64,000 nucleotides of DNA from Podarcis erhardii (lineage: Eukaryota), in NCBI GenBank assembly GCA_964252035.1, contig OZ176205.1, one strand, 5' to 3'. Numbering within the stretch: the first letter of the stretch is position 1; each line of letters starts with the position of its first letter. This document shows, one piece after another, positions 1 to 64,000 of the stretch. The notes under the pieces were generated by a model. That model had not been told where the DNA came from. It ran no database searches and was given only the letters and a program-made list of their open reading frames with translations. The translations under genes and the position numbers were made by a program.

Positions 1-3000
1 TACTTGTACCTCTCCCATCTGACTGGGTTGCCCTGACAAGAAATAATGCAGTAAACAAACAAACAAACATAAGAAATTGGGACTTTGTAGAGAAAGGATG
101 GGATGTCAGAGGTTTATTTTTTGGGGAAAAAATTAACAGTGAAAATATAGTAGAAAAAGTGAGATGCTCCTCTCTCTTTCTCTCTCTTGTGAGCATCGTG
201 AATAAAATTAATTCTTTTTCATGAAATACATTTATAACTTACATAATTTTTGGCACAAAACATGGTGAGACAGATACTAGCTGGTTTAGTTGCTACTACC
301 CCTTGAGAGTGTCACCAAAAAGTCTTTTCCATAGTGCAGCTCCATAATGCTATGAAAGCAGAAACTTAGGAATGTCAGTACTTTTGCTTGGATGAACGGG
401 TTCCCCATGATGAAGTGATATTCAAAGCAGCAAAGGAGCATTTAAATATTACTTCTTTCATGTGGAACAATGTCAGATATCTAAAGTGGTACTCATATAA
501 GAGCGGTGCATTTATAATAGCAGTGTTTCTAGTTAGGTAAGAACATGGTGCCAAGCTGTTGAAACGCCTTCTGCACTTTCCCTGGTTTTCAGTTACTTTT
601 GAGTGATTACATGTTGGGGAGATGTGTTTGTAAACTAATGGCTTTAATAATGTGATGAGATTGAAAATGAAGCCTAATTACCACAGCACAGCTGACCCTT
701 GGAATGCTTCCAGATGTGCCAGGGGCTAGGCCTCTCCAATCATGCAGGTTAATAAATTCCAGCCATGCATCAAGAAGTGATCCCACTTCACCGGACACCT
801 AATTTTCTCAGTATGGCAGGCAGGTACTGTGTGCCTTTTGGGGACAGCCCTTTTAGAAAGATGAAGTACACAGCAAGATATTGTAGCTAAGAGCGGCTGT
901 AGGTATGGTCAATAGCAAAACTTTACATTTTTTAAAGAAATATCTCCATTTGAGAAGGCGTTCTTAGAGAAAAATGTTCAATGGAGAACACATGGATAAC
1001 ATGGGCAGTACAGGCAAGCACCCTGCCCAGCTCCCCGTCTCAACTGCTCTCGGAAATCTTCCTTCTCAAATACAGAAACCTGACTCTCAGTTCAGCTTAA
1101 GAGTCTGTGCTATATTGAGCTGGCCATCCAATTAACAGAAAAGGAAGTAAACAGAATGTGTGATCAAGGACAAGGTGAGATCTAAGGTCAGAAAGTCTTG
1201 AGGAACCACATTTTCTCGTGTGTGTGCATGCAGCTGTAGAGAGAGAGAAGGGGGGAAAATAAGTCAAAAAGTTTAGAGTATTGAGTAAGACAAGGATGGT
1301 CAACCTCTGACCCTCCAGATGTTGGGCTGTAGCCTAGAAGCATCTCAAGGGAGATGGACAAGTTCTCCATCCCTGAAGTAAGAGATACACCTTCAACAAC
1401 AGTAACAAGCTGGATAAATATCAGAAACATCAAACAGATTCCAGGTGGCCAAGGTAGCATCTCAGATTTTCAGTAGTGGGCAAGGTTCACAGGGTTGTAT
1501 CCAATTATATCTCTTTAGGCATGGTTGAGAGAAGGTTCTTTAATTCAGTGGATATTTTCTTTAGGAGGGAGGCAATTTTCACAGATTCCACCCATGTGGC
1601 CCTTCTCCCAAATCTATTAATGGGAACCCTCTAGAACAGCAAGGGAGGTTCACGCTGGACTCCAGGCGAAAGGGGGGATTTGTGAAAATCACCTCTCCTC
1701 CCTTCAGCCCATGGAAGCCTCCCCTAGATTAAAGAGCCCCCTGTTAGTGGAAGGAAACAGCCCATGGCAAAGTGTCAAAAGGTCTGCTTTTTATATATTC
1801 GAGATTAAATTGCAGCACAAAACTTTTAAGAGAATTTGATGCAGCAGCTTTGTTTTTGACTTCAACATATAAAGAGAAATAACCATGTGGGCTGAAATAA
1901 GATGTCCCCTTATGTTCACTAAACAGCGCCTTGTATTGTTTTCATGCTGTTATGTGTGGTTTTAAGTATTTCAGAAACCACTTCATACTTTATACAGCAG
2001 TTGGGTTATATCAGTTATGGACCGCTGTATTGTGTAAGAAGGAAAAGCGAAGGAGAAGTGGAAGCATTTATTGATAGGGGCAAAAAGGCTATGAACAGCT
2101 TAGTTGCATGTAATATGCCCAAATGCGCCTCTCATATAAAATCAAAATCCTGTTAACACTTGTTTTGGGGTCTGTTTGCTCTTGTTTTTTAAAAAATGTC
2201 CACGCCAATGACTTGCACTATTGTTCACCTAAAATAACTGTTCAATAAACTAACAGAAAAGTATCATCAGGAATAAATGCAGAGTGAGTGGAAGGACTGG
2301 AAAATCTAGTTGCATTAACACTAAGCTAGTCTGGTTGTGTTAACATTAGGGTTGGATTTTCAGAACCTATCCGACCTGTGAATCACCTGTGCTGAGACCT
2401 GGGTGAGGCAAATGGGAAAGTGAAAAATATCTTCTGGCCTCCTTGCCCTTTCCTCCAACATCCAGATGTCATGGTAGCCCACAAGGCCTGACATTCCCCA
2501 GGCGATATCGTGACTTTTGTCATGGGCTTTTTCTCCTCTCATGGTGGTTTCAACACTGACGGAAGCCTGACGGAAGGTGCACAATGTTTGTTAGGTCCTG
2601 TTGCCACCATCTACCCAAGCCATTCTGAATTTGTGACTCTTTCCTTGAATAGGTTGGTGGAGATTTCCACCATTACATGCCAAATATGCTCCCAAGGCCC
2701 TGCTCGATGGGGGTCTAATGAGGAGATGATTGTGAAGATTACCTCATCATAAAGAGATAAGATTCATGTAAATCCTTTACGAGGCTACAAGCTTTCTTAT
2801 GCAAAGTAGAAAGGGAAATGAACAAAATCAAAGGACAATGATTGTCTGTCAAATTAAATAGGGAGGAAAAAATGGAAATTAGCCTTTTGAGATCGGTCCA
2901 AAATATCCTCCTTATGAGCATCTTACAGTTGCTGGCAGTAGCCTGCTCACAGCTGGATTCCATGGGCTTTTTCCTGAGCTCATTTATGCCATTGTAAATT

Positions 3001-3452
3001 AGGAGTAGTCCACTTTATCTGAGTGGAGCTGAACTGAGAGGATAATCAGGCCTTCTGATTTTATTGAAAGGTTATCACTGGGTTCAGTCCAAAATGTCAT
3101 CATCTTCATTCCTTCTAGGTAATGCTGTCACATAATTAATAAACCTGTTACAGATGATCTTCCACTAATTAGGAGATGTGCTTGTTCTACTACTAATTAG
3201 AGAATGACTCTGACATTTGGACTTACTAAACTGTCAGGATTTTTTTCACCCTCCATTTTTTTTGATATTGGACAATTTTTGAATCATGTTAATAACTGTA
3301 GGATGTGGCTAAAAACTAAACCTAAGACTCTGTTTCGGTATAATATGAGAGAGAGCAGAAAACAGTCTAAAATTCCTGATCATGTTGCACACATCCATTT
3401 TGAAGACAATACCATTCAGGTACCCAATCTAACGACTTATTCTTCTCCACAG

Positions 3453-3505
3453 TCACAATATCCTCCTGTACGAAGATGGTCATGCTGTTGTTGCTGATTT
3501 TGGAG
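3453..3505 (+). CDS. TNNI3K: TNNI3K coding exon (human exon 18 equivalent): (S)[17 protein letters not shown](E), kinase subdomains VIb-VII
   Basis: Acceptor ttctccacAG at 3451-3452 and donor GTaaga at 3506. The exon is 53 nt and its translation contains the DFG motif, matching TNNI3K as recalled. Confidence 0.97.
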
Positions 3506-3939
3506 GTAAGAGATTGGAAACTAAAAGAAAATCCCAGTATGTTTTGTAACCTCTCTAGCAAGGATGAGCAGACTTTGGACTGCAAGATCTGCTCTATCTA
3601 TTGGAAATTATGACATCTACCAGTAGACCTCTTGCCCATCCCTGCTCTAGGGCAGAATTGGTAGCCATTATGTGAAAGATGGTTGGATATCATAAGCCAC
3701 AGACTGATGAGGAAGCCACAATGATGTTTAATGTATTGTATCTCTTGCATTATTAGAGTTCAGTTGTTTTTATGTGGTAGGCTAACAAGTGAAGCCTTTG
3801 ATGTAGTTTGCTTTCTTTTCTTTGTTAAGTTTAAATTATTTACTTACACTCAGTTTAATAAACAGAAGGGGGAAAAACAAAACAGATAAATCTGTAAAAG
3901 GGGTTGGGGAGGTGGGAATCAGATATCCAGATCTAAAAA

Positions 3940-4760
3940 CAAAGAACAAATTTCCATACCAGAATCAAGTAGAACAAATGGAAGTCATAAATTTCCAAGT
4001 AATATAAATGGGTTTACGTTATCGTGAACCTTGTTGCCACAATAAATTACAAAGACACTCTATTTTTCCACCAAAAAATGTTATCTGGCTGGCTTCCTTT
4101 TCCACTTCTCCCCATATTTGTGAACTTAACCATACAGACAATATCCCAAACCTTAATTAACTATTAAAAGTTAGTGTCTTCATTATCTTCCAGTTATAAC
4201 AGTTGATCATTTGGGCACCCATCAATGAACTGTCAAAAACTTTCTCAGCACCCAGAAATAATATTTCACAAGGTTGTTTTGTTTACTTGATAATATGATT
4301 GATATGTAACACTTCACGAATGTTTGAAGATAATTTGCATTCTTTAATAAATCTGGTCTGATCATTTCCAGTGTATTTATTTGTTGTATTTAATCTATTT
4401 GCAAGGATGGTGCTCCACAATTTAAAATCCTGATTCAATAATGCTATAGGACAATATGGCTGGAATTAGCTGGCTGTTTTTATGTATAACCACCATTCTT
4501 GCCAATTCCCATGTTCTGAGGAGTATATAACTTGAAATAATTTCATTCAGTATCTCCCATAAGAGATCTTCAAGTTTATTCAGGAATATCTATAATCCTC
4601 AATTGTAAAGGCACCTGGATCAGGGGCATTATTATTTTGTAACTCACTGATTTCCCCAGTTCAGGGATAGTTAAAGAGGCTTTTCAATATCAGGTCAAGT
4701 TTGGCATGGTACAAAGGCCTGAATAACATATTTCTCAGGACGATCAGATATATAAAGTTT
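3940..4760 (-). mobile_element. Degenerate L1-clade LINE ORF2 (reverse transcriptase) fragment
   Basis: Minus strand 4459-4388 translates PYCPIALLNQDFKLWSTILANRLN (cf. L1 NYRPISLLNxDYKILAKILANRL). Nearby remnants include NAPDPGAFT and LFLGAEKVFDS. Many stops and frameshifts; boundaries are approximate. Confidence 0.75.
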
Positions 4761-5569
4761 CTGAAAAGAAAGAGAGAGATTCATTTGCAATGTCATTAGA
4801 TCTTGTTACACTTTCATTCCTGTTGTTCTTGAGTCACAATACCAGGTTATTATATGGCTTCTGCAGTTGCCCTGCTCATCTTATTCCCAATCCTGTTATC
4901 TGCTACCTTCCCACATATGTTTTAGATGTACTATATATGGGGTCAAAGCCAGAAAAAACTAGCTTGTAGGCAAATAGAGCAAGGACTCATGCTATATAAG
5001 ATCTTGATATACTGTGATTATAAGCTGGGTAATTACTGTTGGTCACATATCCTGTGGGGAACAAATGGAATTTGGGGGTGGGGGTGGGCAAAAGCTAATG
5101 ATTACTGATCTCCTATTCCGATCATAATTTAAAACAGGCAATGCAAATCTATGTTTTGTAATCCAATGATCTTCCTTATCTGCACTGATGCAGAAAAATC
5201 CATTGGTTCAAAAATAAAACCAGCCTCTTAAAAGCCTATATATAGGCTGGCTTGAGTTTTTGAGAGATGCTAGTATGACATCACGCTGATGGCTTCTGGC
5301 AGGGCATCCATGTTTTTGGTGGTGGATGTAAATCTGATTTTGAATAACTGAAGTATTCAAATACAAATATTAATTATTTAATGCAAGCCTTTTAATGAAT
5401 GCTGTCCTTGACAAACAATGCCATGATGTCATTGTATTTCCACTTGAACTTTATACAACTTACAAATATATATGCATTTTTGTTCTTTTTTAAATACTTT
5501 AGTTATCCTGTACTCAGTGATACTTATTTAACTGCTCTCCCTCCCTTTTGTTTTGCTTTTACATCCCAG

Positions 5570-5622
5570 AATCCAGATTTCTGCAGTCTCTGGATGAAGA
5601 TAATATGACAAAACAACCTGGG
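5570..5622 (+). CDS. TNNI3K: TNNI3K coding exon (exon 19 equivalent): (E)SRFLQSLDEDNMTKQPG, activation segment
   Basis: Polypyrimidine tract and cccAG acceptor at 5568-5569; weak donor GTttgc at 5623. 53 nt, phase 1 to 0, fitting both neighbouring exons. Confidence 0.97.
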
Positions 5623-6391
5623 GTTTGCCTATTCTCTCTCTCTCATTACAAATAAGTACTATCAAATGTATATGAAAATCTAGCCAAGGAGCAAGAAATA
5701 AGATTAGGATTTTCTTCTTCCAACATACATGCTATTGTATAATGACAGTGTATGCCATTTGTTTGCCATGTCAATTGAGATCAATGATGATTAGTGAGTA
5801 CAAAATGTTCTCTCTGCTTTGCACTCAGAAATGAATTTCTAGTCTGCAACAGTAATTGGCATTAGAATTTGCTACTTATATTAGTAGTTCTTATATTAGT
5901 AGTTCAGAATCATCTTCAGATTGTTGATGGTAAGTTCCCCCGGCCCCCAGTACTGTAATTGTTTTTCTGAGCTTTCATGAAGAACTCTAAGAGGGAGGGA
6001 TTGTTGTTTTGTACTGAGAATTCTTTGAAAAGGTTTGGGGTGTTGGCTTACCAGAGAATGGAGCCTCCATTCTGAACATAGCCTCCGACATAGTATCACC
6101 TCAGGACATTTCAGGAAATGTAAATGGAAGCTCCTGACCAATGCAGAGCATCACTGTTGCCCACCACTTGTTGTGCCGCCACTGAAACTTTACTTTCTTC
6201 TCTCAGACTAGGAGCTGCCAAGAGCAGACCCGCCAAGTGTCCTTATTTTCCAGGGACAGTCCTGGATTTACAGAAGCCATCTCGGTTTCTGATTTGATCC
6301 CGGAATATCCTATTTTTCTTAGGACATCTCTATTTTCATTGGAGAAATGTTGGAGCTATGCAACCCCCAAGCAAAGGACATAGCTATACAG

Positions 6392-6527
6392 CAGGCTTCC
6401 TCAGCCTCAGCCCTCCAGATGTTCTGAGACTATAGTTCCCATCCTCCCTGACCACTGGTCCTGCTAGCTAGGGATCATGGGAGTTGTAGGCCAAAAACAT
6501 CGGGAGGGCCAAGGTTGAGGAAGCCTG
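6392..6527. mobile_element. hAT-type MITE (136 bp) with a perfect 8-bp TSD CTATACAG
   Basis: TIRs CAGGCTTCCTCAGCCTCAGCCCTCCAGATGTT / AACATCGGGAGGGCCAAGGTTGAGGAAGCCTG. TSD at 6384-6391 and 6528-6535. Confidence 0.92.
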
Positions 6528-6660
6528 CTATACAGCCTTTAGAAGACATCTGAAGGCAGCCCTGTATAGGGAGGCTTTTTTTACTGTTTAGTGTTTTATT
6601 ATGTTTTTATATGTTGGGAGCTGTCCAGAGTGGCTGGGGCAACCCTGTCAGATGGGTAGG

Positions 6661-6661
<1 letters not shown>

Positions 6662-6702
<41 letters not shown>
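6662..6702. repeat. (TAT)n microsatellite
   Basis: Read directly; forms the tail of the L2-like segment. Confidence 0.95.
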
Positions 6703-6703
<1 letters not shown>

Positions 6704-6984
6704 ATAGGACACCCCTGTTTTTATTGGAGAAATATTGTAGGGTATGGAAGAGCATCCTGGTTTTATGCATGAAGTGAAGCCCACAGTGCAGTTTGAAACT
6801 CAATAAAAGACTTGGGAATCTGTTGCGCAGGAACAATCTGATCACCATTCTCCCTTCCTATTAAGAGAATTGTTTTGTGAACATATTGCCAGAAAGCAAA
6901 GAGAAATGAAGCTGGAGAATCGGTGCCCCTGTGAAGAAACAAAACATACCATTAATGCATTATTGATGTTGTCTTGATGTACAG

Positions 6985-7117
6985 AACCTGCGCTGGATGG
7001 CCCCTGAAGTATTCACACAGTGTACTCGCTACACTATAAAGGCCGATGTTTTCAGCTATGCCTTGTGTCTCTGGGAACTGTTAACAGGGGAAATTCCATT
7101 TGCTCACCTCAAACCAG
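6985..7117 (+). CDS. TNNI3K: TNNI3K coding exon (exon 20 equivalent): [44 protein letters not shown](A)
   Basis: Acceptor tacAG at 6983-6984 and donor GTaaga at 7118. 133 nt, with APE and DVFS kinase motifs; overlaps ORF-track 6997..7188. Confidence 0.98.
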
Positions 7118-8707
7118 GTAAGATGCACAGCAAGCTAGCATCAAGATTGCTTCTTTCTGGTGCACAACAAAGAAGCTGCTTTGTATAACACTAACTCAGC
7201 TTTTAGTCAAATGTGTATTTGTTTTAATTTTGCATCGTGGGCTTTCAGTTTCCACATAGAACTGTAAAGCCGGTGTTTTGCAGTCAGCCACAGTACGCTG
7301 AAATCAATGTTTCGTCAAGGAAAAAGAATTATGCAGGCAACTTAAGAGTCTGTACTAGCTTTTACCCTAAGGTGCTTTCTCCAAACTAAGCTTATCAGAT
7401 GCCTGAGGTGTTTCAAGCTTACTAGAATGTTAATATATATTTTTATGCATGCATCGCTGAAAATGTACTGCAAAACAAGGAGATCAATGCTTTGCCATCA
7501 AAGCAACATAGCCGTTGTGAGCAAAGGTGCCCTGATCACCCAGTGTGACATCATAGCCAGATCGTCTTGACCCAGTGTGACATCACAGCCATTCACTCTA
7601 CGCTGGGAAACCTTTAGAGCCAAAACTGTGCATTGAATGAGCTACCAAATGCAGCAGAAAACTGCTCCAGTTTCTAATGAATGCCGGTTCAGAATGTACT
7701 TGAACTTCATTTTTTAAATGACCCTTAAATCTACATATAAATGGGGCTGTTTGCTGGGGGTTGAGAGTTCTTTTGCTGTTTCAGTTATAGCTGGATGCTG
7801 TCAGGTTCAGGTGTTTGACTTGGCCAACTGCACTTCATCACAGAGACTAGATGCTCCACACACCCACTGAACCTGGGGGGAAAACATGGGGAAAGTGGTC
7901 TTATATGAAAATGCTGCAAGTCGGCTCCCTGGAGCTGACTTGCAGAGGGACATAGCAGAAAAGGCATGGGAAGGAGAGTTCCAGAGGAATCCAAAAGTGT
8001 CTCCTTCCCTCTGCCCAGCAGCCTCCTCCTATTGAAAGTTTTATCAGGTTCGTGCTTGTTGTTATTTACAGTCAAGTACTTTAACAGGGCCAGGCACTTT
8101 CTAAACACCGAGAAGCTTGCAGTCTAGAGAATTCCCCTGAACTTTCCTGTTCTAAGCATGACTCCATTGATTCTCACTAATTAGCTTCACTTGTCTTGTG
8201 CAACAGCCATTCATTCCATTTTCCCATTTGAGACAGCCAGGGTGCTTAGCTTTTCAAAGTCATTATTCCTCTGATGCATTTAAAGTTATATATTTATTGA
8301 CCCTATTTGCTCGTTCTTGGTTGGTGGAAAGCCGGAGAAAATTCTCCTCTTCCCAAATACTCCAGAGATCTTATTAAAACAAGATTCACATCTCTTCTGC
8401 CACTTATGGAATTATGATCATTTTACTAGTTCAATGCTTTTTGCTTTCTCTCCCTACACCTTTTAAAAAAAACCACATACTATTTTCTTTTATTGGTGTC
8501 TTTACTGGGTATTGTATCATTAATACATTTTTGTTTGCAGGAATTTCTGCATCCTTAAGCTTTTTCTTTTTCTTATTCTAGTTTCTATCATTTCTTTTAC
8601 TGATTTGTTGAAGATAAAATGTTGTCACAATCTGATTTCAGAATTTGATTTCCCACGTTTTTATAAGCATTTGCCCTTCATGAAATAAATGGCAAGCTTT
8701 TAGATTA

Positions 8708-9115
8708 CCGTACTTTTCTGTGTATAAGACCTTTTTTCCTTTAAAAATCGTGCTAAAAAGTGGGGGTCTTCTTGTACAGGGGTAGTGCATAAGGTGGATG
8801 TTTGATTGGTTGCTGCCATGGCTGACAGCAGCTATTGTGCATGTTATTGTTTGGTGCGTCAATGGCTGCTGCTCCAGTAGTTGGGCGGGTGATTGGCAGC
8901 TTCTGGCAGCGATGGGACAGACGGGAGGCGGATTTTGTGACTTGTGCGGGTGACCGATTTTTGGCAATCCCCCTTCCCAGCTGAACAACTCTGGGCAATC
9001 CTCCAAAAAGAAGCTCAACAACTCTGTTCCATCTCCCCCCGTTTTCTTAAATTTGAGTCCCACAAAATAGGGGGCGTCTTATAGGTGGGGACGTCTTATA
9101 GACAGAAAAGTACGA
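8708..9115 (-). mobile_element. Tc1/mariner-superfamily (Tc2/pogo-type) MITE, 408 bp, TA TSD
   Basis: TIRs CCGTACTTTTCTGTGTATAAGAC / GTCTTATAGACAGAAAAGTACGA, flanked by TA at 8706-8707 and 9116-9117. Confidence 0.88.
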
Positions 9116-10084
9116 TAGTCTTCTTGTTTTTTTTTTATTTTGTTTCTACAGTTTACAATAACATTTCCCACCCCACCCCTAAAAATTCAAGTATGTGCTC
9201 TAGAGTGATACATTTGCCAGAACATTTTTCTTGTAGTTCCATAGCTCAGCTTTCCACAAGCTAAGCACAGACATTTTCTCTGAAGGTGTTCTGACCTAGC
9301 CTTCCCATCTGGGGCAAAATGTGCTGATCCTAAAAATCCAGTGGAGAAGGCTTTATATTTGACTTTTCTCTCTTCCCACCTCTACATGCTTCTCAAAATA
9401 TTTTTACCCACCTCCTATGATTTCTTCTCACATTTTCCTTTCATACTCAGGTTGAACTTTATCTCTGCCTTCCTGCTAGTTTCTTCAATCCCTCCCCCCT
9501 AATCTTTTTGCATTCGTTTCTTCCTCCTTGTCCTCTTCTTTTCTATTCCCAGTTTGTATAATCATTGCAATGTAATAACATTTTATCTCACTTTCTAATT
9601 TACTTGAATACCTCTTCAGGCCTTTTAGAGGAGGGAGACATTCCTTCCCTCTTCCCCTGCTGAACATCTGTCTCCCAGCCTCATTTAGTCAACTTAGAAA
9701 GAGTTGCTGGTGCTGGCATTAGCAGGGCTAGTGGGCATGGCGCGCAAGCAAGGAGGCACTGGGCAGACTGTAGCACTAAGGCCCACCTGAAAGTGCCTCA
9801 AGGCCCATCAGTGGGGCCCATGCAATTGTTTGTGAATCACAGGAATAGGCATTCAGCTTAAGGGACAATCCCAGGCACTTTTGCATGATACCAGGATGTT
9901 CTAAGGCTCCCTTTATGTGAAGCTCTGCAAGATCTGAGTGTACCCTGCCCCAGACTCAAGCTAGGTTCTGTGTCCAGGTGAGAACCAAGAGTGGCCCCCT
10001 CAGAGGGTAGGTCATTACCTGGTCTGGACCCTGTCTCATATCCTTCCCTGTGAATTTCTCTTGTTTGCCAGCTGTCAAATCCAG

Positions 10085-10340
10085 AACAGATACACCCTTC
10101 CCAAGTTGACCAGGATATCCCATAATTTCAGAAGCTATCCTGGCTTCTGATTGGATCATTGGATGTCCCAGTTTTTGGTCCAGTGTTCTGGCATGAATCA
10201 GCTGATTTGTGCCAGAGCACTGGACCAAAAGACACTCGTATTTTGGTCTCATGCACTTGCAAGAGTCAGCTGGATCCTACAAGAACTTGGGATCGAAAAA
10301 TGAGCATGCCAGTTCTGATCAGTAGGATGTTGGTGGGTAT
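10085..10340 (+). mobile_element. Old relative of the CATACC..GGTATG-type repeat, with an internal 58-nt palindrome
   Basis: cagaagctatcctggcttctgattggatc..gatgtcccagtttt and the terminal gatgttggtgggtat resemble the 6225 and 20246 copies. Confidence 0.5.
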
Positions 10341-11717
10341 ATAAATGCAGGGTTCCAATTATTAAACATTTCATGACTCTTCTGAAAGCTTCCCGAAGCA
10401 AAGGGAAACTGTACTTTTGCTTCTTACAGATATAAATGCATAAGATTTGCAGAAAGCTAAGATTAACCACAAAGCACCTTTTGACCCCAGATGTTAACAT
10501 AACAATCTTTTAAAAAGAAATGCAGCTTGGCTGGAGTGCTGAACCGCGATGAATTTTTCAACTTTTAAAAATAATACAGGGAGCCAGATGGGAAGGTGGA
10601 AAACAAGCACATTAGAAAGAAAAGAAGAGTGAATAGGCCATGTAGCTGAGAAACTGTTTAGGTTTTATAATGCAGGCATAATTGAAATAAAAAGGTAACA
10701 CCCCATTACTTAAGCACTAAGTGCCAACCAATTAGACTACAGCAATAGTGTTTATCAATCAGAGGCAGCCCACGTTGGGTAGTTAAAGATCTGCCATGAA
10801 GATGAATTACACATAATGACTAGTCTAAATCTGAGAGATTAAACCATTTGGGAACGTCGGAGTAGCTTCCTTTTAAAATGGGCATTACTATGTGGCTGTA
10901 AAAAGGTCATTTGGTTCTTGGAGAGACCACAGGGGCATAGACTATGGCCATGCAAGTGTCCAGAACCCTCTTTAGATTTCTTACATTATCTGTAATAGTT
11001 GCATGGCAAAACCCACTTGAGTAGTTGTATGATGAATAGAAATACTGAAACTAACAAAAAAGTTTAGACTCCAGTTAAACCAGGCACCTCAAACGTGGAT
11101 GCATGATTTGCAGCTCAGGACTTGTGCATAAGTTAATGTTTAGGTCCTTTGCTACTTCCAGACGGTAAGTATATATTTATCGCTGGATAGCTGCAGCCTT
11201 ACCTATTAAGACCTACTAGATATAATTCACTATGATTAATTGGTCATCTACCAGGGAGTAACTGCAGCCTACCCATCTCATAACATGGTAACAGATGGCA
11301 AGAATACCAAGTTAAACGTAGCGTACATACAAAATTTAAATGTGTACCAGCCTGAGTTTGATGCTATCATTCTGAAATCTCATGCTGATTGGAGAAATTA
11401 CTGCGGCATAGTTTCATCAATGAGTGAATAACTGAGAGAAGCGGAGGAAAGGGGAGTCTCTACAAACATCACTCATTTGAAGGAATATTCACTAAATCAG
11501 ATAATATATACCTGGATTAAACTCTTCATCCATTTGTTCCTCTTGTTAAGAGATGTTGACTTCCTACCAGGTTCATAAGTGATCCTACAGAGTGCACATA
11601 AAAGGCCACTGCAGGGGTAACACCCATAAAAATTGGTTGAAAACAGTGCTACTGACTGAGGACTGACTTTAATTGTTGGCTTCTTTTCCTTCACCTGCAT
11701 TTTTGGAGAGACAATAA

Positions 11718-11876
<159 letters not shown>

Positions 11877-13927
11877 TAATTTCCCAAACAATACATGCCA
11901 CTGTTCCTTGATGAAGAATAGAAAGCAGAATTGCCTGCTCATTTAAACACCGGACACCTGAGGCCTAGATCCATCGCTTTGATTTTCAGTTTCTTTCATG
12001 AAAGGATATAGAAACTGTAGTGTTAATCTGTTTTCTGCTGATATTTCCTTGCAGGCGTACATACAAAAAGAAAACACGGGGGTCGGATCACAGATGGTTT
12101 TGTTAATGTTATGCCCGAATGAAGATTTGACTGTTGGATTCCTAGTCACTGGCTTTGTCCAGAGAGAGTAGTGCTTTTATGGATGACCAGCAAATTATTG
12201 ACATGCTAGTTACCCAAAGCTGGACACCCGCCATGCTGTGATGATCACTACTCATGATAATTGTCACAACTGGGTTTGGGCATTGGGGCAATCTTAGTCT
12301 TTGATGGAAGGGAAGTTGTTGTCTCTGTCTCTCCTCACAATGCTGAGGTATCCTATTAAAGAAATCTGGTGTTTCCTATGCCCTTATGCCCAGTCAGGGG
12401 CCAGGGCAAATGGAACACCCTCAGATGGCAATTCCTGCAGGGGTCACCCTATTTGATGTAAGTCTTAGGAAGCCCTGCTCTGGGATTGACCTGTGGCATC
12501 ACTTCCGGCAGGTGGGCCAGAAGTAATTAATTGCCCCATGCGCAAGCCAAACCTCTTTCATCCATATTCAATAAACTTGTGGCCTGTTTCGATCCAAAAT
12601 CAGTCTACATTGTCCTTCGATTGTCTTGGGGGTTGGGGACAGAGGAGCCCAGTGCCTTGGCCTGCAGTACTTCCTGTCTATAATCTGATACTATAGTACA
12701 GAGCTGTCATTTGCACTGGCTTGTACACTTCAGTTTCAACCAGCAGGGCTGGTTTGGTTTAGGCATTCTTCAATAGGATGGCACCAAGCTACTGCTACGG
12801 TTGTCACTTTTTTTCTGGCCCTCCTCCTGTGTCTTTTAACAGCTGTTCCATACCCAGAATTTTAGCAGGTGAAGCTTTTTCTGCAACTGATCTCCATGCC
12901 AGGAAAACTCATCTGCTAAATTTCTGTCCATCAGGCTATGAAGTCAAAGGAGGAAGTCGAGCAAAGAAAAAGAAAAAGGTTAGTAACCTAGATATGGAGT
13001 GACCTGTCATACAACACACTGATTTAGCCAGAAGTGAGAAAGTAGCCCAGATTAGCCCAGCTGTCAGTCGGATTCTCTTCTTTCTGTACAGTCTGTGAAA
13101 TACCACTGCCATTTCCCTTCTGGCTTCTCCTTGACTTCATCTCTGTGCAGCCTACTCCTCCTTCCCTTGGAAAACAGAAATGCTAAACCCAGATGATAAT
13201 ATATCAGCTTCTGCAAGAGATCAGTCGTAGATTGTTGATATGGTAATAAGATATTTATTTTCCAAAACCTTAATAATAATCAAGAGCCTTTCAGATCTGT
13301 TTAAAGCCTTTTGTTACTGCTGGATATCTGGGTACTCTTTAGCTGATTATTTTCATATTTATTTTATTTCTTGGTGGAGCAACTAGAAGAGATAGCTCCA
13401 CCTATTGTTTAAAAACCATTAAAACTATCTCTGCATAAAAGAGCAAATCTGGCATGCCACATCAAGAGACATACGTTGTTTTTCTACTTTCTCTGGTTTT
13501 TCACTTTCGATTATTTTTAAAACTCCATATTTTAATTAACAGATATTAGAAATTAAAACAACCTTCACGATGGCAGGGTGCCATGGTTAGAACAGTTGTG
13601 CCGTCTTGGCAACAGGCAATCTAGATGACAAGGGAGATAATAAGGGAAGAGACTATCTTCCTTCCCAGACTGGCCCAGCCTAGCTGACAAATATCAGGTA
13701 AAAGGGAGGGGACCGGAGCTTGCCGAAAGAAAAGAAAAAAACACAAGTAAACTTTTAAAATAAATATTTAAAATAAGTAGATTAGATGCATGTTCCATAC
13801 CCTTCCATTGCCCTTTCCTTAATCCCAGCAGGCTTGCAGAAGAGAGAGAAAAACTACTCATAGCTCAGTAAGGCTCACTCCTCATGTTCAGATCAAGTGC
13901 CAAAGAACCAGTTTCCCCCATAGTTAG

Positions 13928-14150
13928 AGTGGTGTGATGGTTGTAGTGTTGGGTTAGAATCTGGGAGACTGTGGTTCACATCCCTGCTTAGCCACAAAGC
14001 CTACTGGGTGGGTGACCTTGGGCCCGTCACCAGCTCTCAGCCTAACTTATGTCACAGAGATTAATGTGGAGAGGGGGAGAACCATGTATGCCGCCTTGAG
14101 CTCCTTGAAGGAAAATTGGGATACAAATGTAATACAGATATAAAGAGTTC
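13928..14150 (+). mobile_element. tRNA-derived SINE (Squam2/MIR-like)
   Basis: A-box-like ggtgtgatggtt and B-box-like ggttcacatccc. Core gggtgaccttgggcccgtcac..ctctcagcctaac, then ccgccttgagctccttg and an A-rich tail. Confidence 0.75.
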
Positions 14151-14395
14151 ATGCTGGTAAACAAGCCAGTCAGTTGTTCCCAATATTTCTCCCCCATCAC
14201 CACCACCATTTTGTGACTGGATATGGCATGTTGCTGGTGCACAAGCCATAAGCACCAAAAATGCTTCTTCCGTGGTGGAAACTAGCCAGTCCCAGTTCAA
14301 AGTGTGAGACAGGCCTCCTTTCCTGCTCCTGTTCTGGCCACAGAAGGAGCAGACTAAGGAGCCAGCTGTTTGCTCAGCTTCCACATCATCATATA

Positions 14396-14440
<45 letters not shown>

Positions 14441-14484
14441 AGAGAGAGATTGACAGAGAGAGAGAGAGAGAGCGCGCACGCGCC
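14396..14484. repeat. Compound microsatellite (CT)n(CA)n(GA)n followed by a GC alternation
   Basis: Read directly. Confidence 0.95.
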
Positions 14485-15618
14485 AGGAACAGAAGCTCAT
14501 CTTTGAAGATGCTGTAAGCAATTCCCCAGAAGGGTTCTTAGAGGATATTGTTGCTTTCTGCCTTCTTAAAAGGCTCAGTGGTGCTTCACTTGACCACACT
14601 GGGTCCTGCAACTGTGTCTTTTTTTATTTTAAAAAAATCAGCTCTAAAAAATACGGAAGGATAATATAAAAAAACACTGGTCTGCAGTGGCACGGTAATG
14701 TTATCTGGATGTTATCTAGGTTCTTCATAAAAAGTGAGTGAACAGAAGGCAGCTATTCCAGAGAACCTAGGGGCATGTGTGGAAGCAACCTTAGTAATAT
14801 ACTATCAAAATATTTCACTATTTCTTATAGTCACACATATTATAAAGACCAACAATCCTGCTTGGTTGGTAGAGGAGAATTTTAATGAAGAAATATCCCT
14901 AAGCTGAGGATGCACAGATGTCTTATTGCAGATTCAGATTCATCTAGGCAGTGGGGTGAAGAATTAACATATTGAGCAACAGTCTCTCCAAATTTGGGGT
15001 TGCCCCTCAAGTTTTGATCTATAACAGTATTTAGCAGGGGGGTAGGCTTTTGAAAACCCTTTGTCCATTTCTACATATAGCAAAACGATACCTCTATCAA
15101 ATTCTACCCTCCTAAAAGGTATATATAGTGACTCTATATCTAATCCATTTTATTAAAAATGCATACATAAAAAGTAACACTGTCATTGTGCAGCCCCCAT
15201 TGGAGGATCTGTCGTGCTGCATCACAATCTTGATTTGCATGAAGTCAGAGCTCGCACCCTCCATTGGATAATTTGTCTTATCGCAAGCCTGGATTTGCTG
15301 GAAGTCAGGGCAGGAGAGGGAAGCAAATGGGAAGGCAGTCTTTAAAAGGGCATTTTCAAGCAACAACAGATGTTTGAATAAAGCAGGGATGGGGGGACAC
15401 AGAAGCTGTGAGAATGTTGTGGGAGCATGTTGAGGGAGCTGTGACGACATGGAGGACTTGAAGAAGCTCTGAGAATATGGACACTTGAAGGAGCTGCTAT
15501 GGGATTTGGGGATTGGGGTGAGGGGGAAAGGGATGGGTCAGGTTGGCAAGGGGGCTGAGGGTTTGGTGGAGGGGGTTGATGCGTAATGTGAGCAGGGGTG
15601 GCAGTTCCTAGTTGTTGT

Positions 15619-15736
15619 TTTATTTAAAAAAGCAGTTATTCTATTGTAAGAAAACTTTGTACAAAATATGCAATGCCTTCTTAACTGTAATTTATAAGCA
15701 CAATTCTGTTCAGTAATTGCATGCTCTTTTTTTATT
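15619..15736 (-). terminator. Candidate LRRC53 polyadenylation signals (AATAAA on the minus strand at 15736-15731 and 15624-15619)
   Basis: TTTATT occurs on the plus strand about 100 and about 210 nt past the LRRC53 stop. Confidence 0.45.
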
Positions 15737-15835
15737 CTGCATTCTGCTTTGGCTTTCACAGCTCAAGAGCTCCTTGTTTTTCCCCATCCTATATTGGTCT
15801 GAAAGTTTCAGTCCTGGGTTAGAAAGTCTAGCTTT

Positions 15836-18213
15836 TCATATTGAAAAGGGTTTTTTGTCTTTGAAGAGAACTAAGGAAGGATAAATGTTTTTTGAAATAT
15901 TTGCTTTGCTTTGTTCTGCCTGTGAAGGCAATTCTTTATCACAATCAGCAGATGTGGGAGACAATGTAGGTTTGGAGACAGAGATTTCGGTTTTATGTGT
16001 CTTGTAAGGAAGTGAAGGCATCTCAGTTTGTTCCTCATAACTGACGTCTTTAAGCTTTGATAACAAAGGATGCTCTTGACGTGTTGCTGGTGGCATTTTA
16101 CCTTCTTTATAATCACTGCTACCTTCATCAAGTTGATTGTTTGGAGCTTCTTGCAAATCACTCTCATTATCCATATGCACCTTATTGTTCATTTCAAGAT
16201 TGATGTTGCTCTCCAGATGTGTGTTTCCAGTTTCAGGGGAAGTGGGGACGTTTGATGTGTTAGAGATAATGGTCACTTTGACAACATTTTTATGAAACGT
16301 TTTGCATTTGTTATTCTCCCACTCATTCCCAGTTTGCACTCCTTCCTCTTTTAGGCCCGCTGAGACCATGAGTGTATCTGGGATAAACATTTTCGTTGAC
16401 TCACTGTTGCTTTCTGCTTTGAAATCTGCTCTCTGGTGCTGTGATTTTGTTCCATATACTTCCATGTCATTAGTTCTAGCTGGCATTTGAAGTTGTTTGG
16501 TGGTTATACACCCAGCGGCCTGAGATTTAGAAAGTGTGCTGCTGAACTGAACTGGAGATTTGAATCTATTTATGTCCTTTTCTGTCGGAATTTGGTGTCT
16601 ACTTGATGGTGGAATTTCACCAAAGCTATGGGACTCCACAGCAACTAGATTTCTTTGTGCAGATTCAGTCTCTATAGCCCTTTTGTGCCCTTCCAATCCA
16701 TCTTCCACTGTTAAGCTTTTATATTGTTGTTTTTGGAACTGCTTCGGATTCCTACCTTGCATTATATTCTCAGCAGTTTGCTGAAACTGCATATTATCAT
16801 CTTTGGTGGCATTTTGCAAATTGAGCCCTTCTCTTTCAATAAAGAGAGCTTGAGAAAGACTGTGGTCTTTTTCCTGTGCTGCCATCATCAAAGAACTCTG
16901 GTGAAAGGCCAGGACTGCAGTTTCTGTAATATCTTCACTAAGCTCTTTAGAATTCACTGGTGCTGGAATGTTATTTGCTTCATTCTGCAAAACACTCAGT
17001 GAATGGTTGGGTGAAACAGCAATAGCTGAAACAATCATCCTTGAAGTTCCATTTGGTGAGAATAGAGATGAGCTCCTGGTGCAACTTTGAGCTTGTAAAA
17101 GCTTGGTGGGTGAAGTACCCTCAGCAATTGTCATGTGAGAAACACTCTTAGAAGGACAAGAGATGACTGTAACACCATCTGTACCATTTTCTTCAGGCAG
17201 TTTCCCAACAGATTCTCTAGAATAAATAATATCTTTGCTGCACTCTGAGATCTTTTGGGCAGCCACAGAATATTCTGATTCTGATTTTGTTTTTGTTCTC
17301 CTTCTTCTGTCTTCCCTCATGGAAGCATGTGGCAATTTTGCCTGTCGACAACTTGGGCACTGTTCTTTGTTTTCTTTGGGGAGAAGCTCTTCAGGCTGGA
17401 TTCTTGCTTTTCTAAAAGGATGTAAATTTAACTTCACAGTTAGAGAATCCCGGCTTTTAGTTTTCATTTTATGCTTCTGGATGAATCCAATCAGTTTTTC
17501 CCCAGGTCCTGCAGAGGTGGGAGATGGTTTCCTTTCTTCATTTTTTGCTCTTGAATCACAGTGCAATCTCCTTCCCAGAGCAGGGGTGAGGTTTCCTTGA
17601 ATACTCTTGCCTTGTCCTTTGTTCTCTGGGGATCTCACCCCACTTAAGCCACTTGTCACATCCACCCTCTTTATTGTTGCCAGGTCAGGTACATAAAAGC
17701 TAACACTCTTGGGCTGATACATTCTCTTGATTGCTGGCGATAACGACATCTCTTCATCAGTCATACAGGAACTGCCTGCTCTTTTGCTCTTAACTTCACT
17801 CTGTCCTTCATCCAACTTCACATTTTTGCCATGGTTCTGTTTTGTTTCTGTCGGGTAGTTGCGATATTTATCACAGCCTATGTATTTACAGATAAGGAAG
17901 TTGTCTAGCTGCGGAGAAATATTTTTGCTCCTTTCTAACGATCCACATGGATCATCCTGTCGCCATCCATGGCTTCCTAATGTTGCTTCTTTCACGCAGT
18001 GGTCCTTGGATTCCTCTGGTGTGTCAGGTGCTGATGACGAGGCTGTAATAAAATGCCTTTGCCTCAGCCTGTAAGGCTTTAAGCAGTCCTCATCCTCCTC
18101 GGTTTTGGATACAGACAGACATGACTCATTTGCTAAATGTTTTCCAAGCCCTTCTTTTGCCAAAACACACGCAGCTCTTGAATGTCTTCCACAGAATGTG
18201 TCACTTCTGATTC
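15836..18213 (-). CDS. LRRC53: LRRC53 last coding exon: about 790-aa largely disordered cytoplasmic tail
   Basis: Acceptor tgtttcacAG at 18215-18214. 2378 nt to the stop at 15836. Motifs RQRHFITASSS, NFLICKY and KLNLHPFRK.R..PE match recalled LRRC53. The spliced CDS from ATG 32557 is 3807 nt (1268 aa). Confidence 0.94.
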
Positions 18214-19153
18214 CTGTGAAACAGCAAACGTTGAAACTTAGCACATGCAGAGGAGTTCTCTTACACTGGCTAAACAGATGTTTGGAACACCTACATCGGG
18301 GGTGCCAAAAAGAAGAGGGCTTCCCTGCTTATGGGAAAATGCAAAACAACTAGCTAATGTCTCAGGCTCAGCAAAACATTTTTGCGTTGCAAAGCAATGG
18401 CTAATGTATTCTTTTGGAGTGGCCATTTTTTAAAAAATGAACTGAATAATGACTGATATGAAGACAACTTTGTTCTTGTTCTCTGTATAGAACTATACAG
18501 TCAATCAGTCATGTATGCTTCTGCAAGATAATTCTGTCAACACCATAATTTCTAAATATCCGAATTGAAGCTCTTGTGTTGACTGTGCAATTATTTATTT
18601 AGCACTGTAATACTAACATTGAAACCACATTCTCTGATCTTCTCTGCTTCCCTTCCCCTCATTTCCCAGCCTTCCTCCTGCACAACTCTTTCTTTTGTTG
18701 CATTTCACTTGATGAAAGCCACTCTGCTATCCTTATATGCCCCCTCTTGCTCCCCTCGCTTCCCCGTTTCTGGTTACTATCTACCCTGCCCTTATCCAGC
18801 CTCTAGATTTTTTTCCCCTCCACCCTCCACCCTCCTTTCTGGTTCTTTTGCTGGTACAGTCAAACAAAACGCTTTCTCTCAAACTATTAGCCAATTTCCT
18901 TTCTGAACTCTTGGCTCATGCTGCTGACCCTCACCATTTCCACTTTTTCCCTATTCCTTTTGAACATTCCCGCACCCACCACTTCCAGGCAGGCTTCAAC
19001 CCTCTTCATTCCACTGAGCATGCCATCTTCACAATCACGATATTCTTGCTTCTCCCAAATGATCTCAGCTCAATCTTCTTCCTCTTTGACTTTACTGCTG
19101 CTTTTGATACAGCTGATCATTCTGCTTGGCTTGGCTTCTTTTTTTTGCCATAG

Positions 19154-19918
19154 GTAAAGGTAAAGGGACCCCTGACCACTAGGTCCAGTTGTGACCGACT
19201 CTGGGGTTGCGGTGTTCATCTCGCTTTATTGGCCGAGGGAGCCGGCGTACAGCATCCGGGTCATGTGGCCAGCATGACTAAGCCGCTTCTGGCGAACCAG
19301 AGCAGCACATGGAAATGACGTTTACCGTATTTTTCGTCCTATAGGGCGCACCGGCCCATAGGACGCACCTCGGTTTTTTTGGGGGGGGGGGAATGAATAA
19401 AAAAAAAATTATTTTCCCCCCAGCCGCGGCTGCCACCCCAAGCCTTCCGCATACCTGCCCGAAGCACGGGGCGCCCTCCGGAGGGCTCCCCGTGCTTCGG
19501 GCTGCAGGCTGCTGCCCGCAAGCCTTGTGAACCCACGGGAACTCCTGCCGGGCTTGCAAGGCTTGCGGATAGCTTCCTGAAGCCTGGAGAGCAAGAGGGA
19601 TTGGTGCGCACCGATGCCTCTCGCTCTCCAGGCTTCAGCGAAAGCCTGCATTCGCCCCACAGGATGCACACACATTTCCCCTTCATTTTTGGAGGGGGAA
19701 AAGTGCGTCCTATGGGGCGAAAAATACGGTACCTTCCTGCCGGAGCGGTTCCTATTTATCTACTTGCACTTTGACGTGCTTTCGAACTGCTAGGTTGGCA
19801 GGAGCAGGGACTGAGCAATGGGAGCTCACCCCGTCACGGGGATTCGAACCGCCGATCTTCTGATCGGCAAGTCCTATCCTAGGCTCTGTGGTTTAACCCA
19901 CAGCGCCATCCGCGTCCC
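19154..19918 (-). mobile_element. Full-length Sauria SINE with 12-bp TSD TTTTTGCCATAG, split by a MITE
   Basis: The head reads gggacgcggatggcgctgtgggttaaaccacagagcctagg on the minus strand, with an (ACCTTT)n tail. TSD at 19142-19153 and 19919-19930. Confidence 0.95.
19325..19729 (+). mobile_element. Tc2/pogo-type MITE, 405 bp, TA TSD, inserted in the Sauria SINE
   Basis: TIR CCGTATTTTTCG / CGAAAAATACGG, with TA at 19323-19324 and 19730-19731. Removing it restores the SINE sequence gtttaccttcc. Confidence 0.93.
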
Positions 19919-20130
19919 TTTTTGCCATAGTTCTGTGCAGTTCTGACCTCAGTTGATTCTCTTCTAATCTCTCTTTCAGTGTTTCCTTCCCTAGCTGGGG
20001 TATCTTAGGGCTCTAACCTTAACCCTCTGCTAACACCTTTCTACATGCTCTTCCTGAGTGACTTCATCCTATCTCATACTTCAATGGCACCCTTCTCTAC
20101 CCATCTGGTAATGACTGTAGTTTATTGAAA

Positions 20131-20610
20131 GAGCATTTGACAGCAGGTTTGATCCCTGGCATCTCTAGGTAGGGCTGAGAAGGATTCCTTGCCTGAAACC
20201 TTGGAGAGTCACTGCCAGTACTGAACTAGATAGACCAATGGTCTACAGGCCCTTCAAGTGTCCCTATTTTCCAGGGACAGACCTGGATTTAAAGAAGCCA
20301 TCCCGGTTTCTGATTTGATCCTGGAATGTCCCACTTTTCCTTAGGACATCCCTATTTTCATTGGAGAAATGTTGGAGTTATGCAACCCCCAAGCCAAGGA
20401 GATGAGTAACTATACAACCTTTAGAAGACACCTGAGAGCAGCCCTGTATAGGGAGGTTTCTTAATGTTTAATGCTTTATTATGTTTTTATATGTGTTGGA
20501 AGCCACCCAGAGTGGCTGGGGCAACCCAATCAGATGGAATAGGGTGTCCCTATTTTCATCAGAGAAATGGAGGGTATGGACTCCCTTTAAGGCAGTTTCC
20601 TATTTTCCTA
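20131..20610 (+). mobile_element. Squam3-type tRNA SINE interrupted by the composite repeat at 20246-20578
   Basis: caggtttgatccctggcatctctaggtagggctgagaagg..ctagatagaccaatggtct, continuing after the insert as gactccctttaaggcagtttcctattttcct. Confidence 0.75.
20246..20578 (+). mobile_element. Composite non-autonomous repeat with captured L2-type tail; copy 2 (lacks the hAT MITE and the long TAT tract)
   Basis: Co-linear with 6225-6746; carries the empty site ctatacaa near 20410-20417. Confidence 0.75.
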
Positions 20611-21049
20611 CTCATATACTCCAGAATTTTCCACCTCCTTCTGATACTTCATCTCTGAGTGCCTTCCTAAGATGTACATTGGATGCCAACAGGAAGGCAG
20701 GATCGAGGAAGATCCTTGCACTGCCCCATGAGTTTGTTCTTCTTTCTCAGCAGGTACAATATCATTGCCACAGCCCCATAGCTCTCCCCCTCACTGCTAT
20801 AGTAACCTTAGAACAGGAAGGCTATAATGTATCAGGAGCTAACAGTGGGCTTAGTTCTCATTCCCCAAACCTCAGACAGGGCACATTGGCATGGGAAATC
20901 ATCACACCTGTGGCCTTTCTTGTTCTAATATTATGGAAGCAGCGAGGCGTGCTTCTATTGATCTGTGATAACTCTTCATGAGAGGGAGAGACTGGGGAAT
21001 CATCAGTCAAAACAGAAGCGATGTCCAGTTCCCAGGAAAAAGAGCTCAC

Positions 21050-21583
21050 CTTGATTCAGTTTGTGATGGTCCTCAGATCTTGTCGCCTGTGTGTCTTCCT
21101 CCCACTGCCCAAAGTTGTCTGGGCTTCTAACTCTCCTCTGGAATTGTTTTTGGCACAGTCCATCTGCTTCATTAGGCACAGCTGCATTCCCAGAAGACTC
21201 TGGAGGATAAGACTGTAGCAGTCTACAGTTAAGGCACAAGAAATGGTCATTTTTCATCTGTTCATTCTCCTTTTGAATGCTTCTGAGTGGCATTTTTAGG
21301 CCTGTGCACTTAGACTCTGCCTTTACTGTTGCTTGATGGCTATTTTCCTTTAAAAGTGGCGTTTCCCTGCCAGACCCCAACATGGACATGACCTTTATTT
21401 CATTTTCCCGAGTTAAGTGGCAGTTACAGTATCCCTTAGTGAGGTAATTTCTTGGCTCATGACCACACTGGGATTCATCTAGGGTTCTGCAACAGCAGTT
21501 TCCTGATGAGTGTTCATTTGCTTTGCCGTGTTGAAACTTCCTGTTAAAGAGGGCTAAAACTAGGCAGGTGAGACCAACACCTC
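21050..21583 (-). CDS. LRRC53: LRRC53 exon encoding the second half of the TM helix (GVGLTCLVLALF) and the juxtamembrane Cys/His-rich cytoplasmic segment
   Basis: Acceptor ttgtcacAG at 21585-21584 and donor GTgagc at 21049. 534 nt, phase 1 to 1. GKANEH..CCRT.DE..C.HE.RNY.TKGYCNCHLT.ENEIKVMS matches recalled LRRC53. Confidence 0.95.
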
Positions 21584-23164
21584 CTGTGACAAATACAAGG
21601 TTTATCAAAGATGAAATCAGGTAAATTAAGGTAGAGCTCATTAGACATTAAACATACACATCAGAACATAATAATACAAAACCACTAAAGGGATAATCCT
21701 GCTATATGAGATTATTAAAATGTAGCAGAGGAGGGGGTAGAACAGGAATCCAATTAAATCCCCACACATTTTTATCTATATAATTCTATCATTCGGTGTC
21801 ATCCGCAGCAATTATTCAAGGAGCAAATGCATTTGTAATGATTGGAGATACATCTGAGATCTCCTTAAAAGAGAAAAAGTACCTCTTGAAGACCTTTTTA
21901 TGCCAACAGGCATTTGCAGATGTTTAAAATTGATTAGCCAGATGCTTTAATGATTATTTGTCTTTCTTTTTTTTAGTGGTATTATATTGTTGTACACCGG
22001 CCTGACATTTTATAATATGGTGATATAGAAATACTTTCATTGAATGAAAGTAAATAGCTGTAGATGGAAGCTTTATCTTTGAAATGACAGTAACTGCATT
22101 GCAGAAAAGTCTGATAGGACTCGGGTCATTTTTAGTTCATGAACTATTGTCTGCCACCATCCAATGAAAGGAGGTTAAGTCTCCAGAAGGGAAGTTAAAG
22201 GAAGTTTGTTCATTTAAGAACTATACCTATATGTTTTGCTTCATGAAACTAATAGTAGTTGCATGGAAGGCAATTTAGATCAGAAAACTTGTTCAGGTGG
22301 ACAGCACAGAACACAGTGGCCCTGATCTGATTACGATCTCCCCTTTATATTTTTGTCTTATTGCTCTGTGTGCATAAGAGTGATCCAGTCACATTTCTCT
22401 TGCCTTCTCAAGTAGTTGCAAATTATAGCAGAAAAAAAATTTACTCCCCAATATTCTCAGAATTCTTTCTTTCAGATATTGACATTGAATGCTCATTAGG
22501 TAGCAGAATAATTAGCAAAAAAATTATTGATTTGGATGTCAGTTTTTGACATTTGGGTTTGAAATTTGACTTCAGTATCTGATATTTGACTTAGCAGTTG
22601 ACAGCTTATGACATTTCATATTTGACATCTGCAAAACAAAAACAAAAACATTGAGAGATGCTGATTAGTTTGAAGAATATGGCTTTTGAAGTAAATGTCC
22701 ACATTTTAAAAAATTGTAATATTTTGTAATTTTTGTGAAATTTTGTTTCTATGGGAATGCTAATTAACATGCTTGGCTGCAGTCTAATGGAGGGCATATT
22801 TAGATCGCAAAGGAAAATGGCTTTTTTAAAATGTCTGGGAAAATCTGGATGTAAGTCATGTCAGCAGACTAAAGAAAGCTCAACAACTTTTTTGTCCAGA
22901 TTTGTCCAATTATGACTTTGTTTACAGCGGTCCTGGGAAGTCTAAATTCCTCCTCAATGTCATCCCATCCCAGCAGTTCTGCAGACCGCAAAATAAACCC
23001 TAGACTTGGGCTTTGTCTATGAGGCTCTGCACAAATACAAAATAAAATTCATTTAGAATAAAGACTATTATTGAATGAGGATAAATTGTTGGTTTGTTTG
23101 TTTGTTTTTTAAAAAAAACAGACTGAATTTTGGAGAATATTCTTCGGATCCTGAGAATTAAAAA

Positions 23165-23240
23165 TCATAAACTGAGGTGGGATTGGAATCCAGATTCCTG
23201 GGGGCCAGACATAACGTTCTGTCCTCTGTACCACAATGCC
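23165..23240 (-). mobile_element. Short MIR-like/tRNA-SINE head fragment
   Basis: gaggtgggattggaatccagattcctg..ctgtaccacaatgcc is the reverse complement of A/B-box-like sequence. Confidence 0.4.
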
Positions 23241-24223
23241 ATGGCAGTTGCCACCCACATGGGAAAATCAGGCATTCCTATACAATAGGGCTCATTGACC
23301 ACTAGTCAGCTGATTGGCACTGTCATTAAGCCTCACTTGCAGAGGAATAACGAAAGCTTAAAAGTTAGCTCCCAGTTGTTTATTTGTAGCCACATTTTTG
23401 TAGTCACATCACGTAGGGCAGGTTGACATGGTTTGAGGAACATGGTCTTGTGGTCCAAGTTGGGGCCTGTGCAGGACCTTAGGCCTGTGGGGCAGAGTAT
23501 CCTCACACCTGCTATATACATTAAGCCATGTCACGAGGTTATGTGAACCTTTTGAAACCCATTAGACACAGTATATGTTTTTCAGTAATGTAGGCTGTGA
23601 AGGAAGCAGCCCAAGCAGCGAGAAGGAAAATTTGAGGGCATTTTAACTGTCTAGGGAAATTCAGGCTGGTTGTATCTCGAACTGCTTTGGCATTCCAAAT
23701 AAGAAGCTAGTAGAGTAACTGGTTCTCTTTGGCACCAGAGGAGAAATATCACTTATCAATTCATCCAGCAGCCTCCCTGTCTTGTTTTCATCTTGGCAGT
23801 CTCCCTTCCACTTACAACCTGTGCCTAACATTTCTTCGCTTGTGAAATGAAATGAGATCACAGCCTGAGGTGGTATAGCTTCAGGCAGTGGTATAGCTCC
23901 GGGCGAGACTTTCAACTCCAAGATATATTTTTATATGTTTCTGTCAGAAGGACAATGTATTGTTGGTTGAAGAGAACTCAGGGTCATCGCAAAAGTGCAA
24001 TGGAGCCACCATTCCAAGATAAATAAATAATTTCTGGGACTAACAGTAAGCAGAATAGGTGTAAGGCATATTCTGGAAGGAAGAACAGTAGTTTGCATGT
24101 TGCTGCAGGCAAGGAAGAAACTAATTGCCCTCTCATTTCTAAGAGTCCCAGGCCTTGGAACACAAGAAGAAACACTCCTTTTTAAAAAGACAAAAGGAGG
24201 CACACGACTGAGCAATATGAACG

Positions 24224-24958
24224 GTGCCATCCTTGAAGCTGTGTCTTGAGGCTCAGGAGGCCTTAATGGTGTGCAGTGCCTTCCATCAGCTTCAGCTGGT
24301 GGCCCAGCTGTGCCCCTATCTGGACAAGAATAGCCTAACTTCTGTCGTCTATTCTCTAGTAACCTCTAGTTCAGATTACTGCAATGCATTTTACATAGGA
24401 GCTGCATCTGAAGACGGTTTGGAAACTTCAGCTGGTGAAGAATCTGGCAGCCAAGTTGCTCACTGGAGCAAGACGGTTTGAGCATATTACACCGGTCCTG
24501 GCCTGACCGGCTGCCAATTAGCTTGTGAGCCCAATTCAAAGTGCTGGTTTTGACCAGTGGTGTAGCGTGGGTTGCCAGCATGCAGGGCAAGGAAAGAATT
24601 GTGCCCCTTAACTGGTGCCTCCATGCAGTGCTACTGCTGCTGCCAGAAAGAGCAGTGGTGGGACATGGGTGTGTGCCTTCACCACTCCCACCACTGTGAT
24701 TCTCACCATCTGCCCATCTCTGCCGGCAGGGGATGCTGTATGGCCAAGGGATGCAAGAGCCTGTCCTCTCCCAGCTCCTGTTCAGCATGCTGCTCACATG
24801 AGACAGAATGGGGAGCACCTCCAGTTGCGGCACCAGCTGCAGAGGCTTGTCCCTAAAAATGTGCCTCAGGCAATTGCTCTGGTAGCCCCTCGCCCATGTT
24901 ACACTTTGATTTTGACCTATAAAGCCTTAAATGGCTCAGGACCACAATACTTCAAGGA
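24224..24958 (+). mobile_element. L2 LINE ORF2 C-terminal fragment split by a hAT-like insertion
   Basis: FHQLQLVAQLCPYLDKNSLTSVVYSLVTSSSDYCNAFYIG, resuming as LILTYKALNGSGPQYFKDH, typical of squamate L2 ORF2. Confidence 0.88.
24555..24908. mobile_element. hAT-like non-autonomous element (CAGTGGTGTAGC terminus), 354 bp, 8-bp TSD GTTTTGAC/ATTTTGAC
   Basis: TSD at 24547-24554 and 24909-24916 (1 mismatch). The right terminus is a degenerate inverted repeat. Confidence 0.7.
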
Positions 24959-24965
24959 CCACCAG

Positions 24966-25086
24966 CTAGGTCTCCAGCTGTTTTGGGACTACAACTCCTA
25001 TCATCCCTAGCTAGCAGGACCAGTGGTCAAAGAAGATGGGAATTGTAGTTCAAAAACAGCTAGAGACCCAAGTTTGGGAAACCCTG
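24966..25086. mobile_element. Short hAT-type MITE with truncated left TIR
   Basis: The core gactacaactcctatcatccctagctagcaggaccagtggtc..gatgggaattgtagt is shared with 6392-6527; right end gggaaaccctg. Confidence 0.8.
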
Positions 25087-25269
25087 GACTCTAGATGATA
25101 GCTAATACACAGGAGATCTTACTTAGGACAAGGTGTGGGATTGGCTGGTTATCAGGTTCTCCATGACTATGATTTCTTGATTATTTTTTCATAAAATGGT
25201 TTAAAAGAAGGAGGATCTCGGAATAGATCAGGTGACAAATATGCTGGCAAGGGGTGGGGGTGCCATTAC

Positions 25270-26076
25270 CTAGAAAGGAAAAAACAGCAACCAGTGCAAC
25301 ATCTCGTCCGTAGTTCCTCCTCCTGTTTTCTAAAATACCAGGAGGGTGTTTAAGTGCAGACTTACAGTTGACCTCCGTGAGCTCAAGCAGATTGGTCACT
25401 GATGGGTTTTCAGAAGCTCTGCAACTCACATTATCAGCGTTTCTGAGCATCCTTGATGAAGAATTGACGTATTTCCTTAGAAAGGAGGCTAGGTCGTGAA
25501 GTTTGCATGTGCAGTTCCATGAGTTCTGGTCTAAGCTTAGAAGACTTAATTGAGTGAGAGAGGAAAAGGTGTCAGGAATAATGGCTAGCCTGTTCCTTGA
25601 AAGGTCAATTTCCATCAGTTGGGCGAGGCCGTGGAAGGCTCTCTTTTCAATGGAGCTAATGAAATTGTTTGACAAATCTAGGATCCTGAGTTTGCCAAGC
25701 TTTGCCATCTCAAAGCTTTCCCCTGTGATGCTCATTAGTTGATTCCCATTTAAGTGGAGTCTAATAAGATCCTTTGTGCTCATAAACCAAATTCCACGAA
25801 TGCGGCTCAAAATGTTGTTGCTTAACACTAGCACTTGCAGCTTTTGAAGTTCATGAAATGTGCTGTACGTGATAGAAGAGCTTGATATTTGGTTCTGGTC
25901 CAGAAGTAAAGTCTTCAGGGTTCTAAGTCCAAGAAAAGCATCATCTCTAATGGTTGTAATCCCATTAGCGCTGAGTCTTAGTAAAGTTGCATTGAACAGG
26001 AAGGACAGGTTAAACCCTTCTACTGAAGTGATACTTCCATCAGTAACAATCAAAGCTTTTGTGGATGCAGGAACAG
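25270..26076 (-). CDS. LRRC53: LRRC53 exon encoding the LRR array, LRRCT cap (WNCTC..C..C) and first half of the transmembrane helix (DVALVAVFSFLG)
   Basis: Acceptor tttcgtatAG at 26078-26077 and donor GTaatg at 25269. 807 nt, phase 1 to 1. LxxLxLxxNxI repeats are visible in ORF-track 25181..26053. Confidence 0.96.
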
Positions 26077-26399
26077 CTATACGAAAGGAATAGAAATATA
26101 GTTAAGTTTCTATAGAGGTGCAGGCTTGCTCCTCGTAATCTTTGCTTGGATTTTAAGCAACTCATATTAATGGGGTTACGAATCAAAAGTTATTTTTCAT
26201 TTGTTAAAAGAGAAAACTTCCCATTCTAATTTACAAAATACCTACTAGCGTTCTTGATATACAATTTATTGATACAAAGTATTGCTTTGATAAATTTTAT
26301 TTATTTGTTTTGACAGTTTATGTGCTGCTTAATTACAATCATTATCTAGGGGCGTGCAATGAAAATAAAAAAAACCAGTTAAAAATATAAATTCAGAAT

Positions 26400-26755
26400 T
26401 GAGTTAAAATTCTTGCTGGAATAAACGTGTCTTTAGTAGGCACTGGAAATTCAAGTTGCCTGACCTCAACTGGAAGGGAATTCCATGAAATGGGGCCCAC
26501 AATATTGAATGCATCCATACATCTGAGTCATGGGGGACCACTAGGAGTAACTTCCCCTGAAGACCTCAGTGGTTGGACAGGGATATCAAGAATCTTGCAT
26601 TCCTTGAGCTATCTTAGACTCAAGTTGTTAAGGACTTTGCAAATGAATACAAGTGCCTTGAACCTGGCCTTGTAACATATGGGCAACCAGTGCAAGCTTT
26701 TGAACACTGGAGTCATGTAGAGGGAATAGTTTTGTCCCCATCAACAGTCTGGTTG
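26400..26755 (-). mobile_element. Degenerate L2 LINE 3' fragment
   Basis: The minus strand reads ctggttgcccatatgttacaaggccaggttcaaggcacttgtattc (WLPICYKARFKALVF), an L2 ORF2 C-terminal signature. Confidence 0.7.
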
Positions 26756-26788
26756 CTGATATATCTATATCATCTATATCTATGGATA

Positions 26789-26790
<2 letters not shown>

Positions 26791-26840
<50 letters not shown>
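26791..26840. repeat. (GT)25 microsatellite
   Basis: Read directly. Confidence 0.97.
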
Positions 26841-26843
<3 letters not shown>

Positions 26844-27026
26844 AGTCAGAGAGAGCATTAGAAGACAACTTAGGTCAGTGATGAAATACAGTGTGATAGG
26901 TCATTTGAGCAACCTGCTTTTACAATCAAATATCACTTTTTAAAGCAATATTTTATCATTTCAAAAGGGGGGAAAGGAAAAGGAGCATGTAGTTAATTAC
27001 CTCTATCCTGTTGAAAGAGAAACTTA

Positions 27027-27702
27027 CCGTATTTTTCGCTCTATAGGATGCACCAGACGATAAGACACACCTAGTTTTGAGGGGAGGAAAACAAGAAAAA
27101 AAATATTCTGAATCCCAGAAGCCAGAACAGCAAGAGGGATCTGGCTTCTGGGATAGCCTCTTGCTGTTCTGGCTTCTGGGATAGCCGCTGAAGCCTCTCC
27201 TGGGCAGCGGGATGAAGGCACCCCCTGCCCGGAAGAGGCTGCCCTCTGTCCCTTCCCCCATCTCCTGCAAGATCCGCGCGCTCTTAAAAGGGAGTGCGGC
27301 TCTTGGGGGCTTTTCTGGGAAATGTGGGAAGGGACAGAGCCACGCGCGAAGCCTCCGCAGGGCAGCAGGGAGCCTTCATCCCGCTGCCCTATGGAGGCTT
27401 TGGGGGCCTATCCAAAAGCCAGAATAGCTAGAGGGAGTGCTGCACAGCACTCCCTCTAGCTGGTCTAGCTTCGCGCGAAGCCTCTGCAGGGCACGGGGAG
27501 CCTTCATCCCGCTGCCCTGCGGAGGCTTTGCACAGCTAAGCCAGAAGCTAGAACAGCGAGAGGGAGCACTGCGAAACACTCCCTCTCCCTATTCTAGCTT
27601 CTGGCTTAGCCGCGCAGCCTGCATTCGCTCCATAAGACGCACACACATTTTCCCTTACTTTTTAGAAGGGAAAAAGTGTGTCTTATAGAGAGAAAAATAC
27701 GG
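27027..27702 (+). mobile_element. Tc2/pogo-type MITE, 676 bp, TA TSD, with GC-rich internally duplicated interior
   Basis: TIR CCGTATTTTTCGCTCTATAGGA / TCTTATAGAGAGAAAAATACGG, with TA at 27025-27026 and 27703-27704. Both ends resemble 19325-19729. Confidence 0.92.
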
Positions 27703-29888
27703 TATTTGGGGGCAGTTCATAAAGGCTATCCAAGGCTGCTCATCCCTAAGGCAAAAGTGCGCTAACCCCTGGAACAGATCCCAAGTGGATCTGCATCACA
27801 GGGCCCCAAATTCAACATTAAGTAGGAAGATGTTTGTATGCGTTGTCCTTATTTCATGCTTCAGAATGGAAAGGCAGGGCTCCACTCCTTTTCTGTTTCA
27901 TTATTTTGCCGCATTGTATCTAGTGAATGCAATAAGAATGCAATAAGCATGGCATTCCGTGTGATCTTTCACTCCGGCTGTGGAGGGTAGAGCTTTAATG
28001 GCTTCATAAACTGACAGCACAATTCTGCACCAAGTGGCTGGAAGGTATACATCGCTGCAGAGGTGCATTGCCATCAAAACCCCATCTGGAGCATGCTGCT
28101 TGCATCCTGGATGCAGCCTATGACTGGAAAGCACCAATGAAAAAACTCATAGCAAAACAGCCCAGAATCTAATAATAATATAACCAGGTCAGACAAAGAT
28201 GATGGAAAGAGTGGACTGCTTCCCTTAACTGGAGCGGCATGGATATGTGTTATGCCAGCACTCCAAGCTGCCTCTCTCAGCTGACTGCCATCATCAATCT
28301 CCCTGTCCTGCCTGGATTAAGTCACTGCCAGCTTGCCCTCTCCCAGCACCATGCTCACTCAGACAGTAGCTTAAATTCATCAAAAGCTTCATACAACACT
28401 CTTGTCGTTACCAGTATATTAATATTTTTTGGGGGTGGGGGGTTTACTGTGCTCCTGTGTGACAGATTTGTTCAAGAAACAGAAAACCATCTGTTCCACT
28501 AGATGTCAAAGTTAATGCATTGCTTATCACAATGATTTTTATGCTGTAATATGCAAAAAGATTTTCCCCGCCTCTCCACCTTTCTAATGGAAGTGAGAAA
28601 CGAACAGCACTTTAACATAAGCATGCCGAGCAGGCAAGCTTCCCACATGCTGCTCAGCCACCGTGCCTCAATCCTGACCTGATGCACTCCTGCTATTACC
28701 AGCAAGGGCGTCCCCTGAGTAGCGACTGTCATTTGAGCTACCTCACCAATTTACTGATGCTAATGTTTATCTGTGCTGGGAAGTCATTTGTTGTTTTCCC
28801 TTTACAATATGGATTATTTTGCCTCGGGCGGTTGTAATAAACTTGACAGGGGGTCTGTTTTCTTATTGATGCCTTGGAGGATTTCCCATAGGGCTCTCAT
28901 TAAGGCATCTGAATGCAGTCCCCCTGCTGTGGTATGTATTGCTTTTAATCAGGTCCCTCTATATGATAGAGATTAGCCCAGTCTTAGCTTACGTATCGTA
29001 CAGTTGCTAAAATGACTGGCGGAAGACTACAGAGCCGCCATTAAACAAGTAGCACTTTTCGCAAGATAAAAGTTGATGTTATTATGGGTTATCATGACAA
29101 CGCTGGCTACTGCGCCGCCACTTCAGCATATTAGCATGCGTGTACTAATTGAATGAGGCAGAATGGTTGCGAAAGTGTGCTTACGTTGCATCTGCCAATG
29201 TTAAAACAGATATGGTGATACATTTGTCACCGAGCAAAGTAACGCAGGCTTTAAAATAGCAAAGGCACAAGGGTAGTTAAGTACTGCTGGATTACTTGCA
29301 AATGAAATAGTTTAACTGCCGGATTCTATAACTTGCAATACCAGCACAGGTATGCTTGTGACAGCTGTTAACAATGTTACCTGATCTTAACATTCAATCC
29401 AGCACAAAGGTTTAAAGTGACGATTTGAGGCAATTGGCTAGAGGGCTAATCAGTATTCCCCCCCTCCCCCATGCAGCAGTACACTACAAGTTGTTGCCTG
29501 CAGGCCATCAATTACTTAAAAACACCAAAAGCTCTAATTTATTGTTTTTAACACTTTGTGAGATTTGCAATTTTAATTTCTCGCTGAAATGAAAAACCAA
29601 ATAACAGAAAGCTTCTCAGTTTTTGCACATATTGAGCAGAGTCCATAAGTTTGGCAGCACCCAGCTGTGCTAAAACTCTTCAAGCACCAGCCTTTCAGCT
29701 GCCTTCTAGGACTTTTAACAGGAAGCAGCTAGCAATAGGTTCATTAGCCTTTTGCTATGGACTCTTCCTTGGGCTACATAGGGTTAGATTCCTCTTCATG
29801 CTTTGGTTCTATTCCCTTCCCTCCAGAAATTTCATCTCATCTCACTAGTCCTCATCCAAGTCTTCCATAACTTAATCCTAGGCTACTG

Positions 29889-30194
29889 CAGTGGTGTAGC
29901 TAGCTGCTTGAGCACCCTGGGCAGCACGCACACCCTGCGCCCAGGGCTGGGGCTAGCCACCCTTGGGAGCAGGGCAAGCCAACCATTGGGCGGGGTGAGC
30001 CAGGGTAGGCCACTCTGCATGGAGCCTTGCCGCAGCCTCCCCATCAGCTGTAGGGCGGCAGAGCCTGCAGATGCCTAAACCACTGTGTCACTCCCAGGAG
30101 AGACACATGGCTCGGGTGCTCTACACGCCCTGTGGTAAGTGCCTCCCCCTTCCGTGTGGTGCCCAGTGCCTCCCACCCCCTAAGTACGCCTCTG
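29889..30194. mobile_element. hAT-like non-autonomous element (CAGTGGTGTAGCTAG / CTAAGTACGCCTCTG), next to an L2 remnant at about 29790-29888
   Basis: Imperfect TIRs of the same type as 24555; no TSD recognisable. Confidence 0.55.
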
Positions 30195-32469
30195 CGTAGT
30201 GTGAGTCGTTTTTTGCATATGCACCTCATTTGAGTTACTCCTTTCCTTGATGTACCTGCCTGTCATCCCGACCTTGCCTGACCCTTCCTCTGACCCATGG
30301 ACTGAACTGTAAACTTGATTTTGAAATAGTTGTACTCAGCAAATCCCACTATTGTAGATCTATCCTTTCTTATTTCTGCTTAGTTCCTACAAGGTTCTGT
30401 CCAATCTTTCTTCTGCAAAGGCCAAATGCACTTGCTCTTGAAAGCCTAATATCAATGGCCTAATATCAAAATTGGTTATGAAATGTAGCCCAGAAGTTTA
30501 ACATTACCCTTTTAAATGACTTCTGTGACTATTCAGAGATTCTTCCTAAAATAACTATGGCCTATGTGACACAATCTTGATCCTCATTAATTGAAACAAT
30601 TATATATGACTTTATATGTATCATAGCATTCCCACTTGAAATGGAATGGAATTCTTTTGACATTGCTTTTGACTACCTCCAAAGCACAACTTTGAATGAG
30701 AACACATGGGCATTGAGCAGCAAGCAAAGAAACACTCCCATTATTCCCTGGAAACCACCGACTTTCACACAGCTTTCAATTACAATGTGGTTTAATTAAA
30801 TTGGCATCAATTCTTCCACGTAGAACAGCCTTCAAAGTCAGGGAATTCATCTTGCAAAGTGGGAGCTTAATTTGTATTGATTTTGATTAGAGTTTAAAAT
30901 CATTGGGCCTCTACTATCCTCACAGCCAAATTAGCCTCTCATTAAAAGCCAAAGTAGACTCGATGGCGACTGTGGGCAAAGCACTTGCCTGTGTAAGTGT
31001 CCCATGAATCACCATCAGGTATAAATGCATTTAACACTTGAGTCGGTTTGTGTTTAGAGGAGTTAGCATGCCACTGCTAGCTACGTTGTCCAGGCCAACA
31101 GCTCTGCACACAGATAAGCTGACTCATGCGTTAAGTACATTTACACATGGTAAGGCATTTGAGGAATGTTTAACATAGGCATGCACCATCCTCCCTGTTT
31201 TCGGCCCAATATGACTTTGAAAACAGTTGTTCTGACCATGTCCTGCCTTGGTTTCATAGCCTTCCATGCTCCCCTAAGACGGCTGAGGGAGACATACAGC
31301 AAGGGGAGGGGGGGGCTGTAACCTTCCAAATGAATTTTGGTTGCAGTTCTCGCCACCCCTGATCTTGGGCCATGCTAGCTGGGACTGAAGGTAGTTTGAG
31401 TCCAACAACATCTGGAGGTCCCCATCCTTGACAGAGAGGTTGCTTGACTCAGGGACGAACCTTCAGCATCTCCTCACATGCCTTCCCAGCTTGAGGACAA
31501 GGCCTAAATACCACCTGTACCTTGAATCTCCCATTAAACACCTACTGAGTATTTAGCTACGAGCTTAATGTAGAGCCAATGCTTCAAAGCTTTTCTAGGA
31601 AGAGAGACTTTCACTGGCATTTTTGTTATGGGAGTAGGATGGCAGCAAAGGAGATCATCACAAAACCCAGGAAGTTACTGCATTTATTTACATTTGGCGT
31701 CACATTTGGGTCCCTTAATTTTTTCTTCCTCATATGCCAAATGGGAACAGTATAGCCAGGGAAAAGGATTATTGGTTTTGTGGGTCATTTTATATTATTT
31801 TAATAACTATTAGGTTAGGGTTTTTTTTTCTGCTGATGGCAATAAGCAAATTTTCCTTTCCTAAGAATCAGCAGTACTTTGCTTTAAATTTGTTAATCAG
31901 GTGTCTTATTAAATTGTTGACTTAAACAAGCAATACATAATGAACACAGGCATTGTATCTTGTTAGCATTTCCACAGCTCATTTAACTCCAAGAGAAGAA
32001 AAAGCATACTTTCTTTCAGAATTATAATGCACTTTATGATGCTAATCTGTATCATTGGTACATCACTTAATCTTGCTAATGCTGAAGGGTTCCTTGGCAG
32101 GGTTAGAAGGCAATTGATAGCTCATTCAGCCAGTGGACAGCTTGAACTTTGCACAAAATGTGGATAAAACTTATTAAAATGATCTATTTTGTTTTTCTTA
32201 AAGCGTTTGGCTGAGTGAAATGACTCTGTTCTCGGTAACAAAGGTTTTCAATTACCTCTGAAGGGCTTGGAATAGTTTGGATAAGGCCTCTAGGCAAAGA
32301 GAAATGAAACAATGCTATCACTCTCCAGTCAAAATGTGAAAGGCTAGCTCTCTGAAAGTTTACCTCGCAGCAGCAGGCACAAGAAGCAGTCAATACAATT
32401 ACAGCTGTGCTGTGTGAGCTTACAGTATAGAATAAATATCAGTTCTCTGTAAGTGTCTTACTTAGTTAC

Positions 32470-32583
32470 CTAGTATATATGTTAATCCTTGACACAGAGT
32501 AATATCTTCAGAGCATACCACGCAGGAAGGAGGGCAGGATGCGGTTAACTGAATCATCATAGCAAGCAGACTGAGCAATGCAC
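32470..32583 (-). CDS. LRRC53: LRRC53 exon encoding (G)ALLSLLAMMIQLTASCPPSCVVCSEDITLCQGLTYIL(A): signal-peptide-like stretch plus LRRNT cysteine cap
   Basis: Minus-strand acceptor tttttcgtcccttttAG at 32585-32584 and donor GTaact at 32469. ATG at 32557 aligns with the recalled annotated human start MLRLVAACPESCVVC and gives 88 coding nt; the frame is open for the 26 nt upstream of it. Confidence 0.9.
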
Positions 32584-32660
32584 CTAAAAGGGACGAAAAA
32601 AGGGCACATGTACATATATCTGTATACACACACATGCACACATATCTTGGCCCTGACTTT

Positions 32661-32752
32661 TTAATATTGTTATTCATGACTTAATTGTAATTAAGCAGTG
32701 AACCCATTAATATTGTTATTCATGACTTAATTGTAATTAAGCAGTGAACCCA
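32661..32752. repeat. Exact 46-bp tandem duplication
   Basis: TTAATATTGTTATTCATGACTTAATTGTAATTAAGCAGTGAACCCA at 32661-32706 and 32707-32752. Confidence 0.97.
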
Positions 32753-33372
32753 TCACTTTTCAAAGAATCACACTTGTTTAAAAGTCAGAATTGTGATTCT
32801 TCCATTTTTGTTTTCATTTATAAGAAACACATTTAGCACCCTGTCTAATTTGGCCCTTAAATGAGTCTGTGTTTGGGACGCTTTGTAAGCATCATACATG
32901 CTGCTTAAGTTGTTACAAGTGATAGCTTCACTTTAGGGGGGCGGGTTGAGGTGCTGGATCCCTAAACCTTGAAGCTGTAATTTCATCCATCTGAGAAGGT
33001 CCTCTTTTCAAAGAGTTGTGGGAGGCAAGGAAAAGACACAGAATGGTAAGAAATGGAATGGTAAGAAAGCATTCAGTATGGCTCCTACAGTTCAGCTTAG
33101 ATACCAAGTTAAGGAAGTTCATGGAGGCGAAGCTTTTTATCACAGCCCTCAGCACCTTTGTACTATGACCCTGCCCCATATTCCTTAGAGAGACTCACCA
33201 ACCCTCCAGCATGGCTGTAGGGTTCCTTAAGTTAACTTGCCTTAGGATCCAAGCCAGTACCTTTTAGAAATTGGAAGTGTATGGCTGGAAGTGCTTTTTT
33301 TTTCTATCTTCACCAAAACAGACTCAATTTTCTTTGTACTTATATTGTTGTTCTGTCCTTATATATTTGCAG

Positions 33373-33432
33373 GGAAGGCCTGAATTTTCTGAAGTGGTCT
33401 CCAAATTAGAAGAGTGCCTGTGCAATATTGAG
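33373..33432 (+). CDS. TNNI3K: TNNI3K coding exon (exon 22 equivalent): [20 protein letters not shown], end of the kinase domain
   Basis: Acceptor ttgcAG at 33371-33372 and donor GTaatg at 33433. 60 nt, phase 0 to 0, containing the subdomain XI arginine (RP). Confidence 0.97.
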
Positions 33433-36285
33433 GTAATGGCAGAACATGTCACAGTTGGTAAGCAACATGAATGCATGGTTATGAGCGAGTGTGATGATGG
33501 CTGGGCTGGTTGCTCACAGAAGGAACTCCAGAAATATTGCAAGATATGGTGCCTGGCATTCTCAAGCTGATGTGCTCCGCTGCAATCTTAGCTATGAGAT
33601 AGGAAGGAGATGCAGGAAACGAATGCCATTTAAATATTGAAGGAACAGAGACATCACACCATAAAAAAATAGAGCCTAAAGTTAGAAGTCCTCATTCATC
33701 TCCATTCATAGAAACAAGCAATGAGAGCTAAAGGTGGCATGGGGGAAACATCATTGGTCCCAAGGTATGAATTGAAGGCACACAAGATGCCCACCTTATA
33801 GGTGAGGGTCTGGACAGTGCCTGGAAGAAGGGCAGCTGGGGAACCACATGAACTCAGGCTGGGGTTCCATGATGGAAGAAAAGTGGGCTATATATGTATA
33901 AATAAATACAATTCCCATACTGTGCACAATCATATATATCTTTGTTCCCACGTCTGCTATTTAACTTCCCCTCCCCCAGCCCTCCCCTGCCACCCACCCA
34001 CCACTGAAATTTCATGTAATGTCTAATTCAGCCCTTGGCATTAGGCAGTTTTGTATGTGAAATTTTGAGTGTGCACTTCATAAGCTACAATGTCTACCTT
34101 TGGCTCCCTGGAGAAAACGGTTGCTTGTCTGTTTCCCATTTTGCCATAAAGAGAAACAATGCAGAAAACAGGTATCTGGAACCATGTTTCACTTGTCCTG
34201 CAGCATCTCTAAACCAGAGCAACCAGCTCCCATCCATGATGTCACAAAATGGGTCAAACTACCACCCTTACACTACTTGCTTTAGTTTTGCATTTTCTTC
34301 TTCTAAACTTTACAAACTGAAATGGTGCAAAGGGTAAATGTCTGCATTGATGTTATAGGGTTATTGGCAATTAGGACATGCAAGAAAAGTTTTGTAAGAG
34401 CTGAGCCTCCAGATCATACCAAAGGTCCTTGCTAAATGAGCTTACTCAACATAATGTGATTAGCAGAAGTTAATTAGCGCAAGCAAGATCAACTTTTCCT
34501 GCTTACAAGGGCTTACAGTCTAGCATTTGGGTTTAGCATACAACATCCTAATGCCTTTGCTTTCAGCATATTTTTTCAGATCAGAATGTGAATGAATCCG
34601 AATATTACTGAACTAGTTTTATTAGCTTTCATGAGGAGCATCAGACCATGTGGTTGATGGCTGTACAATGGCCACAGGTCATCCTATGTGATCTAGGGCT
34701 TCTCACTTCACCTTAGTGGCCAGAGATGATACTGCAGCAACTTCCATGACACTCACCATTAAGAAACAAGCTCTGAAGCATCCTTGAAATCCTGTCCTGG
34801 TGCTGTCTAATGCCAAATGCAAGGAATTACATTCTGAACTTGAGAGGGTCCCCTTCCCATAAGAACATTAATGTGGCATTGTGTATTATTTCAAAATGTG
34901 GTAAGCCCCAAGTGCACCACTGGTTTGGGCAAGGACTGTGGTTAAAGAAAAATCATGCCCAAAGGTTCACTGCTCTCCAATGCTCTAAGTTTTCACATGT
35001 CCAAGGGCTGTACCCTGCAGTTTAAAAACAAATTCTGGGGCTTCTTCCTGCCAATCCTTTCCTTGCTTTGAGTCCTGTGGCTTCATCCCTCAGAAAAGGT
35101 AAATTTCACAGTGTTGAAGGGAGAAAATACCACATCAAGTATTTTCTAAAGCAATCAGCTGAGTCAATGGAACTTAACTTCAGTCTATGGCTAAAAAAAA
35201 TATCCCAGTCCTTTTGGCTTTCAACCGAGAGGATAGCTGATGAAATAGACGACATGCTTGATCTTGGCAACCAGGGTTGCACATGTGGGGAAAGTTCCCC
35301 ATTTCCTTTCCCCTCCTATCAAAGTATATCATCACTCTTGAGCCAAAGGGTCAGAGCAGTGACTCCCATCATCTATTTCATTTTTCAAGCTCCAGCTGCA
35401 GCATGATACATTGTGTGTAGGTGGAAGTGCCTCTAAGAAAGTGTGTGTGTACATGTGTGTTTTGTTTTGTTGACAGCCTGAAGCAGTATATCACAAGTAA
35501 CTGTGCTGTCTCAGAGGAGACCTAGCTAGCTCCTGTGATACATAGTCAGCAGTTTATATGAGATTAAATCTGGGGTGTGAGCCCATGTAAGCTTCAGAAA
35601 GAAGAGCAATACTTAGCTGGCTAAAACACATCGCGTGCATCATCAGAGCAACAGAGTGGTGAAGTGTGAAGGAGCAAGTGCTGTCATAAAGGGAGGCTAA
35701 CATTTTAGGATCTTTGTTGGCCACATGAAATAAGATGTGAAGATACTCTCTGGGCTTGTTCAAACCAGAACAAATTGTTGATTTGCACCTGCCTGTTTCC
35801 TCATTAATGTAAGAAAACCTTCTAGAAGTTGTTGAACTAAAACTCCCGCCATCCCTGAACATTGTCTATGCTAGCTGGGGCTGATGGGAGCTGGAATAAC
35901 ACCTTAGGGTCCTAGGAGCAACGTTTGCCACATGGCACAGCTGTGGTGGGTCCGGGGAGGCTGCCATCTTCCAGTGGGGTTGGAGGATAGTTGAAGGGTC
36001 TCTCTTTGGCCAACCCTTGGAACAGCATATACATGCGAGAGTACATGTTCAGTCCCCTGAACAGAAAACATAACAGAATGCTTTGTACAGGCGACAATGA
36101 TTAGCATCCTCTTGGCAACAATTTCTGAAACCTAACATGTTGAGAGCAGTAGAAATAGCTGGGGACTGGAGCAAAGTTACTTGTGAGATACTGCATATGG
36201 TGAGTTCTGCTGCTGTCAGCTTTTCTGGCAAGATTTCACAGTTCTCATAAGTGGGTATTGACAGTGTTCTCTCTGTTCATTCCAG

Positions 36286-36455
36286 CTGATGTCACCAGCC
36301 TCTAGCAACAGCAGTGGTTCTCTTTCTCCTTCCTCTTCCTCGGATTGCCTGGTTGCTCGAGGATGCCCTGGGCGCAGCCATGTTGCTGCTTTACGAAGCC
36401 GTTTTGAGCTGGAATATGCCTTGAATGCAAGAACTTATGCTGTCTGGTCACAAAG
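36286..36455 (+). CDS. TNNI3K: TNNI3K coding exon (exon 23 equivalent): [56 protein letters not shown](S), Ser-rich tail
   Basis: Acceptor ttccAG at 36284-36285 and donor GTaaga at 36456. 170 nt, phase 0 to 2. Confidence 0.97.
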
Positions 36456-36469
36456 GTAAGAATGCAAAT

Positions 36470-36524
36470 GGAAGGAAGGAAGGAAGGAAGGAAGGAAGGA
36501 AGGAAGGAAGGAAGGAAGGAAGGA
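36470..36524. repeat. (GGAA)n microsatellite, about 13 units
   Basis: Read directly; begins 15 nt into the intron following TNNI3K exon 36286-36455. Confidence 0.97.
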
Positions 36525-38812
36525 TCCTTCCTTGGCCCATGGGGTTCTAAGAGTTGCCTGGTACTTAAATAATCGGCTGTTTGGACAACTACTAGCACCT
36601 AGTAGAAATGTCACCTGAAAGCAACACAGAAAGAAAACTAGTCTCTTTATTTCTTGGAGGAGACAAAAACACAACCTGTGTGCTTCAGCATCTTAAGTGT
36701 CACTCTGGCAACACAATCTACAACAGCACTAGAAAAATGTGTAGTTGATTATTTCCCGAACTTAGTTCTAAAAGTCCTGGTAAAATGGTTTGTAAGGTTT
36801 TCAGAAGTATAACGGATCTTTGGGGTTGGGGAGCCCCAAAGGGTTGGACCCGAAAAACAGCTTAGTGAAGAATGAGCATGTTCAGTAGGCACCAAATGCT
36901 GGCTAAGTATTAGAGGGAAGTAAAAAGAAAACCAGGGGAAATGGAATGGAGTGGCAGGAAACCCAAATAGCAGTACTCCATACAAATAGCAATACTCCAC
37001 ACTCCTTTGGTTAAATGTTCCACTTGCACCCTTCCAATGCTCACCAGTTAAAAGAAAGATCAACAAGAGTGAGCTGGAAACAAGCAGGTTATGGAAATGT
37101 TAGAAGGATCTTATACCACATTCCTCCTTTTTGCTTCAGCATATAATAGATTTGCATGAAAAGAATGAGCGAGTGACACATTTAGGTTACACTATAGATA
37201 CCCAAGAGGGCGAGAAAAGTAGTTATCACAGCAGCCTCCCTGCTACTGTAATTTAATGTTCATCTCAGTGCGCCACCCAAGCTCATTAGCTTGCTGAAAT
37301 GGGTTCCTGTATAACCCAAAGGGTTACAGAACAGTTTCCCCCCTCAAATTCTGTGCAATACAAATTAACTAACTCCAGTCCTATAAATAGAACATTAAAA
37401 GAGTCGCCCAGAGGCAAAATGTAAAGTAAAATGAAGATGGTTTCTGCAGATTCAGTGTTTTTTTCAATTATACAACACACTGGGATGATTAATGACCTAG
37501 CTTTCTAATGACAATAGTTTCTTGAGGGTTTAATTTTTTAAAACATACAAATTGAGAGAGGGATTCTGCGCTATGTGCTAACATCCATTGCAGTGCATTT
37601 TTTCCACCCCCTCCACCCCCATTTTAGCTACCCAAAGTAGCAAGGTACACACACACATCTACTTTTGCCTTCTCACCCACACACAAAGTTAAGGAGGCAT
37701 GAAATTACCTGCTCAATGCTCGCCTTGTAAATGCAGTCCTTTCTGTTCATAACGCTACAGTGTTCCAAAGAATGCTGTGGGAACTTAAGCTGGGGATGAA
37801 AGCTTGGCTCAGAATCTAGAGAGAGAGCAGCTTTTGGTGTGTACAAGACCTTTCGGCATGCACATAATGGCAGCTAGTGACCATTGGAAAGGCAGAGAGG
37901 CCAGGAGCCAATGACAGGTAGAGCCAATGTATTTCAAGATTTGCACACCCAGGTTTTTCAACTTCCAACAATTCTTCATGCAGTCATAGGCTGCTTTTGG
38001 TCTAAATGTCCCCTCTTCACACTAGTCTCCTTTGTAAGGAAACTCAGAATGACTGGGCCTAACAAGTTGTAGCATTCCCTCCCCAGAGAGGCGTGCCTGG
38101 CATCTTCATTATGCAGTTTCTGCTGTAGGCAGAAGAAACACCTCTGACACTTGAGATATACAGGCAATTCCCCATTTGCACAGGCTGTGTGTGTGTTCTG
38201 AGTCATTGTGCGTGTCCGCAGTCAAATGTCAGCCCATTCCACTCCTTCCAGGACCGAAAACTATGTGTGCGTCAGCAGTCGTGTGTCAATCAGGCATGTT
38301 CAGAATGGTCCCACCCTATTCTTGCGACTGTCAATTGTTTTAAACTGTATTTTAATACTGTATTAAAAAAATTTGTAATCTATTTTAGGACCTTATACTG
38401 AAAGGTGGGTAATAATTTAAACAGCAACAACAATAATTAGGAGGAGCAGTTGCTCATGGAGCAACAGGATAATTCACTGAGCTGATTCGGTTTTGCTCAA
38501 GCAGGAAATTTCAGAACCGGACTTTTATATCCTCTTGCTGATGACTAAAGTGGGAAGGATTTGGGGGGGGGAATGTTTGGAGACCTAAACAGGGGTTAAA
38601 CAAGGCTTCATTTCACTTGAGTCAGAAACCCAGTTTGGCACCTCCTCCACATGCATTTGTATGTGCGCGCACACACACACACACACACACACAGGCTGGC
38701 ACCCCTCTGGAGGCTTCACCTGGGGCTTCACCCTGGCTAACTGCCCCATAGCTATTGCTCTGCCTAAAACATTTTGTCCTTTTTAACATATCTAGAAGAA
38801 TGAAATTTGCAT

Positions 38813-39290
38813 CATAAGAACACAGGATCAGCCCTGCTGGATCAGGCCCATCTAGTCCAGCACCCAGTTCTCATTGTTGCTCACCAGATGCCCCTGGGGA
38901 CAAGCAGAACCTGAGCATCATAGAAGCAACCAGTATCCTAGGCCGAATGCCTCTGGCAGTGGAGGGAGAACACAGCCATTCTGGCTAGTAGCTACTGATA
39001 GCCTTGTCCTCCATGAATTTGCCTACTCCTCTCTTAAAGCCATCCAAACTGGGGGCCATTATCCCTACCTCTTGTGAGAGCGAATTCCATCGTTTAGCTT
39101 CACACTGTGTGAATAAGTGCTTTCCTTTGTCCTGAATCTTGTAGCCTTTTTCTGCTTCATTACATGGCATGGCCCTAATATTATGAGTGGGGGAGGGCAA
39201 ACTTTTCTCTCTCTACTTTCTCCACACCTTCCATGGTTGTGTACACCTCTTATTCACCTTTTCTCTAAGCTAAAAAGTTGTAATCTCTTC
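38813..39290 (-). mobile_element. CR1 LINE 3' end
   Basis: ORF-track 38985..39200 gives KHLFTQCEAKRWNSLSQEVGIMAPSLDGFKRGVGKFMEDKAISSY*, the CR1 ORF2 C-terminus. The 3' UTR ends ..ttcttatg. Confidence 0.9.
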
Positions 39291-40339
39291 GGGGATCTGC
39301 ACTCTGCATCCAAAGGTGGAAAGACAGGCTTTCCGCAGGCTGTCTGCCCTTTGCTGACAGTGGCCAGTCATAGTATGCAGTCATGCTAAATGTTTAACTT
39401 CCTGTCACTTGGATAACTGATTGAGTTGCCCTTTTGGTTTCATGGTTTTATGTGCGAGCAGGGATAGATTAATGAGCTCCACCACAGAAAAATATTTGAG
39501 AAGTAAGTGAAGCTGATGACACGTTACTTTACAGTTTAGCGGAATTCAACAAATCTGATTCTATTATCCTGTCAAGTTCCGCAAAAGAGACCTTGAAAGC
39601 ATAAAAAAAGAAGAAAAGAGAGAGAATCTTTAATCGAACCCAGAAGCTATGAATGCAGCTATGGAGTTCAGCTGTGTTAGCTGGTGACAGACCTTTGTTT
39701 TCTTCCCCATCTTGTGAAGTAAATAATATCCCCAAAGACTAATTAAGTTTCTGCAAAGTCCTGTCTTAGTAACACAGCTCCTTTCTGCTCTTTGAGAAGA
39801 GTGTCAGTGTCCTGGAATCATGGCTAATGATTTTTTTTTTTTTTAAAAAAAATACATATATATTTTCAAAAGACTCTTCAAGGTTTATGCAAGCAAATTC
39901 ACTGAAGGCAGACCAAGTGGAGGGAGGGGGGGTCTGTTTTCAAAAGCACAGAACTCAAGTCAGGTTATTATTTTTTCCCTAGGACATTTAAAAACCAACA
40001 GCCACTTTTTAACCCAACTGAGTATCAGCTTTGTTCTGATAGATGTAGCCTTGCATGAATGCCTTGAAGTGTTTGGGCACAGTCACGGATCTCTTGTGTA
40101 TCTGAACACTGAACTCAACCAACTCTTTGTATAATTGGAAGAGAAAAGTAACTTGAGATAGTGTCACTTAATATCACACACACACACACACACAGACACA
40201 AACACAATTCAAAGGTTTCATTCCCCCACCCTCCATGGCTGCCACCACTGACCCAGCTCTGGAATGGTAAGTGAGAGAGCTCCAAATTCAACTACTGTCT
40301 GTGGTGGCATGACCTTAACCTTATTGTTACTCCATGAAT

Positions 40340-40469
40340 CAGGGGGTGGGGAACCTGTGGTACGCTGGATGTTCCTGGACCACACAAATCCCATCATCCT
40401 TGAACACTGGCCATGCTTAGTGGGGCTGCTGGGAGCAACAGCTAGAGAACCACAGGTTCCCTATCCCTA
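40340..40469. mobile_element. hAT-type MITE (130 bp) with a perfect 8-bp TSD CCATGAAT
   Basis: TIR CAGGGGGTGGGGAACCTGTGG / CCACAGGTTCCCTATCCCTA. TSD at 40332-40339 and 40470-40477. Confidence 0.85.
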
Positions 40470-43108
40470 CCATGAATGAATGAGTGGGCCTCCTTACCTT
40501 AAGGCACACCCTTTCCATATAACCCCCTAACCAGTTAGATCAGTACTAGGGGACCCTGCTCTTTGTTTCTTCCACCACCACCTGAGGTGAGCACTTGAGA
40601 TGCCTAGAGGCAGGTGAGCAGTTGAGCTTCCAGGATTGTGGAATGCTTTCCTGAGGGAAGGCTTGCATCACCTCCATTAGTGGTCCACCATTCCATATCC
40701 CACACTATCCCTCAAGGTCCCATGGGTTTTGAGGAGCAGATGTTCAGTGGGTGCAGGGAGCTGTGGAGGGAAGGGTGAGGCTGGAGAAACTCCATTCTGC
40801 AAACATGCATGGTAGTGTTTGGCCCCTCTGGCTTGCCATACCAGGATTTGTCTGTGTCAGCTCTTGGGCATGGTGAGTTGCTTCGTCTGCTGTGAGCAGC
40901 GTGGGCTTGCAGCGTGGCTTTTCCCTCCATAACCTTTCATATTTAAGTTGTGTTTGCTACATGTATCCTCTGTGTGGCCTTCTGTTCCACTCACAGAGTT
41001 AAAATTAGGATCCAAGTAATGGATTGTATAGTAATTGCTTTCAGAGGAGCTTGCAAGCAAGGATTATGACCTAAGTCACTGCTGAAACTTGGCATAGTGG
41101 TTAATCAAAGGCACCCAATTGCTAGAAAGGTCTGAAAAGGGCCTGTTCTACATCTTTCCCTCAAAAATAAGTGCATGAAACCTTTTCCCAGGGCCATGGT
41201 TCCATGACTTGCTTTCTCTACAGTTTTTATAGCTTTGCTGTGTTCCTTCTTACACAACTTTTTAACCTGGGAAAAGAATCTCGAGCTCATAATTCTTTGA
41301 TTAGCTCTCAGCTATCATGCTGCAAATGCGCAGGAACATCAGCCTCTTTCACAGAGTATCCATGTTGCACAGCCTGTCTGATAAAACCTTTGCAGTCTGC
41401 TGTTATGCTCCTAAGTGCTCAGCAAGACTTTTTTTTTCTGGGTAGCCCAGTTTCCTCTTAATTTTAATTATTGCAAAAGTACCAAGCATTGTTGATCTAA
41501 AAAAAGAACAACCATGCCATCTTTCAGACCTTAAGCAAATGTGAGGGGGACGGGGGGGGGGGAGAATCAAGAAGGCCACAGCAGAGAAGTTGTCCCAGAT
41601 TTGCACTGATGCTCTCTTTGAAATTGCACGGCACATACACCTCTCCGCCGGCAGCCTCATGCAATAATACAGCAGGCTCGCTAATCATCTTGCTGCTGTT
41701 TTGGTTTTTTTTCCCCAAGCCTTGGAGCCATGGCCAGTGGCTCAGTGCTAATGAGAGGAATCTGGGTATGATCTTTGCATCCTCCACAGGTGTGTCTCTG
41801 AGACAGAGCGCAACAGGCACACAGGTGAAGGGAGCTGCACTCCCCCCCCCCAGCCCAACACACAGATTATCCTATGGCTTTACAAGGACAGGAGACGGGA
41901 GGGATGTTTCTGAGCACAAGACTGAGAGAGAGAGAGACTTAAAAATGCTGCATGAAGGTCTTTAATGAACCATGAGAAGCCAATAACCACTGAAAGGCAG
42001 TGGGGCTCGAGAGCCCCAAGAAGCTTGTCTAGCAGCGGGGAGACTAGTCTGCAGCTGCTCAGCTTTAGGGGCTGCCGCCTGCACTTTCAACAAGCCAGAC
42101 TCCAAATGAGGCAGCTGTTCCAAGCAGGTATAAATAAAAGATGTGGTGTTCCTATGGGAACCTTTGGCATATTGGATTACCTATTCCCCAGCTAGAGTTT
42201 CCTTTCAGTTAAGTTTCTGTGCGAAAATCCTACACTTCAGGGTGTGCTTTTAAGAGACGGATTGTGGAGTTGTTTATTTCTGACTGTATATTCGTGGCCC
42301 TGATAATCTTTCTGCCCTTGGAAGTACCCATTTGGTTATGGGGCCCAGAGCTGCAAAGCTGACCATTCCCCAGGCCTCCTAAGCAAGCTGTGTAAAGTCA
42401 GGTAGGCAATATTTATCCCACACTGAAAGATGAAAATAAAAGTGAATTGCTGCCACAGGGAATCTGGAGTGCCTGCCACCTGGTTCTCACCTTTAATAAG
42501 GAGGGAAACATCAAAAGTCAGCCATCTACATGGTTATACCTCTTTGTCCATCTATCTCAGTACTGCCTACTCGGACTTGCAGCAGCTCTCCAGAATCTCT
42601 GGCAAATGCATTCCACATCACAGGTACCTAATCTTCCCAGAAGTGGGCTTCCTACATGTGGTTTCTTGGTCACACTACAGGAAGACAAAGTGATGGCATA
42701 CAGGAAGCAGTACATCTATAAACACACATGTTCATATTCCTTAAATCTTCGTGATAACTGCCAGAATGTCTTCCTGGCAAGCCACTCATTTCAGGATTCC
42801 CATTGCATGTTTACTGGGTTGGATCCAGACATTGCTTTCCAGGGCTAGAATGGATGCATCCACAGGAGGCTTCTGATCCAGTGGTGGGTGGAGATCTCGC
42901 CAATAGCGGAGGAAGTGATTTTTGACGATTCCCCCTCAGCTCTCTGGAACAGTGTGAGAGGGGGCAGGGGAAGCATTAAAAGTTGCTTCTACACTTCCAC
43001 TAGCAGGAAAGTCCTGAGTGGAGCTCTTAATACAGGATGCTCCCACCAGTGGTAGCCAAGCCTGAGCCCAACCATTTTTAAGGCAACTTGGGCTGTGGAA
43101 ATGTGTCA

Positions 43109-43449
43109 GCTGTGGGTGAAACCACAGAGCCTAGGACTTGCCAATCAGAAGATTGGTGGTTCGAATCCCCACAACGGGGTGAGCTCCCGTTGCTCGGTCC
43201 CTGCTCCTGCCAACCTAGCAGTTCAAAAGCACGTCAAAGTGCAAGTAGATAAATAGGTACCGCTCCGGCGGGAAGGTAAATGGCATTTCTGTGTGCTGCT
43301 CTGGTTCGCCAGAAGCGGCTTAGTCATGCTGGCCACATGACCCGGAAGCTGTACGCCGTCTCCCTCAGCCAGTAAAGCGAGATGAGCGCTGCAACCCCAG
43401 AGTCGGTCACAACTGGACCTAATGGTCAGGGCTACCTTTACCTTTACCT
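43109..43449 (+). mobile_element. Sauria SINE, near full length
   Basis: ctgtgggtgaaaccacagagcctaggacttgccaatcagaag..ggttcgaatcccc..gagctcccgttgctcggtccctgctcctgccaacctagcagttc..(ACCTTT)n tail. Confidence 0.95.
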
Positions 43450-45685
43450 ATATTTTACACACACACACAAAAGTAAGTGAGGTAGAAGCACCAAGCAGCT
43501 GCTGATGTTTCTTCTTTCCCCCACATCTCACTGGCTCTTGGACAACACTGTGAATAAGTTAGCAGAATCCCAAACCAATCAGGTCAGTCATCCATATTAA
43601 GATTACAAGAGAAGCCAGCATGGCTTGATGCTCTGAGTTCTGAGCACATACCAGTTTCCCACCTTCTGATGTAGCAGAATTTGTTGAACAAATTATTTGC
43701 ATGCATTTCCTTGGATGGCACTCCTGTAGGAAAAAATCCAGTATATTTGCCCTAACAAAAATGAAGATCTTTTTTTAAAAAAAGTATCACAGACATGTTT
43801 GTCTTCTACGTGTTATGATTGAATGTGTGAATGCTTCTTTCTGTCCTTTTACCTGGCATTTGCCCGCCTTTGCCTGCCTTGATATAATAGATGCATCTGG
43901 AAGCTCTACACCTTAGTCATATTCTCCATTCTTCCCAGTTTATCAGCAATCTAAGATGGCAGTTCAAACAGTGTTGCTAAATGGTGCCCCTGCAAAGCAA
44001 TAGCCTGACCCAGAAATCATGAAGTGTTTGTGTGTATAGAGTTTGAGGCAATGTCTTATATCTGACAGCCACGTTGACTAATATTAATGCTGGGTTGATG
44101 GTGAGCTCTGCGTTTGACCTTGGCCCCCATTAGATTTTGTTGCTTGAGCACAGTTTAGGAACCATACATTAGTTTTCATTTAGGTAAATGTGGAGCTGGA
44201 TTAGTGACAGAGGCACTCCACATAGCATGAATGAATAAATGGATTGAATTAGGCTAATAAATGAAGAAGCCATTTCAATTCAGCAGGGACCCTGCAGCTC
44301 TAACAATGTGGATCTCCTCTTCCACTAGCCACAGAGTAGAGTTGCAGGTTATACATTACATGGATAGGGAGCAACTTGTGTCTCACATTGCATTGTATGG
44401 GCATTTGGTTTCAGGGTTATAAATAGGACTGGGATTAAAGCAGAATGCCTTCTCTGAACAATCATAGTATTAAGAATCATGGGGTGGAATTCAGCATTGC
44501 AGTGTGATGAATGTTCCATCTGTGCAAACATATCAGCTTGCCGGATGAAAGAATCCCCTCTCCCTGCATGCTGTTCTAGGGCTCTCCCAACCCTCCCCCC
44601 CATTACCAAATGAGGGGGGGCATGTGGTGAGGAGAGGAGAAGGTTCCATTGCGCAAGTGGAAACCCTTGCACAGGGTTTTCCCTGGCAGTGTTCAGTAGG
44701 CAAATCCCACCCATGCTATACAGGAAGCCCACAATTTATGCACATTTAACATGTGCACGTTCAGCTTTACCACTTTTTGGGGGGGGGGGGGAATTAGAAA
44801 GATGCAGTGGAAAGCAGTAAGTGTCCAGGAAAAAAGACTTTGGCAATCCCACCCACCATTGCACCCAATGTGTTTTGGCTTTAGGCATGATCCCAGGAAC
44901 GTAACCCCCATGTAAGTTGAGGGCTTACTATATTTCGGAACACTCTGCTTTGAAATAGCGATCCATTTGTTGGTGAATGTTGCTAGCTAGTTAAATGGCT
45001 TTTGTGGCCAGAATTTAAAGAAGAGTGTATTTGAGCTTCTCCCGCTCAAAACCACAGTCTGCCACGCAGTGCAGCAAGTAGATTTTTGCTGTTTTAAACA
45101 GGTTTCAATCCATCTATTCATTAATCAATCAATCCTACTGAGTGCACACAAAACATCAGACTTGCCCGAACTGGCTCCTTGGATCCAATTAATAACCCTT
45201 ACTTTAATTCTCAGCATTGTCATCGCTCTCCAGATAGCTAGATGGACAGACAGACAGACAGACAGTATTGCAAACTGTAATTCGAGTATAATATTCTAAC
45301 CAAGGTAAATATAGGGATGGGTGAAAGTGTTGAGACATTTATGAAGGCAACATGGTCAGTTTTCCATAGCAACTGCTTTGATGAGACTTGGAGGGGAGTA
45401 TTATGAAGGAGGAAATGTCATTGTATTTGGGCAATGATACCATGTAAAGGGGGAAAAAGGCACATTTTAGCAAGACTATATAGGTGCTATTAGAGTCTGC
45501 TAAAATGAGAGGAAAAGGGGAAAATATCAACACTGCAAATCCATACAGGCTCCACAGTTACAGGTATATTTACTGGCAGCAAGTCCTATGTGTACTTCCA
45601 GGAAGGTACATTTAGGAACAAAGCTTCCATTTTTTCACTGGGGAAAGGGGAAAAAATCTGCCAAACCAATATATAAATTTCTTAC

Positions 45686-45692
45686 CTGCCAT
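45686..45692 (-). CDS. LRRC53: Candidate LRRC53 first coding micro-segment ATG GCA G (M-A-G), phase 1
   Basis: The minus strand reads ttc TAA ctg ATG GCA G|GTAAGA: an in-frame stop just upstream, G at +4, and a consensus donor at 45685. The phase matches the acceptor at 32584. Confidence 0.5.
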
Positions 45693-46379
45693 CAGTTAGA
45701 AATTGCCCTTGTCAAAATCACCAAGGAAGGTACATTGCTGGGAATAATCCTTTCAGCTTGTCCTTTCAGCCACAACTTGACAACAAATTCTTTGAAGCTC
45801 TTGTTTTTTGAAAGAACCTCAGATAACTGCATACCTTACCATGAACAAGTAGAGACATATTGTTATGAATCCTCTGGATATTAATGTGCAGTTTGAGGCG
45901 TTAATTCACACTCTCTGGGCGTACTCAGTATCTGCTAGCCCATCATTTGAGAACAGCTGGTACAGGCAGTCTTTATCTGATTGCTTCCAAGGATAAAGGA
46001 ACATATTTTCTGTGAGCAACATTTGGATTTGCGTCTGAAGGGTGATGTTCTCTTTCACAAAGGAATTAGCATGCACGAACCTGATAGTACTGGGGTAGAT
46101 ACATTATTTATGGTATATTGGAATTGTCACCTAGAATTGTTCTTCAGGTCGAAAGCATTGTAGAACAAAACTCAAAATTCTGAGAAGAAGTTGTTCTGCA
46201 AATGTATTCCTTCTCCATCCATGTTATTTTTCTTCCTGTGCAATTGCTTCTTCTAAAAAGCCGGTTGTGTTTTCCGCTGGTGTTTTTTTTAAAGGATGTT
46301 GTTTCTGTAGAAAAGCTCTAATATTACAAAGATAACATATTCAGTCATCTATAATGAAGACATCCTGTCGATTTTACAG

Positions 46380-46459
46380 CACTGGACAGCACCCTTCTCA
46401 AGGTCTTTCTCTGGAAGAAATGAGGAGAAATTTCCAGTACCCGCCTATTGACCGAAATG
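46380..46459 (+). CDS. TNNI3K: TNNI3K coding exon (exon 24 equivalent): (S)[26 protein letters not shown](G)
   Basis: Acceptor ttttacAG at 46378-46379 and donor GTaaga at 46460. 80 nt, phase 2 to 1; resembles the recalled human segment [21 protein letters not shown]. Confidence 0.93.
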
Positions 46460-48072
46460 GTAAGAGGTCCCTCAGATGTAACAAAGATAAGTTCTATTTA
46501 TGGGCTAATCCATTTTCTTTGGGATGAAACTGGCACACACACACAAACTGGAAGTACACTGAAAACAGCAAACCGTCAGCTTCGGTAATAAGATCTGGAA
46601 ATGTTTCTATTACAGATTGTAGAAACGAGGCATGTGACAAGTTTCCCCAAGACTCCGGAAAAACTTTAACCACACCTTAGACCCTCCAGGGAGATTGTTG
46701 TGATTCCTGCCACCACTGGAGAGCCATTTTGCACTGAAAAAGTTTTAACTGTGCCTCTAAACTGTGAAATGTGAACACAATGAGCATGTCTACAAACATA
46801 GGTGTCATTTAGGTACACTTGTGGGAAGCTCTGATTGGTTGCAATTCTTTGTCAAGTGTTCACTGTAAGACCGGTTTGAGAGAGCCTTTGGCAAAGTGTC
46901 CTTGGCAGGCCCTCTTCTCATTTGGGTGTCCCCTTCATGGTTCAGCGGCAAACTTGCCTTGTAGCCCACAGAGTATCAGGTTTTTCCTCTTAACTAAGGA
47001 GTGGAAGCCTCCCACGATCTGTCGTTTTATTTTTCCTATGATACCTGGGCATAGCAAAGCATTGTGGGGCAAGCAGAATAATGGTCAGAACAAAAATGTG
47101 ATTCTTTTTTAAAATAAATAAATAAATCCATTTATCACGAGTCTTCAACGCTAGTTTTCATTCCTTTGTGCTGTTGTGCTCTTTTGTTATACCCTAGTGC
47201 TAAATGTTGCAGCCTTTTAGGGCAGGTGCCAAATTATAGTACTATAGGGACTGTCCTGATGTTAGAATTGAGTCCCGCTTCCCTCCACAAACTTTTAAAA
47301 GTATACTTTATTTCTCCTAACCTTTTGGCCTTTGTACATAATATCTCCATATAATATTACCCTGATGTTTAGAAAGACAGGCTGCAACCCTGTACACTCT
47401 TTCCAGGGGGTGGGGTGGATAGTCCCGTTAAACTCAAATGGGTTTACTTCTAAGCAGGCATGCATAGGATTGCACTGTTAATGACTAGGCAAGGATGACA
47501 AATATTATAGCAGAAGAATAATAGTAGCAATCACATTTGACCAGTGGCCCAGATGGTAAAGGAATAATAATAGTCCTTAATAGACAACCTGGTACTTGCA
47601 ATAGCAGCTATTGTCGTGATAATTGCCCAGGATTAAGGCCATAATTATTTCTGGCAGGCTGCTTATTGTTGACTGTTGGATCTCCCATTCAAGGTCAAAA
47701 TAGGTATATTTAAAAATCAAATAGAAATGTGACAGTGTATTTAAATACCTTGGTTCCCATTTTGTGTCGGCCACCAGTTTAAATGGCTATTGTGACTACA
47801 CTGCATTTGAATGGCCTGCGTATCTGTATTTCATATTTCGCCTCCTAGCATTTTCCTTCGGAGAATGGCATTAAACTTGGGCAAAGAGATTTGCCCGAAA
47901 CACATTTTCCTGGGAGCAAATCTGTGCATTGCTTATTTAGTTAGCGAAAACATCCTTTTATACCTTCATAAATACAGAGGCCTGTTGGAAGCGGAGAGGG
48001 GAGGGAGAAGGGTTTGCTGGGCTGAATGGTGTTTGTGACTCGCTCACCTGAGCTACTCTTCACCTTCCACAG

Positions 48073-48149
48073 GTTACGTGTCGGATCCCATGAGTACAAT
48101 GCGATTTCATTCCTGCAGCAACAGTGGCAGCTTTGAAGACAGTGCCTGA
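48073..48149 (+). CDS. TNNI3K: TNNI3K last coding exon (exon 25 equivalent): (G)[24 protein letters not shown]
   Basis: Acceptor ttccacAG at 48071-48072 and TGA stop at 48147-48149. 77 nt; matches the recalled C-terminus [24 protein letters not shown]. Confidence 0.95.
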
Positions 48150-48357
48150 CAGCAGGAACCATCTACTTGCCGAGAGTTTCTCCACGAAGCAGCAGCAACA
48201 ATTCTTCCTGGTGTCAACACAGCTCCCAGTCATCATATGTTACATCAAAGAGCCCCACGTTGGCTTGCTTATTTACTGATAGCTAATGCTTCCATCATAA
48301 ATTGTTCTTCGACCATTCTCTTTCTGTGCCAGCAATTTATAGGTGGTGGTGGGGGGG

Positions 48358-48979
48358 AATAAATCTGTCAAAGTTTGGGGTTGTACCAAGCTTGCCCTTG
48401 GGATATACTGCATCCATGCCAGGGAACAAAATCAGAGACTGGAATATTTTTTATTCATTACCCATGAGTTGGGAAGGAAAGGTAATTGTTACACTGTGGG
48501 AGGTCCCAATTTGGGGTTTCCCACGGTGTGACAATTACCTTGCCTTTCTCACCTCAAGCTTAATGGAGAAAATAGATTGCTCAGCATCATGTCCCGTGGG
48601 ATAACCTCCTCTCCTTCTCTTTCAGCTGCAAGTCCCTGGGTCTCATCTTTGTTGAAGCCTAGGCTAGTGGTTCCAGCATGCTGTATGGTCCTACTCTATC
48701 TAATGTTGTCTATATCTTCCAGGGCTTCTTGGCTTGATGCACCTCAAAGCACCCAACTAACTTAGTGAGAAGTTCATTTACAGATATGTTGTGGATGTCT
48801 TGGCGTCATACTGGAATGCAGTTTAGTTTAAAGTTGTGTTATTCAATTTAATCAGCTGGTTGGTGCCAAGAGGCCGGGCTTGTCTTTCTGTGGCCATTCT
48901 GTTTAAAGTTGCCAGTTTAACACATTATGTTAATCCTCTCTTGTATGTTCATTTGAGTTTTGCATAGCTCAACAATAAA
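48358..48979 (+). terminator. Candidate TNNI3K polyadenylation signals (AATAAA at 48358-48363 and 48974-48979; another near 49315)
   Basis: AATAAA hexamers lie downstream of the stop codon. Which one is used cannot be determined from sequence. Confidence 0.45.
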
Positions 48980-49353
48980 ACAATTGTGTAAATGAGGACA
49001 GAGTTCTTTATTCCCTTGCCCACCTCAGGGGACTAGAGAGAGCCAAAGTTGCGATTGTATAGATTTAATCAGACAGATGATTAATTCTCTTTGGATTGAG
49101 CCACACATTGAGCCTCTTCATAAAGTTCAAAATGTACGGAGCCTACCTTGCATGTGTAGCCTTCAGAAGAAGGGAGGAGGCAGTCAGACCAAAGCTGGTA
49201 AAGAGCTTCCCATCTTTTAGTGTGATTTTATTTACTTCCTGTTTCCAAGCTCCCACGATCTGCTTCCTCTGACACTATGCTGCTCATGTGAGTAGGCCAC
49301 TCAAGTAAATGTGCAATAAAGCTGCAAAGAAGGTAGCATACAAATGGGATCTA

Positions 49354-49589
49354 CAGTGGTACCTCAGGTTACATATGCATCAGGTTACATATGCTTCAGG
49401 TTACAGACTCCGCTAACCCAGAAATTGTACCTTGTGTTAAGAACTTTGTTTCAGGATGAGAACAGAAATTGTGCGGCGGTGGCACGGCAGCAGCAGGAAG
49501 CCCCATTAGCTAAAGTGGTGCTTCAGGTTAAGAACAGTTTCAGGTTAAGAATGGACCTCTGGAATGAATTAAGTACGTAACCAGAGGTA
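49354..49589. mobile_element. Tigger/pogo-type MITE (TA|CAGTGGTACCTC terminus; right TIR truncated)
   Basis: 5' TIR CAGTGGTACCTCAGGTTACATA; 3' TACGTAACCAGAGGTA; internal caggttacatatgc direct repeats. Confidence 0.85.
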
Positions 49590-49987
49590 TTCATTTTTAG
49601 GAAGCAATAGAAGACCCTTTTTATTATTTAGTTAGACACTTTGCTGCATCCCAGTGGTGGGAATCACTAGACACTTGCTGCCAGTGTCTGTGCCCTGGCA
49701 AGGAGCCCATTGTTGAACAGAGCACTAAAGCCTAACTGCTGGTATTAAGGTTGTAACCTGCAGAATGATGAGGTAGTTTTAGGATAGCATGACCAGGGCA
49801 GTCACACTGGGTGCCCTGCTGCAGGGGATGCCACAACAAGACTGTAGAACAGAGCATGGGGGGGGCAGGGGGGCTGAATTGTAGCATCACATGGGGTGCT
49901 GCTGAAGTTTAGGAGCCCAAAGTCTGGCACCTACTAGATGGACTAATGGACTGACTCAGCCATCAGCCTGTGCTGGAGCATTTGGTG

Positions 49988-50028
<41 letters not shown>
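49988..50028. repeat. (TG)n microsatellite
   Basis: Read directly. Confidence 0.95.
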
Positions 50029-50030
<2 letters not shown>

Positions 50031-50178
50031 ACAGCAGGCAAGAGAAGCAAGCAGGAAGTCTAAATGGTATATTGCTCCCATTGGCATTGGAAGCTCTGTT
50101 GTGTAGCAGGAAGGAGATTGCAGTGCTCCTCTTTTTCCAGGGACCAAAACCCCTCCTCAAACCTTGGATCCAGCCTGC

Positions 50179-50232
<54 letters not shown>
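50179..50232. repeat. (CTTT)n microsatellite
   Basis: Read directly. Confidence 0.95.
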
Positions 50233-51211
50233 GATAACTTAGTATTTTTCTCAGCAATTCACAGCCACCATCAAACCCGCATAGAAGAATGCTGCTCTGT
50301 AGCTCATTTGTGTTCGTGATACAAACGCTTTTGCAAGACAGAGGGACAAGGAACGAAAGAGGGCAGCTAGCTATGCATGTCACTATCACTGTTGTGTCCT
50401 GCATAAATCTTTGAAATGCTGGAAGAGAACCACAGCTCTTCATCTCACATGAATGCTGCTCCACAGTGTCATCTAGTGCCCTTAAAACAAAAATACCGCA
50501 TGAAATGTAGCCTGAGGAATCCTTCCTCTCAGCCGTGTTTTTGTGTTTCTGGGGGACATGTTTCAACACAAACACCTTGTGCACGCATAGAGAAAGGCAG
50601 TGTTACTGGTGTCTGTCAGGTCTGCCCCAAAAACCCAAATCCTGGGCTGAAATAAATGGAGACCATTTGACTCATACAAGGTTAATACATTATTAGGGGG
50701 TGGTTGTTGGCATCTGTCTCAAGAGACAAAGAAGTGCACCTCTGTGGATGAAGTCCACTCTCAAAGTCCTTTCCTTTGGGCTCCCCTGCCACAGCCACTC
50801 CTGTTACTCAATCTGACTTCTGTTTTATTCCTCTACCCAACCCTAATTTCATGCAAATCTGGGCTTGTGGTGCGGCACTGCAGATCCTCCAAAGGGGGCT
50901 AGGTGATGACAACCTTACATTTTTTCATACATAGGGAGATACTTAATGCATAATACAGCTACATCCTTTTGAAGTGTGAATTATTCAACGAATGGGTAGA
51001 GGGAGGGGAAGCATTTTTAAACATTAAGTGGTTCTTGAAAAGTTTGCCAGCCTTTCCCCTTCTCGTATCCTCTCTTTCTGCAGGTTTCTCTTTGCCTGGC
51101 TGAGCATCACTGAGCAAAAGAGGCACAATTAAGACACAGCCCACACATGTGATGCAAAAGCCGAATGTGAACTTTGATCTGTTCTTTCTACAGTAATGAG
51201 CAATTTCTGCT

Positions 51212-51233
51212 CTGTGTGTGTCTGTGTGTCTGT

Positions 51234-51270
<37 letters not shown>
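51212..51270. repeat. Imperfect (TG)n/(TCTGTGTG)n microsatellite
   Basis: Read directly. Confidence 0.9.
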
Positions 51271-51272
<2 letters not shown>

Positions 51273-51553
51273 TGTAGGGGGTCGGGGAATGAAGCCAAGA
51301 GTGTGTGTGCATTTGAAAGCAACGATTGTGGGAAGAACACCTGAGATGCCAAGATGACTGTGAGAGATGATACATCAGTGGGAAATGGAGAGAATGGGTG
51401 GGGGTGGTCATAGAAATTCTCCGGAGAGCTGGAGAGAAACCTCCTCTGAAATTTCACAGCAGAAAGAACAGGAGCGTTTGCTGAAGCAGGAGGCCTTACA
51501 CATTCATTTCAGGCAGATTCATCTGGGTAAAACAATAAACAGAGGTTTGTGGC

Positions 51554-52139
51554 CATAGGAAGCTGCTTCACACTGAGTCAGGCCACTGGTCCATCTAGTT
51601 TGGTATTGTCTACACTGACCGGCAGCAGATCTCCAGCACTTCCTATGGGGGGGTATTTCCCAGCCCTATGGAAGTGAGAGCTGGACCATAAAGAAGGCTG
51701 ATCGCCGAAGAATTGATGCTTTTGAATTATGGTGCTGGAGGAGACTCTTGAGAGTCCCATGGACTGCAAGAAGATCAAACCTATCCATTCTGAAGGAAAT
51801 CAGCTCTGAGTGCTCACTGGAAGGACAGATCCTGAAGCTGAGACTCCAGTACTTTGGCCACCTCATGAGAAGAGAAGACTCCCTGGAAAAGACCCTGGTG
51901 TTGGGAAAGATGGAGGGCACAAGGAGAAGGGGACGACAGAGGACGAGATGGTTGGATAGTGTTCTCGAAGCTACCAGCATGAGTTTGACTAAACTGCGGG
52001 AGGCAATGGAAGACAGAAGTGCTTGGCGTGCTCTGGTCCATGGGGTCACCAAGAGTCAGACACGACTAAACGACTAAACAACAACAACCAGGAGATTCTA
52101 GGGGTTGAACCTAGAACCTTCTCCAAAGTAGAAGAATGC
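51554..52139 (-). mobile_element. Squam3-type SINE split by a BovB insertion
   Basis: cataggaagctgcttcacactgagtcaggccactggtccatctag..cagccctat, resuming after BovB as caggagattctaggggttgaacctagaaccttc (reverse complement of the tRNA head). Confidence 0.75.
51667..52088 (+). mobile_element. RTE-BovB LINE, 5'-truncated 3' end with (CAA)n tail
   Basis: RVPWTARRSNLSILKEISSECSLEGQILKLRLQYFGHLMRREDSLEKTLVLGKMEGTRRRGRQRTRWLDSV..WRALVHGVTKSQTRLND* is the BovB ORF C-terminus, and the frame is intact here. Confidence 0.95.
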
Positions 52140-53787
52140 ACAGATAGGAATAGATGGACCTTTTCCATGCTTGACTCTGTATGCCTGAAAAGCACACCAT
52201 TTCTTCAGTTCCATTAGCGCCTTTTGAAATGAACAGTCCAGGTGGGAGGGAGCATGGGGCTAATCAGAGTTCCCCATGGCAGAATTTGCCTGGGTAAGTT
52301 CAGACTTCTCTGAGGCCATTCTATATGCTTAAGGAGCAGGTAACATGTTGATTTGCTGAGTTAGAGTAAGCCAATGTTTTGTGGTAGGAAAGGACTCCCA
52401 TGCATTTTAAGAGCTGCACTGGGAATGCAACTGGGGCAGCATTTCAGGGTAGGGCAATGTTGCATCAGGAACCATTCCTCCTGTCAAACGCCTGACACTC
52501 AGCTGGTAAAGGCACAGGAGCCCTGCCAGTGAAAAGTGCCAACTCTTTCTGTACAATGAATCTCCATTAGCAGCTCCATCCAAGTGTAAGAAATTAATGA
52601 GGACTAGAAATAGAACAAGGGGATCAGCCGGGGGAAGAGCTATGCCTCCTTTAATTGCCCAGTCCCATTGCTAGCACCTGACCTTCCACATTCATGGGGA
52701 ATTTGCATTTCGTTTGCTGATTCCTAGATAGTGGTTGCCCGTAGACTTGAGCAGTTTGAAATGCAAAGCGTTTGACAAAGCCATACTGGTTGGATTCTAG
52801 CAAAGCAAACACGTTGTTTTACTGGTAATTAATATAATTGGCTATTAGAAGAAAGTACTGCCTCAATTAATTGGTCTCTGTAGAAGGAATACCAAGTCTT
52901 TGGGGGAAAGCATGCTTCTCAGAAGGAAAGAATTATTAATTCAAATGATTTTTTTTTTCTTGGGTACCAAAATTCCAGCCCAATACAGAGTCTTCAAGTT
53001 ATTTACTAAGGCCAAATTAATCTTGTCCCTTTCCCAGAAATGAAGTCCCTTTGAAATACATATAAAAGAAAATATCCCACTGAGATGTTTTCGGGACCAT
53101 CCAGTTACCAGCTGTTGCTGCTGCAGCATCGCTAATTGTTGGGAACCTGATTGAAACTCAGATTGCTAATTTATTATCTACATGGTTTTTAAAAAACAAA
53201 AATGTGGCAAAGAAGCCAAGAACTCAGCATGTCCACCCAAGAGTGCACTGTGGACACGTCATAGATCTGCACAAAAGGCTTTGAACTTTGGCAGCTGGTT
53301 GGACTACCTCGGGGATGACTAACTGGCAGCCAGTAGACCATATGTAAGCCCCTTGAGCAATTTAACTTGATCTCTTGTAAACCTTCCAAAACTATTGCCG
53401 GGTTGAAAGAAACGGAGGCTGCATACCTTAATGCTACACCGCTTGGATTTTGCATGCAGTATGCAAATGTCAATATTGCCTGTGCATATGAGCTCCGTAA
53501 TTGTGAAACCATTGCTGTTAGATAGTTCCAGCTTTAAAAGGGAGTGGATCAGAGTCTGGAAAACAGAGTGGGCTGGGGGAATCCAGGAGATAGGTACCAC
53601 TAATGCTGTACGCTTCTGTGTGATTCACTGGGTGAAAGCTGCAGCAGCGATGCAATTCATGATGGCTTGGGTCGCTTGCACACCAGACATTTAAGGCATA
53701 TTTCCCCACCTCAATAATCCCAGGAACCATGGTTTGCTGAGGATGCTGGGAATTTTAGCTCTGTGAGGGGCAAGCTACAGTTTCCAG

Positions 53788-53963
53788 CAGGGGTACCAAC
53801 TTGAATAAAATATGGGGGGCCAGGTAAGCCCCCAGCCCGCATAATCTATCACAAGATGTTGTGTATGCACACCATTTGAATGGCAATGCCCATTAGCTTG
53901 GGGGGGCAGCCCCCTCAAATATTTTTGGGGAGGGGCCGAAGGGACCTCAGCCCCAAGGAGTTT
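53788..53963. mobile_element. Probable short non-autonomous DNA-element fragment (CAGGGGTACCAACTTGAATAAAATATGGGGGG..)
   Basis: Resembles an abundant lizard repeat (recall); the right end and TSD are not resolved. Confidence 0.45.
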
Positions 53964-56900
53964 CCAGGATTCATTGGGGGGGTGGAATGTGTTCTAAATA
54001 TATGTTGTGTATGCAGAAGTGACACTATTCATGATGTTAAGAATGTGAGGCAGCCCTCTAGAAGTATGGTAATGAAAAATCACACAAAAAGCATGTTGAT
54101 ATGTTCATGCTGCTATACTTTCATATACACATCATAGAAAAAAAATCTGAATCCATGGCAATTAATAAACAAATTTATTCACCCATAAAATTCATAAATA
54201 TCATAGATTTCTTTGGATGGGGAGGAGGGTAGAGAACACTGACCACATATTATTCCACTGTAGAATTTGACATACCTCAGAGACACTCTGGATGTTTCAA
54301 TGGCCACAAAGAGTTCACACCTTGAAAGCAGAAGTATTGCACATCATTCACATAAGAACAAGCAAAGGAGTGCCTGGAAAAAAGTCAGCCCAAGCCATCT
54401 TGCCGCTTGAGGCAAATAACAAGATATCATCCATGAATCTTACTTCATCGCAGGCAACATTATCCGCTGTGCCTGGAGGCAGCAGGCTAGCTTAGGAGGT
54501 GTGGGGCAGGGCAAGTGGCAAACTCAGCCTGTCTGCCAACACCTCACTACCACTTCCTGCCCATCAGCATTTGATGCCTGGGGTAGCTGGCTCCCTCTGC
54601 CAAATAGTAGCACTGGCCCCAATCAGAAATACAACAATTTAAATCTCTCAATAGAAAAATAATTTGCAATTTTTGTTTTAATCACACTGAAAATCTATTT
54701 ATATACACAGGCTTAAGCAAGAGAAGCTGAGATGCTTTATGTGGCTACTTCATGTGCCTTTTACAATGCATTAGCAATCCCAGAATAGAAATGGAAATAC
54801 AGGTGGGAATGAATGCAGAAAGTATATTTCAGACATGGGACAGCTTGTCATGCTCTGGTGCTGCAGAGGAAAATGGCCTCTACTGAAATTCTCTGATCTG
54901 CACAACTATTAAGGATACGGGGGGGGGGGGTCATTTTCTATGGCATCTCTGGTCACCACTGCAGGAAATCTGGGACTAGATTCCATAAGGACAGATAACT
55001 GCAAAGTGAAAAATGGCTCTTGCACAGTCCGATAGAATTCCCTGAAGTCCAAGATCCTTGATCAAACACTGCTTTTATATCTCTAAGTCTAAGCAAACAT
55101 CCAGAGTTTTGAAGGCTAAATATATTGAAGGGGCGGGGGAGTCCGCCATTTGGGACTCACAGGGATGTGCCAACTATTGCATCTGACACCCAGGCTCAAA
55201 GAGTGGAGGCATTCGGCCAACCTTAAGAAAAACCATCCAAGTGGTTGGTGGTCAACTGGCCAAATATGGGTGTGACTCCTCCTGTACTTTTAACTGCTGT
55301 TTCATTTGCAGAAATCAGGAGATGAACCTCTTTGCAACATGGAAATAAATGCTATCACCTGCTAGCATCTGCAGACCAAATTGCTGTTTGAGCATGGGTG
55401 CCATGGTTGTGTTATGGCAAAACTTGTGCTTTAGAACTTCCTGTCTTATTATTAGGAAGGTTCCTCCACCACATTGTTTTAAACATCTGCAGAAACCTTT
55501 CAAAAAAATTCAGGAAGCCTACCCAGTTCTCTATATGTGATTTTTAAAAATTCTGGTGTGTCCCCCCCCCCCCAGTGTTTAATTATAGTTGTTTTATGTA
55601 TGCTTCTTAAGGGCTTTGTGAATTCTAACTGTCCTTCATCTACAGCTGTACAATGTACACTGCTCTGAGAGCTCTTTGGTTACACAGCTTAAAACTCTTT
55701 CTGGATAAAATTAATGAGACTACCAAACGTTTATTTTAATTGCAAGCCAATGGACAGTGTTATTGTTCTGCATTGGTTGCATGCTGCAAGTAATTTAGGC
55801 CCTTAATAAATAAGAGGCAGGCGTGGAATGAGAGAATAATGTCTCCTGCATCAACACACACTTCCATGTACATGTGCATTACTACCCACTGTCATGCACA
55901 CAGACATATTCATGCACACTGCACCATGTGGTAAGATGCAAGGAAGCGCAACAGGAGTCCATTTGCCCCCTCCCATCCAATAGATGCTCACACACATATT
56001 AAGTTCTTACGTCCTTTTAGTGGAGGGGATGGAGCAGAGGAAATGCTTCCCTTTGCCTCCTCTCCCACCCTGACACAAGCAGAGACACAGAGAAATCATT
56101 CCACCTACTTGTTTCCTCCTACTCCCTCTCTCTCCTTCCTTCTGCAACTTCCAAGCAGCTGGGATTGGGGTGAGAATCCCAGCTGGGATTGAGCTGGGAC
56201 CTGTTGAGCATGCTAAGCACACATCTGGACAAGTGATGCTAAGGCATTCATTGGGGGGGGACGACCCCACACTATTTCCCCAACTCTCTTCCTGCCCACC
56301 CTATGTCTATTCCCGGTTGCCCTTACGCAGCCCGATCATGTTCAAAAATGGAACCTAATTGTTTCTTGTTTTTATTCTCATCAATGTCATTTAATTTAAA
56401 ACGTGATCATTTTCCATTTGAGGGGAAAGCATTAAATTGCACGGGGGAGGAGCTCTCTTCTTTCATATGCCAATCCATTATTGCTGAAATTAGTGGCCCA
56501 GTCCATATTTACACATGTAGGGGATTCTAATGTGTCTGTTAAATTGGTGATGGAAATGAGGAAAAACAACATCTTCCCAGTCCTCCTTTAGGCAGGAATC
56601 CCACCCACAGAATTCAATGGGGCTTACTTCAGAGTAAACATGGATAGGATTGTGTTGCTAGTCTTCGCTATTCTGTTCATTTTCAGCATGGGTGGTTCAT
56701 ATCCAGTAGATGACATGCCTATCACTCCTGGCCATTGACCATGCTGGGTGGGGCAAGAGTTGGAGACCAATGTCCCATCTTTGACAGCACTGCACCCCTG
56801 CAGGCCACACAGCACTGATGCATGGCCCATGATGGCTGAATTACTGAGAAACTGCAAGGTCAACATGTGAAGAAAACCAACACTATGTTGGCATCTACCT

Positions 56901-57039
56901 TTTGTAGGTACTTCAGATGAAGATGGTGGCATGGGGATGTTTTGTACTCTGGTGCTACACCCCCACACACAAACACAAAAATGCAGTCTTCACCCCCAAA
57001 ATCTCAGCATTTTTAGATAAAATAATCTTCAAACTGACC

Positions 57040-57162
57040 TAACACTGCTGATGTTTTAGACTACAATTCCCATAAGCCCCAGTCAGCATAGCCAGCGGTG
57101 AGAAATGGTGGGATTTGTAGTTCAAAGCTTCGGGACAGGGGGCTTCATGTTGGCTACCCCTG
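57040..57162. mobile_element. Degenerate hAT-type MITE (same core as 6392 and 40340)
   Basis: gatgttttagactacaattcccataagccccag..ggtgggatttgtagttcaaagc..ggctacccctg. Confidence 0.6.
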
Positions 57163-59098
57163 CCATTCATGTTAAGGCATGTGCATGTGCTCTGATACTG
57201 GTGAGGTCTCTTTCTGTACAACAGCGCAAAGCCCTGTGTACATGTTAAGACATTCAAATGGAGCTGCATCGTGCATAAGTGCTATTTTTGAGGCAGCTAG
57301 CCACACCACTGAAATAACGCATGTAGCATGCATGCCTGAGGAATTGTGATGACGTCTTCCAATGGCTTAGCTCCCTGTGGAAAGTTCCACTTGTACAGGG
57401 GAGACTGCCTGCCCCCTTCCCTTGAAAGAGCAGAAGTGCAAGGAGCCAAGTCCACGGAAAAGGCAATGGAATCGATGCTGCAGCATGTCATTACATACAG
57501 CAACAACAAATAATACTTTGCTCTTAGACATGTTGCAGCTCCTCTAAACAGGAGCTCAGTTAACATGAAAAGCAAAGTGGGCTGCGCCCTCTGTGCCTGG
57601 GTGCAGAACTAATCCCAGTGTAAATGAACATTTGATATTTATATTTTGAAAGGATGTAGAAAAGACCCGGTCAAAACATACACACCTTTCTATTGGAACA
57701 CATGTGTCTAGCCTTGCTTAAACACCAAAAAAAAAAAAAAAAACCCAAAACCCCACACAAATGACACATCAAAGGCAGCAAGGGGGGTGGGGGTTTGAAT
57801 GGATATAATCACAATATGTACAGTTCTCATCAGTTTTTTCAGGCGTTTTATTATTCTACATAAAGCCCTCATTGTGGCTCTCACTATCACCACAGTTAAC
57901 TGGCTGATTTTTGTGAAGTTCCCAGCAACATAATAATTTTCTGCTTTTTTAAAAGAAATGTGTGGCAGCTGTTGGACAGGCCTCATGATTATTACTTTCA
58001 TAATTATAAAGGAGTGTTATTTCTGAAATGGGCTAGATAGGCTTATTTCTCTAGTCTGGAGCTGTTCTGGTTAAAAAGCAGCAGATGTTTATGCTACTCA
58101 TGAAGGAAAAGAAAGAAAAAGGAGGGAAGACACCCCAGCCAGCACCAGCCTAGAGTGATTTGTGGAAAAGTTGCTAAATAATCATAATCGTAATATGACT
58201 AATGGAAAAGGGAAAATGGAAGCTGTGGAATAATTGGAGAGAATGCTTGGTTGGGTGAGTCATTGTTTCCACCTTGCCTTGGGACTGTAGTGATGACACA
58301 GTGGGACTGTCAAACCCCAGAGTACTCTAAGGAAGCAAAAAAGGAAAAGAAAGTTAGCTGTATAGGGTGCAGATTACAAGTTTGACGTAACAAGGACTAG
58401 CAATTCTAATCTGCTACTTTGGAAAGTTGTTTGTTTTCTGTGCATTAGGACATCTCTTAAGATATTGTAAAGAAATTTTGGTTCCTGGAGTCAAAGAGAA
58501 GGTGTCTCACTGTTTGTGTGCCATTTTCCTCTGTTTGCATACCATTTTGAATCAAAATGTCAGAATGAACCTTTCAAAACTGGCCTGGCCTTTTGGTTGC
58601 AGTTGATCCTCGGAGCTATTAAAGCAGTGCTTTACTCTACCAAGGACCTTTCAAAGATGTTTGCATATTCTTTCTCAACTTCCTTATCCCCCAAACACTA
58701 GCCCACTAGCTGGGGATGACTCCGGAAGGTGAGAGCCATTTTGGAATAAGTGCAACCCCACCCACACAGCTAAGAATGATGAAATAGTGCAAGCAAGATC
58801 TATGTGTGAGGTAGAAAAAAACAAAGCTGTCAGTTTGAAAAACAGACAGAGAGAGCTGAGCTGAGTTTTGAGCTCTGCAAGGCAAAAGCATCTGGGATGC
58901 AGGAATGCCTTGCTCTGATGGGACTGCAGTGGGCATTCTCTGTTAAAATGTTTATGTTATCTTCCTCCACTAGTATATCTGTAACACAACAAAACAAAAC
59001 AAAATGCCAAAGAAAGGCCTCTCCAGCAATCTCATCTGCTAAAGAAAACCAAACTTGGCTATCTGCCACCACCAGCCTCTGCTTAGAAGAGTGGTATA

Positions 59099-59737
59099 CA
59101 GTGGTACCTCTGGTTGCAGGCGGAATCTGTTCCAGATCCTGAGGTTTTTGCTACTGGAGGTGTCTGTTCTGCACATGCGCGCAGTGCGGTAAAGCGCTTC
59201 TGCGCATAAGCGTGCAGCGAAACCCAGAAAAATACTTCCAGGTTTGCCGCATGTGTATCCCATGTTAGAATTCTGCTCCATGATTGCAGTCATGGGATTG
59301 TTGTCTATCACATGATGGTGTATGTTTTGACTCCACAGTGGGAAGTGACAGAAACAGGATGTTTGTGTTACTGTGTTCCATGAAGTGGGACTATTGTCCT
59401 TTGTTCTCTCTCTTTGCTGTCTGATGCTAGAGAGAGAGGGAGCCATGTTGCAGTGCTCCGTGTGTGTTTAGATTAGCCAAAATGCTGAGTTGCTGAGGTC
59501 TGTTATGCAAGCTGTGAAGATTCTGTGGATCCCTAAGTGTGCAGGTGTCAGTTGGCATCGGTCGCTGTGATGTTCGGGCAAAAGAAAGCTTTTGAAGCTC
59601 CTGAACAAACAACCAGGAGGGAGAGAACATGCCAGTCAGGCATGTGTCTCTGCCAGGGTCCTACTCGAGTGTAGGACAAGCTCCTGACATCCCAAAGGAT
59701 ACGTAACCAGAGGTGTGTGTAAGTAGAGGTACCAATG
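59099..59737. mobile_element. Tigger/pogo-type MITE (TA TSD) interrupted by a solo LTR
   Basis: TA|CAGTGGTACCTC at 59097-59110 and GAGGTACCAATG|TA ending 59737-59739; palindromic interior. Confidence 0.82.
59263..59689. mobile_element. Solo LTR, 427 bp, TG..CA ends, perfect 5-bp TSD TCCCA
   Basis: Starts TGTTAG and ends CTGACA. TCCCA at 59258-59262 and 59690-59694. The superfamily cannot be determined from the LTR alone. Confidence 0.85.
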
Positions 59738-60226
59738 TACAAGCAACAGCTCCTATCAGGTCTACCATTCAGTATTTTCATGATCTAAAGGAACTGGGTT
59801 GAATCGTTTAGAAAACTGTGTAAAAAATATATTTCCCAAGTTGCCATTTTAGCCTGCTACACATAGGCCCATAAAATGGTCTGAAGGAAAACTGAGCAGT
59901 TCTACTGCAGCCATTAAGCAGTCTGGCCCCATAAGCTGTCCTGAAGGGAGCCCCCAGCCCAAACGATATGCAAACAGCTCCAAATTCCTCCAAGGAGATG
60001 GAGGTCTGTGTGATATTTTATTATTATTTTAAAAAACCAGCCATGTAAAGTCAAATCAAGCACCTTTAAACTCCTATTGATTTGTAACAAGTAAATGAGT
60101 AAGTGCATGTTCAACTCTCCCCAGTGAAATTAGTGTCAAGAAAGGTGGAACTTTAGCTGGCTCATGCACTCTGCTCCAGAGCTATAGCTATGGAGGCAAC
60201 GAAGTAAGGTGAGTTTCAAAGACAGG

Positions 60227-60291
<65 letters not shown>

Positions 60292-60292
60292 T
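60227..60292. repeat. (TTA)n microsatellite, about 21 units
   Basis: Read directly. Confidence 0.97.
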
Positions 60293-60409
60293 CCTGTGGA
60301 TGAGTGTTTGCCATTCAAAGGAGAAAAGTCACACAAACACATACATGTATGGCTAATTGGCTAATGCAAACACTTAGGCAGGCCTAAAGCAACTCTTTGG
60401 ATTGGGGCC

Positions 60410-60411
<2 letters not shown>

Positions 60412-60447
<36 letters not shown>
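60412..60447. repeat. (CT)n microsatellite abutting the ERICH3 3'-UTR splice donor
   Basis: Read directly. Confidence 0.97.
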
Positions 60448-60450
<3 letters not shown>

Positions 60451-60451
60451 C
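60445..60451 (-). other. Consensus 5' splice donor (AAG|GTAAGA) 23 nt after the ERICH3 stop codon: 3'-UTR intron
   Basis: The minus strand reads TAA (60476-60474), 23 nt, then GAAG|GTAAGAGAGAG, with the exon ending at 60451. Confidence 0.65.
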
Positions 60452-60473
60452 TTCATTCCTAGTCCCCTTCTTC

Positions 60474-63400
60474 TTAGTCAGATGTTCGAGAAGATTCTAG
60501 GCTGATCATTTGCAATGTGAAGTTTACTGGCGGCTGTCCTTCAGGCTGTTGTGCATTGCTGGGAACAATTTCTTTCACCGGCAGATTTTCTTCTGGAGAC
60601 TCTTCCTCTCCTGTTCTCCTCTGTTCGTTTCTATATTTTTCCTCCACAGGCTCTTCAGTACCTGCTTCCATGGCTTTGTCGCTCTGAGCACCCCATGTTT
60701 TTCTTTTTACTACAGCTGCAAAAACTTCTTTCCTCCCAGCCTCCTCCTTGTGAGACAGCATTTGAGTCTCTTCTACTGAAACTTCCCCCTCAAGTTCTTT
60801 AGGCTCTTCTTCCTCTTCCTCCTCCACTTCTTCGCTCATAAACGATACTTGTTCTATCAACTTCTGCATCCCTGCCAACAGAGCTTCCTCCACATCTCGC
60901 AGCGTTATCATTGGTTCTCCTGTGTAATATGCCTCCTCTTCCTTCTCTACTTCATCGCTTGCATCTTCTACCTGCACCTCCAGGTCAGGTGACATTTTCC
61001 CGGCCACAGTCTCTTTTGGTGTTTTTTCCACTTCATCTTGGAAGCTGACTTTACTGCCCATTCCTCCTTCTGCTAATGCTGCTTTTTGTGTGAATGGCTC
61101 GGATAGGTGTGATGCCTCTGTCACGCCAGCTATCCTTGGGGTTCCTGTGATGGTCATCCCATGGGCTATTTCATTCTCATGTGCCATGGACAGAGACCCC
61201 CTTTCTCTCTCTTTCCCTGAAACTTCAGCCTCTGTCCTCCTTCTAATTGCCACCTTTCTCCCTGCCTTTGTCTCTTCAAAATCCACTTCTCCTTCTCCTT
61301 CTGCCCCTGTCTTCCTTCTTCCTACTCTTTGTTTCTGTTTAGGTGCTGCCACTCCAGATCCCAGAATCACTTCTGTCCCTCCCTCTTCAACTTCCTCACC
61401 CTCCTCTTCAATTAGATCCTCTTCCTCCACTGCACCTTCTGCACTGGCCACCACACCTTCAAGTGTTGCTCTTCTTCCAGCCCTTCTTTCTGAACTTGTC
61501 TTGACACCTGACCTCTCTGCCTTTCGTATTACTCTTGCTTCCTGGGCTGTCGTATGTTCATCTTCTGCTGCTGAAATGACCCCCTCAGCGTCGCTCTCTG
61601 ACAAGGGTTTGCCCACCTCAGATTCCAGTTTCTGTCCAGCTGAACCTTCATCTCTAGATATTCTTTTCTTCTCTTGTTGATACATTTTCCTTCCAGACCT
61701 TCTTTCTGAACTTGGCTTGACCACTGACCTATCTGCCTTTCGTATTGTTCTTGCTTCCTGGGGTGTTGTATCTTCATCTTCTGCTCCTGAAATGACCTCC
61801 TCAGCCTCACTCTCTGATAAGGGTTCACCTTCCCGAGGTTCTAGTTCCTCTTGAGCTGAACCTTCGTCTCTAGATATTCTTTTCTTCTTTCTCACTTCTA
61901 CGTGTGTTTTCCTTCCAGCCTTTCTTTCTGAACTTGGCTTGACTGCTGACCTCTCTGTCTTTCGTATTATTCTTGCTTCCTGGGCTGTCGTATCCTCATC
62001 TTCTGCTCCTGAAACGACTCCCTCAGCCTCACTCTCCGACAAGGGTTCACCTTCCCAAGGTTCTAGTTCCTCTTGAGCTGAACCTTCATCTCTAGATATT
62101 CTTTTCTTCTTTCCCACTTCTACGTGTTTTTTCCTTCCAGCCTTTCTTTCTGAACTCGGCTTCACTGCTGACCTCTCTGTCTTTCGTATTATTCTTGCTT
62201 CCTGGGCTGTCGTATCCTCATCTTCTGCTCCTGAAACGACTCCCTCAGCCTCACTCTCCGACAAGGGTTCACCTTCCCAAGGTTCTAGTTCCTCTTGAGC
62301 TGAACCTTCATCTCTAGATATTCTTTTCTTCTCTCTCACTTCTAAGTGTGGTTTTCTTCCAGCCCTTCTTTCTGAACTCGGCTTGACTGCTGACCTCTCT
62401 GCCTTTCGTATTACTCTTGCTTCCTGGGCTGTCGTATCTTCATCTTCTGCTCCAGAAATGGCCTCCTCAGCCTCAATGTCCGACAAGGGTTCATCCACCT
62501 CAGATTCCAGTTTCTGTCCAGCTGCACCTTCGTCTCTAGATATTCTTTTCTTCTCTTGTTGATACATTTTCTTTCCAGACCTTCTTTCTGAACTTGGCTT
62601 GACTGCTGACCTATCTGCCTTTCGTATTGTTCTTGCTTCCTGGGCTGTCGTATACTCATCTTCTGCTGCTGAAACAACTGCCTCACCCTCAGTGTCCAAC
62701 AAGGGTTCACTTTCCAAAGGTTCTGGTTCCTCTTGAGCTGAATCTTCATCTCTAGATATTCTTTTCTTCTTTCTCACTTCTACGTGTGTTTTCCTTCCAG
62801 CCCTTCTTTCTGAACTCGGCTTGACTGCTGACCTCTCTGCCTTTCGTATAGTTCTTGCTTCCTGGGCTGTCATGTCTTCATCTTCTGCTCCTGAAATGAC
62901 CCCCTCAGCCTCACTCTCTGTCAAGGGTTCACCTTCCCAAGGTTCTAGTTCCTCTTTAGCTGAACCTTCATCTCTAGATATTCTTTTTCTCTCTCTCACT
63001 TCTAAGTGTGTTTTCCTTCCAGCCCTTCTTTCTGAACTCGGCTTGACTGCTGACCTCTCTGCCTTTCGTATAGTTCTTGCTTCCTGGGCTGTCATGTCTT
63101 CATCTTCTGCTCCTGAAATGACCCCCTCAGCCTCACTCTCTGTCAAGGGTTCACCTTCCCAAGGTTCTAGTTCCTCTTGAGCTGAACCTTCATCTCTAGA
63201 TATTCTTTTCTTCTCTCTCACTTCTAAGTGTGGTTTTCTTCCAGCCCTTCTTTCTGAACTTGGCTTGACCGCTGACCTATCTGCCTTTCGTATTACTCTT
63301 GCTTCCTGGGCTGTCGTATCTTCATCTTCTGCTCCTGAAATGACCCCCTCAGCCTCACTCTCTGATAAGGATTCACCTTCCCAAGGTTCTAGTTCCTCTT

Positions 63401-64000
63401 GAGCTGAACCTTCGTCTCTAGATATTCTTTTCTTCTCTCTCACTTCTACGTGTGTTTTCCTTCCAGCCCTTCTTTCTGAACTCGGCTTGACTGCTGACCT
63501 CTCTGCCTTTCGTATAGTTCTTGCTTCCTGGGCTGTCATGTCTTCATCTTCTGCTCCTGAAATGACCCCCTCAGCCTCACTCTCTGTCAAGGTTTCACCT
63601 TCCCAAGGTTCTAGTTCCTCTTGAGCTGAACCTTCATCTCTAGATATTCTTTTTCTCTCTCTCACTTCTAAGTGTGTTTTCCTTCCAGCCCTTCTTTCTG
63701 AACTTGGCTTCACTGCTGACCTCCCCGCCTGTCGTATTACTTTTGCTCCCTGGCCTCTCATTTCTTCATCTTCTGCTGCTGAAACGACCCCCTCAGCCTC
63801 ACTTTCCGAAAATGGTTCACCCACCCGAGGTGCTAGTTTCTGTTGAGCTGAACCTTCGTCTCTAGACATTCTTTTCTTCTGTTTCACTTCTAGAGATGTT
63901 TTTTTGGTCTCACCCCCCCACAGGCCTGAAATGTCTTGGACTATTTCCTCCATTTCAGATGAAACTCCTTGTCTGACACCTTTGCTGCCATATACTAGGG
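60474..64000 (-). CDS. ERICH3: Large Glu-rich exon, 5'-incomplete (frame open to the window edge; possible acceptor cctAG at 63996-63995), probably the big C-terminal coding exon of ERICH3
   Basis: ORF-track 60474..63953 gives 1159 aa, E/K/R/S-rich, with no in-frame stop between 63953 and 64000 and a TAA at 60476-60474. The gene name rests on the known amniote order TNNI3K(+), LRRC53(-), ERICH3(-) and on composition, not on direct motif recognition. Confidence 0.75.
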   Translation of the reverse strand, partial: LVYGSKGVRQGVSSEMEEIVQDISGLWGGETKKTSLEVKQKKRMSRDEGSAQQKLAPRVGEPFSESEAEGVVSAAEDEEMRGQGAKVIRQAGRSAVKPSSERRAGRKTHLEVRERKRISRDEGSAQEELEPWEGETLTESEAEGVISGAEDEDMTAQEARTIRKAERSAVKPSSERRAGRKTHVEVREKKRISRDEGSAQEELEPWEGESLSESEAEGVISGAEDEDTTAQEARVIRKADRSAVKPSSERRAGRKPHLEVREKKRISRDEGSAQEELEPWEGEPLTESEAEGVISGAEDEDMTAQEARTIRKAERSAVKPSSERRAGRKTHLEVRERKRISRDEGSAKEELEPWEGEPLTESEAEGVISGAEDEDMTAQEARTIRKAERSAVKPSSERRAGRKTHVEVRKKKRISRDEDSAQEEPEPLESEPLLDTEGEAVVSAAEDEYTTAQEARTIRKADRSAVKPSSERRSGKKMYQQEKKRISRDEGAAGQKLESEVDEPLSDIEAEEAISGAEDEDTTAQEARVIRKAERSAVKPSSERRAGRKPHLEVREKKRISRDEGSAQEELEPWEGEPLSESEAEGVVSGAEDEDTTAQEARIIRKTERSAVKPSSERKAGRKKHVEVGKKKRISRDEGSAQEELEPWEGEPLSESEAEGVVSGAEDEDTTAQEARIIRKTERSAVKPSSERKAGRKTHVEVRKKKRISRDEGSAQEELEPREGEPLSESEAEEVISGAEDEDTTPQEARTIRKADRSVVKPSSERRSGRKMYQQEKKRISRDEGSAGQKLESEVGKPLSESDAEGVISAAEDEHTTAQEARVIRKAERSGVKTSSERRAGRRATLEGVVASAEGAVEEEDLIEEEGEEVEEGGTEVILGSGVAAPKQKQRVGRRKTGAEGEGEVDFEETKAGRKVAIRRRTEAEVSGKERERGSLSMAHENEIAHGMTITGTPRIAGVTEASHLSEPFTQKAALAEGGMGSKVSFQDEVEKTPKETVAGKMSPDLEVQVEDASDEVEKEEEAYYTGEPMITLRDVEEALLAGMQKLIEQVSFMSEEVEEEEEEEPKELEGEVSVEETQMLSHKEEAGRKEVFAAVVKRKTWGAQSDKAMEAGTEEPVEEKYRNEQRRTGEEESPEENLPVKEIVPSNAQQPEGQPPVNFTLQMISLESSRTSD
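61465..63900 (-). repeat. Coding tandem repeat: 11 copies of a 222-nt (74-aa) unit, with two 216-nt variant junctions
   Basis: The SRDE motif occurs 11 times in the ORF. TCTAGATA recurs at 62751 and 62973 (period 222). Unit: KRISRDEGSAQEELEPWEGEPLTESEAEGVISGAEDEDMTAQEARTIRKAERSAVKPSSERRAGRKTHLEVRER. Confidence 0.97.

Follow-up and report, generated by a model that had tools for sequence, protein, structure and literature searches.

Where does the LRRC53 protein begin, and does it carry a signal peptide? The gene lies on the minus strand of the window (the whole stretch of 64,000 nucleotides analysed here, from a lacertid lizard), inside TNNI3K, which is encoded on the opposite strand. LRRC53 is almost unstudied: the human protein is listed as 'protein predicted' (PMC5787479), and in zebrafish lrrc53 marks mature lateral-line hair cells (bioRxiv 10.64898/2026.02.25.708020). 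Among the 61 full-length public models, the N-termini take several mutually inconsistent forms, and in 25 models (human-type, Zootoca) no more than 8 residues precede the first cysteine. The conventional models (human-type, 1247 aa, P0110; Zootoca, P0001; Rhineura, Elgaria, Tiliqua) share exons 2 to 5 with the longer lizard form considered below and give the same protein from an inner methionine onward, but they start 7 residues before the first cysteine and therefore have no signal peptide. An earlier note on this DNA had given such a start for the human protein, in agreement with the two 1247-aa models P0110 and P0111 (both beginning MLRLVAACPESC), and had proposed that the usual model is truncated at its N-terminus. 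Our main reading, to which we give a probability of roughly 0.8, is that lizard LRRC53 starts at a conserved upstream exon with only seven coding bases, which supplies the signal peptide; the truncation of the usual model appears similarly probable from the comparison of the lizard with bat and fish.

The features on which the argument turns are the following (here and below, a slash marks a splice boundary):

45678 to 45697, minus strand: conserved block AACTGATGGCAG/GTAAGAAA, with start-codon context, seven coding bases and donor (20/20 identity to bat)
45686 to 45692, minus strand: putative coding part of exon 1, ATGGCAG, i.e. Met, Ala and the first base of a split Gly codon (sequence; stop-free join to exon 2)
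32584 to 45685, minus strand: predicted intron 1, 13,102 nt, phase 1 (donor rank; acceptor conserved in 8 species)
32584 to 32677, minus strand: segment of a rival read-through start (frame read by eye; N-terminus of model P0042)
32561 to 32583, minus strand: exon 2 segment coding (G)ALLSLLA, the hydrophobic core of the putative leader, 23 nt before the inner ATG 32560 (open and hydrophobic in every species examined)
32470 to 32583, minus strand: exon 2, 114 nt, coding residues 3-18 of the predicted signal peptide and the four-cysteine N-terminal cap (homologous exons in all fetched loci)
25270 to 26076, minus strand: exon 3, with LRR repeats, C-terminal cap and start of the membrane helix (Pfam LRR_8, E = 2.4e-36; splice sites)
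21050 to 21583, minus strand: exon 4, with the remainder of the membrane helix and the juxtamembrane cytoplasmic part (RKFQHGK right after the helix)
15836 to 18213, minus strand: exon 5, with the long cytoplasmic tail and the stop codon (93% identity to Zootoca vivipara LRRC53)

The identity of the gene is given by its last exon, with matches to LRRC53 from Zootoca down to marsupials, and a profile search recovers LRRC53 from mammals to fish. The setting agrees: an 835-aa gene with ankyrin and protein kinase domains (Ank+Pkinase) is found on the strand opposite to LRRC53 in all fetched loci. In the window, the end of the TNNI3K kinase domain (33286-33435, plus strand) falls within intron 1 of LRRC53, which thus contains opposite-strand TNNI3K exon sequence, together with conserved non-coding blocks. 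LRRC53 is downstream of an E-rich repetitive open reading frame (60474-63953, minus strand), which we take to be an ERICH3-like gene. Joining 45692-45686, 32583-32470, 26076-25270, 21583-21050 and 18213-15836 gives 3840 nt in a single open frame of 1279 aa, starting MAGALLSLLAMMIQLTAS/CPPSCVVC, with all four introns in phase 1. The spliced protein described in the earlier note, with an 18-residue leader ahead of the cap cysteines, was thereby reproduced.

The part of the protein which follows the leader is of the kind expected outside the cell. The ectodomain has 281 residues, five N-X-S/T sites and four plus four cap cysteines, and is followed by a membrane helix and basic residues; the invariant cap cysteines are C19, C23, C26 and C33 at one end and C229, C231, C259 and C278/280 at the other. 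Against Pfam LRRNT, the N-termini of lizard, fish and bat gave no match at E <= 1. AlphaFold models the bat orthologue with a low-confidence loose helix at residues 1-17 and a confident fold from around residue 20, and the best structural matches (Foldseek) are the Nogo receptor, at the top, and the ectodomains of LRRTM2, NGL-3 and FLRT2. As modelled, the LRRC53 ectodomain is a capped extracellular LRR fold, Nogo receptor-like, followed by a membrane helix. For a glycosylated, disulfide-capped ectodomain ahead of a single membrane helix we know of no route to the lumen without a leader.

The 18 residues ahead of the first cap cysteine in the long lizard form are hydrophobic. They contain an uncharged apolar run of 13 residues, with a mean Kyte-Doolittle value of 2.6 over 8-10 residues (a rough measure), and the residues at -3 (T) and -1 (S) before Cys19 are small and neutral. 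There is no positively charged n-region, given that MAG contains no K or R, and fish leaders carry one such residue (MRS, MKS); a basic residue is common in signal peptides, although not obligatory. The long-form lizard leader resembles the fish leaders, and the short forms hold 7-8 residues only. From these properties, the leader looks like a cleavable signal peptide, with cleavage presumably just before Cys19.

At the proposed start, the minus strand reads TAA (45698-45696) CTG ATG (45692-45690) GCA G (45686)/GTAAGA (45685-45680), base for base as the earlier note gave it, and the in-frame TAA closes the frame directly upstream of CTG ATG. Among the 1381 GT sites that separate the upstream gene from exon 2 (27.9 kb), an approximate consensus matrix ranks the donor, CAG/GTAAGA, third. 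Taken by itself, this pattern is weak and not beyond chance: of 300 dinucleotide shuffles of the upstream 27.8 kb, 18% yielded an equally strong donor that had an in-frame ATG no more than 8 codons away and no stop, so the warning of a chance pattern, which accompanied the original proposal, holds, and the case for exon 1 rests on conservation instead.

That conservation is provided by a bat. The 20-nt block 45697-45678 is identical (20/20) to bat L006:3038-3057, at the donor which ends exon 1 of LRRC53 isoform 2-T2 of Hipposideros larvatus (P0021, KAM5270636.1), so that the exon 1 end, CTGATGGCAG/GTAAGAAA, is the same in both animals. In the bat, the annotated first exon joins the homologous exon 2 in phase 1 (...CELMAG/GWLILF...), giving, as in the lizard, MAG, a hydrophobic core and the first cap cysteine. 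Within the window the block is unique even when three mismatches are allowed (0 expected by chance), and its match to bat has E = 0.008 over the whole comparison of 27.8 kb with 52.2 kb. This comparison returned six matches in all, on one strand and colinear, of which the exon 1 block is the outermost (lizard to bat, in kb: 45.69 to 3.04, 42.1 to 15.3, 39.5 to 23.4, 37.2 to 30.2, 36.4 to 42.0 and 33.4 to 45.1). Additionally, the start of the predicted human isoform X1 (P0035), MQLPQEFNKSKCKLMT, matches bat MQLPHEFDESKCELMAG. On these alignments, public annotation already includes exon 1, in one bat model and, as judged by protein similarity, in a human isoform that is itself predicted. There are differences as well: intron 1 spans 13 kb in the lizard but 49 kb in bat; the mammalian frame continues without a stop for another 14 codons in the 5' direction, as far as a second ATG (MQLP...), whereas in the lizard it is closed by the TAA immediately preceding CTG ATG; and the predicted human isoform P0035 skips exon 2, with exon 1 joined to exon 3. 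The human exon 1 end, deduced from the P0035 protein sequence, would read ATG ACA G. Bat has a further LRRC53 first exon (T1) besides T2. A region search with the bat N-terminus returned the bat itself only.

The 20-nt identity might also reflect a constraint unrelated to LRRC53, such as a plus-strand splice element of TNNI3K, which does span the exon 1 region on the other strand; read on the plus strand, the block resembles a pyrimidine tract followed by CAG, as in an acceptor. We consider this extremely improbable and rejected a TNNI3K exon as the cause, given that tblastx finds no coding conservation beside the block on either strand. The would-be plus-strand exon reads LEIALVKITKE in the lizard and FTFTFIEFM in bat, which is unexpected for the conserved TNNI3K protein, and in bat the block sits precisely at the annotated end of an LRRC53 exon.

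A second possibility is that another upstream exon gives the lizard start, for instance near the 42.1-kb block, the 45.69-kb exon being a minor or non-coding alternative. In bat, at least two first exons are joined to exon 2, and the block 42208-42068, conserved with bat, adjoins T1; moreover, among the 11 donors scoring at least 5 bits upstream of exon 2, five have an in-frame ATG, and the tiny first exons of public models are scattered over many positions. Against this, the lizard retains neither the ATG nor the donor of bat T1: its aligned stretch contains stops and reads GTCTCT where the donor would be. As for the public models of Candoia, Chelonoidis, Eretmochelys and koala, we tried their tiny first exons as guides and discarded them, the donors being weak (GTTGGA, GTACAG, GTATAC, GTCTCC) and the positions non-homologous, even between the two turtles. 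Among the candidate first-exon sites, only that at 45.69 kb is conserved, and we regard a different start exon as improbable.

Exon 2, at the other end of the proposed junction, begins at G 32583, after a strong acceptor consisting of a pyrimidine tract and AG (...ttttcgtcccttttAG, with the AG at 32585-32584), and ends at 32470, followed by its donor (CTAG/gtaac). Its two inner ATGs are at 32560 and 32557, the latter being the start of the Zootoca-type public model, and the exon does begin 26 nt before this conventional ATG, as had been proposed. The acceptor (pyrimidine tract and AG/GT) is conserved in 8 species, and the segment ahead of the inner ATGs is open and hydrophobic in Zootoca, Rhineura, two snakes, a tortoise, koala, bat and char, as seen in the alignment; the expectation that these 26 nt would stay open and hydrophobic in orthologues was thus confirmed from fish to mammals. 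In the public Liasis model, an internal GTATGC donor is used and exon 2 is translated in the wrong frame.

These observations bear on whether the conventional model could simply be right, with the start at 32560/32557, no cleavable leader and the upstream bases serving just as 5' UTR. The 25 public models with a comparably short N-terminus agree with it, and so does the weak base at -3 of the exon 1 ATG (C at -3, G at +4), past which some ribosomes may scan. However, in an mRNA that includes exon 1, the ATG of this exon is the first to be met and is in frame; the segment ahead of the inner ATGs is conserved as hydrophobic coding sequence from fish to mammals; and the inner Met is not conserved, being replaced by I or T at one of its two positions in bat and koala and absent there from fish. 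An ectodomain of 281 residues ahead of a single membrane helix needs a leader. We hold the conventional start to be very unlikely.

A read-through start uses the same exon differently: transcription would begin just upstream of exon 2, the acceptor at 32584 would stay unused and translation would run from ATG 32677. The frame from this ATG is open into exon 2 and gives the N-terminus of 47 residues seen in P0042, the public model of Podarcis muralis; in Zootoca, koala and Rhineura, too, an in-frame ATG of some kind precedes the acceptor. Yet the same read-through meets no ATG before a stop in five of eight species (Candoia, Liasis, Chelonoidis, Hipposideros, Salvelinus), and where ATGs exist they stand at differing places. 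The stretch itself is a pyrimidine tract with TG/TA-rich simple sequence, typical of an intron end, its acceptor is conserved in all species compared, and the 29-residue cysteine-rich segment which it would add is unlike the leaders of the fish orthologues. This reading too is in our view quite unlikely.

In fish, the start is divided as in our upstream-exon reading, and the signal peptide is a classic one. In lrrc53 of Salvelinus alpinus (P0074) and Denticeps (P0075), as in the lizard, exon 1 contributes 7 coding bases before a phase-1 intron, and exon 2 starts with GT and ends in phase 1; it measures 120 nt, 6 nt more than in the lizard. The Salvelinus gene reads ATGAGAA/gtatgt, then a 217-nt phase-1 intron and cccag/GTGTTCTC..., for a product MRS/VLLMLML... 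with a 20-residue leader before CPASC. In fish, the 20 leader residues stand directly before CPASCVVC, and the differences from the lizard are the intron of just 217 nt and the basic residue of the leader (MRS/MKS). Bat and Salvelinus provide the upstream exon ending in ATG-(NNN)n-N/GT that the earlier note had asked about in orthologues, the former through its 20/20 exon end. In the remaining non-amniote models, which begin MKS, MRG, MMG or MMC, residue 3 is without exception G, S or C, which would fit a split NGT codon. Judged from these gene structures, the exon layout of the LRRC53 start is ancestral.

Closer to the lizard, the exon 1 motif was not found within 10-11 kb upstream of exon 2 in Rhineura, Eretmochelys and Candoia; the other conserved anchors are absent from these stretches too, so they are probably too short to reach exon 1. 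The Zootoca locus was compared with a 10-kb flank, reaching the equivalent of window position 40448. A representative-library search for transcript-derived fragments with the long N-terminus returned none from lacertids.

In the mechanism which we propose, LRRC53 transcripts would begin at the exon ending ATG GCA G (45692-45686), the phase-1 intron of 13.1 kb would be removed and exon 1 joined to exon 2 at 32583; we infer that this 45686-32583 junction is used in the lizard, and that translation initiates at ATG 45692-45690. Translation from this ATG would produce the 18-residue cleavable signal peptide MAGALLSLLAMMIQLTAS, taking the capped LRR ectodomain into the endoplasmic reticulum and yielding a type I membrane protein of 1279 aa. 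Models which start at the inner ATG 32557 would be without the first 11 residues, and hence without a usable leader.

Beyond the lizard, we lean towards an ATG-NNN-N first exon being the ancestral and still universal LRRC53 start in bony vertebrates, with the human and most-amniote reference (MLRLVAAC...) being a truncated artefact. If this is true, the cDNA clones, antibodies and topology annotations based on the reference protein are wrong, and the reference open reading frame, when expressed, gives a protein unable to enter the secretory pathway. In mammals, the extra upstream ATG and the alternative first exons could yield leader-less isoforms. Once the true start is known, the predicted topology is settled (LRR domain outside, long tail inside), and constructs can be designed correctly. 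First exons with few coding bases, far upstream, defeat gene predictors, and LRRC53 is an example; the result is an annotation correction of a known sort, not a new kind of biology.

Among the known systems closest to this protein are also the capped extracellular LRR receptors. The Nogo receptor (1ozn), LRRTM2 (5z8y), NGL-3 and FLRT2 have, like LRRC53, an N-cap, about nine LRRs and a C-cap, and they are secretory-pathway proteins with cleaved leaders. The structural matches have Foldseek E = 4e-12 to 1e-8 and a TM-score around 0.6, at a sequence identity of just 22-28%. Unlike these four receptors, LRRC53 continues into a cytoplasmic tail of about 950 residues without known domains.

The start of LRRC53 is predicted, with a probability of roughly four in five, to lie in an upstream micro-exon that would supply a signal peptide, and the usual model would accordingly be truncated at its N-terminus; use of the corresponding splice junction is itself a prediction. 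An earlier note on this DNA had proposed such a hidden coding exon, and the proposal is supported by a 20/20 identity with a bat, by the layout of the gene in fish and by the conservation of the exon 2 acceptor and of the hydrophobic segment that follows it. The DNA is that of a lacertid lizard: the large last exon of the gene shares 93% identity with Zootoca vivipara LRRC53, and a public Podarcis muralis model has an N-terminal read-through peptide nearly identical to the one encoded here. In every amniote locus examined, LRRC53 is nested antisense within TNNI3K, and each orthologous locus fetched has, on the strand opposite LRRC53, an ankyrin-kinase gene of 835 aa. The features concerned are the following.

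45692-45686, minus strand: proposed exon 1, lying in TAA CTG ATG GCA G|GTAAGA (45698-45680), as claimed
32583-32470, minus strand: exon 2, preceded by a long pyrimidine tract and AG, and ending CTAG|gtaac
32560 and 32557, minus strand: ATGs inside exon 2
42068-42208, 39388-39603, 37143-37191 and 36268-36460: colinear lizard-bat blocks in intron 1
33286-33435, plus strand: TNNI3K exon that codes for the last part of the kinase domain (match to the solved structure PDB 4yff, E = 1e-6)
60474-63953, minus strand: glutamate-rich repetitive ORF (1159 aa, ~74-residue repeats) upstream of LRRC53 on the same strand, with no match in a Pfam search, which we take to be probably the last exon of ERICH3
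51748-52077, plus strand: ORF ending ...DRSAWRALVHGVTKSQTRLND, presumably resembling the tail of a BovB/RTE-type retrotransposon protein

All coordinates in the earlier note proved correct on the sequence. Joining 45692-45686, 32583-32470, 26076-25270, 21583-21050 and 18213-15836 (minus strand) gives 3840 nt that form, as had been stated, a single open frame of 1279 aa, whose first 18 residues are mostly apolar and lead into CPPSCVVC; all four introns are in phase 1. Removing the first 11 residues of this protein yields the Zootoca-type public model (1268 aa), and the human start given in the earlier note was also right, human-type models of 1247 aa beginning MLRLVAACPESC.

The pattern alone is not more than chance. 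With an approximate donor matrix, built on general vertebrate frequencies, the exon 1 donor comes third when all 1381 GT sites in the 27.9 kb that separate exon 2 from the gene upstream are ranked, and it is the sole one at its score level with an in-frame ATG within eight codons. At least one equally good site arises in 18% of dinucleotide-preserving shuffles of this upstream stretch, which bears out the caveat of chance origin originally attached to the proposal. How easily such sites turn up is shown by the public models of Candoia, Chelonoidis, Eretmochelys and koala, each of which places a tiny first exon of its own at a different site 0.4-1.6 kb ahead of exon 2; these candidates were rejected, given their weak donors (GTTGGA, GTACAG, GTATAC and GTCTCC) and the disagreement between the two turtles.

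It is conservation, and not the pattern alone, that decides for the putative exon 1. One of the four annotated LRRC53 isoforms of the bat Hipposideros larvatus (T2) starts MQLPHEFDESKCELMAG and then runs into exon 2. The first exon of T2 lies 49 kb further upstream and ends at position 3049 of the bat locus (L006) as ...GAACTGATGGCAG|gtaagaaagg. The lizard block 45697-45678, comprising start-codon context, seven coding bases and donor, is identical at every position to L006:3038-3057, and occurs once in the window even allowing three mismatches, with none expected by chance. When 27.8 kb upstream in the lizard were compared with 52.2 kb in the bat (blastn, E <= 0.05), only six matches were found, all on the same strand and strictly colinear, the outermost being the exon 1 block. 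Coding constraint from TNNI3K on the other strand was considered as the cause of this identity and rejected, since lizard-bat identity falls to ~50% in the flanks and no coding conservation was found beside the block in any frame. Plus-strand TNNI3K exons may account for some of the intron 1 blocks; the one at 42.1 kb adjoins an alternative bat first exon (T1, L006:15389-15475), of which neither the ATG nor the donor is conserved in the lizard.

The same exon clearly appears to provide the start of a predicted human isoform (P0035), which begins MQLPQEFNKSKCKLMT and is without exon 2; from its protein start, the human exon would therefore end ATG ACA G. In fish, the annotated lrrc53 of Salvelinus alpinus starts ATGAGAA|gtatgt, followed by a 217-nt intron and cccag|GTGTTCTCCTG..., giving the leader MRS|VLLMLMLSITHTQSLSS and then CPASCVVC, and its exon 2 ends in phase 1, as in the lizard. 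Other non-amniote models start with MKS, MRG, MMG or MMC before a hydrophobic core, and their third residue is without exception G, S or C, which fits a split NGT codon and thus would indicate the same intron position. On this comparison, the layout with a 7-nt first exon is the putative ancestral one.

The segment before the usual ATG is hydrophobic and conserved across eight species: pyrimidine tract, AG|GT acceptor and hydrophobic segment are kept in Zootoca, Rhineura, Candoia, Liasis, Chelonoidis, koala, bat and char, and the 5' part of exon 2 is, judging from this alignment, predicted coding sequence. It could also be translated by reading through the acceptor from a start further upstream, as in the Podarcis muralis model (P0042), whose ATG is equivalent to 32677. 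This is ruled out as a general start, because no ATG precedes a stop upstream of the acceptor in five of the eight species and the in-frame ATGs of the other three lie at differing positions; the stretch from 32677 to the acceptor crosses simple TG/TA-rich sequence, which occupies 32608-32647, just upstream of the acceptor.

Two further observations concern exon 2 and its surroundings. An internal GTATGC (32512-32517, minus strand) follows the GTG of C-V-V-C, and the equivalent site is used as donor in the Liasis olivaceus model (P0007), where exon 2 is read out of frame. Directly downstream of exon 2, in intron 2 (31787-32469, minus strand), lies a strikingly conserved block of 600-700 nt, which matches Rhineura at 91% and Candoia at 89% identity, turtles at 75-77%, the bat at 77% along 313 nt and koala at 83% along 120 nt (core 31886-32001); having stops in all six frames, it looks like an enhancer-type element.

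Of the 61 full-length LRRC53 models in public databases that were compared, 25 begin no more than eight residues ahead of the first cysteine, 21 carry extensions that disagree with one another and 15 are without exon 2. The exon itself was already present in the bat annotation and in the predicted human isoform, and fish annotations have the layout right; the new element is that the conserved ATG-GCA-G exon is recognised as the shared LRRC53 start, and a literature search found no paper discussing the N-terminal start of this protein. The result amounts to a corrected annotation for a little-known gene, of practical use in expressing or localising LRRC53.

The 18-residue leader contains a 13-residue uncharged run (mean Kyte-Doolittle ~2.6, a rough measure and not SignalP), T and S at positions -3 and -1 of the predicted cleavage site, and no basic residue; in hydropathy and cleavage-site residues it is comparable to the fish leaders, whereas the short forms, starting at the inner methionine of exon 2, are left with only 7-8 residues. 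The leader is followed by a stretch of 281 residues, which has five N-X-S/T sites and four cysteines per cap, and then by a membrane helix and RKFQHGK. The Pfam LRRNT model gives no score on the N-terminal cap, so the LRRNT label rests on cysteine pattern and fold. In an AlphaFold model of the bat orthologue, begun at the conserved methionine, residues 1-17 form a loose helix of low confidence, with the confident solenoid beginning near residue 20 and a membrane helix at 301-330. Exon 1 would carry the first two and a third codons of the leader far upstream, across a phase-1 intron, and a leader split in this way from a far-upstream first exon is familiar for extracellular proteins. The best structural matches of the bat model are the ectodomains of secretory-pathway proteins, namely the Nogo receptor, LRRTM2, NGL-3 and FLRT2.

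Follow-up and report, generated by a model that had tools for sequence, protein, structure and literature searches.

A tandem charge-block array in the terminal exon of lacertid ERICH3, probably a tolerated coding minisatellite

In a stretch of 64,000 nucleotides from the lizard Podarcis erhardii (assembly GCA_964252035.1, contig OZ176205.1; hereafter the window), a long minus-strand reading frame contains eleven head-to-tail copies of a highly charged segment. The original prediction placed this array in ERICH3, a little-understood protein associated with cilia and vesicles, and read it as a lineage-specific spacer that phosphorylation might switch. The locus thus raises the question of whether such an array is a charge-block scaffold under selection or a repeat expansion that the protein tolerates.

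The minus-strand frame is open from 63998 to a stop codon at 60474–60476, where Podarcis proteins end at the same C terminus, and its 1174 translated codons represent the in-window part (60474–63998) of a large terminal coding exon that is open to the window edge and extends past position 64000. Tandem Repeats Finder reports a single array at 61474–63892 (11.0 copies of period 222 with 88% matches and 0% indels, at a score of 3592), which, together with the open translation of 803–807 residues, bears out the eleven-copy, 74-residue array that had been proposed. We set the unit register to start at the Ser following each K-K-R-I junction, so that the units span 63866 down to 61437 and the array itself, in a phase differing from that of Tandem Repeats Finder, occupies 61458–63866 (≈803 residues). 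The coding frame of the array is free of stops, and each of the other five frames contains 10 to 67 of them. No copies of the unit were found outside the array within the 64-kb window.

Nine of the eleven units are 74 residues long: units 1 (63645–63866), 2 (63423–63644), 3 (63201–63422), 4 (62979–63200), 5 (62757–62978), 7 (62319–62540), 8 (62097–62318), 9 (61875–62096), and 11 (61437–61658), the last seven residues of which (61437–61457) are already ancestral 3′ flank. Units 6 (62541–62756) and 10 (61659–61874) have 72 residues owing to an identical 6-bp deletion, and the unit 6 subtype also occurs in P. muralis and P. raffonei. Derived features are common to units 6 and 10 as well as to units 7 and 11, the latter two belonging to a subtype with an altered acidic start. 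Units 2, 4, and 5 are mutually 98–99% identical in DNA with a dS of about 0, which marks them as a recent duplication, and units 8 and 9 are 98% identical. Because units 2, 4, and 5 are so similar, collapse or expansion of the array in the assembly of the source animal is possible. We also considered a clean higher-order repeat and rejected it for the window, where mean identity is about equal at lags of one to four units; the P. muralis array does have a clear four-unit period.

By homology, the array-bearing gene is ERICH3. Residues 850–1174 of the translation match Zootoca ERICH3 with an E value of 4e-144, and the non-repeat, acidic C-terminal tail of 327 residues (60477–61457) shows a graded similarity to squamate ERICH3, with identities of 97–98% in Podarcis, 83% in Zootoca, and 43% in Rhineura. 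The predicted gene identity is further upheld by the annotated proteins that this tail matches, which carry PF15257 (DUF4590); the window ends before the upstream exons of ERICH3, and the evidence for PF15257 comes from the orthologues, where it is present in every one with the same last exon, including the gene models at four other lacertid loci. The homologous exon of four further lacertid genomes has an open frame of 1404–1864 codons. A Pfam-A scan of the exon product gave nothing above the gathering threshold and three chance sub-threshold matches (E values of 0.03–0.4). A minus-strand exon encoding LRR_8 is located at 25181–26053; in the human gene order, LRRC53 adjoins ERICH3 on the same strand. 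Separately, the 120 matches listed included an ERICH3-like protein of 1553 residues from a JGI contig of 6961 bp; this may be mammalian cDNA-like material and entered the batch scans of all matches only.

Every lacertid ERICH3 examined contains the array; the Podarcis-type genomes have 11, 11, 12, and 12 units, and the Zootoca genome has 19. A profile of the unit searched against 1.84 billion protein representatives matched the lacertid ERICH3 cluster only, and word-index searches with the tail and the array separately returned only lacertid ERICH3 among up to 8000 candidates within a length band; the absence of the unit elsewhere is argued from the exhaustive profile search, not from the word-index searches by themselves. 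Rhineura ERICH3 contains one colinear copy of the segment, weaker single copies occur in Varanus, Tiliqua, and geckos, and a profile of this proto-unit picks up snakes and anoles; beyond squamates, the segment is undetectable. Both flanks of the array are colinear with the single-copy orthologues. The pre-array flank (63867–63998, 44 residues) ends with the basic junction in its ancestral form and can be aligned with the Rhineura and Zootoca sequence immediately preceding the proto-unit, and unit 11 shows colinearity with the single copy and tail of Rhineura. The non-human mammalian ERICH3 orthologues examined have no periodicity. The array is thus lineage specific, as had been proposed, being tandem in lacertids only and single-copy in other squamates, and comparison of the unit with squamates and beyond placed it neither in all amniote orthologues nor in a known family. 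The array would have arisen by tandem amplification, in the ancestry of lacertid lizards, of a segment of 222 bp that other squamates have only once.

In a tree of the units, the first units of lacertids form a supported clade, the last units of all lacertids, unit 11 among them, cluster together, and the interior units of Zootoca form one clade. Judged from this tree, the edge units, including the diverged unit 1 (dN/dS of 0.4–0.5), are old and orthologous between genera, and the interior units turn over. In-frame head-to-tail units, copy-number change, a homogenised interior, and diverged edges together characterise a coding minisatellite, and the later evolution of the array would be driven by unequal exchange, with edge units persisting and interior units being gained, lost, and homogenised.

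The substitutions within the array allow the form of selection to be described. All six independent indels are multiples of three, in agreement with the claim that indels preserve the frame. Across 180 substitution events, none of the 9.9 expected stops was realised, and the number of synonymous changes (44 versus 45.6 expected) corresponds to the neutral proportion. Charge-changing replacements are mildly depleted (P = 0.026), and the dN/dS of the array is no lower than that of the flanking tail, where values range from 0.25 to 0.8. This pattern shows selection that keeps the frame open and weakly keeps charge, with particular residues apparently not constrained, although such neutral-looking turnover of residues would be compatible with function in a redundant array. 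We considered stronger constraint on the consensus unit and rejected it: the divergence of ≈7% between the genus consensuses equals the expectation from the rate of the tail, because a consensus approximates the ancestor.

These data also bear on whether the array is present in the mature protein at all, since it could instead be an artefact of assembly, a segment that is retained or can be removed (exitron), or a noncoding satellite that is open by chance. RNA coverage is very thin, consisting of a handful of RNA-seq reads from a close relative over the tail and units 10 and 11 (unit 10 being partly covered), but all of them are in the orientation of a minus-strand transcript, and these reads and a 1125-nt contig, starting at the stop codon, reach into unit 11 with no intervening joint. 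One further run, X1, was set aside from the RNA support, its RNA nature not being demonstrable. Older assemblies disagree in unit number, with 11 versus 19 units in Zootoca, which is a mere hint of within-species polymorphism, and a broken unit in older P. muralis models; nevertheless, the array is open over 2.4–4.1 kb in five independent genomes, and the 21 gene models examined, isoforms and older models together, all keep the whole of it. The significant absence of stops and frameshifts and the colinear flanks described above likewise argue against a segment outside the protein, a reading that we regard as very improbable. We infer that the array is translated in vivo.

We then asked what such a sequence would contribute to the protein. 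The alternation of an acidic and a basic half that had been described is evident in the net charge of the unit, which is −12.5 over columns 1–41 and +9.2 over columns 42–74. These half-unit charges are conserved in Podarcis and Zootoca, with the basic half at about +9.5 in both, and this basic half is new in lacertids, its charge having changed from −2 to +9. Over the array as a whole, the fraction of charged residues (FCR) is 0.44 and the net charge per residue (NCPR) is −0.045. The charge-patterning parameter kappa, proposed as a check, lies well above that of shuffled sequences (0.265 versus 0.148, z = 7.6), and the SCD of the unit gives a z of −6.6. AlphaFold assigns the array a pLDDT of 47.5 and a pTM of 0.12. 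With opposite charges segregated, a net charge near zero, and this low pLDDT, the array is predicted to be a disordered block polyampholyte, as originally suggested.

Several short motifs recur along the array. The K-K/R-K-R-I-S motif was recovered as a junction motif, [KR][KR][KR]-[IM]-S, with 10 occurrences inside the array and a similar one preceding unit 1, and each of the 10 junctions matches a basophilic (PKA-type) consensus, with basic residues at positions −2 and −3 of a Ser, and is a putative phosphorylation site. The acidic-context Ser/Thr residues were likewise confirmed by count, with 69 S/T-x-x-D/E sites in the array, or about six per unit. The proposed phosphorylation switch is a prediction from these motif matches. 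In the tail, the KVSF tetrapeptide is located at 61041–61052 as predicted, but its reading as an RVxF motif did not hold among orthologues: we rejected it as a PP1 dock, KVSF being conserved in Podarcis only, with HVTF in Zootoca and no counterpart in other squamates. The sole aromatic motif of the unit, E-P-W, stands in an acidic context, and its conservation extends to the single-copy ancestor in several squamates. The motif is similar to the D-P-W motifs through which endocytic proteins bind adaptors. In human cells, ERICH3 coprecipitates with AP2 and clathrin (PMC8141066).

Could the array then be an adaptive, multivalent scaffold whose charge blocks are tuned by phosphorylation to drive condensation or the binding of polyanions, for instance tubulin tails, within cilia or sperm flagella? 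The charge segregation described above and the mild depletion of charge-changing replacements are in keeping with this idea, and selection for charge blocks could explain why the derived basic half was gained and then kept in two genera. In the Ki-67 repeat domain and NPM1, phase behaviour is governed by charge blockiness that phosphorylation tunes (PMC9106583), and ERICH3 is linked to cilia by mammalian work, in which it localises to cilia and proteomes of airway cilia contain it in abundance (PMC6848114). Of the 11–12 units in Podarcis-type genomes, 9–10 have the junction motif, as do 18 of 19 units in Zootoca, but this conservation is confounded by recent homogenisation of the units. Moreover, the ratio of synonymous to replacement changes is neutral, dN/dS does not fall below that of the flanking tail, copy number varies from 11 to 19 between genera, and different, net-acidic units have expanded in the same tail of other lineages, which points to a permissive region over specific design. 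We consider such a scaffold unlikely. A more specific version, in which a selected diblock scaffold is tuned by phosphorylation of Ser in the basic block and alters ERICH3 in cilia or flagella, and in which the recurrent tail expansions reflect selection on length or valency, appears less likely still, and a role of the array in the sperm flagellum is speculation.

The reading that we favour, and regard as probable, is that this part of the terminal ERICH3 exon is a lacertid coding minisatellite whose product serves as a tolerated, length-variable disordered linker. Its expansion would have inserted about 800 residues of nearly neutral, disordered diblock polyampholyte between the DUF4590-bearing part of the protein and the conserved C-terminal tail, and any effect would arise from properties of the array in bulk, for example its length, charge blocks, or multivalency, rather than from a folded or residue-specific site. 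The array most likely acts as a flexible linker of variable length. Because the substitutions show selection on the open frame and weakly on charge, not on residues, tolerated expansion is at least as good an explanation of the data as a spacer by design.

On present evidence, the lacertid array offers a neat example of repeat evolution and involves no new mechanism. It does provide a natural experiment in which ≈800–1360 residues of block polyampholyte have been added at a defined point and close relatives remain single-copy, a system that could test whether ciliary localisation or motility depends on the length of the ERICH3 tail and the blockiness of its charge. Because the length of ERICH3 varies from about 1300 to 2600 residues, annotation and orthology pipelines should treat the gene with caution.

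The tail of ERICH3 is a hotspot of coding-repeat evolution in which unrelated repeats have grown independently in many tetrapod lineages. Tandem arrays are found in ERICH3 of snakes (30-residue units), the skink Tiliqua (15), geckos (17, 34, 54, and 68), and the frogs Xenopus (68 and 110), Pelobates (16), Spea (13), and Ascaphus (11). Like the lacertid array, these are tandem repeats of charged, low-complexity sequence within the disordered tail of the same gene, the shared C-terminal location being established for the squamates inspected. Their units are unrelated to the lacertid unit and, in the squamates inspected, lie downstream of the proto-unit; they are also net acidic (NCPR of −0.06 to −0.38) and, in squamates, shorter, whereas the lacertid array has an NCPR of about −0.05 with a true basic block and, at 800–1360 residues, is the largest of those compared. 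Because other repeats grew in the tail of snakes, skink, geckos, and frogs, the lacertid array is, by this comparison, one case of a recurrent expansion process.

Alternating charge blocks in a disordered region are a functional property of the Ki-67 repeat domain and NPM1 (PMC9106583), which resemble the lacertid array as disordered charge-block polyampholytes with many Ser/Thr sites able to change blockiness. The lacertid unit has no sequence relationship to them (no Pfam match, and lacertid ERICH3 only in the exhaustive profile search) and, unlike them, is already a diblock without phosphorylation; it also belongs to a cytoplasmic or ciliary protein, whereas the Ki-67 system is chromosomal. 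The closer likeness in architecture is to coding minisatellites (in-frame VNTRs), with which the array shares head-to-tail units, concerted evolution, diverged edges, copy-number differences between close species, and a maintained frame. Compared with a typical coding minisatellite, the lacertid unit is long (222 bp) and derives from single-copy coding sequence of its own exon.

The array runs along the minus strand at 61474-63892, where Tandem Repeats Finder reports a single array with a period of 222, 11.0 copies, 88% matches, and 0 indels; there is no N anywhere in the window. The frame that carries it is open from the window edge at 63998 to a stop at 60474-60476, and across the array we counted 0 stops in the coding frame and 10-67 in each of the other five. 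We delimited units at the Ser following each K-K-R-I junction, which gave eleven units from 63866 down to 61437, numbered from the N-terminal end. Nine of the eleven are 74 aa long, and units 6 and 10, at 72 aa, share one 6-bp deletion. The coding strand is strongly purine-skewed, as fits its Glu, Lys, Arg, and Gly codons. Tandem Repeats Finder and the open frame thus confirm the eleven-copy array of the original prediction, and cutting and comparing the units showed its account of the unit, the junction motif, and the in-frame indels to be accurate; the KVSF motif that it placed at 61041-61052 is correctly positioned.

The 325 non-repeat C-terminal residues (the tail) match glutamate-rich protein 3 (ERICH3) of Zootoca vivipara, a protein carrying PF15257/DUF4590, with an E value of 4e-144 and 83% identity. 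The window tail also shares 96.6-97.8% identity with the ERICH3 proteins of Podarcis muralis, P. raffonei, and a third Podarcis-like genome and matches none of them exactly, which marks the source of the window as closely related to them. This agreement with annotated orthologues supports the proposed assignment to ERICH3, whose DUF4590 exons lie past the window end, the gene being on the minus strand. With the N-terminal 420 residues of Zootoca ERICH3 as query, we found 597 ERICH3 orthologues across vertebrates, 120 of which were listed. The Platysternon megacephalum protein P0021 is a clear orthologue (PF15257, E 1e-186) that bears the source name "membrane primary amine oxidase-like", probably a mis-annotation. 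P0117, which is ERICH3-like and 1553 aa long, belongs to a JGI record whose longest contig measures only 6961 bp; this points to mammalian material in an environmental data set that is cDNA-like and lacks introns. P0117 entered the analysis through scans run on all hits, and the non-human mammalian ERICH3 proteins of the list solely through the periodicity and profile scans. Downstream of ERICH3 on the same strand are a leucine-rich-repeat exon at 25181-26053 (a 290-aa open frame with five LRR_8 stretches) and, at 15836-18244, an 802-aa open frame with no Pfam match. Both probably belong to a neighboring LRRC53 gene, LRRC53 being, we assume, the human neighbor of ERICH3. Two perfect microsatellites, (TTA)x20.7 at 60230-60291 and (TC)x17.5 at 60413-60447, follow the ERICH3 stop codon at a distance of less than 250 nt and would presumably fall in the 3′ UTR.

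All 21 models examined for the other four genomes, gene-model isoforms and older models together, contain the whole array and vary upstream of it only. Reads from a close relative (≈1.4% divergent; two stranded bulk RNA-seq runs) were mapped to 59000-61880. A handful fell at 60940-61230 and 61522-61880, every one with a plus-strand first mate, which in most stranded libraries denotes RNA of the minus strand. A small, putatively RNA run supplied a contig of 1125 nt that spans 60461-61537 with no joint. Together, these data give a thin but positive indication that the tail is co-transcribed with the last units. No RNA reads fell between 59776 and 60454, at a depth insufficient to place the end of the transcript. 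Just downstream of ERICH3, at 59190-59690, a dispersed repeat has very high RNA and contig depth on both strands, most reads fitting only in part and leaving their ends unmatched, which is what a multicopy SINE-like or transposon-derived element would produce.

Substitutions were scored against the unit consensus, with a transition-weighted random model as the null. Synonymous changes made up 44 of 180 distinct events (45.6 expected), whereas of ≈9.9 nonsense events expected none was realized (P ≈ 4e-5 for none); one scored nonsense event lies in a doubly changed codon and was not counted as realized. All six independent indels across five genomes (+6, +6, −48, −9, −6, and −6 nt) are multiples of three. 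The frame is defended, and it is highly improbable that the array is an artefact or non-coding. Frame defense could simply serve to retain the conserved tail. There is a mild deficit of charge-changing replacements (53/135 versus 48% expected, P = 0.026), pooled pN/pS among window units is 0.69, and orthologous dN/dS lies at 0.4-0.9 in edge units and at 0.25-0.8 in the tail. Defense of bulk charge is weak and single residues are nearly free to change, a pattern that, with the kept frame, fits a disordered region.

The alternation of acidic and basic halves originally described is real: in the window units, columns 1-41 carry −12.5 and columns 42-74 +9.2, compared with −12.6/+9.4 over all 46 Podarcis-type units and −12.2/+9.6 over all 19 Zootoca units. 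The single copy in the amphisbaenian Rhineura has −7/−2, which places the origin of the basic block on the lacertid branch. Across the array, the fraction of charged residues is 0.44 and the net charge per residue −0.045, with a kappa of 0.265 against 0.148 ± 0.015 in shuffles (z 7.6); sequence charge decoration of one unit is −4.0 (z −6.6). An AlphaFold model of three units from an 11-row alignment (mean pLDDT 47.5, pTM 0.12, 0 residues reaching 70) has helices only in the basic half and at low confidence, a prediction consistent with a disordered array. The sole aromatic residue of the unit lies in an E-P-W in the acidic half (e.g., 63591-63611, unit 2). The form [DEG]-[PS]-W is kept in the single-copy segments of Rhineura (protein P0006, ≈1093-1102), Varanus, Tiliqua, and Sphaerodactylus, and E-P-W is lost in lacertid edge unit 1 and in Elgaria. 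As a motif, it recalls D-P-W adaptor-binding motifs and may serve as a lead.

A profile of the eleven window units, run over the 120 listed orthologues, found full arrays in lacertids only, one copy in Rhineura (48 bits), and weak single copies in Varanus, Tiliqua, and Sphaerodactylus. The Rhineura segment is colinear with the pre-array flank plus unit 1 and likewise with unit 11 plus the tail start, which indicates one copy between the same flanks. A profile of this single-copy counterpart, the proto-unit, detected lacertids, Rhineura, Varanus, a skink, geckos, Elgaria, snakes, and, weakly, anoles, and no turtle, crocodilian, bird, mammal, or amphibian among the ERICH3 orthologues scanned. 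A word-index search with the array gave only six lacertid proteins among the matches listed, and the single match of an exhaustive profile search of 1.84 billion protein representatives was the lacertid ERICH3 cluster. These searches support the lineage specificity first claimed. The array is already in public gene models, and we found no paper describing it or tying ERICH3 to tandem repeats or lizards.

We compared the window with ERICH3 loci fetched from Zootoca, P. raffonei, P. muralis, and the third Podarcis-like genome, in all four of which the last exon is one open frame (1404-1864 codons; arrays of 2391-4071 nt). There are 11 units in the window and the third Podarcis-like genome, and 12 each in P. 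muralis and P. raffonei. Zootoca has 19 in the newer assembly versus 11 in the older model: P0001 and P0002/P0130 with locus L001 stand eight units apart, in two gaps (288 and 294 residues), reflecting either assembly collapse in the older genome or real copy-number polymorphism. We built a tree from 65 units together with the Rhineura copy; in it, first units group together irrespective of genome, and so do last units. The 17 interior Zootoca units form one clade, and Podarcis-type interior units comprise a few subtypes that recur across species, together with recent duplicates peculiar to single species (in the window, the trio 2, 4, and 5 and the pair 8 and 9). Paralogue dS within the window is 0-0.32 (median 0.20) and window-Zootoca orthologue dS 0.08-0.20; because the paralogue maximum exceeds the orthologue values, the first duplications are older than the Podarcis-Zootoca split. 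Derived features are common to units 6/10 and to units 7/11, and the clear four-unit period of P. muralis is blurred in the window by recent duplicates. Turnover is ongoing, and its pattern is typical of unequal exchange between tandem units, a process that would enlarge, shrink, and homogenize the interior while the edge units stay old.

A self-similarity scan of 121 ERICH3 sequences (the 120 listed plus the window) revealed tandem arrays in 31. Unit lengths are 72-74 aa in lacertids, 30 aa in three snake species, 15 aa in Tiliqua, 17/34/54/68 aa in geckos, 68 aa in Xenopus tropicalis, 110 aa in X. laevis, 16 aa in Pelobates, 13 aa in Spea, 11 aa in Ascaphus, about 62 aa in Rhinatrema, and, weakly, about 22 aa in some turtles and birds; the non-human mammalian orthologues examined had none. 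The snake, skink, gecko, frog, and caecilian arrays (P0010, P0033, P0069, P0012, P0015, P0016, P0018, P0034, P0059, P0081, P0084, P0097, P0109, and P0102) lie in the C-terminal region, with periods of 11-110 aa unrelated to the lacertid unit. Other squamate arrays are downstream of the proto-unit and unrelated to it. Arrays outside the lacertids have a net negative charge (NCPR −0.06 to −0.38); that of lacertids is nearly neutral. The ERICH3 tail is a recurrent site of coding-repeat growth, and the lacertid array is the largest and only diblock-neutral case among those scanned.

Human ERICH3 is located in primary cilia and influences how cilia form, and proteomes of airway motile cilia contain it in abundance (PMC6848114). 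It is vesicle-associated in neuronal cells, where clathrin heavy chain, AP2A2, and PIK3C2A co-precipitate with it; the region responsible is encoded by exons 1-12 and lies outside the large last exon (PMC8141066). We think it likely that the array is a lacertid-specific coding minisatellite, kept for frame and roughly for charge, not residue by residue, that would add a disordered, diblock-polyampholyte linker to ERICH3. The nearest functional analogy for such a tandem charge-block region is with the Ki-67 repeat domain and NPM1, to which a Pfam scan and the exhaustive profile search found no sequence relationship. In those proteins, phosphorylation raises or lowers charge blockiness and hence phase separation (PMC9106583). 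The phospho-switchable scaffold of the original prediction is argued from motifs, and we consider it doubtful. The lacertid unit is a diblock already, with four Ser/Thr in its basic block, and by analogy their phosphorylation would weaken its blockiness, as in NPM1.
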